A stretch of 57,475 nt of DNA, the filler included, from Basidioascus undulatus (Eukaryota), in NCBI GenBank assembly GCA_000826855.1. It is 3 parts of 3 records of this genome, joined end to end, with 100 filler letters (N's around TTAATTAATTAA, not from the genome) between each part and the next. Parts side by side here need not be neighbours in the genome. Positions count along the whole stretch, not along the records: positions 19,219 to 38,307 come from JTLS01000436.1; 2 more parts are not named here. One strand, written 5' to 3'. This document shows, in pieces, positions 1 to 57,475 of this stretch; position 1 is the first letter of the stretch, and each line of letters opens with the position of its first letter. The notes beneath the pieces were generated by a model that ran no database searches, was not told where the DNA came from, and saw nothing but the letters and a program-made list of their open reading frames with translations. Both the position numbers and the translations under genes were made by a program.

Positions 1-17
1 GAGGGGAGGAAGCGCAC

Positions 18-157
18 CGGGACGGGTACCACTCCCAGCCGATAGCCTCGAGCGCCCAGTCGGGGAGGAGCGCCCAGAGGAGGAAGAGCACTGCGATCGG
101 CGGGAGCGCAACGAGCGCTACGAAGCCGGGAATGTCCGCCCGCGGTTCGGCGGGCAT
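18..157 (-). CDS. GPI19: GPI-GlcNAc transferase subunit PIG-P/Gpi19, first exon; gene continues off the window start
   Basis: Manual translation MPAEPRADIPGFVALVALPPIAVLFLLWALLPDWALEAIGWEWYPSR matches the PIG-P pattern (GF..., LLWA.LP...L...G..YP.R); followed by donor GTGCGC at 17-12. Confidence 0.8.
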
Positions 158-328
158 CGCATCGTAAACCGCGACTGTATGGAATGGATGCGGGCGGGAG
201 GGCAAGAGATTGCCGGCGATCTCGCGCTGACGCAGCTTGACCTTCGAACCTCCGCCAGCGTCTTCTCGCTTCCTACCGCCATCTCCTGCTCCTCCCCGGT
301 TTTCAATAGACGGCCTAATCTGGATCGA

Positions 329-591
329 ATGGCCAAGGCAGAGGACACCCTGCCCCAGCCGTTCCCGCCCGAGACGTGGGAGGCCGTCTATGCGCTCGCG
401 CGGACGCCGGGGGACGCGCTGGGCGCGAAGGTCCGCGACGCGCTGGAGGTTGTTGAGGGGGCGCTTAGGGAGTATGGGTGAGTATTATCCTGCGGTGGGC
501 TGTGCGAGGTCGGCTGGCGGGGATGAGAACGCTGAGCGTCTTCCCTGCAGAGCCGACGCCGTAGCGATGTCCTTCAACGGTGGTAAAGACT
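329..591 (+). CDS. FAD1: FAD synthetase (PAPS-reductase family) N-terminal part only; exons 329-477 and 551-~591
   Basis: MAKAED...[30 protein letters not shown]; the [10 protein letters not shown]-loop is typical of Fad1. Intron 478-550 is GTGAGT..CTGAG..CAG. The rest of the protein is absent. Confidence 0.8.
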
Positions 592-626
592 GTGTGTCCC
601 CCTCCCCCTCCCCGTGCGTTTGCCAG

Positions 627-1674
627 CTCATCGCGATCGCGACGAACGGGCGCATCGTCCCGCGCTTCGAGGACCTCTCGGCGGAAAAGCTCGGGCGCGC
701 GGGGATCGTGCGCGAGATGTCGTTTGGCACGACGCGCGACAAGATGCTCGTCATCGAGGAGTGCGCAAACTCGCGCGCCGTCACCGTGTTTGTCAGGGGG
801 TCGAACAAGATGGTGCTTCTTCCGCTTCCCTGGCAGGAGGAGAAGGAAAGGATGCTGAGATATGGGTGTTGGGGGTGGGTGGAACGGAACAGATTATCGA
901 CGAGGCCAAGCGTTCGCTGCACGACGCCATCTGCGTCGTCCGCAACCTTGTCGTCGACAACCGCGTCGTCTACGGCGGTGGCGCGGCCGAGATCAGCTGC
1001 GCGGTGGCCGTGTCCAAGGTCGCTGACGAGGTTCGTCCCCTCCTCCCACCCTCTCACCCCCACCCGTCTTCCCTCCTCCCATCCCTTTTCTCTCCCGACC
1101 TTTGAGACGGTGAGGGGGAGGGGTGGACGAAGCGACTGGAATCTGACTTATGTGTGGGTGTTTCCAGACGGCGACGATCGAGCAGTACGCGATGCGCGCG
1201 TTCGCGTCCGCGCTCGACGCGATCCCGCTCGCGCTCGCGGAGAACTCGGGGCTGAGCCCGATCGAGACGCTCGCAGAGGTCAAGAGCCGTCAGGTGAACG
1301 AGGGCAACTCGCGCTTGGGGATCGACTGCATGGGGAGGGGCCACAACGGTGCGTTCCTTCCTCCACCTCCTCTTCTTTTTCCTTGCCATCCATCTCTTCT
1401 CTCTTGCGCGCTTGGGATGGTGGGGTGGTGGGATGGAAGACTGATGTGTGAGGGAAACGGTGACAGACATGAAGGCGCAGAACGTCCACGACCCGCTCAT
1501 CTCCAAGCGGCAGCAGTACCTCCTTGCGACGCAGCTGGTGCGCGCTCTCCTGAAAATCGACGGTGTGTCACCTGGCGATCCTTCTTTTGCTTTGTCTCTG
1601 TCTGCCTTTTCTGGTGCTGACATGGGACGCTGGATGTTGCAGATGTGATCCAGGCTGGAGAGGTCGACGAGTGA
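627..1674 (+). CDS. CCT5: T-complex protein 1 subunit epsilon (CCT5), C-terminal part only; exons 627-812, 893-1030, 1168-1348, 1467-1562, 1643-1674
   Basis: [95 protein letters not shown]...[21 protein letters not shown]...LGIDCM...[21 protein letters not shown] introns in phase. Confidence 0.95.
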
Positions 1675-2250
1675 AAGGGTTGAAGAGGGTTTGGGGCAGG
1701 CGGGCGCGTTGCGATGGGCTGGCAGGGAGGGTGGCGCCGGTACAGCATCATAATGCACCTTTAGACGCGACTTGCGAGTGGATGTCTAGCGGAGTGCGGT
1801 GCAAGATTAGGCGGCGTCTCGCGCCCCAGCGCTATAAACGAAGACTTCTTCGGCCTCCTTTATCTCAGAGCCGCAGATCGCTCAGAAGTGAGAGGTTGTA
1901 GACTGGACAAATTCAGCGGGGCGTAGGGATGCGGGACCGAGGACGGGGCAGACGGGGGGACTTTCACCGGGCGACCGAACTTCCAGCACACTATTACGAG
2001 CAAGGGCGTCTGTCTCGGTAGTCAGCAATCGCTGATCTTACTCTTCTTTAGGGTGGCATTGAGCGCTCAAATTAAAACATCAACCGATCAGCACTCCGGG
2101 CGTGCGTAGCACGCGCCTCGGGGTGAGAAGCCGCACATTCCAGTCCTCGCCCGCATCCGCCGCTTCTCGCCACTCTCCTCTTTTCTTTATCCTTCCACGC
2201 CACGTCGTTTCTCCAAAGTTTGAAGAACCATCGTCTCCGCCGCGCCCTTT

Positions 2251-2805
2251 CGCGCCTCTGCAGTGTTGCGTCGCCCTACGGTGTCGAATGGCGCATCTCG
2301 CTTGTCTCGCTCACTGACAATCCGCAGATCGCTCGGTGCTCCATACAAGACTGAAGACCTAAAAGTCAAGACCCAAGAGTCAACATTTGGCCCGTTCTTT
2401 TGCGCCTCTAAAGTGTTGCGTTGCTCTACGGAGCTGTCGAAAGTCGCGAGCTGTTCAACTCATCTTCGATCCTCGCTGCGCAGGTCGTTTGGGATCCCAC
2501 GGCCTCAACGGCCTTATCCTATTATTCCTTAGAGACCAGTGGTATCAGCATTTCCTTCACGCCCCTTAGCGCCTCCTCAAGGTTGCGCTGCTCCATGGAG
2601 CTATCGAAAATGAGTGCATCTTGCTTCTGCTCAACTCACCCACTATCCGCAGACCACTATCTCGCTGGGTCAAAGGCCCAAGAAAAAACAATCAAGACTC
2701 AACATGTCCCTCCTCTATTGTCTTCCCTCAGGGTTGCGTCGCTCTACGTCGCCGTCGAATGTCGGATGGAGCTTTATGCGCTTGCGCAAACCTGTCAACT
2801 CGCAG
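2251..2805. repeat. Four degenerate ~150-167 bp tandem units
   Basis: Shared core GTTGCG.(T/C)GC.C.A.GG...TCGAA at 2265, 2415, 2582 and 2733; each unit ends in CGCAG (2327, 2483, 2652, 2805). Confidence 0.7.
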
Positions 2806-5800
2806 AACATTCCGCTCCAAGAACGCTCGAGGTGTTCACTGTAACTATCTCTTGACCAGGCGGCACCATCCACCCCGCATGAGTTTCTTCAGCCTCTCTT
2901 TCTGTCAGAGACTTCTCCAGTTCCAGTCCAGTAGTTGATCAAATGACTGTCCACGGGTCTCGAAGACGGCCCCGTCGTCGGCGGGACGTATTGTATCAAA
3001 TGAAGCGCGACGCCCGCTTTCGAAAAGGCCGGGGGTTGCCGCGTCTCGAATGGAGGAGCGCAACAGGTTCGGGGGTGTCCCAGAGAGTGTTCTCCTCAAG
3101 GAAATACTCCAGACCAGCGGATGAGCAGGAAGTTGCTGACGACGCCATGAAGACAGCATGTCAGATCTGTCCTTAGAGCTCGGTTTCCCACCAAGAAGGT
3201 CTCTGTGCCTGAACTGATGAGTCAGAAACATATGCATGATAATTACAAAAATTCACATCCTCGCCAATCAACCGAAACTCTTGAAGATGAGTACTGACGG
3301 CCGAAGAACCAAATCTCACCGCTAGGCGCTGCAAGTGCGGTTGCTGCACTAGCACCCGAAGAACCACCGATGACCGGGAGAGTCCATAAATGCAGGACTG
3401 AAAGCACGAAAATTTCCGGTGCATACAGAGGTGGCAAGTGCGATGGCTGCGATATTGGCCATTGCAGCGTCGACGGGATCGAATAGTAAGACGGTGCAAT
3501 GGTGTGCCGGGAAGTCCGAGGAGGCATAACAGTGACCTTCAGGTTAAATTGGTTTGGGAAAAACTGTAGGCCTGTATCATCCTACCCTATCCGTAGCTTC
3601 CGCTTACTTCGTTTTCCTGTGACTTCCAGCTTTCCCTCCGTTACTAGATACCTTCGGCTTGCAGTCTCTCATTTTCTCGGGCAGCACTCTACTTCCCCGT
3701 GTACCACCCTTTTCCCCCTGTATCAGCTCTCAGGCAGCCTGAGCTCCCCAATGGTCAAAGGATTGACGCCTCTGCGCATTTCAAATTTTGCCTTTTGTTC
3801 TCATCGCTCTCGTCCGGGGAGCGACGAAGCGAAGAGTGAAGTTATGTGCATGCATTAAGGTCCTTTACACCCTCAACCCCACAGTGGGCTCACAGGCTAA
3901 CGTTGGCCACTGCCAGCGTGACCATGCGCTGGCCCAGAATCCTTCCGCGATGCGGAACATCCTCTGTTGCAGTGATGCCCGGTATCTTGGGTCGCATTAG
4001 ATTGCGGAAAAATGTCCGAAATTTCAATATATACACAGAACTGTCATAGGGTGAAACTTTGTCGCTGCCAGAGATCACACACAAATTCAGTCTTTCTGTG
4101 AGACCGCAGACTCATGCGTAAGATATTGCTTCGCTTAAGTGGGAACGTTACCACCTCACCGGAACGGCCCAAATAAGATTCCAAACAGGGCTGTTGCGGT
4201 CGTACGCGCGCTGTGTTGTTACGGAGGGCGCACCAGACTGCAAACACAGATGATCTCCGAACATGCGATGAAACTTGTGCTCGGCGTTGAGGACCACCAA
4301 GTATCTGCGTGTATAAGTGGTAAACGACTTCAGCCGCAAGCTTCCACACCGCACAATGGTGTGGCACCCTCCTACGCACAGGTTCAGGCGGTCTTTTGGT
4401 GCACGCTCGGTCCTGTGCGGAAAGGACGTCGGGAAGTCCCGGTCGTTGGGTGAACCTGCGGCCGGCGGCTGAGATGATCCCAGGCCGGGATCCTAAATCT
4501 TCTGTAGGAAGAAGTCGCTGTTGGTCCGGTACTCGAGGTACCGCTCTTGATCGGGGTCGTAGCGTTGAAATTTCATTGACACAACCGGTCGGCGTTTCTC
4601 CAGGTCCCACTGCAAGAAGCGACATCTCCGCTGCGGTTTTATCGTCCACGGTTGATACAGAACAAATAGTACGTCTCCCAAGCGGCGAGGAGGCTTGCGT
4701 TGACTGCTCCAAGAACGGTCAACCGGCGGAGCTCTGGGAACAGATGTTTATCGCGCTCACGCAGCAAGGGGTGGTTCAGGGTGAAGTCCGAGGGGACAAT
4801 TCCAAATTCCTTCAGGCCTCTGTCTGTCATGACATTCTGTCAGATATGAGACAACCGCAAACCAGGACCGGGTTCAAGGGATCAACAAGCGCACTCACAG
4901 TGCCCTCCCTCAGTCCTTCATCCTCATAGCTGTTGACCATACGGGAAACCTTGTCACTCGCCTCACAATGATTCTGCAGGAAGCACCCTGGGTCCCTCTT
5001 CCACACCCAGTCGAGGAGACCCTGCGGCTCCGGGGCGGCATCATCGCCCTCGTACGGCGGGTAGTACATGCCGGCGGTTGTACTCGCCCCAGTTCCATGG
5101 AACACAGATGGGAGAGTGGAACACGATTTCGAACATGGCTTCGCTGGGAGCTCGATGATCTGCGGTGAGAAGGTGCGGATGAGGGGAAGAGAAAGGCAGG
5201 GCGACACTTGGTATCTAACGGCTGTGGAGAAAGTCCTCGAGCTTTCTGAAACCACTCTTGCAGAAGGAGTCAAGCCGTTCAGGATGAGACTGGCATTTAC
5301 GTCTTTACCCCTTGATTCTGACGGCATATCTGCTAGATGAACCATGACTTAAGTCATCCTCCGCTAGAAACTTGGAGGCGAAGAACCTCCATACAACATG
5401 CGACGACTTCAGTCCCTCCCGATGTCAACGGAGTACCTCACAATGTCTGTTGAGAGTGTAGCTGAACACATGATGGCAGGAAGTCACTCGTTCAATCCGT
5501 GTTCGAAACTCGGTACAGCGACAGTCAACAGCGAGGAGGGCTTGTGAGGATGATTCTTGGCTTGAATAATACAGCAAGTTACGCACGCCTGGATTTCCGG
5601 TAGGTTACAAGATAAGACCTGCCTCAGCTAGGATAGGCTTGAATGTTGGATTAACACGAAAGCCCAACCGTCTTCCACACACGCAGTATAGGGCCATGGA
5701 ACAGCGATCATGTCATTGGACGCCGGGCGCTCCGCCGTCTTTTGCAGTCGAATTTCCGCGTGCCTGCACCCTCCGTGCCTGCCGTGCACATACAGCGCAC

Positions 5801-6085
5801 TTTGCAGCAACAAAGGCCAAGTAACAGCGCTGTTGAGCAAAGAAAACAGAAGTTATGTTCCCAGCCAACCGGCTGCAGTTCTTACAACCTGATGTTTAAC
5901 AACTTCTCAGCGATTGGCTCAGGCCCTTCTGCGGCTCGCTGTTACGCGGAAATGCCGATCCGGACCGGGTCCTCGCCTGTCCTCGCGCCTTCGTTGCTCC
6001 GCCTTCATCGACCCCGCACAGCGCCTCCCCCTTCCTCCTTGCCCTTCTCCCCGTTCCACCCCCCCTCCTCGCTATCTCAGCCGCC

Positions 6086-7586
6086 ATGCTTGCCATCCGC
6101 TCCTCCCAGCGCATCGCCGCCGCCGCCCCGCGCGCCGCCGCGGCCTTCTCCACCTCGGCGGCTGCCCGCTTCGCTACCCCGGCGGAGGAGGGTCCCGGGT
6201 CAGCCAAGAAGCCGCTCAATAAGACCTTCCAAATCTACCGCTGGGTTAGTCGAGCTGACTTTATCACAGCCGTGGGTTGTCTGGGAGGCGCACATGAGGG
6301 CCGGGCGTGACGGGAGAGGGACATGGTCATGTGCTCCCGATCAGCATCGCTGAGCGTCTTCCGTCTCCCTCCCCCTGCACGCAGAACCCGGACAAGCCCA
6401 CCGAGAAGCCCCGCCTGCAGTCCTACACCCTCGACCTTAACACCACCGGGCCAATGGTGCTCGATGCGCTCATGTTCGTCCATCTGTTCTTCCCTAAGTC
6501 CCCCCGCCGCTCCGTAGCGCTGACGATCGGGCCCTCCGCCACACGCTCTCGCCTCCGATCTCCCACAGCAAGATCAAGAACGAGATCGACCCCACGCTCA
6601 CCTTCCGCCGCTCGTGCCGCGAGGGCATCTGCGGCTCCTGCGCGATGAACATCGACGGCCAGAACACGCTCGCGTGCCTGTGCCGCATCGACCGGAACGA
6701 ATCCAAGGGCTCGAAGATCTACCCCCTCCCGCACAGTACGCACTTCTCTCCCCTCATTCCACCCGGCGGCATGCTGATCCTTCTCCTGGTGTGGCAAAGT
6801 GTTCATCGTCAAGGACCTCGTGCCTGACATGACCCAGTTCTACAAGCAGTACAAGTCGATCGAGCCCTACCTGCAGTCGGACAACGTCCCCGAAGGCCGC
6901 GAGCACCTCCAGAGCCCCGAGGACCGCAAGAAGCTGGACGGCATGTACGAGTGCATTCTCGTGAGTGTCGTTCCGTCTATGGGTTTGGGGATGGTCGCTC
7001 ATGATGTGTAACGCGAAAACAGTGCGCGTGCTGCTCGACCTCTTGCCCGTCCTACTGGTGGAACCAGGACCAGTACCTCGGCCCGGCTGTCCTGATGCAG
7101 AGGTGGGTGTTGCCTTTCTTCCTTCCCCCTTCCCTGGTCCTCGTCTTTGCACGCTCTCCCCTCACCCATCCCCTGGCGTCTTCCCTCTCGCTCCCGTCTC
7201 GCTTCTCCTCACCTTTCTAACACTCCCGGACACGACGTACTCGCCCCACCCCTATCCCCTCTTGCCACAGCTACCGCTGGATCGCGGACTCGCGTGACTC
7301 GAAGGGCAAGGAGCGCAAGGAGAAGCTCGAGAACGAGTTCTCCGTCTACCGCTGCCACACCATCTTCAACTGTGGGTCCTCTTCTCTCCCCTCTCCCAAA
7401 ATACCACCACCATTTCACTAACCGCGCGTCTTCCTCGATCAGGCACCCGAACCTGCCCCAAGGGCCTCAACCCCGCCAAGGCGATCGGTGCGTCTCCCTC
7501 TTCTCATCGCCTGAGATGGAACCTTCTCGTTGACATCTGCCCGTAATTCAGCCCACATTAAGGCGGAGATGGCCACCGGCGCGTGA
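6086..7586 (+). CDS. SDH2: Succinate dehydrogenase iron-sulfur subunit, 8 exons (6086-6244, 6385-6473, 6569-6735, 6800-6960, 7023-7102, 7271-7371, ~7443-7487, 7552-7586)
   Basis: Mitochondrial presequence; [86 protein letters not shown]e-S motifs. Confidence 0.98.
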
Positions 7587-10500
7587 GGTGGTGTAGCGGG
7601 GCGTGCCGCTGCTGGGAGTTGCTTGCTCGGTGTCGGCGAGCAGGGGCGATGGGAGTCGCCGCGCGCGAGTTGTATTGTAATGACACACTTCCTTCTTTTC
7701 TTCGAGATTCAAAAAGAGCATTTACTAGAGCGACGGGCGCGCGAGCGTGTGGGTGTGGAGTCGTGCGAACGGTCCGTGCTGCAGGAACCCGGGCTGGGCG
7801 CTGGCGATGGCTCTTACTAACGGGGCTCTTCTCGTCGTCGTTGCGACCATTCAACGGTCTATCGACCACCTCTCGGTCATGTCGCATTCGCGTCTCGCGC
7901 TTCGTACATCACCGCGCCCAGTCAACCAGCTCGCTCACCACGTCCTTCGATCGACCCGCGCCATACTCTTACCCTCACAATGCCCCTTGCTTACCTCCGT
8001 CCACCCCGTCCCCTCCCAGCGCCACCGCCCCGCAGCACGGCCTTCCCCAGCGCATCCCACACCTGCCCCGCCTCCGCGCGCTGCTCCTTCAGCTCCCCAA
8101 AGCTGCGCATATCGTCCGGCTGCAGCGGGCGGTTCCCGCTCCGCGCCCGTCCAGACTTCGAGCGGTGGCATACGCATCGCGGACAGCGCGGCGAGCTCGC
8201 GGTGGATCTGGTGCGTGAAGAGGTCGAGGGCGAGGTCGTTCTTGGGGAAAGGAAAAGGGTTCAGCGATTGGTGTGAGGAAGGAATGAGGAAGGAAGGAGA
8301 GAGGTGAGGTACCGAGTCGTAGCCGAATCTGGGGCGATACCGGGAGATGGTAAGCCGTAGCTCGCATTGGTTAAGAGGAAAACCGGAATACTTGCGGGTT
8401 CTCCATCTCTTCGCCGAGGGAGAGGAGGTCGATGAACAGGAACGATCCGATCCCGACAGTTTTCAAGTCAGACGGTCAGATGAGATCCAGGACGACTTGA
8501 GGCCTCGAAGGGTGGCGCCTGCCTACCTGGGATAGTCACCCACTGCAGCAAATTGACGAGCTGGCTGTGTGGGAGTAAAGACGCTGTGAGTGCGAACCTT
8601 TTGGAGGTCTTTACCCCCGGCATCGCTTACAATGGCAGGATCAGGAGGTACAGCCAGCTGCGAGGGAGTATCAGTGGGTTTGCGACGATTTGCAGGTTGA
8701 ACGTCGACGTACACCCCCACTACTCGGAGCAGCCGGCGACCAATAAGCGCAATGTGACCCATGTCCTCTCAGGAGAGGTCACTTACCAATTGGAAGGAGT
8801 AGGAAAAGGTGATCGGAGTCGTGAGAACTGCATTGGTGAGCCGCTTTCAGCTTGGACGTAAACAGGCCGACAAGTATCTCGTTCCAGATTGCCGAGGGCA
8901 TCGTTCATGGCGAGGACGGCGTTCAATAGGGCTGTAAGGTTCTTTGGCTTAGCCCGGGACGATGCAGTACGTTGCGTAAGAGATTACGCACCTGTAATAA
9001 TGCATGAATCGACAGGTTTGCGCTCGTTGAGCGCACCGACGTAGGCACACTGCGTCGGGTTAGACGTTGCTCAGTGCAAATGCCCTGCCCACAGCAGGGA
9101 TCTAGGTCGTATGAGGTGTACCGATATCTCAAGCGGGATGCTTCAGATTCCGTTCATTTGGTTTCAGGATTACGCTACACAACAGCACTATAACAGAAGC
9201 ACTTGTGGCCGACGACCCGATGCTGCGCTCTCCGTTTCGCGCCCCGCACGCCGCCGCCGCCCTTGCTCTTCCGGTCTTCCTAAGAGTTTCACGTTACAGA
9301 CCGCTCTCACTGCGCTCACGGCAACTCCTGCTCACCGGAACATCGAGAACAGACGTCCTGGGCGCTGTAGCCGGGCTTCTGATACGCCGGCTTCAGGCGG
9401 GGCGTCGGCTCGTCGAGCGGCAGAGCCGCTTCGAGGTCCACCCAAGTCCGTTGTGAGGTGGTGCTCTTCCGGAGCTGAGGCTCGGGCGATCCCGGATTAG
9501 GCGGAGTGAGCTTGCCGTTCTGTGGGGACTGGGGTGCTTTCTGCTTTGGAGGGGATGGGGGGTAGGAGAAAGGGCCTTGGGTGTCGGGCTGCGCCGTAGA
9601 ATAACGGCGGAGGAACGAGACGTGGCGGTACACTGTGCCGTAAGACCTTTGTGATTACGTTAGATCTGGGCGTGAGCACGCTCACACACGATCTTCGTAT
9701 TCGATTCCGTCCTCGCCGCGAAGATAACTGCGGGCGAAACAGAGAATCAGAACCCTTGTCGCTTGCGGCTCGGACTGCAGTGCATACTGCTTCGTAGAGC
9801 AAGCAAAGGAATCGAGCAGGTTGAGGATCGTCTTCTTCTCGAAGTACACAGCATTCATTCTCCTCGTCAGCTTTGAGGTTATGCACCAGTCCGCGACGGT
9901 CGAAGACAGCGCACCAGGCTCTGCAGCTCATCCTCGTCCTTTTCTTCCTCTGACCGCTCGTCATTCTCGCCCTTGCTCTTATCGGGTGGAGCCGAAAGGC
10001 GGTTCGTAAGGCTGGATTGTGAGATATACGTCACCCCCTTCGTAATCAGTTTTCACAGCTTTTTCGGAATCTCGGAGAAAAGACGCACTGCATCCAAACG
10101 AGTCGGGAGAACGTGCGAATGGAGACGGCGAGCTGCGTCCAGAGTTTCCGACTGTCGGAGTAGCTGGGGGGTTAGGAGATCCGTTCAGCCTCAACTTTCA
10201 AGAAGAGATTATGAAGAATGGCAGACCGTTCTCAAGCAGAAGTGGCGCGGTAGGTATAGCCTATCTCGTTACATTCAGTGGTTTCAGCTGGGGCTCTATC
10301 GCGTGAGAGCAGAAGGACGCACTGAAACCCATGACCAGGCCGTATGCCGTCAGAGCGTTGCTCTTAATGCCCAGGTTGGTGCTCTCCAGCTGATCTATGC
10401 ACACGACGAGCGTCGCCCAGCTACCCACCCGAAGCTTCCTGTCAGGATGGCAGGCGTCGGGTTCGCAGCTCATACAGCGACACGCACCCGCACAGAACCA

Positions 10501-11358
10501 GAACCGACGGCCAGATTCCGGCCACCGATGTGGCTGTCAAGGCTTTTGTGAGCCTGTGCAGCATGAGGTGGCTGCTCGACGGCGTGTCGCCGCTGGAGCC
10601 GAGGTTGCTAGCATAGCCAAACGGAAGAGTTGTGATTTTGAGCCCTGCGGAAGGTACGTTAGGTGGTGCGGGCTGGCACGTAAAAATTGCATCCGTACAT
10701 GAATGGGTTTCCGGTTATTTGAAATGGATAAAGAAATGAGAGGGTGCAAAGGAAGAATCGACACGACGGGCATCAGGGCACTAGTTGTTGAAACTATGGA
10801 CGGCCACGAGTGATGCCCCGTCCCCACCGACCAAACAGAGCGTCATTGCCGCGACGGAGCGCATGTAGAGATGGTACCTCGAGTTGGAAATGAGTGAGAT
10901 ATTTAATTTGGCAAGATGATCTGATCCATGAATGAAAAGGTGTCCGTATTTGTGAAGCTGCTTCATGCGCACGAGGTTGATGGTGTGTTCTCTCCTTGCA
11001 AGGCTTGTGCAATCCCGCCTTGACGTACTTCCCGTCAATTTGTGAGTTCTCGTTAGGCTTAATGGTTTCCAGTCTGCCCCCTGAAGTCCCTTCTAGCCGT
11101 TCGGTATAAATGTAATGGCAAACGTGATTTCACAACAGCAGGAAGACAATGTTACAAAAGTACCTCGGGAACGTGCAAATGGGAATAAGAGAAGAGAAGG
11201 CACAGTGTGCTTTTAGGTACTTCATGGAGACGGGCCTTGAGCTGGAGAAACAAGGGAAACCCGTCAGACAACGGCAGCTGCGTTCCTGAAAGTGGCCATC
11301 ATCGGCTCAAAGGAGACTTACGAACGATGGAGTCGTCTCCATGCCCTGGACTTCGTGC

Positions 11359-11777
11359 TCAGTCCTTGTGATGATGCTTGTGACCGTGTCGCTTGTGGTC
11401 GTCGTCGTCCTTGCGATACTTGTGCTCGTCATGAACCTCAACCTTCTGGTAATCGTACTTCCTCCTGTGTGCGTCAAAAGTCAGTGGCCGTGCCACCGAT
11501 GCAACGTACGCCGGTGCACGCGCAGGCCCGTAGGCGGGCGGGTACGGGGGCGCAATGAGAACGGAGGGGCCTGCTGCTGCCCGAAGGGCAACGAGGGAGC
11601 ATTTTGGACAGAAAGTCTTGGGGTGCGCTGGCCCTCTCCTTGGTCCCTTGACGGCGCGTTCACACCGACTATGTCAAGCGTGTTGTCGAGCAGCCCGAAG
11701 GTGCCGAGAGGTTGCGGGGCGGCTACAACGAGGACGTAGGTGGAGGAAAGGCTGATGAGAAGCAGGGTGGACCGCAT
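11359..11777 (-). CDS. Small secreted protein (~94 aa) with His/Lys/Asp-rich C-terminus; proposed exons 11777-11666, 11576-11510, 11464-11359
   Basis: Signal-peptide-like MRSTLLLISLSSTYVLVVAAP; clear 45-nt intron GTACGT..CTGAC..CAG (11509-11465); last exon RKYDYQKVEVHDEHKYRKDDDDHKRHGHKHHHKD*. The first intron is inferred from frame only. Confidence 0.55.
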
Positions 11778-12501
11778 GTTGATCTTGGTGGACAATTTGA
11801 AACTTGGAGAGGATGGGAGAGGGTAAGAAAGTAGAGCAGCACCGGCTGTTGAAGGATCTTTTGTACTCGCATCCCGGTCGCCAGGGGCTTCCCGCCATGC
11901 CACCGGCAATGTTGATCGGGACAGGATGTGGAGCTGTTTCCAAAGTCTTCCTGACTCTGAATGGCTTGCACATATACACATCGGTCCCTGAGGTGGCTCT
12001 CCAAAACTCCGTTCGAGGAACGGGCAGCCGACCGAGTTCCGCAGACTTCCGCAGAGGCGTTCCCGGCCCCTAAGCCATTGCGGTTGTAGAATTGGTTTGA
12101 AACAGGAAATCTTGGTAAGTCAGAGTACCGGTAACACCAAACATTTGTCTAAACTGCACACACTGCGCTGTCTCGAGCGGGAGATGTCAGGAACAGACGA
12201 CATGTGTCTGTCAGAACGTCAGTGGAAACTCGATGCGCTTGAGTTCTGGTCTTCGATGTGCACGGAATTGAAGGAAAAATCTGCAAATGACGGATTCTTG
12301 AATGGAGCTGCAATTCAAGTCACAACCTCCCCGACGAGCTGAACGTGGACTTGTTCGCAATCTGGCACAGGCGGCGCGTGGTGTCTGGTCGCTCGCCTCT
12401 GCTGCCGTTCTGACTCTGCCCTCAACCACCACTAGCTCTGCCCATTTTCTCTGCTACTGCCCTCTTTCCGTACCCCCCACATACCATCAAACCACCCCAT
12501 C

Positions 12502-13610
12502 ATGGCTCCCAAGGAAGTCAAGGTCGTGAGTAGTGCTCCTCGCCCGTGCACAGCATGCAACGCATGACCCGCGTCCGGCGACTGACGCGTCGCGCTCGCG
12601 TCTCTTCCATCTCTCGCAGTCGACCGAGGGCTCGCGCCGCTCAACTCGGATCAAGGAGCAGCCGCCGAAGTCCGCCCCTGCGCCGAAGCCTGCGCCCAAG
12701 AAGCGCGCTGCTGAGGCGAGCGGAAGCGGTGCGAGCAAGAAGACCAAGGCGGAGAAGGAGGCGGAGAATGAGGCGGAGAAGGAGGCGGAGAAGGAGGCGG
12801 ACGACGCGGACGAGCTTGCGGATGACAAGGAAGAGGGAGCGGAGGAGAAGAAGGCCGAGGTGCATAGCTCTCTTCAATTTTCATCGAGAACAAGGGTGCT
12901 GAAGTAGTCTCATCTCCCTGCAGTCCAAGGCCCTCCAGGTCGGCGACGCCATCCCGTCCATCACGCTCAAGAACGAGAACGACGAGGACTTCGACGTCTC
13001 TACGCTCAAGTCCGCCGTGGTCTTCCTGTACCCGAAGGTCAATATTGCGTTTTGCCTCAGCGTCATCATGCCGCGTATGCTGACGCACAATCCGCTGCAG
13101 GCGAACACCCCCGGTTGCAACAAGCAAGCCTGCGCATTCCGTGACGCGGACGTCGACTTCAAGGCGCTGAACTACGCCGTAAGGGCCTTCCTCTCACTCA
13201 TGCCAATCGTTCGCGGACCAGGCTAAACTCGCGGCACCACAGATCTACGGTCTTTCGACCGACACACCGAGCGCGCAGCTCAAGTGGAAGACCAAAAATG
13301 CATTTGGCTACTCCGTGCGTTCCCAAAACCCTCCCGCACTTACTGTCGCCTCTGCTCAAGAGTGTCCTACAGTTCATCTGCGACCCCAAGCGCACTTTCA
13401 TCTCCCTGCTCGGCGCCGGCGTCGGCGGCAAGACCAAGCGGTCCCACGTCGTTATTGGCCCTGACGGGAAGATCACCCACATCGCGCTCGGCGTGAAGCC
13501 CGACGAGAGGTAGGCGGTGTCTTTGTATCGCGCACAGATTACGAATGAGCTTACCACCATATTCATTCTACAGCTCCAAGGCGGCGCTCGAGACCATCAA
13601 GACCCTCTGA
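12502..13610 (+). CDS. DOT5: BCP/PrxQ peroxiredoxin (Dot5-like) with basic/acidic N-terminal extension, multi-exon
   Basis: RRSTRIKEQ...KKR N-terminus; LQVGDAIPSITLKNENDED, VVFLYPK|ANTPGCNKQACAFRD (PxxxTPGCxxxAC), YGLSTDTPSAQLKWKTK, FICDPKRTFISLLG. Confidence 0.9.
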
Positions 13611-13961
13611 ATCCTCCGGCCCGAAGCGAATGCGGACATATTCGTCTGCCAACGGCGGACCCGCCGGAAGAACATCTTGGACACCATAGCTATCGTCGCT
13701 CGTTCACCTCTTGCTTGACCTGTTGACCACCTTCTGTACTTTCTCTTGTCTTGTCTGTTGCGATGACAATGAACTGTTGCTGCCATAAACGGAACATGCC
13801 TGCGTCTGAGAGACGCGGATCGGCGGTACGGGAGCAAGTTGATGCAATGATCGCAAGTACACGCGAGAATGCAACATGTGAGATGCGACAAAAGTACAGT
13901 ATGAGAGTGTGAAACAGCGGCCATGCGAATGGTATCAGTACGAGGCGGACGGGAAGCAGGA

Positions 13962-16900
13962 CTATGCGAGATAACGGTAGGATTTGCGATCCTCGGCACG
14001 CTCAAGATATTCGCGCTACGAAACCAAGCGTGAGTCAGTGCGCACAGTTAAACGTCATGCATAACTCCTCGAGACGCACCTCGATGAGGGCCTCGATACG
14101 CTTCTTGATGATCTGCGGTGAAGGAGCGAAGCGGCCAGCGAGCTGCCGAGTGACTTCGTTGACGAGTTCGTTGTGGTTCATGGCCTTCCGACTCTTCATG
14201 ATGCGGACGATGCAAGCCTGCAATACAAAAACGAGCGTCAATGCCACGCAGCGAACCAGATTGGAAATCGACAGGCGCACCTCGATCTGATGCTTGCGGT
14301 CCTCGTCGACCTTCTCGCGCGTCTCCTTGCGCTCGTCGTTCGACTCGACCTTGCTCGCGATCGTCGCGATCTTAATGCGCGCAAGCGGGGCGGTGAACCC
14401 GCTGTTGAAAGAGAACTCGTCCTCCGCGCCGATGTCGCGACCTCGCGGCTCCTTGAGAAGGATCTTGTACTTTCCGCACGCGAGCGACTGCAGAGTTCGC
14501 TTCAGGTCGTTCTCGGGGATGTCCGTCGCCGATCGAATGTCCTATTCAGCGGCATCGACATGCGTCAGTGATATGGTTATGGGTGCGTTCGAGCGATGGC
14601 GGACAGACCTGATATGAGAGCAGGTCGTTCTCAGGCAGGTCTTCGAAGAGCAGCAGGACAACGAGCGCGTGCGTCGAGACGTTGAGCTCGTGCTTCTTCG
14701 CCTTGAACTGGACCTTAACGTCCGCCGTGCCGTAGCTTGGCTGCCAGACGACGCGACGCCCGGAATGCCGCGCCAGGTAGAAGCGCTCGAACGACTGGCA
14801 CGCATCGATGAGGACGGGTGGGAAGACGCAGGGCGACGAGTTCGCGGTCATCGGCCAGTACGAGGCGGTCAGGACGTTGACGGAGAGATCGATGCCGGCG
14901 TACTGCGAAAACGGCCGAGATAAGCAGCGTGTCACTGCCGCGGACGCGAAGGGAAAGGCTCACATCGGTCTTGGCGATATGACTCTTGTACGCCTTCATC
15001 GTGTCGGCGGATGTTCGCATATCTACCAGACAGCCGAAAGTACAGCGCTTGAGCGGTCAAGATTACCCGCAACACAGCCGCACGCACCGTTGAACATGCC
15101 CTCCATCTTCTGCGTGAACTGCACGCCGCACTCGACCTTGAGCTTGGCGAGCATGCCCCGTTCGGCGTCGTCTGAGACCGAGCGGCCCTGGATGAGGCGG
15201 CGAGCGAGATGGCGCTTATAGAAGACCTCGAAGAGGTCTTTGTCGATGACGAAGCGGAAGAGGGTGATGGTCTGGTCGAGCACGGCGTCCGCCTCGTCCT
15301 CCGTTTTCTGTCGAGTCCGGCAAGAACGTCAGCGCCACGTCGGAGAAAAAGCAGGGTGACCGGTACGTACGCCCTTGAGACCCTTCTTCAGATTCTCGTC
15401 GATGAAGAGCGAGATGTACTCCGGCGACTTGCTATTCAAGTTGACGAACGTTTCGAAGCCCTGAAACGTCCATCATAGATTCAGCGACGCCTCCCCAGCG
15501 AATGCTCGGACGAGCGCACCTCGTTCATCGATGTCTGCATGACCTTGTCGTCCCCAAAGGCGTCCTGCAGAATGCGATCGAACTTCTGCTTGAGATCCAG
15601 CACGTCCTGAACCCACTGGAGCGCGGCGGCCAGCGTTCCCGCAGCCCCACCGCCGCCCGCACCCGCACCAGCGTCCTCCTTCGCCTTTCCCTTCCCTTTC
15701 GCCTTTCCAGAAGGCGCGGGCGCCTCCTTATCGCCGGCCGGAGTCGCCGCGCCGTCTGGCCCGGACGTCGCGCCCGCTCCGCCGGCGTTGATCGTCTTCC
15801 CGCGCTCGAGGATGTCTGCCTTCAGGGCTTTCCGCAGAGTGGGCTGCCCCTCCGGGACGCGATGGAAGAGACGGTAGAGGCGCGCGAGGTCATCGATGCT
15901 GTCGTTGTCGAGCATCGGAGCGAGACCGGATTCGGGGTTGGAGACGATGGTGTCGAGGTGGGCGGTAAGGAGATGGGTTTCGAGGAGGCGGCGGAGAGGG
16001 GCATCGGTGTTGAAGGAGAGGTAGTGGTGCGTCCGAGCTTCCTCGTCTGCTAGTCGCCGCTCGGCCTGTAGCGCTCAGATTAGTCGATGCTGCCCGCAAA
16101 TAAGAGGCGTATGAATGCTACGAACCCGTCGAAGGTAGGTCGGGATGTCACAAGTCTCCAGCAAGCGTTGCGCCTCAGCCTCGTAGTAGCGTGTACTCTC
16201 GGCGAGGATATGCGGCTCGAGGTCGACGGCGTAGACGCTTTTATCCAAAGCGCCCTTGACGCTCGGCTCGACCAGCTCGAGCAGGATGTCGACGCAGCTC
16301 TTGACTGCGGATCGGTTGATGACCTCTCCGTCGCGCTCGAGCCGGATCTGCGTCAGGATCGTGTGGAACAGCTGGGCGCGGATGTCCGAGTCCCGCGCGA
16401 CGACCTCATCGCGGAAGAGGTTCAGGCCGAGATCCCACGTCTGGGGGACAGACGCCGAGGCGGTGTAGACCTTGTCCTGGTACTCCAGCACATCCCGGTA
16501 AGATGCCGTCCCTGCCATCCAACCATCCGCCTCTCCGGCCTGACACAAATTGGTAAACCGAACGCACCATGTACTTCAGGACGTCCCTCAGCTTCTTCAT
16601 GCACGCCGTATGGTCGTCCCAAGCCGCCCTGAGCGCCTTCAAGAACGTCTCTCCCGCCTGCCCCCTCGCCACCGCGTCCATCCCCCCGCTCCCCGCAGCC
16701 GTCGAGCTCGAGCCCGCTGCTCCGACAGCGAGGCTGCCAGCCGGGAAGGCGGGTACGATGTTCTCGCGCGCGAGCTTGTGGAGGTGCTCGGTGACGAGCT
16801 CCTTCACGCCGTTGTACAGCGTGTCGCCGTTCTTGTGGAGGACGAGGTTGTATGCGTAGCGACTGCGGGGACATATTGTAAGCTCGCCGCTGGCGCTGGG

Positions 16901-17281
16901 GCAACAGAACAGACGCACTAGTGCTCTTCGAAGCTCAGCTTCGATGCATTGTGGTTCTGGATCTCCTTGATGGCGAACGCCAGCCGTTGCCATGTATCCG
17001 CGATCGACTTGCTCTGGTCGTTCTGCACGCGCATTGGTCAGACATGAGCGATCTCGACGAGAAGACTGCCTGCCAGGACGCACGCGCTTGGGAGGCTTCT
17101 GCATATATTAACGAGAATTGTGGTCAGACAACAGTCCGGATCAGACAAGAAGACGCGGCGCACGATCTTGGGTTTTCCGGGTGGCCTCCGAGGGCCTCCA
17201 GCTGCCAGGGGGAACCAAAGGCGGATCAGCGAAACCCGTGCTCCCAATGACGAGCGCCTACAGCTCACCCATCATAGACAT
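13962..17281 (-). CDS. CUL3: Cullin-3, multi-exon with 13-nt and 15-nt 5' microexons
   Basis: [97 protein letters not shown], neddylation region [12 protein letters not shown]-terminus [17 protein letters not shown]. Confidence 0.96.
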
Positions 17282-19118
17282 GGTGTGTTGTGCGACCACC
17301 GGCGGTTGTGAGTATTGAAATATAAAAGCGGTTGGCTGCGATGATGGTGATGAAGGTCAGATGGAGATGCGGAGCGGGAGTGTCGGCGGTAAGCAGCGGA
17401 GGCTGAGTTCATTATTCTGAAGCTTGAAGAGTGCGAGTTCAGGACGTTGCTGTTCGCCGCCAAACAGTTGGGAGTCGTTATGAGCATGCTCGCCTGGCAG
17501 GAAAGATTTGTTCAGACCTAGAGTTACTATGTGATTATTTCTCCAGCTTCCAAAATTCCGAAGCAAGCTCCTGAAAGCAATGACTGAGTTTGTGGTGCAG
17601 CTGCAGATGTACGGTGACCGCTCGCACTGCAGGTATTTCGTCCCTTGCTGCGGACATAGTAAGATTCAAAAACCATTGGAAGCCATGGAATGAATTAAAG
17701 GAAAGCCAGAGCATGTTACACCTCCTAGTGCCTCCTGCTCCTTACAGTCTTTGCTATGTGCTGGACCTCCAGCCTCTACCGTGTGCAGCAACTGGACATT
17801 CCCTCTCATCACAGTTTTCCGCAATCTTCCTGTGAGAGGTGCTATTCACAAGGGCTTGAATTTCTCCAAAGGCATACAGGAAGGTATAGGCCTGAGGGAC
17901 TAGGACAGTTCCACCGAGGCCACCTGCATACATTCAGTCCCAGCTCTTGACGGCTTTTGTCTGTCGAATGGAGCACTGCAAGACTACTGAGCGTCGTCAG
18001 TAATAGGGAGTGTCTACCATGTGTGGCGTTTTTTTCAATAATCTTGGAACATACAGCCTGAACAGAGACTGTGCGGCTGTCCTGATGATTGAGGAGACAC
18101 GCCCAAAACTTGCTCTTTCACCCTCGAGCTCACTTTATGAACGCTGAGTCCGAACTGACTGTTGTATGAATGCTGCCACATGATCTCTGAAATCCCAAGT
18201 ATCCTCGATTTCAACAGCAACAGCACCAAATTGCGCATTGTTCGGCTACCGCAACTGCAATGCAGGCATTTGCCAACCTTTCTAACCCGACACGGTCACC
18301 AATGAAATGAAATGAGGGAAGAAGTGAAAATTTCTTTAACGGACGCGAAAGGACGTGTATAGACCTGTACAAGACGATGGGGTGGTGACATCCCAAAGAA
18401 AGCCTTCAACCTTGTGCCCGGTATCACCGTGGTGAGGAGATGCCTATCATAATTCTACCACAGCTCAACCTCGATCCATGCAGCAGAGTACTTCTTTGAC
18501 CCTCCGAGGGTTTCCCTCAAAGTGCTGGCACTTCCTGTCCCTTCGACGCGATGCCAAAATGCAATTCTTCTCCTACAGCGTCGCGGCTTCTCCGACGTAC
18601 GTCTGCTCCAGGAGGCGGCCCGAAAAGCAATATGCCGCTCGGTCCCTGCCCCACCTGCTGCCGATGAAACCAAAGCAAACAAGCTGGTTTCGGATTAACG
18701 AGTAGACCCTCACTAATTTAACGCGACCAGCGGCATGCAGTGGAGGGTGCTTGCGGGCCGCTGCAGAGAAGTCGTGCCCTACGTCCTACTGCATGTGCAA
18801 AATTTCTCCTCGTGCACCTTGCACAGGCGGCACGACACCTTGACACATTTGTAAAAATTGCGAACGGAGTCCTTCCGCTTGAGATCTGCGCAAATGTGCT
18901 GTCCGAGTGCATTCCGCTCGCATTTTCGAAGGGAGCCTTCGCCTACTTCGTCCACTGTAGCTCCCACAGAAGAGCCCACGATAAAAATCCTGAACTATTA
19001 CCAGGCCATGAAAGCTCCCGGACGCAGAAAAGACGAAGCTTGATTCGAACTTTAAGTGGGCGAGGCGGGCGGTCACGTGGACAACGACCCACACGACCGC
19101 GTTTCTCTTGAGACGCTC

Positions 19119-19218
19119 NNNNNNNNNNNNNNNNNNNNNNNNNNNNNNNNNNNNNNNNNNNNTTAATTAATTAANNNNNNNNNNNNNNNNNNNNNNNNNN
19201 NNNNNNNNNNNNNNNNNN
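19119..19218. other. Artificial contig/scaffold spacer (N44-TTAATTAATTAA-N44)
   Basis: Exactly 100 nt; the central 12-mer gives stops in all six frames; identical to the spacer at 38308-38407. Confidence 0.97.
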
Positions 19219-19261
19219 GCAAGCATACACCCCTCCGCCCCGCTCTCTTCTCCCTTCTTGA

Positions 19262-19807
19262 ACCCCGTCCACCATCTCCTTCTCCGACCTCACGTCCCAC
19301 CCCGCCACCCTCGACTCCAACACCCCCCTCATGTCTCTGCTCGAGCGTCTGCGCCACACCGCTGCGCAATCGCACGGCCCCACATTCTCCACCTTCTCCC
19401 CCGGCGGCCCGAAAATCATCCTCGTCTCCCCGCTGGACCCCGCAGGCTACGAGACGACTTCCGCGGGGCAGTTTGTCCGCTCAGGCGACGCAGAGGTCGT
19501 CGTGCGCGCCGTGTCGGTCGGGAACATCCACCGCTCCGTGCCGGGGACGACGCTGTCTGCGGTCGCTGCGGCGGCGGCCATCCCAGGCACGGTCGTGCAT
19601 GAGGTGTTGCCCCCCGAGCGGGATGAGAAGCGCTTCAGGGTTGCGCATCCGGCGGGCACGGCGGAGGCCAGGGCGACGGTGGAGGATGTCCGGAGCGGGG
19701 AGGGGGAAGCCGGCACGGGCGTTGTTGTGAGGGGGATTGAGAGCGTTAGGACGGCGAGGTTGATTATGGACGGGGCGGTTAGCGTTCCGGAGGAGGTGTT
19801 TGAGTGA
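19262..19807 (+). CDS. PrpF-family (methylaconitate/aconitate delta-isomerase-like) protein, C-terminal part; 5' end lost at the gap
   Basis: PKIILVSP, VRAVSVGNIHRSVPGTTLSAVAAAAAIPGTVV, RVAHPAG, VRTARLIMDGAVSVP match the PrpF C-terminal pattern (H..., AA.IPGTV, HP.G, RTAR.LM.G). Confidence 0.85.
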   Translation, partial: TPSTISFSDLTSHPATLDSNTPLMSLLERLRHTAAQSHGPTFSTFSPGGPKIILVSPLDPAGYETTSAGQFVRSGDAEVVVRAVSVGNIHRSVPGTTLSAVAAAAAIPGTVVHEVLPPERDEKRFRVAHPAGTAEARATVEDVRSGEGEAGTGVVVRGIESVRTARLIMDGAVSVPEEVFE

Positions 19808-21697
19808 TGAAGTTTACATACACTGATACACATTGGTACGAAATGCCACTTCCTAATTATCCATGGAGTGATGCCTGCACGACGCACGACGCCCAATCTC
19901 GGGCCAAAATGCCTGCAATACGACTCGACTGGACCTCAATTATGCATCCTTAGACTTGGCTTCCTACGCGCAAACTCTTTCCCTTTTGTATTGGCCATCC
20001 ACTGCTCCGTGGCTGCTGAGCCGCCCGCTCGCAAAGCATTGCCACGGGCTTACTCCTCCCCGTCGCTAGCTATCTTTTTACAGGCAGACACGGCAGACAC
20101 GAAGAACGAATGCCGTCCGATACCCCTTGAACCGTGCTCCAGAACTCAAGCTCGAGAGCTCCGTCCCTGGCGCACTCTGCAGCGCTTACAGGCGTCCGTT
20201 TGACCTTGGCCCCACTGTGCCGGGGATGATTCATCCCTACTAACCTCCCCCCCATTGCCTCAATGCCTGAGCACAATAACCTTCCTATTTGCCCATCGCG
20301 TGCCGTCCGCTATGCTCCCCTCTGTTTCATTTGCTCTCGCAGCGCATGCTGAGCGAGTATAACGCAAGTGACATACGAACACAGGCCTTGCCGGGCATAA
20401 ACATCAGTAGTCGCCTTTAAGATGTATACTCTTATTTATCGTTCTTCCATAAACAGCTAGGTGCAGGAACGTCTTGTCACAAACGGACGATCATTGTCTC
20501 CAGTTCGCCGGGGGGAGACCCCAGGCCTGTGACAAGTTCTTCCTGGACTGCCGCTTCCTCAGAAGCTGGGCTGCTAGAAGTTCAGGAATCGATGTACTTG
20601 AGACCGTGCGTCGTCCACGGGACGCAACGAGTTTGTAGATTAGCCTTCCACTTTCAATTGTATGTCAGACACCCACGCTTTAGTGGTGTGCTGCAGAGGA
20701 AAACAGGGACAACAGGATGCGCACAGATACCTTCCAAGGAGAAGTCCTTGTGAAATTCTGTGGATATCTTCATTGGACCATGTCCGCGATGGTCGTTCAA
20801 TCCTAGTTGGTGATCGTGGTATTTTATGCAGCACAGCTAGCCCATAAGAGGCCTTTCACATCTCACTCGAGGCCTACTCTCCTCGGCCGGTACAGTACAC
20901 GCCGGACTGCCTGCATTAAAATGAGTTGGGTAAAATTCAGATGCAGCACACGCTCGATCTGGTCCCAGGAATGCACTCAGTGCATGGCCGGCAAGGCCGC
21001 GAGCGTTCCCCTCGCATCGTACACCAGTTGCAGGGGTCTGAACTGTTCAAAACATAAGAATGTGTGAAAAGCGGACCGCGCACACTATTGCCTTGGTGTA
21101 AGGGTGCAGACAGTGCAGACGATTCATGTTTACATGTCGCTGCGTGGTACGCAAACCAATTTGAACCTTTCCACTCTCATGCCGTTCGCCGGAGAGACTG
21201 AGTCTCAGGCCAGTACCGTGACCGGAGGGCCTGCAACCAAGTGCGTTCTTTCCCCCGAATCACCCGTTTATTCGGTGAGCGGGTCTCTTAAGCGGAGCCA
21301 GGCTGAAGGTTGATCACGGTCTTACTGAATGGTCAGCGATGGGGGCGCTAGCACAATCGGGTCTATACGGATCCTTGACGAGAAGGTGGCGGGGTCGTTT
21401 GATGGGCGTTCTGCTCTTTATGGGGAGCACATGGCTTGATCTTAAGCACTCAGCATAGAATTCTTCCTTGTTCTGCTACACGCCCGGTGTTCACCAGCGC
21501 GTTCCCTTTTCCTCGGGCGGACGGGCAATGCTGACGGGACTGCGGATGGGTCCGAAGCGACCACTCGTTTCAAGGGCTCGAGCACAAACAAGAATGTTCC
21601 TCCTTCCGGGTTGAAGTCTTCTTAAGTTTGTGGCTCGTGGATGCAGGTTGCACTTCATGCCCGGGCTACTGGCGATAATATGTCTTTCTCATTTCAC

Positions 21698-22030
21698 TCA
21701 TTTCACTTTCACTCGACCCTCACACTGCCCCCAAAAATACCGCATTGTTCTCCATTCAAAGACTTTATGATCCTGGTACATTTTTAGATTCATCAAGTTT
21801 GCCCTTGTAAATGTGGACAAGGCCGAACGTCTCAGATCACCCTTAAGACTGTTGAAGTGGGAGCCACCTATTCGTCCCCTTTGGGCGGACTCTTTTGCAG
21901 TGCTGTACGGCACAGACACCTTTTCACAAGCCTTAAAGCTCATCTCTTCTAGTAGGTATTCTGAGCAAGGTGTGGAGATGCAGCGCACGGCGCAACTGTG
22001 GGCAGTCCTTTTACGTAGCCTCCTAACCAC
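21698..22030 (-). mobile_element. Decayed hAT-like transposase, C-terminal dimerisation-domain remnant
   Basis: VSVPYSTA...QRG...SHFNSLKGDLRRSALSTFTRANLMNLKM...FEW...W resembles the hAT C-terminal pattern P.STA..ERGFS..N.IK..LRN.L....L..LM; surrounding frames are riddled with stops. No TIRs found. Confidence 0.45.
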
Positions 22031-25000
22031 GCGAGTGGGACACCTCTACATTACACAACTGTCTGCGCCAGCCTAGCGAGTGCGCAGACATGCGCTGCAG
22101 GGACAATTTCATACCGTCACCTTAATTTCTCTGAGGTATCTCCCGGCTGGGGCTGTTAAGCATTGGGTAGACAATATGCTGTGTTACTGTGGACGAGGCA
22201 ATTCCCCAACCGCAATGTGATTTCCGGTCGCCCAGTCCGCTCGCTGAAAGGAGCCCAGATCCCAGATTTAGGGTCTCTAACCATGTGGAAACTCCCTTAA
22301 TATCACTGTTCCTCATATCACTGCTCTTAAGCGTCGGAGTCGCGGTGCGTCTGCTTCGCATGTCGACTTCGCTCCTCTGCACTGTCGGACTTATGGGACC
22401 ACCCCTTCTTCATTTGAAGGGTAAGTCTGCAGGAATCTTGATCTACCAAAGGTCTTTAAGAGAGCCCCCATGCACACATAGTGCTAGTCGGTCCAGCTTT
22501 CATCGACCACTGTCAACCATTGTCATGATCAGTCGCTCATGCCCGCGCAGGCGTTCTTCCTCCACATGGCTTTGGGGCTCGTACAAAGGACAAGGTTACT
22601 GCTCTGAGATTTGTCGCACAAGGGGGTCATGTCCGTGTGCTGGAAAACCATGCAAAAGTAGTCATGCGATATTGCAACGTGCCGTCGTCGCTACCTTTGG
22701 CTACCCTAGCCTACGTAGTAACCTTACTTATCAGCAGAAGTACTAGAGTAAGCTGCGTTCGCCTTCCCAACTCCTCCATGCCTGCAACCTAGTAGCCCAC
22801 ATGTCTTCTCCCCAGCGCTCCATCGACCCTAGCCTGCTCTCCCCAACTGAAGGTGGGTAAGCCGTCGTCTGTCTCGTCTTTGACGCTTCTTCCTCCGCGC
22901 GCTGGGCGCGCCTCATCTGCCTCTTCACGCTCAACCAGGCTGTCCTCCGCCCCTAATCTTTGTATCCGACCCGCGCACGTCGGACTACCCCTGAGCCGGC
23001 TTTCCGGACGTGACGCCTGACTTCGCGGGACATTATCAACAAGCTGCAGGAGCTTTTGGGGGAGTATTCGACGCAGACGGCGGGCACGGCCGCCGGTTCG
23101 GACAAGGGGTACCCAATGGTGTACCTTGTGGATGAGACGACGTTAGAGAACTGGGAGAGGAGGGAAGAAGCGTGAGATATGTGAGATTAAAGGTGGTCGA
23201 TTTCAAGGAGCCGGAGGAGGACAAGGATGACGAGGATGAGAGCGAGAACAGCGTAGGTGGGTTCAGCGCAAGTGTAGTTCGACTGAGCTGAACTAAGATC
23301 ACCAGAAACGTGAACTAATCAATCGACCTTCCCCAGCCTGTGTTTCGCTCAAGTACATCATCATCTTTGACGCAAACGTCGACACTGTGTGCTCCGCATC
23401 TCGTTCCTGTGCGCGTATAGCTGCGGTTGGTTGCTAACAGAAGACTTCGTCTGCTCACGTAACAGGGCAACATGGACTATGCAGGATTATTTGAGGCGGA
23501 CGTGTGGGACCGCCGTGGGGGCAGGATCAACCCAGAGGTGGCGAAGGAGGACGCGTGAACTGGACATTTTTAACCCTCTTGCCGTTTCCACTCCAGATGT
23601 AAACTTCCAAATACCATGCACTCCTTGCTGTGTGTGAGCCAGGTACCTATACATCCTGGCAAGAAAGGCGCGGCAAAGCTCCTTTCCTGCGTCCTGGGAA
23701 TCAGGAAAGGAGGCCAACAAAGCTGACTTTCCGTAGCCGGACAGTCACCTAAATCATCGCGCTTTCATACACATTTCCTCTGGGAAAGAGGTTGCAGGTA
23801 GCTTGCCTTCGCATGAAAGTGGCTGCAAAATCGCCTTTCCATAGGACCTGGAAAGTTTTGCAGCGAAGCTCGCTATGGAAACGTACTTTCCTGTTTCTTT
23901 ACAGGGCTTCTACCTCTCATATGCAGCTTTTGGGGACTTTGCTTGACTTTGGCGACAGGGCAAACTTGTGCGCTGGCGTTCATGCGGGTGTCCTAGGACA
24001 GAACTCTGAACTATTGGGGGAGACTTCCGCAGGGCTATGGCAGCCAAAAGTGCGGAAAGCAGCATTGAGTGTGGGCAACATTGACGGAAGGTGCGGACTG
24101 TCCTTTGGGCCATTTGGCAATTTCTGCATGCCCTCTGCCTATTAATGTGCGGACTGCCGCACCATGTGGAACTCCACATGCTGAATCCTGTAGGCCCTGG
24201 TGTTTCCTCATTTTTCCGGGTTCTCAATGCCGACTCCCGCACTGTAACAAAAGAAAAATGGCCAGGTGCATGTCGTGAAGGGCCCTTGACCATGACCGCT
24301 TTTGGCTTTTAGACACCTCGTTCACCTACACAACCATGTCTTAATCAAAGAAATACAATGTTTTTTATGGCTATAGTTCATCTATAACCAGCTTATATTA
24401 GTAGGAAAGGCAGGAAGAGGATAACATGCAAACATTTCAAGGCCAACTGATAGTGTACAATTGAGCATCAGAATTCTTAAAGCGGTAAGGAGCAGTGGTT
24501 CGAAGGGCAGGGCCACGAGGCTTGCCACTACTACTTGTTTAGGTGATAAGAATTCACAGAGCACAGAAGCGTGCTCACTGGCTTCCCAACATTTCACAAG
24601 TCCCCTCAGACCGGCCCTCCAGCAACAAGTCCCATATAATACTGATTTCCAAGCACGCTTGTTCTTTTCCTCTTCCATTTAACTCCCCTCTTCCATCTGT
24701 CGTCCTCCTCCTTTTGTCTAACCTTTCTGCACCTCTCTCATTGTACACATCCTGTCTCTGATCCTGTCATGCTCTGTCTCACGGTGCTCATGATGCCGTC
24801 TCCCGTCCTACCCCCACCCTCACCCCTAACAGGTGCAATCAGCCCATGTTCTGCCAGGTACTTCTAACCTCTCCAGTTTAGATGTGTGCTGATGTTCTTG
24901 ATAACAGTTTGTGTTGGCTATTGGAGATGGTTGTTTTTATAGCAATTCCTGCTCCTCACCACTGAGCCAACTAATAGATGCTTTTGTATGTGTCTACCTT

Positions 25001-26284
25001 GGTTACAATGAGAGTCTTTTTGTATTTGCATAAATATGACAATTGAATCATAGTCACACTTGAAGTGGGTGCATATATGTACTTTGTGTGACAAACAGTA
25101 TGACTGGATTAAAGACTTGGGTGTAATTGCGATGCTGTGCTGTATAAATGTAAGCTGTTTATAGTCCCTTGGTAGGACAATTGCCGCACATGCCCCAGCA
25201 AGAATATGATGATATCAGCATCAAAGGGTGTGCTGACAGCATGGCAAATGTGGCATTCTGCATGCTTCAATAGGCAATAGTGCAGATTTCTAAGGAAGGA
25301 GATATATTGGGGTACGGAACATAGGGAACCCCACATTCACATTGCAAGTAATATGCAGAATTCCCCATGTAGGCAACTGTCAATGCGCGATCAACTGCTT
25401 GCAGAACTCTGCATGTGTGGCCTTCCACAGCCTCCCTACATAAAAGGTGCAAAAAAAGTGCCAATTCCCGCATGGCCTTAAGTTGGGCAAACCCCCATGC
25501 GGAATTCTGCACCCTTGCGGACTTCCACATATCCATAGTTCACAGGGGTATCCTTCTCCCCATCGTGAGTCTCCTGATCTGCATAGCTGACCTTCACTGT
25601 CTGCTCTTTCCACCCTGACCATATTCTTATCACCCGAGGGTTTGGACGAGCTGATACGGTGATTCGAGCATGGACTTTGGCAGGGTTGCAGGAACACGCA
25701 GCCTAGTTGAGAGGACATGCGGTGCACACTATGCCAGGTGCACACTATGCAAGACAATTAGCTAAGCGTTTCGGGGGAGATGGGGCTGAGAATCGCCGTC
25801 TTTCAGATGGACTGTTCTTGCGTAGTTCTTCTTTCGCCACTTCTCGTCCCTCAGCCCCCCGTCTTCAGGAGCTAGGTTGAGGGTGTGCCGGAAAAGGCAG
25901 GGGACCATGAGCGGATAACACAGCCACATGAAACACAACGTTCCTGGGCCTGCATGGACTGGGATCATGTCCAGGGCGATTGAGGCATGTGCGCCCTGGT
26001 GCGACGTAATCATTCGATGAAAGATCGGTAGGCTAATGGGGTGGTGTCCGGGGGCAGCTGCAGAGCGACTTGCAATGATGCACACATACATCCCTACCCT
26101 CCACCCCTTGGCCATACCCCTTTCTCCTTTTACCAAGTTGATTAAAGCCTCCTCACTTCCCAGGCCAGGCCGGCGTGGGTCCAACGTACATAGATCACTT
26201 CACCTCGACCGCAGATGTCTAAAGCCCAAGTTCCCCCTCCCTAGGTCTCCTGCCAGGGGAGTCAGCTGACTATGGCTAGAGATG

Positions 26285-26570
26285 GCCGTGTATCGCATCG
26301 CCGGGATGATGCACGGTCGAACGATCGCAGCGAGTCGAGGCATCGATACCTTAGCGACGTAGAGATGGTACTGGGCCGGTTTGCCAGCAGGAACACCAGC
26401 GGACTGCACTGTGACAGTAAGGCGGTACAGCTCCTTCAGCACTCGGGCCAGGAACTGCTGGTCGTCGTACGAGAAGCTGTTCGCAGCGAACTTCAGACGG
26501 ATGATACAGCACCACCGTCGTCCATGAGCCATACGGCTAGGGCCAGTGGTGGCAGGTAGTCGGCGATCCA
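26285..26570 (-). pseudogene. LAGLIDADG homing endonuclease fragment (LAGLIDADG_2 type, C-terminal half), frameshifted and 5'-truncated
   Basis: WIADYLPPLALAVWLMDDGGAVSS, one-base frameshift, then LKFAANSFSYDDQQFLARVLKELYRLTVTVQSAGVPAGKPAQYHLYVAKVSMPRLAAIVRPCIIPAMRY; matches YLTPLALAIW.MDDG...LKL.TNSF...QY.LY...SM..L..IV.P.I.PSM.Y of organellar intron endonucleases. Confidence 0.85.
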
Positions 26571-26826
26571 ACATCTCAGCAGGCCGTCCAACATCACATC
26601 CAACATGTCAGCACATTGTGCAACATGTCCTCCAACATGTCAGTCAGTGACCCAACATTGTGTACAACATGTGAGCAGGCCGTCCAAACATTATGTCCAA
26701 CATGTCACAGGGACATCCAACACCAACATGTCAGCCAGCGGTCAATATTCTGTCCAACATGTCGGCCAGCAGTCCAACATGTCGTCCAAGATGTCAGCAG
26801 GCCATCCAACATTGCGTCCAACATGC
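26566..26826. repeat. Irregular array of short TCCAACAT(GT) repeats
   Basis: About 13 exact CAACAT cores plus several variants in 260 bp, with recurring TCAGCAGGCC(G/A)TCCAA higher-order units. Confidence 0.85.
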
Positions 26827-27492
26827 TATTTACCGTCCTCTCCTTCGGGCCCAAGCATGCTACAGCCACCTTAACACGTGTGAAAAAGAAGCACCCCACT
26901 TGGCTTGAAACGAGTGTTTCAACCCGTGTTTCCTTAGCTTTTCAAGGAGAATTCACCAGCTGAAATGCCGGTGCCTTTTCCTGGAAAGAAAAATCTAATT
27001 TTACGGTCCCAATTTCTTTCACTGCATCTGCCCTTTGCCTCCATCTCAGCCAAACCACCTTCGAGTTGAAAAGGAGCTTCCTTTCATAGCTCGCTGTGGA
27101 AATTTGTCTCTCATATATTGATAGAAGAGTAAGTGATGGAACTGTGGGTGTGTTGACATGTCGATGCTGAGATTTAAATCGCCTTTGGCATGGCACGGAG
27201 TTGCACGGTGAAAGACTCAACAAGCCATCCATCTTGCCAAGGAATGCAATGAGGCAAAGTGATTTTGGCAAGAAGTTCCTGAACAGTTTGTTCTTCACAA
27301 CATGCTTTTCAAGTTGGACCGCAAGAGGATTAGCGTGCGCTGCGTCAATGATTCGTCGAAAGAAGATAGCACGGCGGTGTTGCAACGACATGGGTAAAGC
27401 GCGGAATATCGAATATAATCAAACGACACGACATTACAGTCCTCTCCGTATTCCTCTCCCGTGCAATACAAGATCCTTGCTCTCCTCCGCCC

Positions 27493-28176
27493 TCACATCT
27501 CGATCCACTCCGCCTGCGCAACAAATCGCACAACCTCCCACGTCCTGCCCCCCTCACACGCCATCTCCTCCAGGAGGCTGAGCAGCCGCCAAGCGTACGC
27601 GGGAGGGTAAGGCTTCAGCGGCAGCTCGAGCTGGAGCATTTCGAGCTGGGCCGGGTGCGCGTCGACAAGCGCGCGCACGAAAAGGAAGACCGCCTCGAGG
27701 TCGCGCGGGGCGGCGCCGGTCAGGCCGACGCGGCAGAGCGCGGGCGGGAGGGAGGGGGGCATGGAGGTGTTGGTGAGAAGGGCGAGGGAGAGATCGAAGG
27801 GGACAATCAGGGTGTGGAGCCGCGTGGGGGCGCAGGAGAGGAGCGCGAGCAGACGGTGCTGCAGGGCGGGGGTGGAGTCGGAAGAGCGCGGCGTGAGGCG
27901 GAGGGACTTGATCAGGTGGAGGTTGGGCGGAAGGAGTGCGAGGACGGGTTGGGTGGGGAGGATGCCGAGCAGCTTCTCGAATGCTGAGAGGGAGGCGAGG
28001 TGGATTGAGGTGTAGAGGGGGGCGGTGGCGAGTGCGCGCCAGTGCGCGTTGACGCGGGCGGCGAGGGCGAGGGAGAGGGCGGGGAGATGGGCGAAGACCT
28101 CGCTTAGGAGCTCGGGGAGAAGGTGCGCGAAGGGTGAGGGTGAGAGCGGCGATTTCGCGGTAGATGAGCTCGACAT
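27493..28176 (-). CDS. F-box-like protein, single exon
   Basis: FAHLLPELLSEVFAHLPALSLALAARVNAHWRALATAPLYTSIHL is an F-box-like motif, followed by Leu-rich segments (IKSLRL, LHTLIV, LEMLQL). Confidence 0.75.
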   Translation of the reverse strand: MSSSSTAKSPLSPSPFAHLLPELLSEVFAHLPALSLALAARVNAHWRALATAPLYTSIHLASLSAFEKLLGILPTQPVLALLPPNLHLIKSLRLTPRSSDSTPALQHRLLALLSCAPTRLHTLIVPFDLSLALLTNTSMPPSLPPALCRVGLTGAAPRDLEAVFLFVRALVDAHPAQLEMLQLELPLKPYPPAYAWRLLSLLEEMACEGGRTWEVVRFVAQAEWIEM

Positions 28177-28613
28177 CTCGCCGGATGAGAAGTGATGGAG
28201 TTGCAAGGAGATGGGAGAAATGAGAAGCATGTCAAGGCATGTGAGAGGCAGAGAAGATATGGCGAAGCGATAAAGAAGATGGCGAAGCCCGTGGATGTCA
28301 GTCTGCCAACTCAACATGCGGAAGGGGCAGGAGCAGTAGGGGCTGGAAGTGTCTCGGTTGAGTGGCGATAGAGACTGGTTTGCTCGAGCAGATAGATGAG
28401 GAGAAATGAATATCGAGCAATATTGTAAGCCAAGCAACATCTGCTTTCGCTTGAAAGGGCGCAAGGTTGCAGTCGTGAAGAATCCGCCCTTGCTTGCCTC
28501 TGGTCAGTGTTTGGGCGCACCGCGCGAATGAAGAGGCCTCTCGATAAGGGAGAGCCAATAGAGCGACGATAAGAAGACGTTCAGAAAGCCTGCTCCTTCA
28601 AAGTCAGCGAGGT

Positions 28614-29585
28614 CTAACTCAAGCTCATCCATCCGTCGATCCGCTCATGACCTACCACCTCCTCCCCCCACTCCTCTACCGTCCGCGCCCTGGACTCCTC
28701 CTCGCCTACCTTTTCCAGAGCACTTCCCTCTCCGGGGGCTCTTCTCCAAACCGCCTCCGCCGCTCCCTCTCCTCCCACAAGCTCCACCAGCCGCACCCCC
28801 GGCCACTCGCGCACCAGCAGGCCCTCCAGCAGCCGGACCACGCCCAGGGGGACCTTCCCCGCGCCCGCCGGCTGTCGAAGCCTGATCCACCTCACCCCAC
28901 TCCTGCCTTCCCCCTCCGCCTGCAGTACGCGCAAGTACGCGTTGAACGGGCATCGTCCATCCTCGAGCGTGAGCTCGAGGCGGGCGACGCGCGCGCCCCC
29001 TTCCAGAACCATCTTCCCTATCTCCGCGTGCGCGAGGCCAGCCATCGTGTACCGGAGTTCCCGAAGCTCGCGAAGCGCCAGGAGCGCAGGGACAATCCCC
29101 TCGTCTTTGCGGAAGGAATGGAGGTGTACCGAGGCCGCGAGGGCGTGCTGCGGTGGTGCGGGAGGTAGGGGGAACGCGTCGATCGTTAGGGACGTGAGGT
29201 GGTTGTATGGTGGAGCGAGGAGCGACAGGAGCGATGTGTAGGTCGTCAAAGAGCCGCGTGTGATGTGCAAGGTGCGGACGTGCGGGGCGAGGTGCGGGTG
29301 GGAGGTGAGCGTGCTCGCCAAGTGCGTGTGTGCGGAGGGAGAGTGTGCATGGAGGTGCCGGTAGAGGAGAGGAGCCGTGACCTGAGAAAGCATAACCACG
29401 CCATACTCAACCTCCAGCTGTACACAGCACAAATGAGAAGACGCAGGGGGACGCACGTCATGAAATTCCCTGCACACCAAGCACACCCTCGCAAGCTCCG
29501 CCGTCCGCGGAGGGAGGAGGTGCGCGAGCTCGAGCAGCACCTGATACAGCAGCTCGGGCGGGAGAGGGAATGCGCCGGTGCCCAT
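28614..29585 (-). CDS. F-box-like protein; one in-frame 75-nt intron (29456-29382)
   Basis: LPPELLYQVLLELA...LARVCLVCREFHD|VTAPLLYRHL...LTSHPHLAPHVRTLHI; intron GTGCGT..CAG. Confidence 0.75.
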   Translation of the reverse strand: MGTGAFPLPPELLYQVLLELAHLLPPRTAELARVCLVCREFHDVRPPASSHLCCVQLEVEYGVVMLSQVTAPLLYRHLHAHSPSAHTHLASTLTSHPHLAPHVRTLHITRGSLTTYTSLLSLLAPPYNHLTSLTIDAFPLPPAPPQHALAASVHLHSFRKDEGIVPALLALRELRELRYTMAGLAHAEIGKMVLEGGARVARLELTLEDGRCPFNAYLRVLQAEGEGRSGVRWIRLRQPAGAGKVPLGVVRLLEGLLVREWPGVRLVELVGGEGAAEAVWRRAPGEGSALEKVGEEESRARTVEEWGEEVVGHERIDGWMSLS

Positions 29586-30265
29586 CAGAAGGAGTAAGTA
29601 AGCAGCGAGGAGAGCTGGGCAACGCAGGAAAGAATGGTGACGGTAGGAGGAAGACGGAGGGCCCGCTCGGAGCCGCTGCCCGCCAACTTAGAGCCAGTCG
29701 CCCAGTCCCCCCCACTCCTGGCCCTTTATCACTCATCTTAATTCCAACGCTGGAGAGACGTTTGTTAAGCATTTTTTCCATTATTTTGACGAGAGCTGCA
29801 TCTAAGTGCAAAATCTTGACAGTGGGTGAATGAGCCGCTGTACATTGAACCCCCGGCCTCATATCGAGTGCAGCATGCACTGAGCGTCTATCCTTACTGG
29901 GGCAGTTTCTTACGTTCACCCTCTTTAAACTCCATCTATAATCTCTGTCAGTCCTGATGTGAGCGTGCGGTCAGACAGGGGTTTGCGGCTGCTCGATCCT
30001 TCTCCTGCGTGCAGGCAAGGCAGGCAGGCGCTCATGAACATGGAGCAATTCGCAGTCACATCCGCTCAATGCAAGCATCCCTCTTCCTGTGCACTCGTCA
30101 ACGAGGTCTAGTCCTTTTACAGAAACACAGAAATGGGGTGTACCTCTATTTTCTCTGTGACTTAAACACTCTGTGTCGGAGCTGGTGCAATGCGTGACCT
30201 ATAAGAACCCAGCGGACTAGCCTCACTTCTTGTCTTCACCATTCTTGCAGCACACTACCCCGCCA

Positions 30266-31645
30266 ACGATACAGGTCATCCGTAAGAAAGCAGCTCTCCT
30301 TCTCCCTCTTCTCCCAGTCCTCGTCACTGCGGTCACTTCCAACTCGAACCGCAGACCTCACGCCTATTAGCGCGGTGCATCCGGCTCGGGAAGACGACGC
30401 GTTACTGTACGTTACTTTGCCCTGCTACAATTGCTTGTCGCCCTAGCTGTTTATCCAGAGCTGAACTCCGAACCTATGGTATATTTTCGTAATAGGGGAC
30501 TGCTGCAAGCCCTCTTGCGCCTGGAGCGGCAAAGCCGACGTTTCGCAGCCGTTCGGCACCTGCGAGGCGTCCGGCGCCGAGCTTACCGGTAAGTTAGTTG
30601 GGTGAAGCTGATCCAACCCAAGCCCAGTTGACGAATAGTTGAATCCAACACCACCAGACCCAGACTTGGCCGATGGCGGAAGTACCTCTGCGTGAAGGCT
30701 TTCTTGGTCCCACTGTGGGCATCTTCGGCTGACTTTGTGCACGACCAGACACGTGCACGGACAACAGCCCGCAGGTCATCTCTGACGAGCGTGAGCTTTG
30801 TTATCCATCCTGAGCTGAAGGAAGCAGGGCTCATGGTCCCGCTGGGCTCAGTCGCCTACGGCTTCGCGGCGGTGAACCTGGTAGGCCACAGTGAGTCCGA
30901 CTGGTGCTGTGTGCGTTGTCCTGCTTCTCCCTCACAATCGACACAACAGATGATGTTGCCCACATCAGTCATGCTACGCTCTCACCTTCACGGACACGTT
31001 AGTCCATGTTTCGACCCGCCTCGCCTCTTCTGAAGAGTGCCCTCCGCTAACAGCTCTGCACAAACCTCAGTGCCGCCGCTGGCCAGACGTTCGTTCTGCA
31101 AGCGAGCAACACCGGTGGTGATCTCTGCTCTAACCAGTTTGACCTCCTGTCAGTTCCCAAACTATAACAAGTCTTCATCCCTCAATTGGACTAACCAAGT
31201 GATCCAGCTGCTCAGTATTCCCGGCGGCGGCCTTGGAATCTTCGATGGATGTAAATCCGAGTTCGGAGTGGACACGTCTAACGTAAAACTCCTGGCCCTT
31301 TTCTTTCTCATTAGGAGGAGAGTAGTTCTAATAGGGCGGTTCACAGTGGGACCAGTAATACGGAGGCTGCAGCGACATCGGGTGCTGCGACAACCTGCCT
31401 TCTGCGTTCCAGGCGGGATGCAAGTTCCGTTTCGGGTGGATGAAGGTGAGTAACTCTTTTATATATCTTTTCCCTTTCATCTCAATACTCATTAATCCTA
31501 GTCACAGGGACCCGACAACCCTTCCGTGACCTTCAGTGCGTCCTGCCTTTTCTTCAGTTCTCCTGCCATCCGCTGACCCTGCAGTGCAGAGGAGGTCCAA
31601 TGCCCCTCGGCGATCACCGACATTTCCGGATGCGCGCGCAACTGA
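30266..31645 (+). pseudogene. GH45 endoglucanase, apparently inactivated
   Basis: KTTRY|WDCCKPSCAWSGKA, VAYGFAAV, SESDWCC, QASNTGGDL, IPGGGLGIFDGC, GCKFRFGWMK, DNP, VQCPSAITDISGCAR. Defects: ACG in place of the start codon at 30266, frameshifts in exon 1, in-frame TAA at 31356-31358 (WDQ*YGG). Confidence 0.85.
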
Positions 31646-32287
31646 GGGATTCCACCCTCCACGGTCCGCCAGCAGCCGGCCTGCTTTCAATTTTCGATAC
31701 AAATACAGCGAACAATTCCTTCAGTGCTTTGCTCCGTGCAATGTCTAGTCTGATTTCGGTTCGGTTGAGCCTGATGTCTTCTCATGGTGCACCTGAGCGT
31801 GAAGAGATCCAGCTTCGGATTTGGCCTGTTCAAAGCGCATTTTAGTAGTCCTCCTTACACTGTTAGGCCAAGTTGGACTTCCCGTGAGGGTATGAGAGAA
31901 GGAGTGTCCTCTACACCTTTCAGAGGAGGAAGGCGAAGTACAAAGCTTTCCCGTGTCGCCCTGCCACAGGCAGCACTGGCCAGCCCTGATAGGAATCTGT
32001 TTGTCGCAACACAAAACTGCTCACAGGAAAAAAATCCGTGCTCTGTTGCAAAGTAATGAAGAGTAGCAGGTTCACAGTACCAGTCCAGCCGCTGACCACC
32101 TCAAAGTCCACAGTCCCGACCACTCAGACTCGGAACTCTCACGCATCCAGAGTCATACGAGGCATTGACGTGCAGGCCAATCCGAGTGAAATCCCCGAAG
32201 CACACCCACTAGCCTCACAACCAAGCTTGCATCGTGTAAGCGGGAAATCCGGCATCCCGGACAATCCGGCGTCCTCGCACCGCCCGC

Positions 32288-33749
32288 TCAAGCCCCAATC
32301 TTCTCCTCCAAAACCCGCTCACTGAGCTCCCACAGCTCGCGTGCGAGCTCCGGATCCCGGGCGTACGCGCTGGGAGTCGCCTGCTGTGCGTAAGGTACGA
32401 GGTAGGCGCCTCTGCAAATCGCACAGTCCCCGTCAGAGTTGACGATACAGGTTGGGGGAGGGAGGGGGGTAGGAAGACACACTGCAGCCCTTTCTCCAGC
32501 ACCTCCGGACTCGTCGCTGCGTACAGGGACGTAACCGCCCCCTCGGCGGGGGTGACGAACAGTGCGTTGAAGACAGGTCGCGCGAGCGGGTAGAACAGGT
32601 TGCGGGAGACGTGCTGGTAGAGGTCTGCGGTGAGCCGGTGTAAGAGAGGGGGAGGGGGAGATGGGAAGGAGGAAGGGACGAGGTTGGGGGTGGAAGACGG
32701 ACCGGTGCGGACTACGCCGGGGTGCACGGAGAGGCACGTGAGGCCTTGCGAGCGATGACGGAGGTCTGGGGGAAGAGAACCATAATATTAATCAAGCGCT
32801 GCGAGAAGGCAAGACGCAGTAAAACAGGCGCACCTAGTTCTGCAGTGAACAACACGTTCGCCAACTTAGACACCGCTGCCCCGTCAAACCGCTCATCAGC
32901 GTCCCTCTCCCCCTCCGAGCTCCCGCCCCTTCACCAACACCAGCCTTAAACATGCGCGCACTATATCGCCTCCCGGGCCCCATGCCCGTCCAGTCCGGCC
33001 CCAGCGCTACGTTGAAGTCCGCCGTCTCCCGAAAGCGTGGGCGGAACGGCCAGCACACGCCCAGGTGGGCGAGCGAGCTGAGGGACACGATGCGCACGTC
33101 GTGTGTCTCTGAGGCGGTGCGGAGGAGGAGCGGGAGGAGCGTCTGGATGAAAAGGAAGTGCGCGAGGTGGTTCGTTTGCAATTGGGTCTCGAGGCCGTCC
33201 TGCGGGTGAGAAGGGTGGGGGTGAGAAAGACGCTGAGGAGGGGGAGAAGAGGAGAGAAGAGAAGACGCACCTCGGTGAGCGTGTACGGCATAGCCATAAC
33301 TCCGGCATTGCACACTTCCTCCTTCCATCAAATCAGCCTTCCTCTTCCTCACCTCTCCACCCAACCACCAACGCACCGACGATATCCAACCTCTCCTCCC
33401 TCTCCAGAACCCCCCGCGCAGCCTCCCTTACAGCTCTCAAGCTACTCAAGTCCAGCCGCACCCACTCGACCTCCAGCTCCGCCCCCTCGCCAGCGTCCTC
33501 GCGCAGCTGCTCAATCGCAGCCTGCGCCTTCGACTCGGACCGCGCGGCGAGGAGGACTCGGGCGCCGGCGCGCGCGAGGTGCCGGACTGTTTCGAGGCCG
33601 ATGCCGGTGCTGCTTGCGGGTAGAGAGGTAAGTGGGAAGTGGGAATGCGAATGCGAGAGAGGAGGAGGGACGCGCTTTCCTCCTGTGACGAGCGCGACTT
33701 TGCCCTTCAGCGACGAGGCGGGGAGGGCGGTGAGCGGGTCCCAGGGCAT
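32288..33749 (-). CDS. Short-chain dehydrogenase/reductase, retinol dehydrogenase/WWOX-like, multi-exon
   Basis: LKGKVALVTG..TGIGLETVRHLARAGARVLLAARS, LDLSSL, CNAGVMA, DGLETQLQTNHLAHF, RIVSLSS, Y.VSKLANVLF (YxxxK), SVHPGVVRT, EGAVTSLYAATSPE, LARELWELSE. Confidence 0.93.
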
Positions 33750-34232
33750 CGTTTGATCGATCGAGTCAATGTTTGGGCTCCAAGTGTGAGCCTCGGTGAG
33801 TGGGAAGAGGGAGGGTGCGTTGGAGAGCGTTATGACCTCGGAGAGCACCGAGCGGAAGGCGGTTTTGGCCAAGCGTCATCGAGAACCCCACGGGACGTGG
33901 GCACGGGCGGCGGTAAGTATCCGCCTGGTTCTCTTCGCGCTGGAGACGTCGCAGTTGCGCCGCCTTGAGCAGACTTCTTTGGGAGATCTCACAGACGGGT
34001 CAGCTACGAATCGTCGGGAGGAGAGCAGGAAGGTCCTCATGAGGAAGAAAAGAAGACCTTCGCGTCAGGAACCGGAGGCGATCGAGCTTATCAAGCAATA
34101 TTAATGGAGACGACGATTAATGGAGACGACGTCATAATCCGCTCGCCCTCCATCTCTTTGCCACCAACCACAACCACCCTCCCAACTTAGCCACCATAGC
34201 CCTCTTGTCTACCCACACCCAGACGAACAACC

Positions 34233-34677
34233 ATGTCCCACTACACCCCCACCTCCCAGCGCCTCTCCCAAGCGCAGTCGCAATCTCCAAACCCTACTAC
34301 GGCACCGACGTTCTACCCGCCCTCCGCTGAGCCCGCCCCGACCGTCGCCTCCTCCGCAACCAGCACCACCAACGCGCCCCTAGGCATCGCGGCCGCGCCG
34401 GAGGGCGGGGTGGCGGTCGGCGGCCAGTCAGGGCTGCCGATGGGCCATGCGGGGCTGGTTGATAAGGTGGTGGGAGGGATCGACCAGGTGCGTGCTCCGC
34501 TTTTCCCCATCCGGTGTCTTGAAATTGCAATGGGGATTGGGACTGATATAAAGGGCTGTGGGGAGACAGGCGCTCGGGCATCTGACGAGCAGCAAGGAGG
34601 GTGTGGAGAGCGGGAAGCTCCGCGCCGCGGGCGGGAAGGAGGCCCAGCTGGGGGAGGCGAGGGCGCCGCATGCGTGA
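34233..34677 (+). CDS. Small hydrophilic CsbD-like protein; exons 34233-34487, 34570-34677
   Basis: ...LVDKVVGGIDQ|ALGHLTSSKEGVESGKLRAAGGK resembles CsbD-like D.V.G.....G...G..R motifs; canonical intron GTGCGT..CTGAT..CAG. Confidence 0.6.
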
Positions 34678-34924
34678 TTGGTCGAACACGGCACGGAGAC
34701 TGTTACATAGACGGACGCATCTGTTTATTGATATTGACGATCCGAGACTAGTGAAAGTGTGCGCGCGTGTGCAGATCCGAAGGTGCGGAGCAGCATTTGT
34801 GGATGCGTGGATGTGTGTGAATACAGTATGCTTGATTGAGATGCTCCAAAACGATGCCCGAGAGAAATGGAGAGAAAGAAAGAAGTACAACACGCTCCCC
34901 CCTCCATGCTATCCGATGCATCCC

Positions 34925-36184
34925 TCACGCTTCCCCCGCCGCCGCGCCCTGCTCCTTCGCCTCCTCCCACCAACCCCACTCGCGCACGCGCACCCCCCGC
35001 TCGGGGCTGACGAACTTGACGTACGCGCGGGGGCGCGCACAGTCCCACGTGCCCACGAGGTTGTGGGAGGGATCCTCGACTTCGAAGGTTTGGAGTGTGG
35101 GGTGGGCGGTGACAACTGTCTTATTGGGGGTGGGGATCAGTCACAGGGCTGGGAGAGCGAAGAGGGAGAGAGGGAGAATGGGGGACGGACGTGTGTTGAA
35201 GCGCTGATTTGGGGAGAAGGCCGGAAAAGTTAGGAGGCGCTGGGAAAAGTAAGGTGGGTGAGAGGGACAACAGCGCACCTCGACATGGTACCCCCTCACC
35301 GGGCTCCCCTCGTCGCTCCAGTGTGTAACCCTCAGCCGCTTCACCCGTAGGGTCGGCAGACACTTCAGCAGATGCCCCCAGCCGCACTCGATCCTCAGAT
35401 TCTCAAGCCCCTGCGGAGCGCGCACGATCCGCTCCAACCACGGTGCCGCGGCGACGGGGTGCTCGACGTCCTTCGCGTCCGTCTCGAAGCTCAGATCGAG
35501 TGTCCGCAGCGCCTTCATCTCCTCGAGGGGCGGGGGGAAAGCCGCGAGGACGCTGGAGGGCTTGAGGACGGGGGGGAAGGCGAGGTGCAGCGTGAGGGAA
35601 GTCAGGTGTGGGGAGGTTGAGAGGGTCGAGAGGATGTAGAGGAGCGCGGAGGACGCCGCGCCGCGCGTGGGGTAGTCCGGCGCTGGCGTGAGCGAGAGGG
35701 AGAGGACGGAGCGCGCGAGGTGCGGCCGGGATTTGAGGAGGCGCCGGAGGGAGAGGAGGTGCGATTCGGAGCGTGCGGAGACGCGCCGGAAGAGGAGGGG
35801 GAGCGCGACCTGCCCGTCCATCCACACCATCCACACGCGTCAGTTACTCCGTCGTACTCAGACCAAATCTCACAGGAGGAGGAGGGGCACCATAGCACGC
35901 ACCTCGTAGAAGTGCCTGCTCACAACCAAGCACTCCCTCAGCGTCCGCCGCCCCTCCGCATCCCCCGCATCCGCATGATGCACCAGCACAGCATGCAGAA
36001 TCTCCGTGGGCAACCTCGGGAACGGCCGGTGCTGGTACCCTACGCCTCCCCGCGCGCTGCTCCTACGCGCGCGCGTGGAGGGCGTCGGCGAGGGCGGGGA
36101 AGAGAGGATGGGGGTTGTGGGTGCGCGGCCGAAGCCTTCGGGCGTGTGCGAGGCGGAGGAGGAGGGGGGCGCGTGGCGGGGCAT
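34925..36184 (-). CDS. F-box-like protein, multi-exon
   Basis: FPRLPTEILHAVL...TLRECLVVSRHFYE|VALPLLFRRV...LLKSRPHLARSVLSLSL, LTSLTL, LRTLDL, LENLRI; last exon ends ...EWGWWEEAKEQGAAAGEA*. Confidence 0.72.
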
Positions 36185-36759
36185 TGTGTGCGTGGTGTAG
36201 GGTAGGGTGCGATAGGGGGAGAGAGAAGGAGAAGGAGGAGGAAGGAAAGAAAGAGAGACGCGTGAGGCAAGGCAAAGTGAAAGTCAAAAGTCAAAGGAAG
36301 GAGTTGGACGCGGGACGCGTCGCGCGTGAGGGGTCCGAGCTCGGGTCGTGAGATGTTAAATGACCTGCGGGTACATGGCACACGACCTCAGCCACATCAA
36401 GTACCACAGGGCAGTTGACTTTCCATTTCGAAGGATTTCCATGGAGACTTGATCCACATCTCCATTCAGCAAAGGGGACAGAAAGGAGAAAGGAGCGCAA
36501 GCACAGCCGCTGCCATGTTGCCACATCACAACGCGCCAAACAAGCATTTGCGCTGCCTTCCCTTTTGACGTAATAGCGGAACATTACGGAAGCATTACGA
36601 ATCCCTGCAGCTCGCTACGAGCCCCGCCAGGTAGGCGCGGTTTTAGCTCTGGTGCACCCCCCATCATCCTCCGGCAGCCTCTCTCCACTCCTCTCGCACA
36701 CTCATTCCCCACGGCGACCTCTGCAAGTTCGTGTAATTCGTCCTTTCCCTTCCAATCCG

Positions 36760-38307
36760 CTATTCTTGCAGCACGTCCTTCATGCTCCGCTCCGCCGAGC
36801 CGCGCTTGAGCGGCTTGAACTGCCCCGGCGCGGGCTTCCATCCGATCTGCGTGGGCCAGGGTCAGTGGATGAGCGGGCCGAAGAGAGAGTGGAGAAGGGG
36901 GGGAGGAAGGAGAAGGGAGAGGGAGGGAAGAGGTGAAGAGGTGAAGAGGGTGATGACGAACCATGTAGATGATCTGGAACGTCGCTGGGACGGTTCCGTC
37001 CTCGTTGCCGTGGAGCTCTGTCGTCGACCAACAATCAATTTCGAACGCTACTCCAAAGCAGGGCAAGTGAAGAAGGGAACGGGGGAAAGAAGACACCCGC
37101 ACCCTTGTAAATCTCCCCCGCCGCAACCAAGACGTCCCTCTTGAGCACCTTCGGCCTGCCGAAGACGGCGTTGCTCTCGCCCATGGCGCGGAGGTCGTCG
37201 ACGAGCTCCCACATGGAGGGGTACGCGACGGTGATGTCGTCGAGGTCGACGGTGAGGAGCGTGTACCCCGCGCGCGTGAGGAGCGAGCCGACGTCGCGCG
37301 TGTCCGTCATGGGCGACACGTGCGGGGAGACGCCACCGAGGCGCTCGGTGGAGGCTAGTTGGAGGGCGGTACTGCGTTCCACGGGGTTATGTGAGTTCAG
37401 GTACGTGTGAGTGAGAAAGGGAGGGAGCAGGAAGAGGATGAGGGGGAGGGAGGAGAGGAAGAGGGGAAGGGGCAAGGACAATGAAGAGGGAAGGCAGGAG
37501 GAGGGAGGGAAAGAAAGAAAAGGGAAAGGACGAAGCGAACAAGAGTGTGCAGAGCAGAGTGATAAGAAGGCAGGCAGCACACCCACCGCAGTTCAAACAG
37601 CGTGTCTCCGCCAAACATCGCCCCCAAAAACACGCCGTCGGGCTTGAGCGCCTGGTGGATCTGGATGAGCGCGCCGGGGAGGTCGTTGACCCAGTGGAGG
37701 CCGAGGGAGGAGATGACGCCGTCGAGCGAGTTGGGCGCGAAGGCGGGGGAAAGGGAAAGGTGCTCCTCGTCGAGGTGGTGGCGGACGGGCTTCGCTGGTG
37801 AGTTGGGGGAGGGAAATCAGGAGGGGAGGGGAGGTGAAGGAAGAGTGGAAGCCTAGGGGAGAAGGCGGACAGTTCATTTCATCGTCAAACTCTGAATCTC
37901 TCAGCAGCGCCTTTTCTGGGCGCAACACGCACGCGAATCTTCAATTCAGCATTCATGATGATAGATTGATTAATCTTTCCAACGCACGTACCGCTTGAGT
38001 CCCCCACTAAAATCTCATCCGCGACGCCCTCCTCATCGACCGCCCTGGCCACATGGCTCCCACCGCTGCCGAGCACCGCCAAGCGCGGGAAGCGGCGCTT
38101 GATGTCGAGGACGCGCTCGCGGAGGTTGTCCGCGACTGCCTCGCGGAGGTAGTCGACTGTGCGGCTCTGCTGCACATCCGACGCGGCCCGGTCGCGCTGC
38201 AGCGCCTTCGCCCGGCGGTCGAAGACGGTGAAGGCTGCGGGCGTGGGGCGCGGGAGGGGCGCGGAGGCCGAGGTCGAGGCAAGGCGGCGGAGGAGGAGGG
38301 GGAGCGG
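36760..38307 (-). CDS. NDUFAF5: Complex I assembly factor NDUFAF5 (SAM-dependent methyltransferase fold); 5' end truncated at the gap
   Basis: [15 protein letters not shown]...[95 protein letters not shown]...KPLKRGSA. Confidence 0.95.
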
Positions 38308-38407
38308 NNNNNNNNNNNNNNNNNNNNNNNNNNNNNNNNNNNNNNNNNNNNTTAATTAATTAANNNNNNNNNNNNNNNNNNNNNNNNNNNNNNNNNNNNN
38401 NNNNNNN
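38308..38407. other. Artificial contig/scaffold spacer (N44-TTAATTAATTAA-N44)
   Basis: Same 100-nt construct as at 19119-19218. Confidence 0.97.
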
Positions 38408-41400
38408 TGGGCGGAGTGGGCGGGGCCGTACGGCGTTTAGGTAGAGGTCGTTGTTCGCTGAGCTGCGGAATCTCCCCTTGTGTGAAGGTGTCTCTCTTCT
38501 CTTATATTTGTATTGTGTGGATGTTGAGAGGAGAAGCTGCTCGATTCGGCATTTTTATATTACCTTCCTACTCTCTTTTGTTTTCTTTCCTGTCTATTCG
38601 CGGACACGCATGATGCACTCCCTGCTCTTAGACAAAACGCTTTGAGGATTTGTGTGCTGGTGCGTGTAGCCGTGGGAGTGGAAGCGGCGCGGCCAAGGAC
38701 GCACGGACAGATGGCCGTCCGTGCTCTGCATTGGTGGTTGGTTGGAAACGTCAAAGAAGATGCGCGAGTGGTTTGATATTGGCTGATCCCCATTAGAGAG
38801 CAGCGTTGCAACTTTGGCTGGGAAGCACGGCCCACCATCGAGCGGCAACAGCACCCAGCTAGGGAGCGCCACAACACAGCCAGACAAATTCGATGCTCAA
38901 GTATCGAGAACGAAAATTCAGGGACCAAAAGAACCTGAAGACCCAAAAAGAGAGACCACCGGAACGGTGCTGAAGAAGAGCTGAACTGTCCAACGCGCGA
39001 AGCGCAGCGAAGTCCAGCCGACTCGTCCCGCCCACTAACACCGCCTTCGCCATTTTCTCCTCGTCCTAGCCGCTTAAAAACCCGCTTACCGCTCCCGACC
39101 ACCCAAATATCGACCCACACGCGAAACGACGTGGCGTTGGCTGGGACGTCGTCCAGTCGCACACCCACAGGCCTCGAATCCTCGACGTCAGCGGTCTGCG
39201 AGCGCGCTTGCGCATGAGATTGGAACGTGAGCGTGGAACTGGAGGCGGGAAGACAATGAGGGTCTATCAGACTCCAATTAACGTGCGGGATCAGGGGCCA
39301 CGGGCCAAGCGAAACTTCGATGCACCTCGTGCCAGTGGACAGTCGCGCTCTGGTACCATGCGATTCGTCGCCGACATTCAGGCTGAGGTTCGCCAGATTA
39401 TCGAGGAGCAGTAGATCTTCAGTGGCGTCCAGGTTGGTGTTCTCCAGACTCGCGAGGAGCTGTTGGCGAGTCGCATGTGTGAGCTGCATGATGTTCATAT
39501 TCGTTGGAGAGATGCAGCTGCACACTCACTTCGCCAGGCTGCGTGGAACGGCGAACGCAGTGTCGCCGTTTCGCATCTTGTCATCTGGAACTCAGGCTCC
39601 TATGTTGATGGGACAAAGAAAGCTACATCGTACGGTGCGCCAGGGCCCTCGCATCTGGCGAGACGGAGGACGGTCAGTGCAAGTGTAACGTGAAAGTGTC
39701 AACATGGCTTGCCAGGAGAGAGCCACCGTCTCGTAGCCGTGCTCTCTGAGTTACTCGCACCATTAAATTAGTTGATAACCAATGCGGGTAGGGATTTTTA
39801 CGTGCCTTCCAAGCATGAGCTATGATGCTGGGCTCGAGAGTTCTCTGCGAACCACGTAGGTACGACAAACTCCATAAGCGAGGGCCACCATGAAAGAAAG
39901 TCTCGAAAGGAGGCTGGAGAGCTACCGAATGGGTACAGCTTCGAGAGGACGAGCAAGCGGGGCAAGCCGAACGGGAGCGCGTTGGCCCTTCTCCTGTAAA
40001 CGCGGTTCAGGAACCGTAAGCCTCGGAAATACGGCGAATATTTTAAAAACTTGGATGCCTTTTTGAACTCGAGCACGGCCTCAAGCGACCCGCCGAGAGG
40101 AACACGGTTGCGCGATGTGAGTGGCGAGTCTGTGGTGGTGCAACGACCGGAGTAGCTGGCCTCGCAGGCTACGATGAATGGCAATGAATTAGTTCGAGTA
40201 CCTGTAATGTTATGAAATCATGAGAATGGAAACTCACGCGGTCAGACTGTGGCAGATCCCAAGGGTCAGTTGCTGACGCGCAGCAGTTGCAGAGAGGATG
40301 GAACTGACAAGCGAAGCCCGGCGAGCTTCCTGCAAGTGGGGTCCACGATCGGGCAGTACCGATGGCATCCAGATGGTCCAGGAACCTCGACCGCGTCCTG
40401 CTGCGGCCCATTCAGCTCCTCGATGTCCATTGGGGGTCAGCGCTGTTCTCACCTTGAGCCGCGTCCACTGCCTCCAACAGAACCGCTAGCGGCGTGGGGA
40501 ATACGATGCGGTCCGCTGGCGGAGAACGCTACAAGAGCGCATGTAGAACGTTTAACCTCCAATGCGAACTATATCAGTCTGTCAAGCTTGCACATACCCA
40601 ACAGCACAGTTCAGGCACACGCAGCCAAAATGGATCGGCAGAAGCGTCCGAGCTCGACTCTTGCCCGTCTTCAGCAAGTGAAGCCTATGGGTGATAGGTC
40701 TCTGAGCTCACGTTATTGAAGCTGTTTCACGAAGGTCTGTATCTGAGAATCATGGGCTCACCGTAACGGAAGCAGGCCTCGCCTGGCCACTGTCCTCGGC
40801 CAAGCAATGCAACGTCTCCGCTGGTATCTCGAACGACGGGAGCTCTTGGCCAGTCGGAAAGATTGGACGCGGAACCATCTGGGGACCGTCTGTAAACCCG
40901 CTGGTTAGAATGTGGGACAGCAGGACGGGCAGACACAAGCTCACCGGGCGCCCGTTGACGCAGCGTCGCTTCGCAATCCGCCTGCAGCCTCCGCAATCGA
41001 GCGAGAAGCGTACCTCGCTCTAGGTCGTGGACGGGAAAAGTGCATAAATTCGGTAGGTGTGCGTGCCTTCGTCGTCCTCCAGGGGTCGTTCCTTGCCGAG
41101 AACGACGACGCTTTGATTTATAAAGGCGGGCGGAAGTGGACGATGCCGCCGGGTGCGATGTCGTGCGATAGTCACGATTTGCGGATAAGCTATGGTCTGT
41201 TAGGACTGGGTGATAGAGGTCTGGGGAAGATGAAGGTGGTCCATCCTGCAGTTCCTCCTCACGCTGGCCTGCAGCAGAACGCTGAACGTCTCGCAGCCTA
41301 TCTCTTCACGCGTGCTCCCATCCACCATTCGCTTAGGAAATACTCGGTTTCAGTCAGGCGATCAGGATTTCCTATGCCGCTTGCGACGGAGTGAAGAGTT

Positions 41401-42209
41401 TGACAGCTTCCCTAGCCAGACGAGCGTGCGCAGCCACTGCGCCCAACAGACTGTGAAACCAGACCTGCCTGCCTGGCGAGATGAAAATGCAAGTACATTG
41501 AATAATTATTTACCTACCAGTACAGATAAAGTCCACAAAAGTGTTTTATTGTTGTCAGTTATTGAAGGAGGGCAAGGACCTTTCGGAGCAGCTGCGGCAA
41601 AGTCACAACGAATGCCGACATAAACCTCCGCACGTTGCTATCTATCAGGCTACCCTTCAAGATGTAGGAACTGGTTCTGGTTTCGTGATTCGGGAAACCC
41701 ATTCCGCTGCGCCGACATTTCTGGTCCCTTCATGGCTAGCCCCGTTTCAAAGTGAGTTCGGCTTTGCGTATTGCCTCCTACCTTGTACCGTAGTTTCACA
41801 TCGTGAACGTCTTGATGAACAGATACGGTCTGAGAGAATATGGCCCCTGTGTTGCACGCACACGTGATGGCCATGTTTGGTATATCAGAGCCTCTCATGT
41901 TGCATCACGGCCTCTGCTACAACTTCGTCGCTGTGCCAGCATGTCCAGCTTGGTCCAGCGACTCCATGACGAAGCCTTGGGTGTTCATGAACGAGCGCGA
42001 TCGCAACCACGGCACACTCGAGCGCGGGTCGCGTTCGACGGTGGCGGAGGTGTCCGTCTGTCGCAGTAGCGAGGAGCTAGGTCAGAATAGGCATCGTTGT
42101 TTTAAGAACAGCACATCACACCGGCGGCACACTAACGAGTCCATCGAAACGCATGCGACACAAGCGGGTCTGTATATGCTAGAAGAAAAAGAACGGCAAG
42201 AAGCAAGCT

Positions 42210-42345
42210 GAAGTAAAACACGGACCGACGAAAGCGAAACGCGGAGGACAGGCGACGAAAGTTAAGGTAAGTCCCAGAAGTAAAACACGGACCGACGAAA
42301 GCGAAACGCGGAGGACAGGCGACGAAAGTTAAGGTAAGTCCCAGA
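42210..42345. repeat. Perfect tandem duplication of a 67-bp unit
   Basis: GAAGTAAAACACGGACCGACGAAAGCGAAACGCGGAGGACAGGCGACGAAAGTTAAGGTAAGTCCCA at 42210 and again at 42277. Confidence 0.95.
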
Positions 42346-42741
42346 GCCAGAATTTTGACTGCGCGCCTAACAGAACATGAAGCGATGAAAGTAAAGGATA
42401 GAAAGTCATGCGATTGATGGATAAAGAGAGAGAGAGAGTCCGTTGTATGACGAGACAGAGATAAGAGAGCGAGAGACGGGGAACGAGTGTGTGTGTGCGA
42501 GGGTGGGGAAGGAGCGGGTCCAATGCAAAGGGAGCGACAGCGGCGGCGGCGGCACGAGGAAGAGAGTACAGCAGAGAAGACAGAGTGTAGACACGGTCCC
42601 AATGGTGGTAAGGTAACAAGGTGTAGAGCAGGACGACGAGGGGGAGGAGGGGGAGATGCAGGGCGGGAACAGTGTGCGATGAGGGATGAGCTTTACAGCG
42701 AGCTGGAAGACAAATAAGAGAAGAAGAGGAGAGAACGGCGC

Positions 42742-45700
42742 CTAGTACCCTCGCTGGTACAGCGGCGTTGTCCGCACGTCCGTCGAGCTCCCATGCGGCG
42801 ACGCGAGCGGGCTCGTATCGGTGTAGCCGCCCGCTGGGCTCGCAGCTCGAGGCGGTTGTTGCAGTCCGCCATACGGGCTGTAGCCGCCGTACGCGTCCTG
42901 CCAAGTGGGAAGAGAATGCCAAGGGCAACGTCAGCTGTCAGGGTCCTCATGCGATCAGGTGATGTCATGCTCCTGTGGAGCGAGGGCTCATGCGGACGGC
43001 GAGACACAGCCACGAAGCGGGGCGGAGAAAGTGGCGAAAAAGGGTAGACGAGAGGGGTTGGAGGAGAGGAGCGAGGGCTCACGTTCGCGGGGACTGCGCT
43101 GTACTCCCTCCCTCCGCCCAACAAGTCGGACACGCTGACGCGTTCCGCGCCGTTGTCCACAGAGTGGAACGACCCGCGGCCAAAGTCGTCCTCGCGGAAG
43201 CCAGGCGGGGGCGCCATCCCGGCACCTGCCTGGTCGCGATACGAGTTGGAGAGGTCCATCGCGGACGGGTCCTCCTTGTACGCCCAGGCGCTGTCGGCCC
43301 CGCCCGCGGCGTCGGCAGCGTACCAGGACTTGTTGGCGGCACTCGATGCTTGCTCCTCCTTGTTCTTGCGGCGGCGGATCAAAAACGCTGCGAGCTGTCA
43401 CCGAGGGAAGAGAAATAGGGGCGTGTATGAGCGTCCATCATCCTGCATGGCAGTAAAGCGAGAGAAGAGAGGTATGTGAATGTCGCGGAATGTATCTAGC
43501 AACAGGAGTCCGTATACAGGAGTGTAATAAATGCGATCCATCGATGGGTACAGGGTGGGTTAAAGTATGTTGGGGGGTGTGTTTGAAAGGACAGGGGTGT
43601 GGGGAAGGAAGCAACATGTCATGCAGGTATGGTGATAATGCACCGTTGGTTGAAGACTGAGGAGCATAAGACGAGGAGAAAGGAGGGAACGACCTATGCG
43701 CCCGGCGCAGGTGAAGCCTGACAGAGAGAGATATGCGAATGCAAGCGAAGCGTCCGATGCGCAAAGGCGAAAGGGATGCCAGCGAAAGGGCGAACGGAAA
43801 GGGATCAGCTCACCGCGATGACGGCAAGGGCAGCTGCGCCGGCCACGCAGCCGATGATTATCGACCGCGTCGTGCTCGACATGGCGCCCGAGTCCTGGTC
43901 TGCGCCGGCGGACGACGTCGCTGCCGCGCCGCTGTCGGGGTCGCCCACGGTCGGCGTCTGGCCATCGGAGATCTGCTTGTAGTACTTCTTGATGATGTCG
44001 GCCGCCTTCTCGGCGATGCCGTACGTCGACGCCATCAAGTGCGCGGAGATCTCGAGCGGCATGATCTGCAAGGCGAGAGCGAGCGTGTGAGCGCTGCAAT
44101 GTTCAAGAGCGGACGCCAAAGCGAGAACGCACCGAAGCATCGACGACGCGAACGTTAGAAGTGCCGTAGACGATGAGCGACGTGTTGACGACACCGCCGT
44201 GCTCGCGCGGCATCATCGCGGCGGTACCCATCGGGTGGTACTCCTGCAATCCGCGCCCAACATCCTCGCGTTAGCGTCGTGCCTTCAGCGCATCTCTTCA
44301 TAACAGATGAGACGTACCGTGTGCGCGTCGCGACGGATGCCCTCGTTGATGGCATCGTCCGACTGGTCCTGGAACGAGGTCTGGCCGTTGATGTACGAGC
44401 CCAGCGACTTGGTCTTAGAGAGCTCGATCGCGAACTTGACGCCGGCGCGGAGGATGTCCATGTCGGCCGTGTGGGTGAGGTAGCCCGGGTCGATCTGGGG
44501 CGGGTCGAAGGGGTTGTCCGAGTTGATGAGGATCGTGCCGCGCCTGTGCATCCCACCGCCACATCAGTTCTGGATTCAGGCGTGTGCGGAAAAGGGAATG
44601 GGAGGGTACACACGAGAAGGGGTGCTGCAGCGCGACCTGGATACCGATCTCGCCGCGACCGCCGCCGAACATAGTGAAGAGGATCTCGAGCTGGCCGACC
44701 TCGGACTCGAGGTACTTGACCGTCTCGTCCCACTGCGCTTGCATGCCGGTGATGACCGTGTCGTCCTCCGAGTACATGCCCTTGACCTTCGTCGCGTAGC
44801 CGTCGAGGCTGCTCTTGACGCTGTTGATCCAGTTCGTCCGCGTCGTCTGGTCGGTCATGACGTCCTCGAGCGCGGGATAGCCGATCGCTTGGTTGATCTG
44901 TACGCGCACGCACGAATCAGTCTCGACTGTCGCGAACGCCACGACTTCGGGAGGAAGTGGGAAAGCACGCACGAAAGACCACTTCGACCGGCCCGACTGG
45001 TCGCGCCACTTCTGGAGCTCCTCTTCCGCGAGGTCCTTGTCCTTGAGCTCGGCCCACGTGTTCTGGTCGGCCGTCGTCAGGTACACGGCGGTCGCCGCGT
45101 GGTCCTGGAGATTGTGGCCGACACCGGGCAGCGGAACCTGGACCTGGATGCCGAAGCGCTCGAGGAGCGCCTGCGGCCCGATGCCCGAGAGCTGGAGCGT
45201 CTGCGGCGTGTTGACTGTCCTGCTCGTCGGAATCCAACAAATGGTCAGTTTCCTTCGTTTGATCCGCAAGGTAAAAAGCATCAACGAGAAAGAACGCACC
45301 CGCCAGCGAGAATGACCTCCTTGTTGACCTTGACCCGGTACAGGTTGTTGATGTCCGGGCCAAACTCGAGGCCGTCCGCGACGACGTTGTCGCCGTCCTT
45401 GTTAGCCTTCCAGAGGATCTTGGTCACCTGGTGGTCGGTGAGGATGACAAGGTTGGTGCGCTCCGGCATCGGGTCGATGTAGCCGGCCTTGGGCTCCGAG
45501 CGCGACATGTTGACCGTGTTGAGCGTCGAGGGCGTGATCACCGCGCCGCGGTTGTTGCCGGAAGCGCCGTCCTGCGGGGCCGCGCACAGTCAGAGAGTAG
45601 TCCCGGCAGCGTTAAGCGAAAATACTCACAGTCGGGATCGGGAGGTTAAGCTCTTGCCAGGCGGGAATCCAGTACTTGACCGCGTCGTAGTAGTACCAAG

Positions 45701-46762
45701 GCCAGCCAGCCTGTCAAGTTGCCAAGTCGGTTCATCAGATGCGGTGTGTTGGCAAAGAAGCCGCTTCGAACGCAAACGCACCTGGATGGGACCGTCCGTG
45801 CCGTGGTCGTTGGGGTCGTACGAGATGTGATAGAGGTCGGAGTCGTTTTGCGGAGGCGGGGTGAGGGTCTCGCTCTGTCGTGCGACCCACGGTCAGATCG
45901 GTACTCTTCGTGGCCAGGAGCCCCTCGCAGATAAAAAAAAACCGCGAGACGCACCTTCTTGATGTACTTCTGCATCTCATCCCATCCCCAATGGATCGCC
46001 GTGTCCGGGTTGAGCGTGTCCCACGAGTCGTACTCGGTCTTGCTCGCTCGGCACCAGAAGAGACCGTTGATCGCGCCCGAGCCACCGAGGCCCTTGCCGC
46101 GCGGCCATCTTTTACCAAAAGTCGACGTCGAGTCGATCTCCTGCTGCTGCTCCGTCAGGTAGTCCCAGTCGTAGCTGGACACCGTCAGGCCGTTCAGGTA
46201 CGAGTAGCCGGGAATGTAGATCTGCAACACGAGGAGGAATGGTCAGGCAGTGGCAAGGGATCGAGCGAGCGAAGAAGCGCACTTGGTCGTGCACGTCCGA
46301 ACCGTCTCCGCCAGCTTCGATGACAGCAACAGTGAAGTTTTCGTTCTCTTTTGTGGAACAAGGCGCGAAGGGAGGTCAGCAGGGGCGAGCGAGGAAGGCG
46401 GCTTTGTTTGTGGGCGCGACAGCTCAGACGTTTGAACAAGGCAAGCGCGCTCGCGCGTGCGTGCCTGTCCCGAAACTCCACTCCCACCCCAAACCTTCCC
46501 AGCTTTCTCAAGCATAGGAAACATAGATCAATAGGATCGACTGACCAGATAGCCGTGCGGCGATCGCGAGACCTGCCACGCCGCCGCCCATCACCACGAA
46601 GTCGAACGTCTTGTCGGCGACCTGACTGGTGTCATTCGTGACGGCGTGCCGCTTAATGAACTGGTGCTTGTAGCCGTTATCGCGGTTGTACTGCGCGTGT
46701 GCGGGCAGGGCCGCGAGGCCGAGCGCGAGGCTGGCCGAGAGGAGGGAAGACCCGAGAACCAT
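42742..46762 (-). CDS. GMC oxidoreductase (AA3_2-like, glucose oxidase/dehydrogenase or aryl-alcohol oxidase type) with signal peptide, C-terminal TM helix and cytoplasmic tail
   Basis: Signal peptide plus ...FIKR propeptide; FDFVVMGGGVAGLAIAARLSE, VIEAG, PRGKGLGGSGAINGL, KEVILAG, TPQTLQLSGIG, PGVGHNLQDH, EYHPMGTAAM, VRVVDASIMP, SAHLMASTYGIAEKAADII; then IIIGCVAGAAALAVIA|LAAFLI RRRKNK. Confidence 0.93.
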
Positions 46763-49700
46763 CGCGGCGAAGGGCGGCGGGCGGGAAGACTGGGGGGAGC
46801 GGGAAGAAGGTGAGATTGTCTGGAAAGAGAGTGCGGGACGCATAAGAGCCTTACGGGGCGAAGCGCGAAGGCGTAGGAAGAAGAGAAGAGAGAGCGGGAA
46901 GGGGGAGCGGGAACGCTGGTGCGCTGCGCTGCTGTGGTTTCCGATCCGCGTTGGCACGCGCCCAGGCGGGAAATGGTGCGGAGGGGGTAGGTCGGTCGCG
47001 GGCGGGAAGAGACCTGCTGTTTACGCCCCCTTGGAGTGGACTGTGCCCGCGGAAATGCGGTAGATCGGCGTAGGCGGCGGGGAGGAGGAGGAGGAGGAGG
47101 ATGAGAGGAGGATGGAGCGCGAAAGGCGGGAAAGGGGTCTGAACGAGCACAAGCGCACAAGGGCGATGAAGTCTCGGCGGTGGGACGGCATTTCTCATGG
47201 CTTGGACCAAGGTCACTCGCCCTCGATCTGGCCTCGCAAGCCACGAAACGCAGCCGATTTCCACGCAAAAGTACTGTAATTCATGCACAAATACGTAGGA
47301 ATGGCGCGTTTATTGTTGTCGAATGTCGTTCAATAGCCAATCAGTAGCGCACACTGCGATCAAAGCTTGACGTTGCCTGGCACACAACCTTGTCCCGCCC
47401 TCCACACCTGGCTGCATCCCAACTTCCGGCTCCAACTGTTCCTGTAAAGCTGATCATCGATGTGTTTTCATGTTCATCGTCACCCCCCTCTCCCCCTCTC
47501 CCAACCCCCTTCTCTCCTGTCTGCATCGTATCAACAGGACCCGCGACCAGCGGCATCAAATTTTCCCCTCCATCCCGATGCTGAAACCACTCAATATATT
47601 TGGACAGGGCGTAGCTCCGCCAGGGCCTGACTTTTGCTCTGCGCCTTTCAATATCCACCGCTGCGTGTGCCGTTTATATCCTCGGCCCCTCCGCGTCCGC
47701 ATCTCGACCCCGCCCTTAACCCCTGTCACACCTCCGGGCACCCTCTTTCCGCGCTCTCGACCTCCCCTCCTCCCACCGCTTTTCACAGCGACAACAACGA
47801 AAATGAGAATAAGAAAAGATTAGGTATAGGGGAAGTGGGACCCACCCTCCTGAAGGCCCATGCGCAACAGACAACACGCGCTATCGCCTTGATTGCATAG
47901 CGAATGGGCGAAATCAAAGAAAGATGCCGCGCCGAGCTCGAGCTCGGGCCACCACCGAGCCGCTGGGCGACGTTGGCACAGCCTTCGGGTAATGTCCGGG
48001 CCATGAGGCAGCGATGTGTTCACATCACTTTCGATGCGGACAGTCAAAATGATACACGTCGTTCACCTGTAGCAATCAGAAATAACTGATGTATTCTTAT
48101 GCGCGCTCGAGATGGAGAGGAACCCTGGCGAAGAGGAGGGAGATGAGCGCGGCAAACGCACTTCGACTGCGGTGAGGGATAGGCAGGTCTTGCTGCGGGA
48201 CTTGTATTTTGAATGAAAACGCAGTTACTGCGTGTCCGTAAAATTTTCAATATAATTCGACTGGGTGATTGAGCTATTTGTTGGCTTGGACCTTGACAGA
48301 TACATGCATAAGCAATGTACATCGGAGGACTGAAAGCAAGTGCCGCGAGTGACCGAAAACCTTGTCGGTTCCTAATGGGCAGATCAACTTCTCGAGGACG
48401 CAGGTTGAACAGAATTCAACCTCCTGCAACAAGTTCATCAACGCCGAGCAGTGGCTCATAGATCATGAGGATCGGCTTGCCAAAATACCTATGTCTTTTG
48501 CTTCTGGGTCGTGTCCGACACGGTACACTCCAAATCGGCGGAGAAGCTCTTAAATACATAGCATGGTTTATGTAAAGTGGACTTGTATTTCTTGAGGAAG
48601 AGTTGCTGGGCAGGAAACAACAATGCATCTGGCGCTATTGTGCACGGCACTGTGATGGTGTGGTCACCTGTCTTCCATTTCTTGATTATGAACGTAGATG
48701 GAGAGGCCTCTACATGGTTGCGAGGACAGGATTGGTGGTTGCTAAGCGTGAGGCGAGGTGCATGTCAGGCGCTGCGAGCTGTGATCGGTGCATGCATACG
48801 AGAATGTGGCCCCCTCTGAGAATGTACTGGCATGTTTGGACTTCATTAGAAAATTGCGTTTTAATGCATTATCTTCATGGTGCTCTGAGTAATCATATCC
48901 TCACTGCGTGTCTGACACTAGGAGTGTAGTCCGGGTCTGGAGCTGTGAAACCCAACAGGTTCAGAATGCCATGTCGAGTCCAGGCCATGTCGAGTCCCCA
49001 GCCAAGCTGCATGCTGCAGGCCGATGGCACGCCGGTCAGGGGGAGGGATGATCAGTGCGCAGGCACTGAACGAGCTTTTAAGATGAAGGTCACGGCGGAC
49101 CGGGTTACGGTCGTAATCGATGGAATTCTCTAGATCCCCGAGCATTGTAAAATTCTTCTTGAGGAGAAAACATTTGTGGGGTGGGCCGTGCTACTCGGAT
49201 GCATCCCCCTGCAAGCTGTAGTCGGCGACAACCCACGACAGGCACAGCTTGAAATCAAGTTCACATTGTGGAAGAAGTGCTTTCTCAGATCAGTCCCGCG
49301 GCACCGCAGCGGTTCTCCCGGCGTGAATTACAACATTGCGGTGCGGTGGCAGTGGCAACCGTTACATCTCAACGCGGCTCTCCGTACACAGGGCGCAGTA
49401 ACGAAGAATCACAACGTGCAATAAAGTATTTGGCTGTCGATCCGAATCTGAAAAGACCAGGTCGTCATCTGGGAGCAAGTGAGCGCGACCTTCTCGCAGA
49501 GAATTTTGCGAACAGTGATCTCTTTGGCGGGGATCCTCTACCCCTTTGTTGCGCCTTATTAAGGGTATACGCCACGAGGTACATACGAGCACGCGCAGCG
49601 CGGCAAGGATCCTTTGACAATAAAGGGACTTGAAACGACTGCGTGCATTTGAGCGCCCGGTCCCACCCGTGGTCCTGTGTCCTAGGTCAAGGCTGGCTGC

Positions 49701-50309
49701 GGGCCCAGAGCCACGGCGGCTTGCTTCGCCTGTTCGGCATCGCTCGAGACGCTGTGTTTGCTTGCTGCTCGCTCGTCTGCTCTGCTCTGCTCTCGCTCGC
49801 CTCCTACAGACTGACCTCTCGCCTCGCCGTCAAGGACCTCGTGCTCGCTATTGCTGCCGTCCAGCATGCGCCCGCCGCTCCCCGCCGCCGGCGTCGCGCC
49901 GCTTGTGCCGCTCCTCCTCCTCCTCGGCCTCCCCCTATCAACAATCGCGCTCCTCCCCCCCCTGTACACAGCGCACTTCGCGCTCTACCCCTTCCTCTCC
50001 GCCCTCCTGGGCAACCCGCACGCGAGCATCACCGTCCTCGCCCGGCAGACCGTCGACGCACGCATGGATGGGTATTGAAAGCCCAGGAGACACTAAGACC
50101 CAGATCAGCTGAAAATACAAATCTGACTTGTACGGGCTTCCTCCCTGCTGGAGGGAATGAGAAAAGGCCTTGGAGGTCGTTTTAGTTAGAGTGCAGTCAC
50201 ATTTTGCCTGGCGAGATGTGATGTTTCCGCGGTGCCTATGAAGGTCAAACAGACAAGATCACTTCCAAATGATCTACATTTTTCAGACAACAGCATCATC
50301 ACAGATTTC

Positions 50310-51100
50310 CCAGCGCCTTCCCGCACGCGTTCACGCCCGCGGCTGTACACGCCTCTTTAGCCTGCCCAGCACTGCCCCAGCCTCCTCATATGCCTCCATG
50401 TCGAACAGACACTTCACAACGATATTCTTGACGTGCTCACATCTCACTTTTCTGCAGCATCTCCTCAAAGCGCTGCTCAACACCGCTCGAAAGGCTGTTC
50501 GTGTTCGCCGGGTCGAGGCCGGTCACGAGTGTCTCCAGCGCGGGCGGCAGCGTTTGGAAGAAGCAGTCCTCGTTGCCTATCACCGAGCCCCAACAAGGTG
50601 CCCGAATGGAATTTCGAGGTACTTGAGTGCGGCGAAGACCGTGAGAGGCCCATAGATGTACCCGATATCGTTGAGCACGAGGCGCTCGAGCGTGCCGTGG
50701 GCCAGGCCGTCGAAGAGCTGATCGAGGGGGAGGTTGAGCTTGTCGGCGAATAGCTCGAGGGTCTGGAGCGCTGCAGGCGCGCAGAGGATCTTCAGAACTT
50801 TCTGAAACGGGGTGCCGTACGTCCGGGCGCTAAAGGTGATCTGAAGGTTCGTCACGCTCGATGTGCCGCGGAGGGCATTTAGCGCGTTGTTTTCTTCGTT
50901 TGAGAGAAGCTCGTCATCCGATCCTTTTTCCGAGAAAGGCTCGTTCTCGCGAATGTATAACGGGAAAATTGTTAGGCCCCTTAAGGAGGGGAGGCCGAAG
51001 CAGGCGATGATTTCAGATACGTTGAAGCTGCTGCGCTCCGCATCGAGTGAGGACGAGCTCGCGCAACGAAGAGATCCCAGAGAGCGCTGGGGGCCGTACG
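50310..51100 (-). pseudogene. Decayed F-box/LRR-type protein, C-terminal part
   Basis: LPSLRGL, TSSVTNLQI, APAALQTLEL, TLERLVL, FAALKYLEIP; after a frameshift near 50590 it continues ...QTLPPALETL. These are Leu-rich repeats typical of fungal F-box-associated proteins. Boundaries approximate. Confidence 0.5.
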
Positions 51101-51384
51101 GAATGAGCTTCGAAGATGGAATATGCCGTGGACGGCGGCGAGGCGACGGAGGGTGGTGATGCAGACCGGCAGCTATGCGCAATGGCACTGGAAGATGCAG
51201 TATTTGCCAGGTAACATCACGACAAAAACCGAGAGGGTCTTATCAGCTCAGCCAGCACTGCAAGTTAAATCAATGCCCTAGCATGGAGTTCTGGCTAGTG
51301 CAAACGCCCGGTATCTGCCAGTCTCGTCCACACCCGTGCACATCCCAGATATCGCACGACAGAAAGGCATTTAGTCATAATCAT

Positions 51385-52359
51385 CTATGTGCGGACCTCC
51401 ACGGGGACCTCCAGCCCCTTGCTCGGTGCCACAGCCAACGAGAGCACCGAAGCCCGGGGCAGGTACTGCGGGACCCACAGCCGCGCGAGCGTAGCGGCCG
51501 AGGTGCACGCGATGGAGATTGCTTGGGAAGCGATGATCCCGGCGATAACGATCCCTGTCGGTGCGGCAGATCCCAGTCCATCAAGTCAGGTTTGTCCAGT
51601 TTCGGAAGGGGAGAAGACGGCGAGGGGACCTACCTCCCAGCGGATCGACCACCCTCCATCCCGCCCATGCGCCCAGGATGGACAGGAGCGCCCCTGCGCT
51701 CGCCAGCGCATCGGAGCGGTGGTGCGCTGCGGTTGCGAGGAGTGTTGGGGAGGGGATTGGGGAGTCGGAGGCGATGGAGAGGGTGCGGCGGTGGAGGTAC
51801 GCCTTGACAAGGACGCCGAGGAGGGCGAACCACGCTGCGTCTGGGTTTCCCACCGCACTGTCAACCACCGCAGACACACCTTTCAAAGGTATGGGAATAC
51901 TCACGAGGATTCAACGCTCCCTCCCCCTCTGCTCCCTCAACCCCTCCTGCGCCGGGAAGGACTTCCAGCGCCCCCCACGCGTGCTTCGCCAACCCCCACG
52001 CCGTCGCGCCCAACATCCCCGCGAGCCCCAGCGCTCCCAGGTCGTCCGCCCCGGGCTTCCCGCCCGCCGTGCGCGAGGCGAGGAGGAAGGCGAGCGCGTC
52101 CACGAGGAGGTCGGACAAGGCGTGGGTTGCCTCGCCGAGGAGGGTGGAGGAGTTGCACAGCCTGTGTGAGAGGGAGGATGAGAAACGTGTTTGGGGAGAA
52201 GGGTAGGGAATGGGGAAGAGGTATTGGCAACGGGGTGACGCACCACCCTGCGAGGAATTTGGAGAGCGAGAGGAGCAGGTTGGCGAGCAGAGAAAGGAAC
52301 ACAATGTTGGATGCGTCCGATGTCGTCGTCCTCATTGTCGTTACAGGAGTCGGGGACAT
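51385..52359 (-). CDS. Cation diffusion facilitator (Mmt1/2- or FieF-like), TM domain only, multi-exon
   Basis: LSLLANLLLSLSKFLAGW|LCNSSTLLGEATHALSDLLVD (TM2 metal site), SPTLLATAAHHRSDALAS (TM5 HxxxD), VDPLGG. Confidence 0.8.
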
Positions 52360-55174
52360 GATGGGCGATGCGAACGAAGGGAGGGTCAGTGTGAATGGCA
52401 GACCTGCAATTGGGGCAAAGTCGCAGTGCTGTAAGCGAGTGTCATGTCCGCAGCGTGTTGGGAAGACCCGACCGAGCTGTGAGCGGCTTCTCGCCGCGAA
52501 TGAGCGATCCTCCGCCGCGTCTTCTTGCGACATATCTCGTCCCGCGAGTGGACCTTAGGCTCCGCTTCAGTTGGTCGTTCCTGCCAGTTCCTGCGGTGCC
52601 TGCTGTGCAATCAATGTTGATATTTTCTGTGGTGGTTTCACGCAGCAGATGTGAGTGCTGCGAGCTGTGCGGCTGCCGAAACGAGGAGAACGTGCGTGCC
52701 GTTTGCGACGCGAAGGGCGAATGAGGTGGAGGCGAGTCTTACAACGACGAGCAGGACGCATCGCGCCGCCGACTGCAAGTAGCTGCGAATGTTCCGATGA
52801 AAATGTTATGGAGGAACGTCTCATTTGAAGTTTGCTGAAAGACCTGTACTGAATCTCTCAAGCCTCAGACCTAACGAGGTTTTGCGGACGGGTGGTGTAC
52901 AGCAAAGCGACGCCGCAACTGCGCAGGCAGCCCCTGACGGTATGTACGGTTAAGTGGACGATGTACATAAATAGAATGCTCATTATTGGGGGGATTGCAT
53001 AAAGACGAGGAGAGAGGCGCGATAGAATTGGGCAATAAGAGACAGTGACTAGCAGTGGTTTTCAGGATGGATGCTCCTCAATGGGACACCACGACAATAC
53101 CGAACGACATGCTTTTGAAAATATTCAAAAGTAAGGTGGTTGGCTGGGTTTTATGTTGGCTCTTCGGGTCAGCTCTAGGACGGACTTGACGCTGACCTTC
53201 AACTGAGGCCGGTTTGCCCGTCGCGCTCGTTGTCTTGTCACCATCACCGCCAATCCGCTTGCTCGCTCGACTGTCTCGCTCGCCGGGCATAAATACCCGT
53301 TCTCTATGTCTCTTCCTCCTCTCCCTCCTCTATTCTCGTCCTCTTTGAGTTCTCTTCTGACCCGCGCGTCCCCATCGCGGCGCCGTCCATCCGCCATTCT
53401 CCCTGGACTGACCCAACCATGCCACTTCGCCCACCACCGCTCCCCCTGCTCCCGCCTGCGCCGGAGATGAGCTTCTTGTTCTCTGCGCGATTTTGGTTAC
53501 GCTCTTGGTGATAGTGTTACGCGGACCGGACGAGGCTTTTGGACCGGGGTGTAGAAGGGCCGGACGAGGCTTGCTGCACCCCGGTCCGCTGACCCTGTCC
53601 CGTACCACTATCGTCGAGAGCGTGACCAAGCTCACGCGGAAGCTGAGTAAGCTTCTCTCTGCGTTGGCGGGCGCAGGGGCGGTGGTGCTTTGCGAGGCGT
53701 GCGTGGGTGTGGTGTGATGGCTGGCGAGTGCGGTTTCGGTGGCGGGGAGCACCTGTGAGGAGGAGGAACTGATCGAGGTCCGATCGGGAGGCAGGACAGC
53801 GGGAAGGGACAGAAATGCGGTGATCCACGAGCACGAGGTCTTCAGTTCCCCGCCCGCGTAGTACGTGCGAGACGGTTGGCTGCCGCAGTGGGAAGCGGAC
53901 GGGCATCCCGTCGAGATTCTTTCCCTCCGTGGCGCCCACCGTACGTCGTCCCAAACACTCCCCCTTTTTCCTCCCACCTCACCCGTTCACCCAATCTCAC
54001 AGCCAACTACCGACTCTGCGCCGCACTTCGACCTCACCTTCACCCTCGGCTATCTCGACATCCCGGCCTTGCTCTCCTCGACCCCCCTTTCCTCTTTGTC
54101 GACGCTTGCCCCGCCACGCGCGTCCACGGGACTGCGCCCGAGCCGAGCGCAGGGCTATCCTCGCCCCATAACATGCCCGGCGCGATCTCCCTCCGGCTCG
54201 CAGCGCTCGTAGAATAGGAGAGCAAGACACTGTGCTCTTCTTCCCACGTCAGCTACGTGCCGCAGGAGGAGCTAGGTGAGGAGGTGGGCAGATGTGAGGG
54301 ACGGGAGGGCTGGGTTGTTCAATTGCTGCTGGAATGGGATGGCGGCAGCGGGTTGCATGGTTGGGGCTGAGGGTCCTGGACGTACATAACGCTATTTGTG
54401 ATGAGGTGCGTTAACAAACCTTCCGTGATTCTCTCCAGGAGCTTGGTTTGACTCAACGTACCCCACCTAGCTGGACAGGTTACGCCAACGCCCCCGGCCT
54501 AAAAGAACGCTCTGCATAATCCCTTTGCGTCCCCGTCCCATCCACCCAAGGTGAGTCTTCCATTCCTACAGCTTGTCTCCGCACCGCCTCCCCGGCATGC
54601 ATGCACGCACGCGCAATGATGAGCGCAAAGTAATCTTTCTCGTCAGACAGAGGGTCCGTGCCGCGCCCGCCGCTTGCGGTTTGAGCGCGCACGCAAAGTC
54701 CGCTCTGAAGGACGGAACAACCTTTGAAATATTCTAATCTTCTCTCTGAGCGCGCGCTATATGGGTGTGAGGGGAGGTGCCGGGTGTCGAAGCCCCAAAC
54801 GAGGAACACGACGCTGACAGCGAAGGATTCCGGTGGATGGACAGATTGTTGATTCAACGCGCGCAGAATGCGCATGTCGACGATTAATGTGCCTTCTTAA
54901 AACGTGATCATGAGGATGCCGAGGTCTGCGAGCTCGGTCTGCGAGTGCTGGTCCGGTCACTTATCGCGGCGAGCGTTTTACCGAAAGGTGCAGAACGAAC
55001 GTGCCCATGCGTTAACATAAGGCCACGGAAGCCGCGACAGTCTCCGAAGCCTACCGCGTATTCAGCCGTGGACTCATGAGATCAGATCGGAGGTGAAGAG
55101 GAGCACTTGATCTGCCGCTGTATACGGTTTGACACGGTGGCTGCGCAACCTCTTAACCACCACCACCACCATCA

Positions 55175-56082
55175 TTGACCCTCGCTTTCGACTCGACCGT
55201 CCCAGCCCTCGCAACCATCATTTTCGATCGAATCACACAATGCCTGTACCGCAGCTTCCTTGAAGTTCACAAGCTCATCGTCGAGGAGGCTGCCGGTATT
55301 TCGCATGCCTCGCGTACACTCGCGATGCCTCCGTGCTTGCCACGCTCTGCCTCGTATCGCGCTACTTCCAAGCATTCGCTACTGCGCTTCTCTATGAGTC
55401 GGTCTGGGGACCAGGTCGCGAAGTTCACCTCTACTGTGTCCGCCAACGCCGAGCGCCGCGCCATCACGCATTCGCTTCACTTCGAGTTCACGTTTAAACC
55501 GAAGGTACCTCCGAGGTCTCACCCAACACAGCCATACGCAGTAGCGGCCGGAGTAGCTCAACGCCAATCAATCAGCCAGAGGGGCTCTAACTCGTCTAAC
55601 CTGCTGAATCTCCGCCGGCTTTGCCCCTGCCGCGAAAATCGTGAGCACCTTGGAGTTCGACTTGCGCTGAAGAGCATGTGGACCCGGGCTGCGTACCCAT
55701 CTGATTCCGGAGCTGCATGCAGTCGACCGTCTAAAAGGCCTCGCCCTTGGCACTCTCTTGCTTAGCTCCTGGGCAATGTCAAGGCCGAGCCTGACGCACC
55801 TGGCCATCGTTTCAGGATTCACAGCACGAATTCGCCTACGACATAGGGATAAGGGAGATCCTTAAGTTCTTCTCGGGCTCGTTGACGCTTCAGAAGGTTA
55901 TCTTTGGCGTACACACGCTTGGAGTCGAGCCCAGTACAAGTGCGCAGGCCGTGAGGGAGACTTTCATTGGCGAGCCGGAAGTGAGGCTGCCTCATCTGCT
56001 GAAGAGGTGCTGTTCCGGTGAGGTGTATCTGGGACCGACCGTGAAAATGACTTCTGGTTCATCGATCGCATCTTCGACGTGA
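55175..56082 (+). pseudogene. Frameshifted F-box-like gene relic
   Basis: 55327-55407 reads ASVLATLCLVSRYFQAFATALLYESVW (F-box-like helix), out of frame with the flanking ...QVAKFTSTVSANAERRAITHSLHF. Boundaries approximate. Confidence 0.5.
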
Positions 56083-56770
56083 CGCTGTGGGAGTGGAAGA
56101 GTAGCTGGGGACGTGCGCTCTGAACGCGACGGGGATGGATATGAGGAATGTGGGGTTGTTTTTGCGCTTTCTTATGAGATGCCCTGAACGTATGCTGCTT
56201 GATCAATGTTGTGGACCGCGACCCGAGGTGTTCTCTCGGGCGGTCTCGTGAAATTACTTCCGCATGCCCTGTATGGCGGACCGACCTTCCATTTGGCAGG
56301 AAAGTCGATCAGAGCAGGACAGGTTAGAATCCTGGACGGGGAACAGGGAGCGTGCAGGCCTCTTCTCGCATGATGCGCATGAGGTGTCCTGCGGAGTCGG
56401 GGCATGGTTGTTAAGGCAGCCGGTGGCAGTATGCGATGCGATGAAGAAAGGGAAGGCAGGGGCGGATTGCGAGTGAGCCGCCGGTTATCTCGGCTTGAAT
56501 AATGGTGACGCCGATGGAGGCGAAGGCGAAGGACGGACCAATGCCATCTACAGCGCATCCGGCACTGCCTGACTGCCCGACTTCCGGACGACGTCCCCTC
56601 TTCCATCAGCGCACAATCACGCTTTTCTCCATGCACAAAAGCAATTAGAGAGATGCACATGAGCTAGAAATAGCGCTGTACTGAAGACCTCGAAAAAAAC
56701 AATCCCCTAGACCCGGGTATCTTCCACCGCCATACCCCAACCTCCCCGAAACCCTTCCCCATCTGCCCTC

Positions 56771-57379
56771 TCAGGACGACCCGCCGCCGACGTCCACGAC
56801 GGGCACCTCAAACAGCGGGAACGCAAAGACCTCCTGCTCGAGCAAACCCGCCCACTCGCCCGCGGCCGCCGCGTCGTCGTGGCCGCCGCCGCCGCGCTTC
56901 TTGTCGCCCTTGTTCTTGGGCGCGAGGTACGCGAAGTGCTCCGAGAGCGCACTGAGCAGCTTTTTGGGGTTTTTGGGATCGGGCTGCGTAGGTGGCGCGT
57001 GTGGGAGTTAGAGGAATGGGAAGGGAAAGAGGAAGGGGGGAGGGGAGAAGGGCGTACGCGAAGGACGACAGCGAGGTACTCCGCTGGCAGACCGTAGCGG
57101 AGGACGGACTCGACAAAGAGGCGGACGACCTTGAGGTGCACGAGCGCTTGGTACGCCTCGGAGAAGTTTGTCCGCGTCAGGCGGAGGAGGTCGGCCTGTC
57201 CCACACCCCGCGCCGCGCTTCATCAGCCCACTGCCGCTCGAGAGATGGGATGGGAGGAACGGGGTTATTGACAGGGCACACGCACCCACAGCTCGCGCTC
57301 CGTCTGCGCGGCCACTTGCAGCTCCTGCTGCGACTTCTCCACCTGCTGCGGGTCGTACTCGAAGTCGCGGACGATGAAC
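56771..57379 (-). CDS. VMA5: V-ATPase subunit C, last three exons; gene begins beyond the window end
   Basis: FIVRDFEYD...ERELW|ADLLRLTRTNFSEAYQALVHLKVVRLFVESVLRYGLPAEY...|PDPKNPKKLLSALSEHFAYL...FPLFEVPVV. Confidence 0.95.
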
Positions 57380-57475
57380 CTGCGGGCGGGTGGCGCAATC
57401 CAGTCGGCGTTCAGTTCCACGCCAAGGCCCAGATGAGGGAAAAAAAAAGAGGGGGGGGGACCGGGGGAGGAAGAA

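Follow-up and report, generated by a model that had tools for sequence, protein, structure and literature searches.

A broken LAGLIDADG_2 endonuclease fragment in nuclear DNA of Basidioascus undulatus, probably derived from a GC-rich mitochondrial cob_429-type intron

Results

The nuclear DNA of Basidioascus undulatus contains a real, single-looking and non-functional relic of a cob_429-type intron endonuclease, which we consider most probably (at a probability of roughly 0.6) to be a dead NUMT from a GC-rich mitochondrial cob_429-type group I-D intron. The object is ordinary in kind, as stray mitochondrial pieces are common, and unusual in composition, with a G+C content far above that of its known relatives.

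Identity, extent and breaks of the endonuclease fragment

The window, by which we mean the whole stretch of 57,475 nt that was analysed, filler included, consists of three contigs (1-19118, 19219-38307 and 38408-57475) separated by runs of N (19119-19218 and 38308-38407) with a central word that gives a stop in all frames; neighbours across a spacer are not real. The fragment lies on the middle contig, which it shares with F-box, PrpF and short-chain dehydrogenase genes and a methyltransferase exon, a nuclear setting. The methyltransferase exon had 14 matches at about 50% identity, and the named ones were basidiomycete (Rhizoctonia, Ceratobasidium and Microbotryum); we take the host to be a basidiomycete that lacks close relatives in the collection searched.

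The fragment comprises the C-terminal 93 codons of a LAGLIDADG_2 endonuclease on the minus strand (26567-26290), split by a 1-nt deletion and free of in-frame stops in the 95 codons checked; six-frame translation gives IADYLPPLALAVWLMDDGGAVSS in one minus-strand frame and LKFAANSF...PAMRY in another. The first piece (26499-26567, minus strand, 23 codons) carries the second LAGLIDADG helix, LALAVWLMDDG, and matched positions 95-117 of the 168-position Pfam model PF03161 (22.7 bits, E 1e-4). Two bases (26497-26498) then stand in place of a Gly codon of the relatives, in a column that is 92% Gly across 120 relatives. The second piece (26290-26496, minus strand, 69 codons) ends with the terminal M-x-Y motif of the family and matched model positions 119-168 (19.7 bits, E 9e-4). 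Either piece alone scores below the PF03161 cut-off of 25 bits, and the two are contiguous in the model. The ESM Atlas assignment was likewise LAGLIDADG_2, and a PDB sequence search returned no relative. An earlier sequence-only reading, which had described a LAGLIDADG_2-type C-terminal half with one frameshift, was thus right on both counts.

That reading had also placed the 5' end of the coding sequence at the start of a repeat array, and the searches agree: TBLASTN matches of relatives mostly begin at 26567, with a few at 26555-26576, and 26567 is also the first base of the array as delimited by TRF. No trace of the first half of the enzyme (model positions 1-94) was found anywhere in the window. 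In each of two DNA runs a single contig spans both junctions with no differences, indicating that the arrangement is not an assembly join, with the reservation that both runs may be the window's own source. No contig of an RNA-like run (X3) covered the fragment, which says nothing about expression. Because the fragment has no start, no first LAGLIDADG half and no ribozyme core and is frameshifted, no working enzyme is possible.

Relatives of the fragment

A search of 1.84 billion representative sequences returned 39 matches to the second piece at E<=0.001, the best 55% identical, and a profile search returned 303, with a best identity of 57% among the matches listed. All of the 120 matches listed (of 303) contain PF03161 and 29 are fused to cytochrome b; the named ones include intron ORFs of Serendipita, Cyathus and Moniliophthora. 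When 24 relatives were scanned against Pfam, LAGLIDADG_2 was the best match in every one and the sole match in 22. We also compiled 79 metagenome loci from the best 80 of 508 relatives, a set that may omit GC-rich members, its ranking having been made against another protein. In 38 of the 79 the cob exon end S-x-W-G lies in frame upstream, 66 have a group I core motif downstream of the ORF, and in several cob resumes at A-T-V-I-T behind the intron. The intron position is after cob codon 143 (G143), and the intron is of the yeast bI2 type. Introns at cob_429 are classed as group I-D in PMC7595605. Among the matches listed, the closest relatives (<=57% identity) are thus encoded within group I-D introns at the cob_429 site of fungal mitochondria, which narrows the general mitochondrial group I type first proposed.

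A quick tree, built on 89 columns and leaving 51 of 104 inner branches open, placed the fragment among mitochondrial sequences, with no supported sister or subgroup. A word-based search with the second piece alone scored none of 119 candidates, and close-relative scans with that piece confirmed none of 466 metagenome and none of 17 viral stretches. Two relatives had features of their own. One (P0003), a 486-aa protein encoded on 46-kb contigs, has a long N-terminal extension before LAGLIDADG_2, in which Pfam finds only that domain; another (L098:800-1200), a cob_429 intron on a mitochondrial contig of 43% G+C, has its post-ORF motif separated from the core by long GC-rich hairpin insertions.

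Intron remains behind the ORF

The fragment retains a short motif that cob_429-type introns carry behind their ORF. ATAGTY follows the last Tyr codon at a distance of 10-60 nt, upstream of the ribozyme core, in 28 of 35 distinct tails of close relatives, compared with 2.0 expected. Here ATAGTC (26268-26273, minus strand) lies 16 nt after the last Tyr codon, compared with 20 nt in the closest loci (window shuffle p=0.006), and the word is not enriched across the window (17 seen, 19.8 expected). A TAG two bases ahead of ATAGTC is out of frame with the ORF. Among 10 introns no consistent site emerged as a pairing partner for the motif. The word earlier likened to the group I S element is a genuine and meaningful signal; it does not represent the P7 'S' strand of an intron that survives here.

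A profile of the catalytic core P3-P8 built from 22 relatives, which recovered 5 of 5 held-out loci at E<=3e-28, detected no core in the contig at E<=50, and neither did a looser initial profile of the downstream region; no core motif was found near the fragment, and Rfam models on 24000-28000 gave no group I match, just a weak snoRNA match (E 1.2). The group I intron models put forward for this region thus found nothing to recognize. TBLASTX of the window against the 79 loci matched 26200-26600 only, with neither flanking cob exons nor any other mitochondrial sequence in the window. Since the ribozyme core is gone and the post-ORF motif is kept, the intron-derived piece spans approximately 26268-26567.

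A perfect 12-bp palindrome (26260-26271), read directly from the sequence, overlaps the last intron-like bases and is possibly, as a guess, a fold-back repair scar at the 3' junction. The CTCCC...GGGAG hairpin suggested nearby has both of its arms (26237-26241 and 26257-26261); of 200 shuffled versions of the region, 195 fold better, and the hairpin was rejected.

Composition and codon usage

Overall G+C of the fragment is 59%, ordinary for a window that ranges from about 0.48 to 0.65 per kb and high only against the mitochondrial relatives. CpG observed/expected is 1.09 in the fragment, compared with 0.40 in the array and 0.26 at 24600-25500, and the neighbours range from 0.26 to 0.58. The proposed contrast between a GC- and CpG-rich fragment and a CpG-poor relic beside it thus stands for CpG and lapses for G+C.

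By codon position, G+C is 65/45/69% in the fragment, whereas third-position G+C (GC3) in the 79 metagenome relatives (from the best 80 of 508) ranges from 6 to 32% with a median of 12%. Identity to the 12 best loci at codon positions 1/2/3 is 0.51-0.68, 0.69-0.73 and 0.18-0.30, compared with 0.58, 0.74 and 0.51 for 957 locus pairs of like protein identity; positions 1 and 2 are as conserved as among mitochondrial pairs, while third positions are at chance level. Third-position changes run almost wholly from A/T to G/C: against one locus (L136), 33 of 51 conserved residues have a G/C-ending codon here and an A/T-ending codon there, with none in the opposite direction.

This pattern bears on the simplest account, an ordinary AT-rich NUMT that acquired its composition by neutral nuclear drift. 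The fragment is broken and lies among repeats, as such an account would have it; however, changes are concentrated at third positions only, and in simulations of neutral decay under 12 settings, with 2000 replicates each, not one replicate combined GC3>=0.65 and protein identity>=0.45, and at most 19% were stop-free. The codon-position pattern and the simulation lead us to reject neutral drift of an AT-rich NUMT, barring a codon-position-specific mutational process, and we regard it as highly improbable. Given the conservation at positions 1 and 2, the GC-shifted third positions and the failure of neutral drift, we conclude that, until it was broken, the ORF evolved in a GC-rich genome and purifying selection acted on it there.

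Comparison with host nuclear usage (875 codons from seven frames picked by homology or open frame) gave a mixed result. At twofold sites the fragment has 21 of 22 NNC codons and 8 of 9 AAG/CAG/GAG codons, no different from host nuclear genes (NNY p=0.13). In contrast, fourfold sites are G/C in 30 of 57 cases (53%) compared with 84% in the host (p=1.4e-7), Arg is CGA in 4 of 5 cases compared with 4 of 76 (p=2e-4), and Leu is preferentially CTG where the host prefers CTC. Arg encoded solely by CGN also occurs in some mitochondrial relatives (L093, L098, L108 and L139), and the Trp codon of the fragment is TGG. As the CpGs of the fragment are intact, later decay does not explain the gap from host usage at fourfold and Arg codons. 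Even fourfold usage together with C-ending twofold codons would be the pattern expected of a mitochondrion at roughly 50% G+C.

These data also bear on the possibility that the fragment is the relic of a once-working nuclear gene, in which an intron ORF moved to the nucleus and was selected there long enough to shift its codons. Its GC3 of 69% falls between that of the mitochondrial relatives (median 12%) and that of host exons (82-86%), its twofold codon choice is host-like, and its protein is the most GC-shifted of 171 relatives, with a GARP minus FYMINK value of +0.10 compared with a best of +0.03 and a median of -0.19 among relatives. It also departs from 13 of 48 conserved columns, compared with 0-12 for 120 relatives, consistent with a long independent history. 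However, fourfold sites and Arg and Leu choice differ strongly from the host with CpG intact, the intron motif that follows the stop has been retained, the 120 matches listed and the 39 representatives include no relative of nuclear type or with another fusion, and the window contains no 5' half. We therefore consider such a gene unlikely. Its product, in that unlikely event, would have been an imported maturase splicing the mitochondrial cob intron in trans, or a nuclease that was selfish or rode a nuclear element; on the same improbable course, the 5' half would have been destroyed when the array region replaced it.

A GC-rich donor outside the mitochondrion, be it a virus, a plasmid or another resident with a cob_429-like intron ORF, could likewise have left a dead insertion with codon usage unlike both the host nucleus and the sampled mitochondria. 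LAGLIDADG_2 relatives do occur on viral-collection contigs, and some are GC-rich (L078, GC3 0.70; L080, 0.65). Nevertheless, the viral-collection relatives are more distant, reaching only about 35% identity at best over the full fragment compared with 55-57% for mitochondrial ones, those that are GC-rich score lowest to middling, and the kept motif belongs to mitochondrial introns. This origin seems to us quite doubtful on the donor scans made, which covered metagenome and viral-collection contigs.

The repeat array and the surrounding tract

The array CCAACATG that abuts the 5' break of the ORF is a degenerate minisatellite in which CCAACAT units of ~20 and ~12 nt alternate (26567-26825, plus strand; TRF score 174, period 32 nt, 8.3 copies, 68% matches) and belongs to a dispersed family. 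It holds 13 of the window's 28 plus-strand CAACAT words. All CAACAT words are on one strand. The array core CCAACATGTCAG is two G-to-A changes short of a perfect 12-bp palindrome with two CpGs, the second of which is retained in one unit, and the array may be a putative decayed protein-binding repeat of some element.

The sequence-only reading had offered, as its alternative to a NUMT, an endonuclease captured by a DNA transposon, that is, cargo of a multi-copy nuclear element ending in the CCAACATG array. In its favour, the ORF meets the array to the base, the array family is present on other contigs, and the surroundings are repeat-rich and CpG-depleted. Pieces of the array do recur on other contigs (26567-26611 with 8 differences in 45, 26772-26825 with 9 in 54), but the loose ends listed, for part of the 23 pieces shown of 32, continue into more array, the endonuclease was not seen with them, and sequence to the right of 26825 is not common to the two listed contigs matching 26772-26825. 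Over 26208-26474, depth at 80% likeness in both DNA runs is that of the locus's own contig alone, in a table that sums all pieces, draws copy number from public-run contigs and would miss copies less than 80% alike. No transposase domain was found by Pfam at 19800-27500 (12 read-through frames and 51 open segments), no target-site duplication was seen around the array by direct reading, and no clear inverted ends were found; no array unit turned up in viral contigs. CpG is intact in the ORF and depleted in the array. A multi-copy element carrying the endonuclease is thus not supported, and we judge it very unlikely; this is no disproof, because contigs show presence and not absence. The array is a dispersed repeat adjoining the fragment, and nothing shows that it carries the fragment.

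On its other side the fragment borders a CpG-depleted non-coding relic (24000-26260), defined by its CpG profile and having no transposon Pfam match. Dispersed repeats at 24007-24143, 24621-24830 and 22891-22939 are about 84-88% identical to sequences on other contigs. The GCGGA-rich patches within 24110-24180 and 25460-25530 look similar but are no more alike than shuffled sequences, and this candidate was dropped. At 22938-23565, the run X3 (marked DNA, RNA-like) shows GT..AG joints (23252-23306, 23273-23337 and 23386-23466), indicating a small spliced gene that has no Pfam match. Within 8 kb on the minus strand lie two F-box-like genes and one further open frame of similarly leucine-rich composition (27496-28176, 28617-29684 and 35144-35836), the last of which has no Pfam match. 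Elsewhere in the window, 42210-42345 is an exact two-copy 67-bp tandem duplication.

Discussion

Origin of the fragment

Derivation from a GC-rich mitochondrial intron, one of the origins first proposed, is supported by the relatives, the kept motif and the codon pattern, and, taken with the kept intron motif, the simplest origin is a GC-rich mitochondrial donor. The non-coding ATAGTY in particular argues for a NUMT, since its loss would be expected in a nuclear gene that had existed long enough for third positions to become saturated. The family, breakpoints, kept motif, lost core and codon pattern are features of the DNA itself, and from them we infer the following donor, mode of insertion and order of events. 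About 300 bp (26268-26567) would derive from the 3' half of a cob_429 maturase/homing-endonuclease ORF plus the first intron motif behind it. As part of a working intron, the donor ORF would have experienced long-lasting purifying selection in a strongly G+C-biased genome, most simply a GC-rich mitochondrion, whether in this fungal lineage or in a different fungus. End-joining repair would then probably have linked the piece to a dispersed minisatellite within intergenic DNA rich in repeats, and a frameshift and a few substitutions would have followed the insertion.

Several observations count against this origin. GC-rich fungal mitogenomes are rare, with 23 of 949 at 40% G+C or more (PMC8767329), and G+C is 27-40% across 19 basidiomycete yeasts and kin (PMC10064765). 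The twofold sites are host-like and Trp is TGG. The motif argument depends on six bases (p=0.006), the window holds no other mitochondrial sequence, and the tree gives no supported subgroup. Nor did a donor come to light: no relative exceeded 57% identity among the matches listed, and none of the 79 loci exceeded 32% GC3. The near-identical mitochondrial match that would have marked an ordinary NUMT was not seen; neither DNA run yielded a mitochondrial contig matching the fragment at 80% likeness, in contigs that cannot show absence.

Comparison with known systems

The fragment resembles the cob_429 group I-D intron ORFs in Pfam family, C-terminal motifs, identity (45-57%) and the post-ORF ATAGTY, but unlike them it is nuclear, 5'-truncated and frameshifted, has neither cob exon nor ribozyme core, and has a GC3 of 69% where theirs is 6-32%. 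A yeast example of a mitochondrial intron piece in the nucleus is the subtelomeric bI4 intron fragment. Like the fungal NUMTs in PMC7202290, the fragment is a short, broken, organelle-type sequence in nuclear intergenic DNA beside repeats; in contrast to them, it had no matching mitochondrial sequence among the contigs seen for this organism, and its composition is unlike that of the sampled mitochondrial introns. A precedent for the composition is the mitogenome of Candida subhashii, whose G+C by codon position of 53/39/66 (PMC3162594, Table 2) is close to the 65/45/69 found here, although this species is an ascomycete yeast while the present host looks basidiomycete; the G+C range is also given in PMC8672057.

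Intact nuclear-encoded LAGLIDADG proteins include plant OTP51 and the yeast HO and WHO elements, the yeast ones being intein-derived. They share with the fragment a LAGLIDADG coding sequence in a nuclear genome, but theirs are intact genes, whereas the fragment is a remnant of a broken intron ORF and shows no sign of a targeting or PPR part.

Implications

As an object the fragment is dead, and its value is that of a fossil of its donor. Were it instead the relic of a nuclear gene, it would document that a group I intron maturase had moved naturally into the nucleus, and intact copies would survive in relatives within this poorly sampled basidiomycete lineage; in a thin check of literature titles, none described such a move in fungi. 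If the fragment is a NUMT from a GC-rich mitochondrial intron, as we consider most probable, it predicts a mitogenome near the top of the fungal G+C range, either in this little-sampled basidiomycete lineage or in a fungus that it met.
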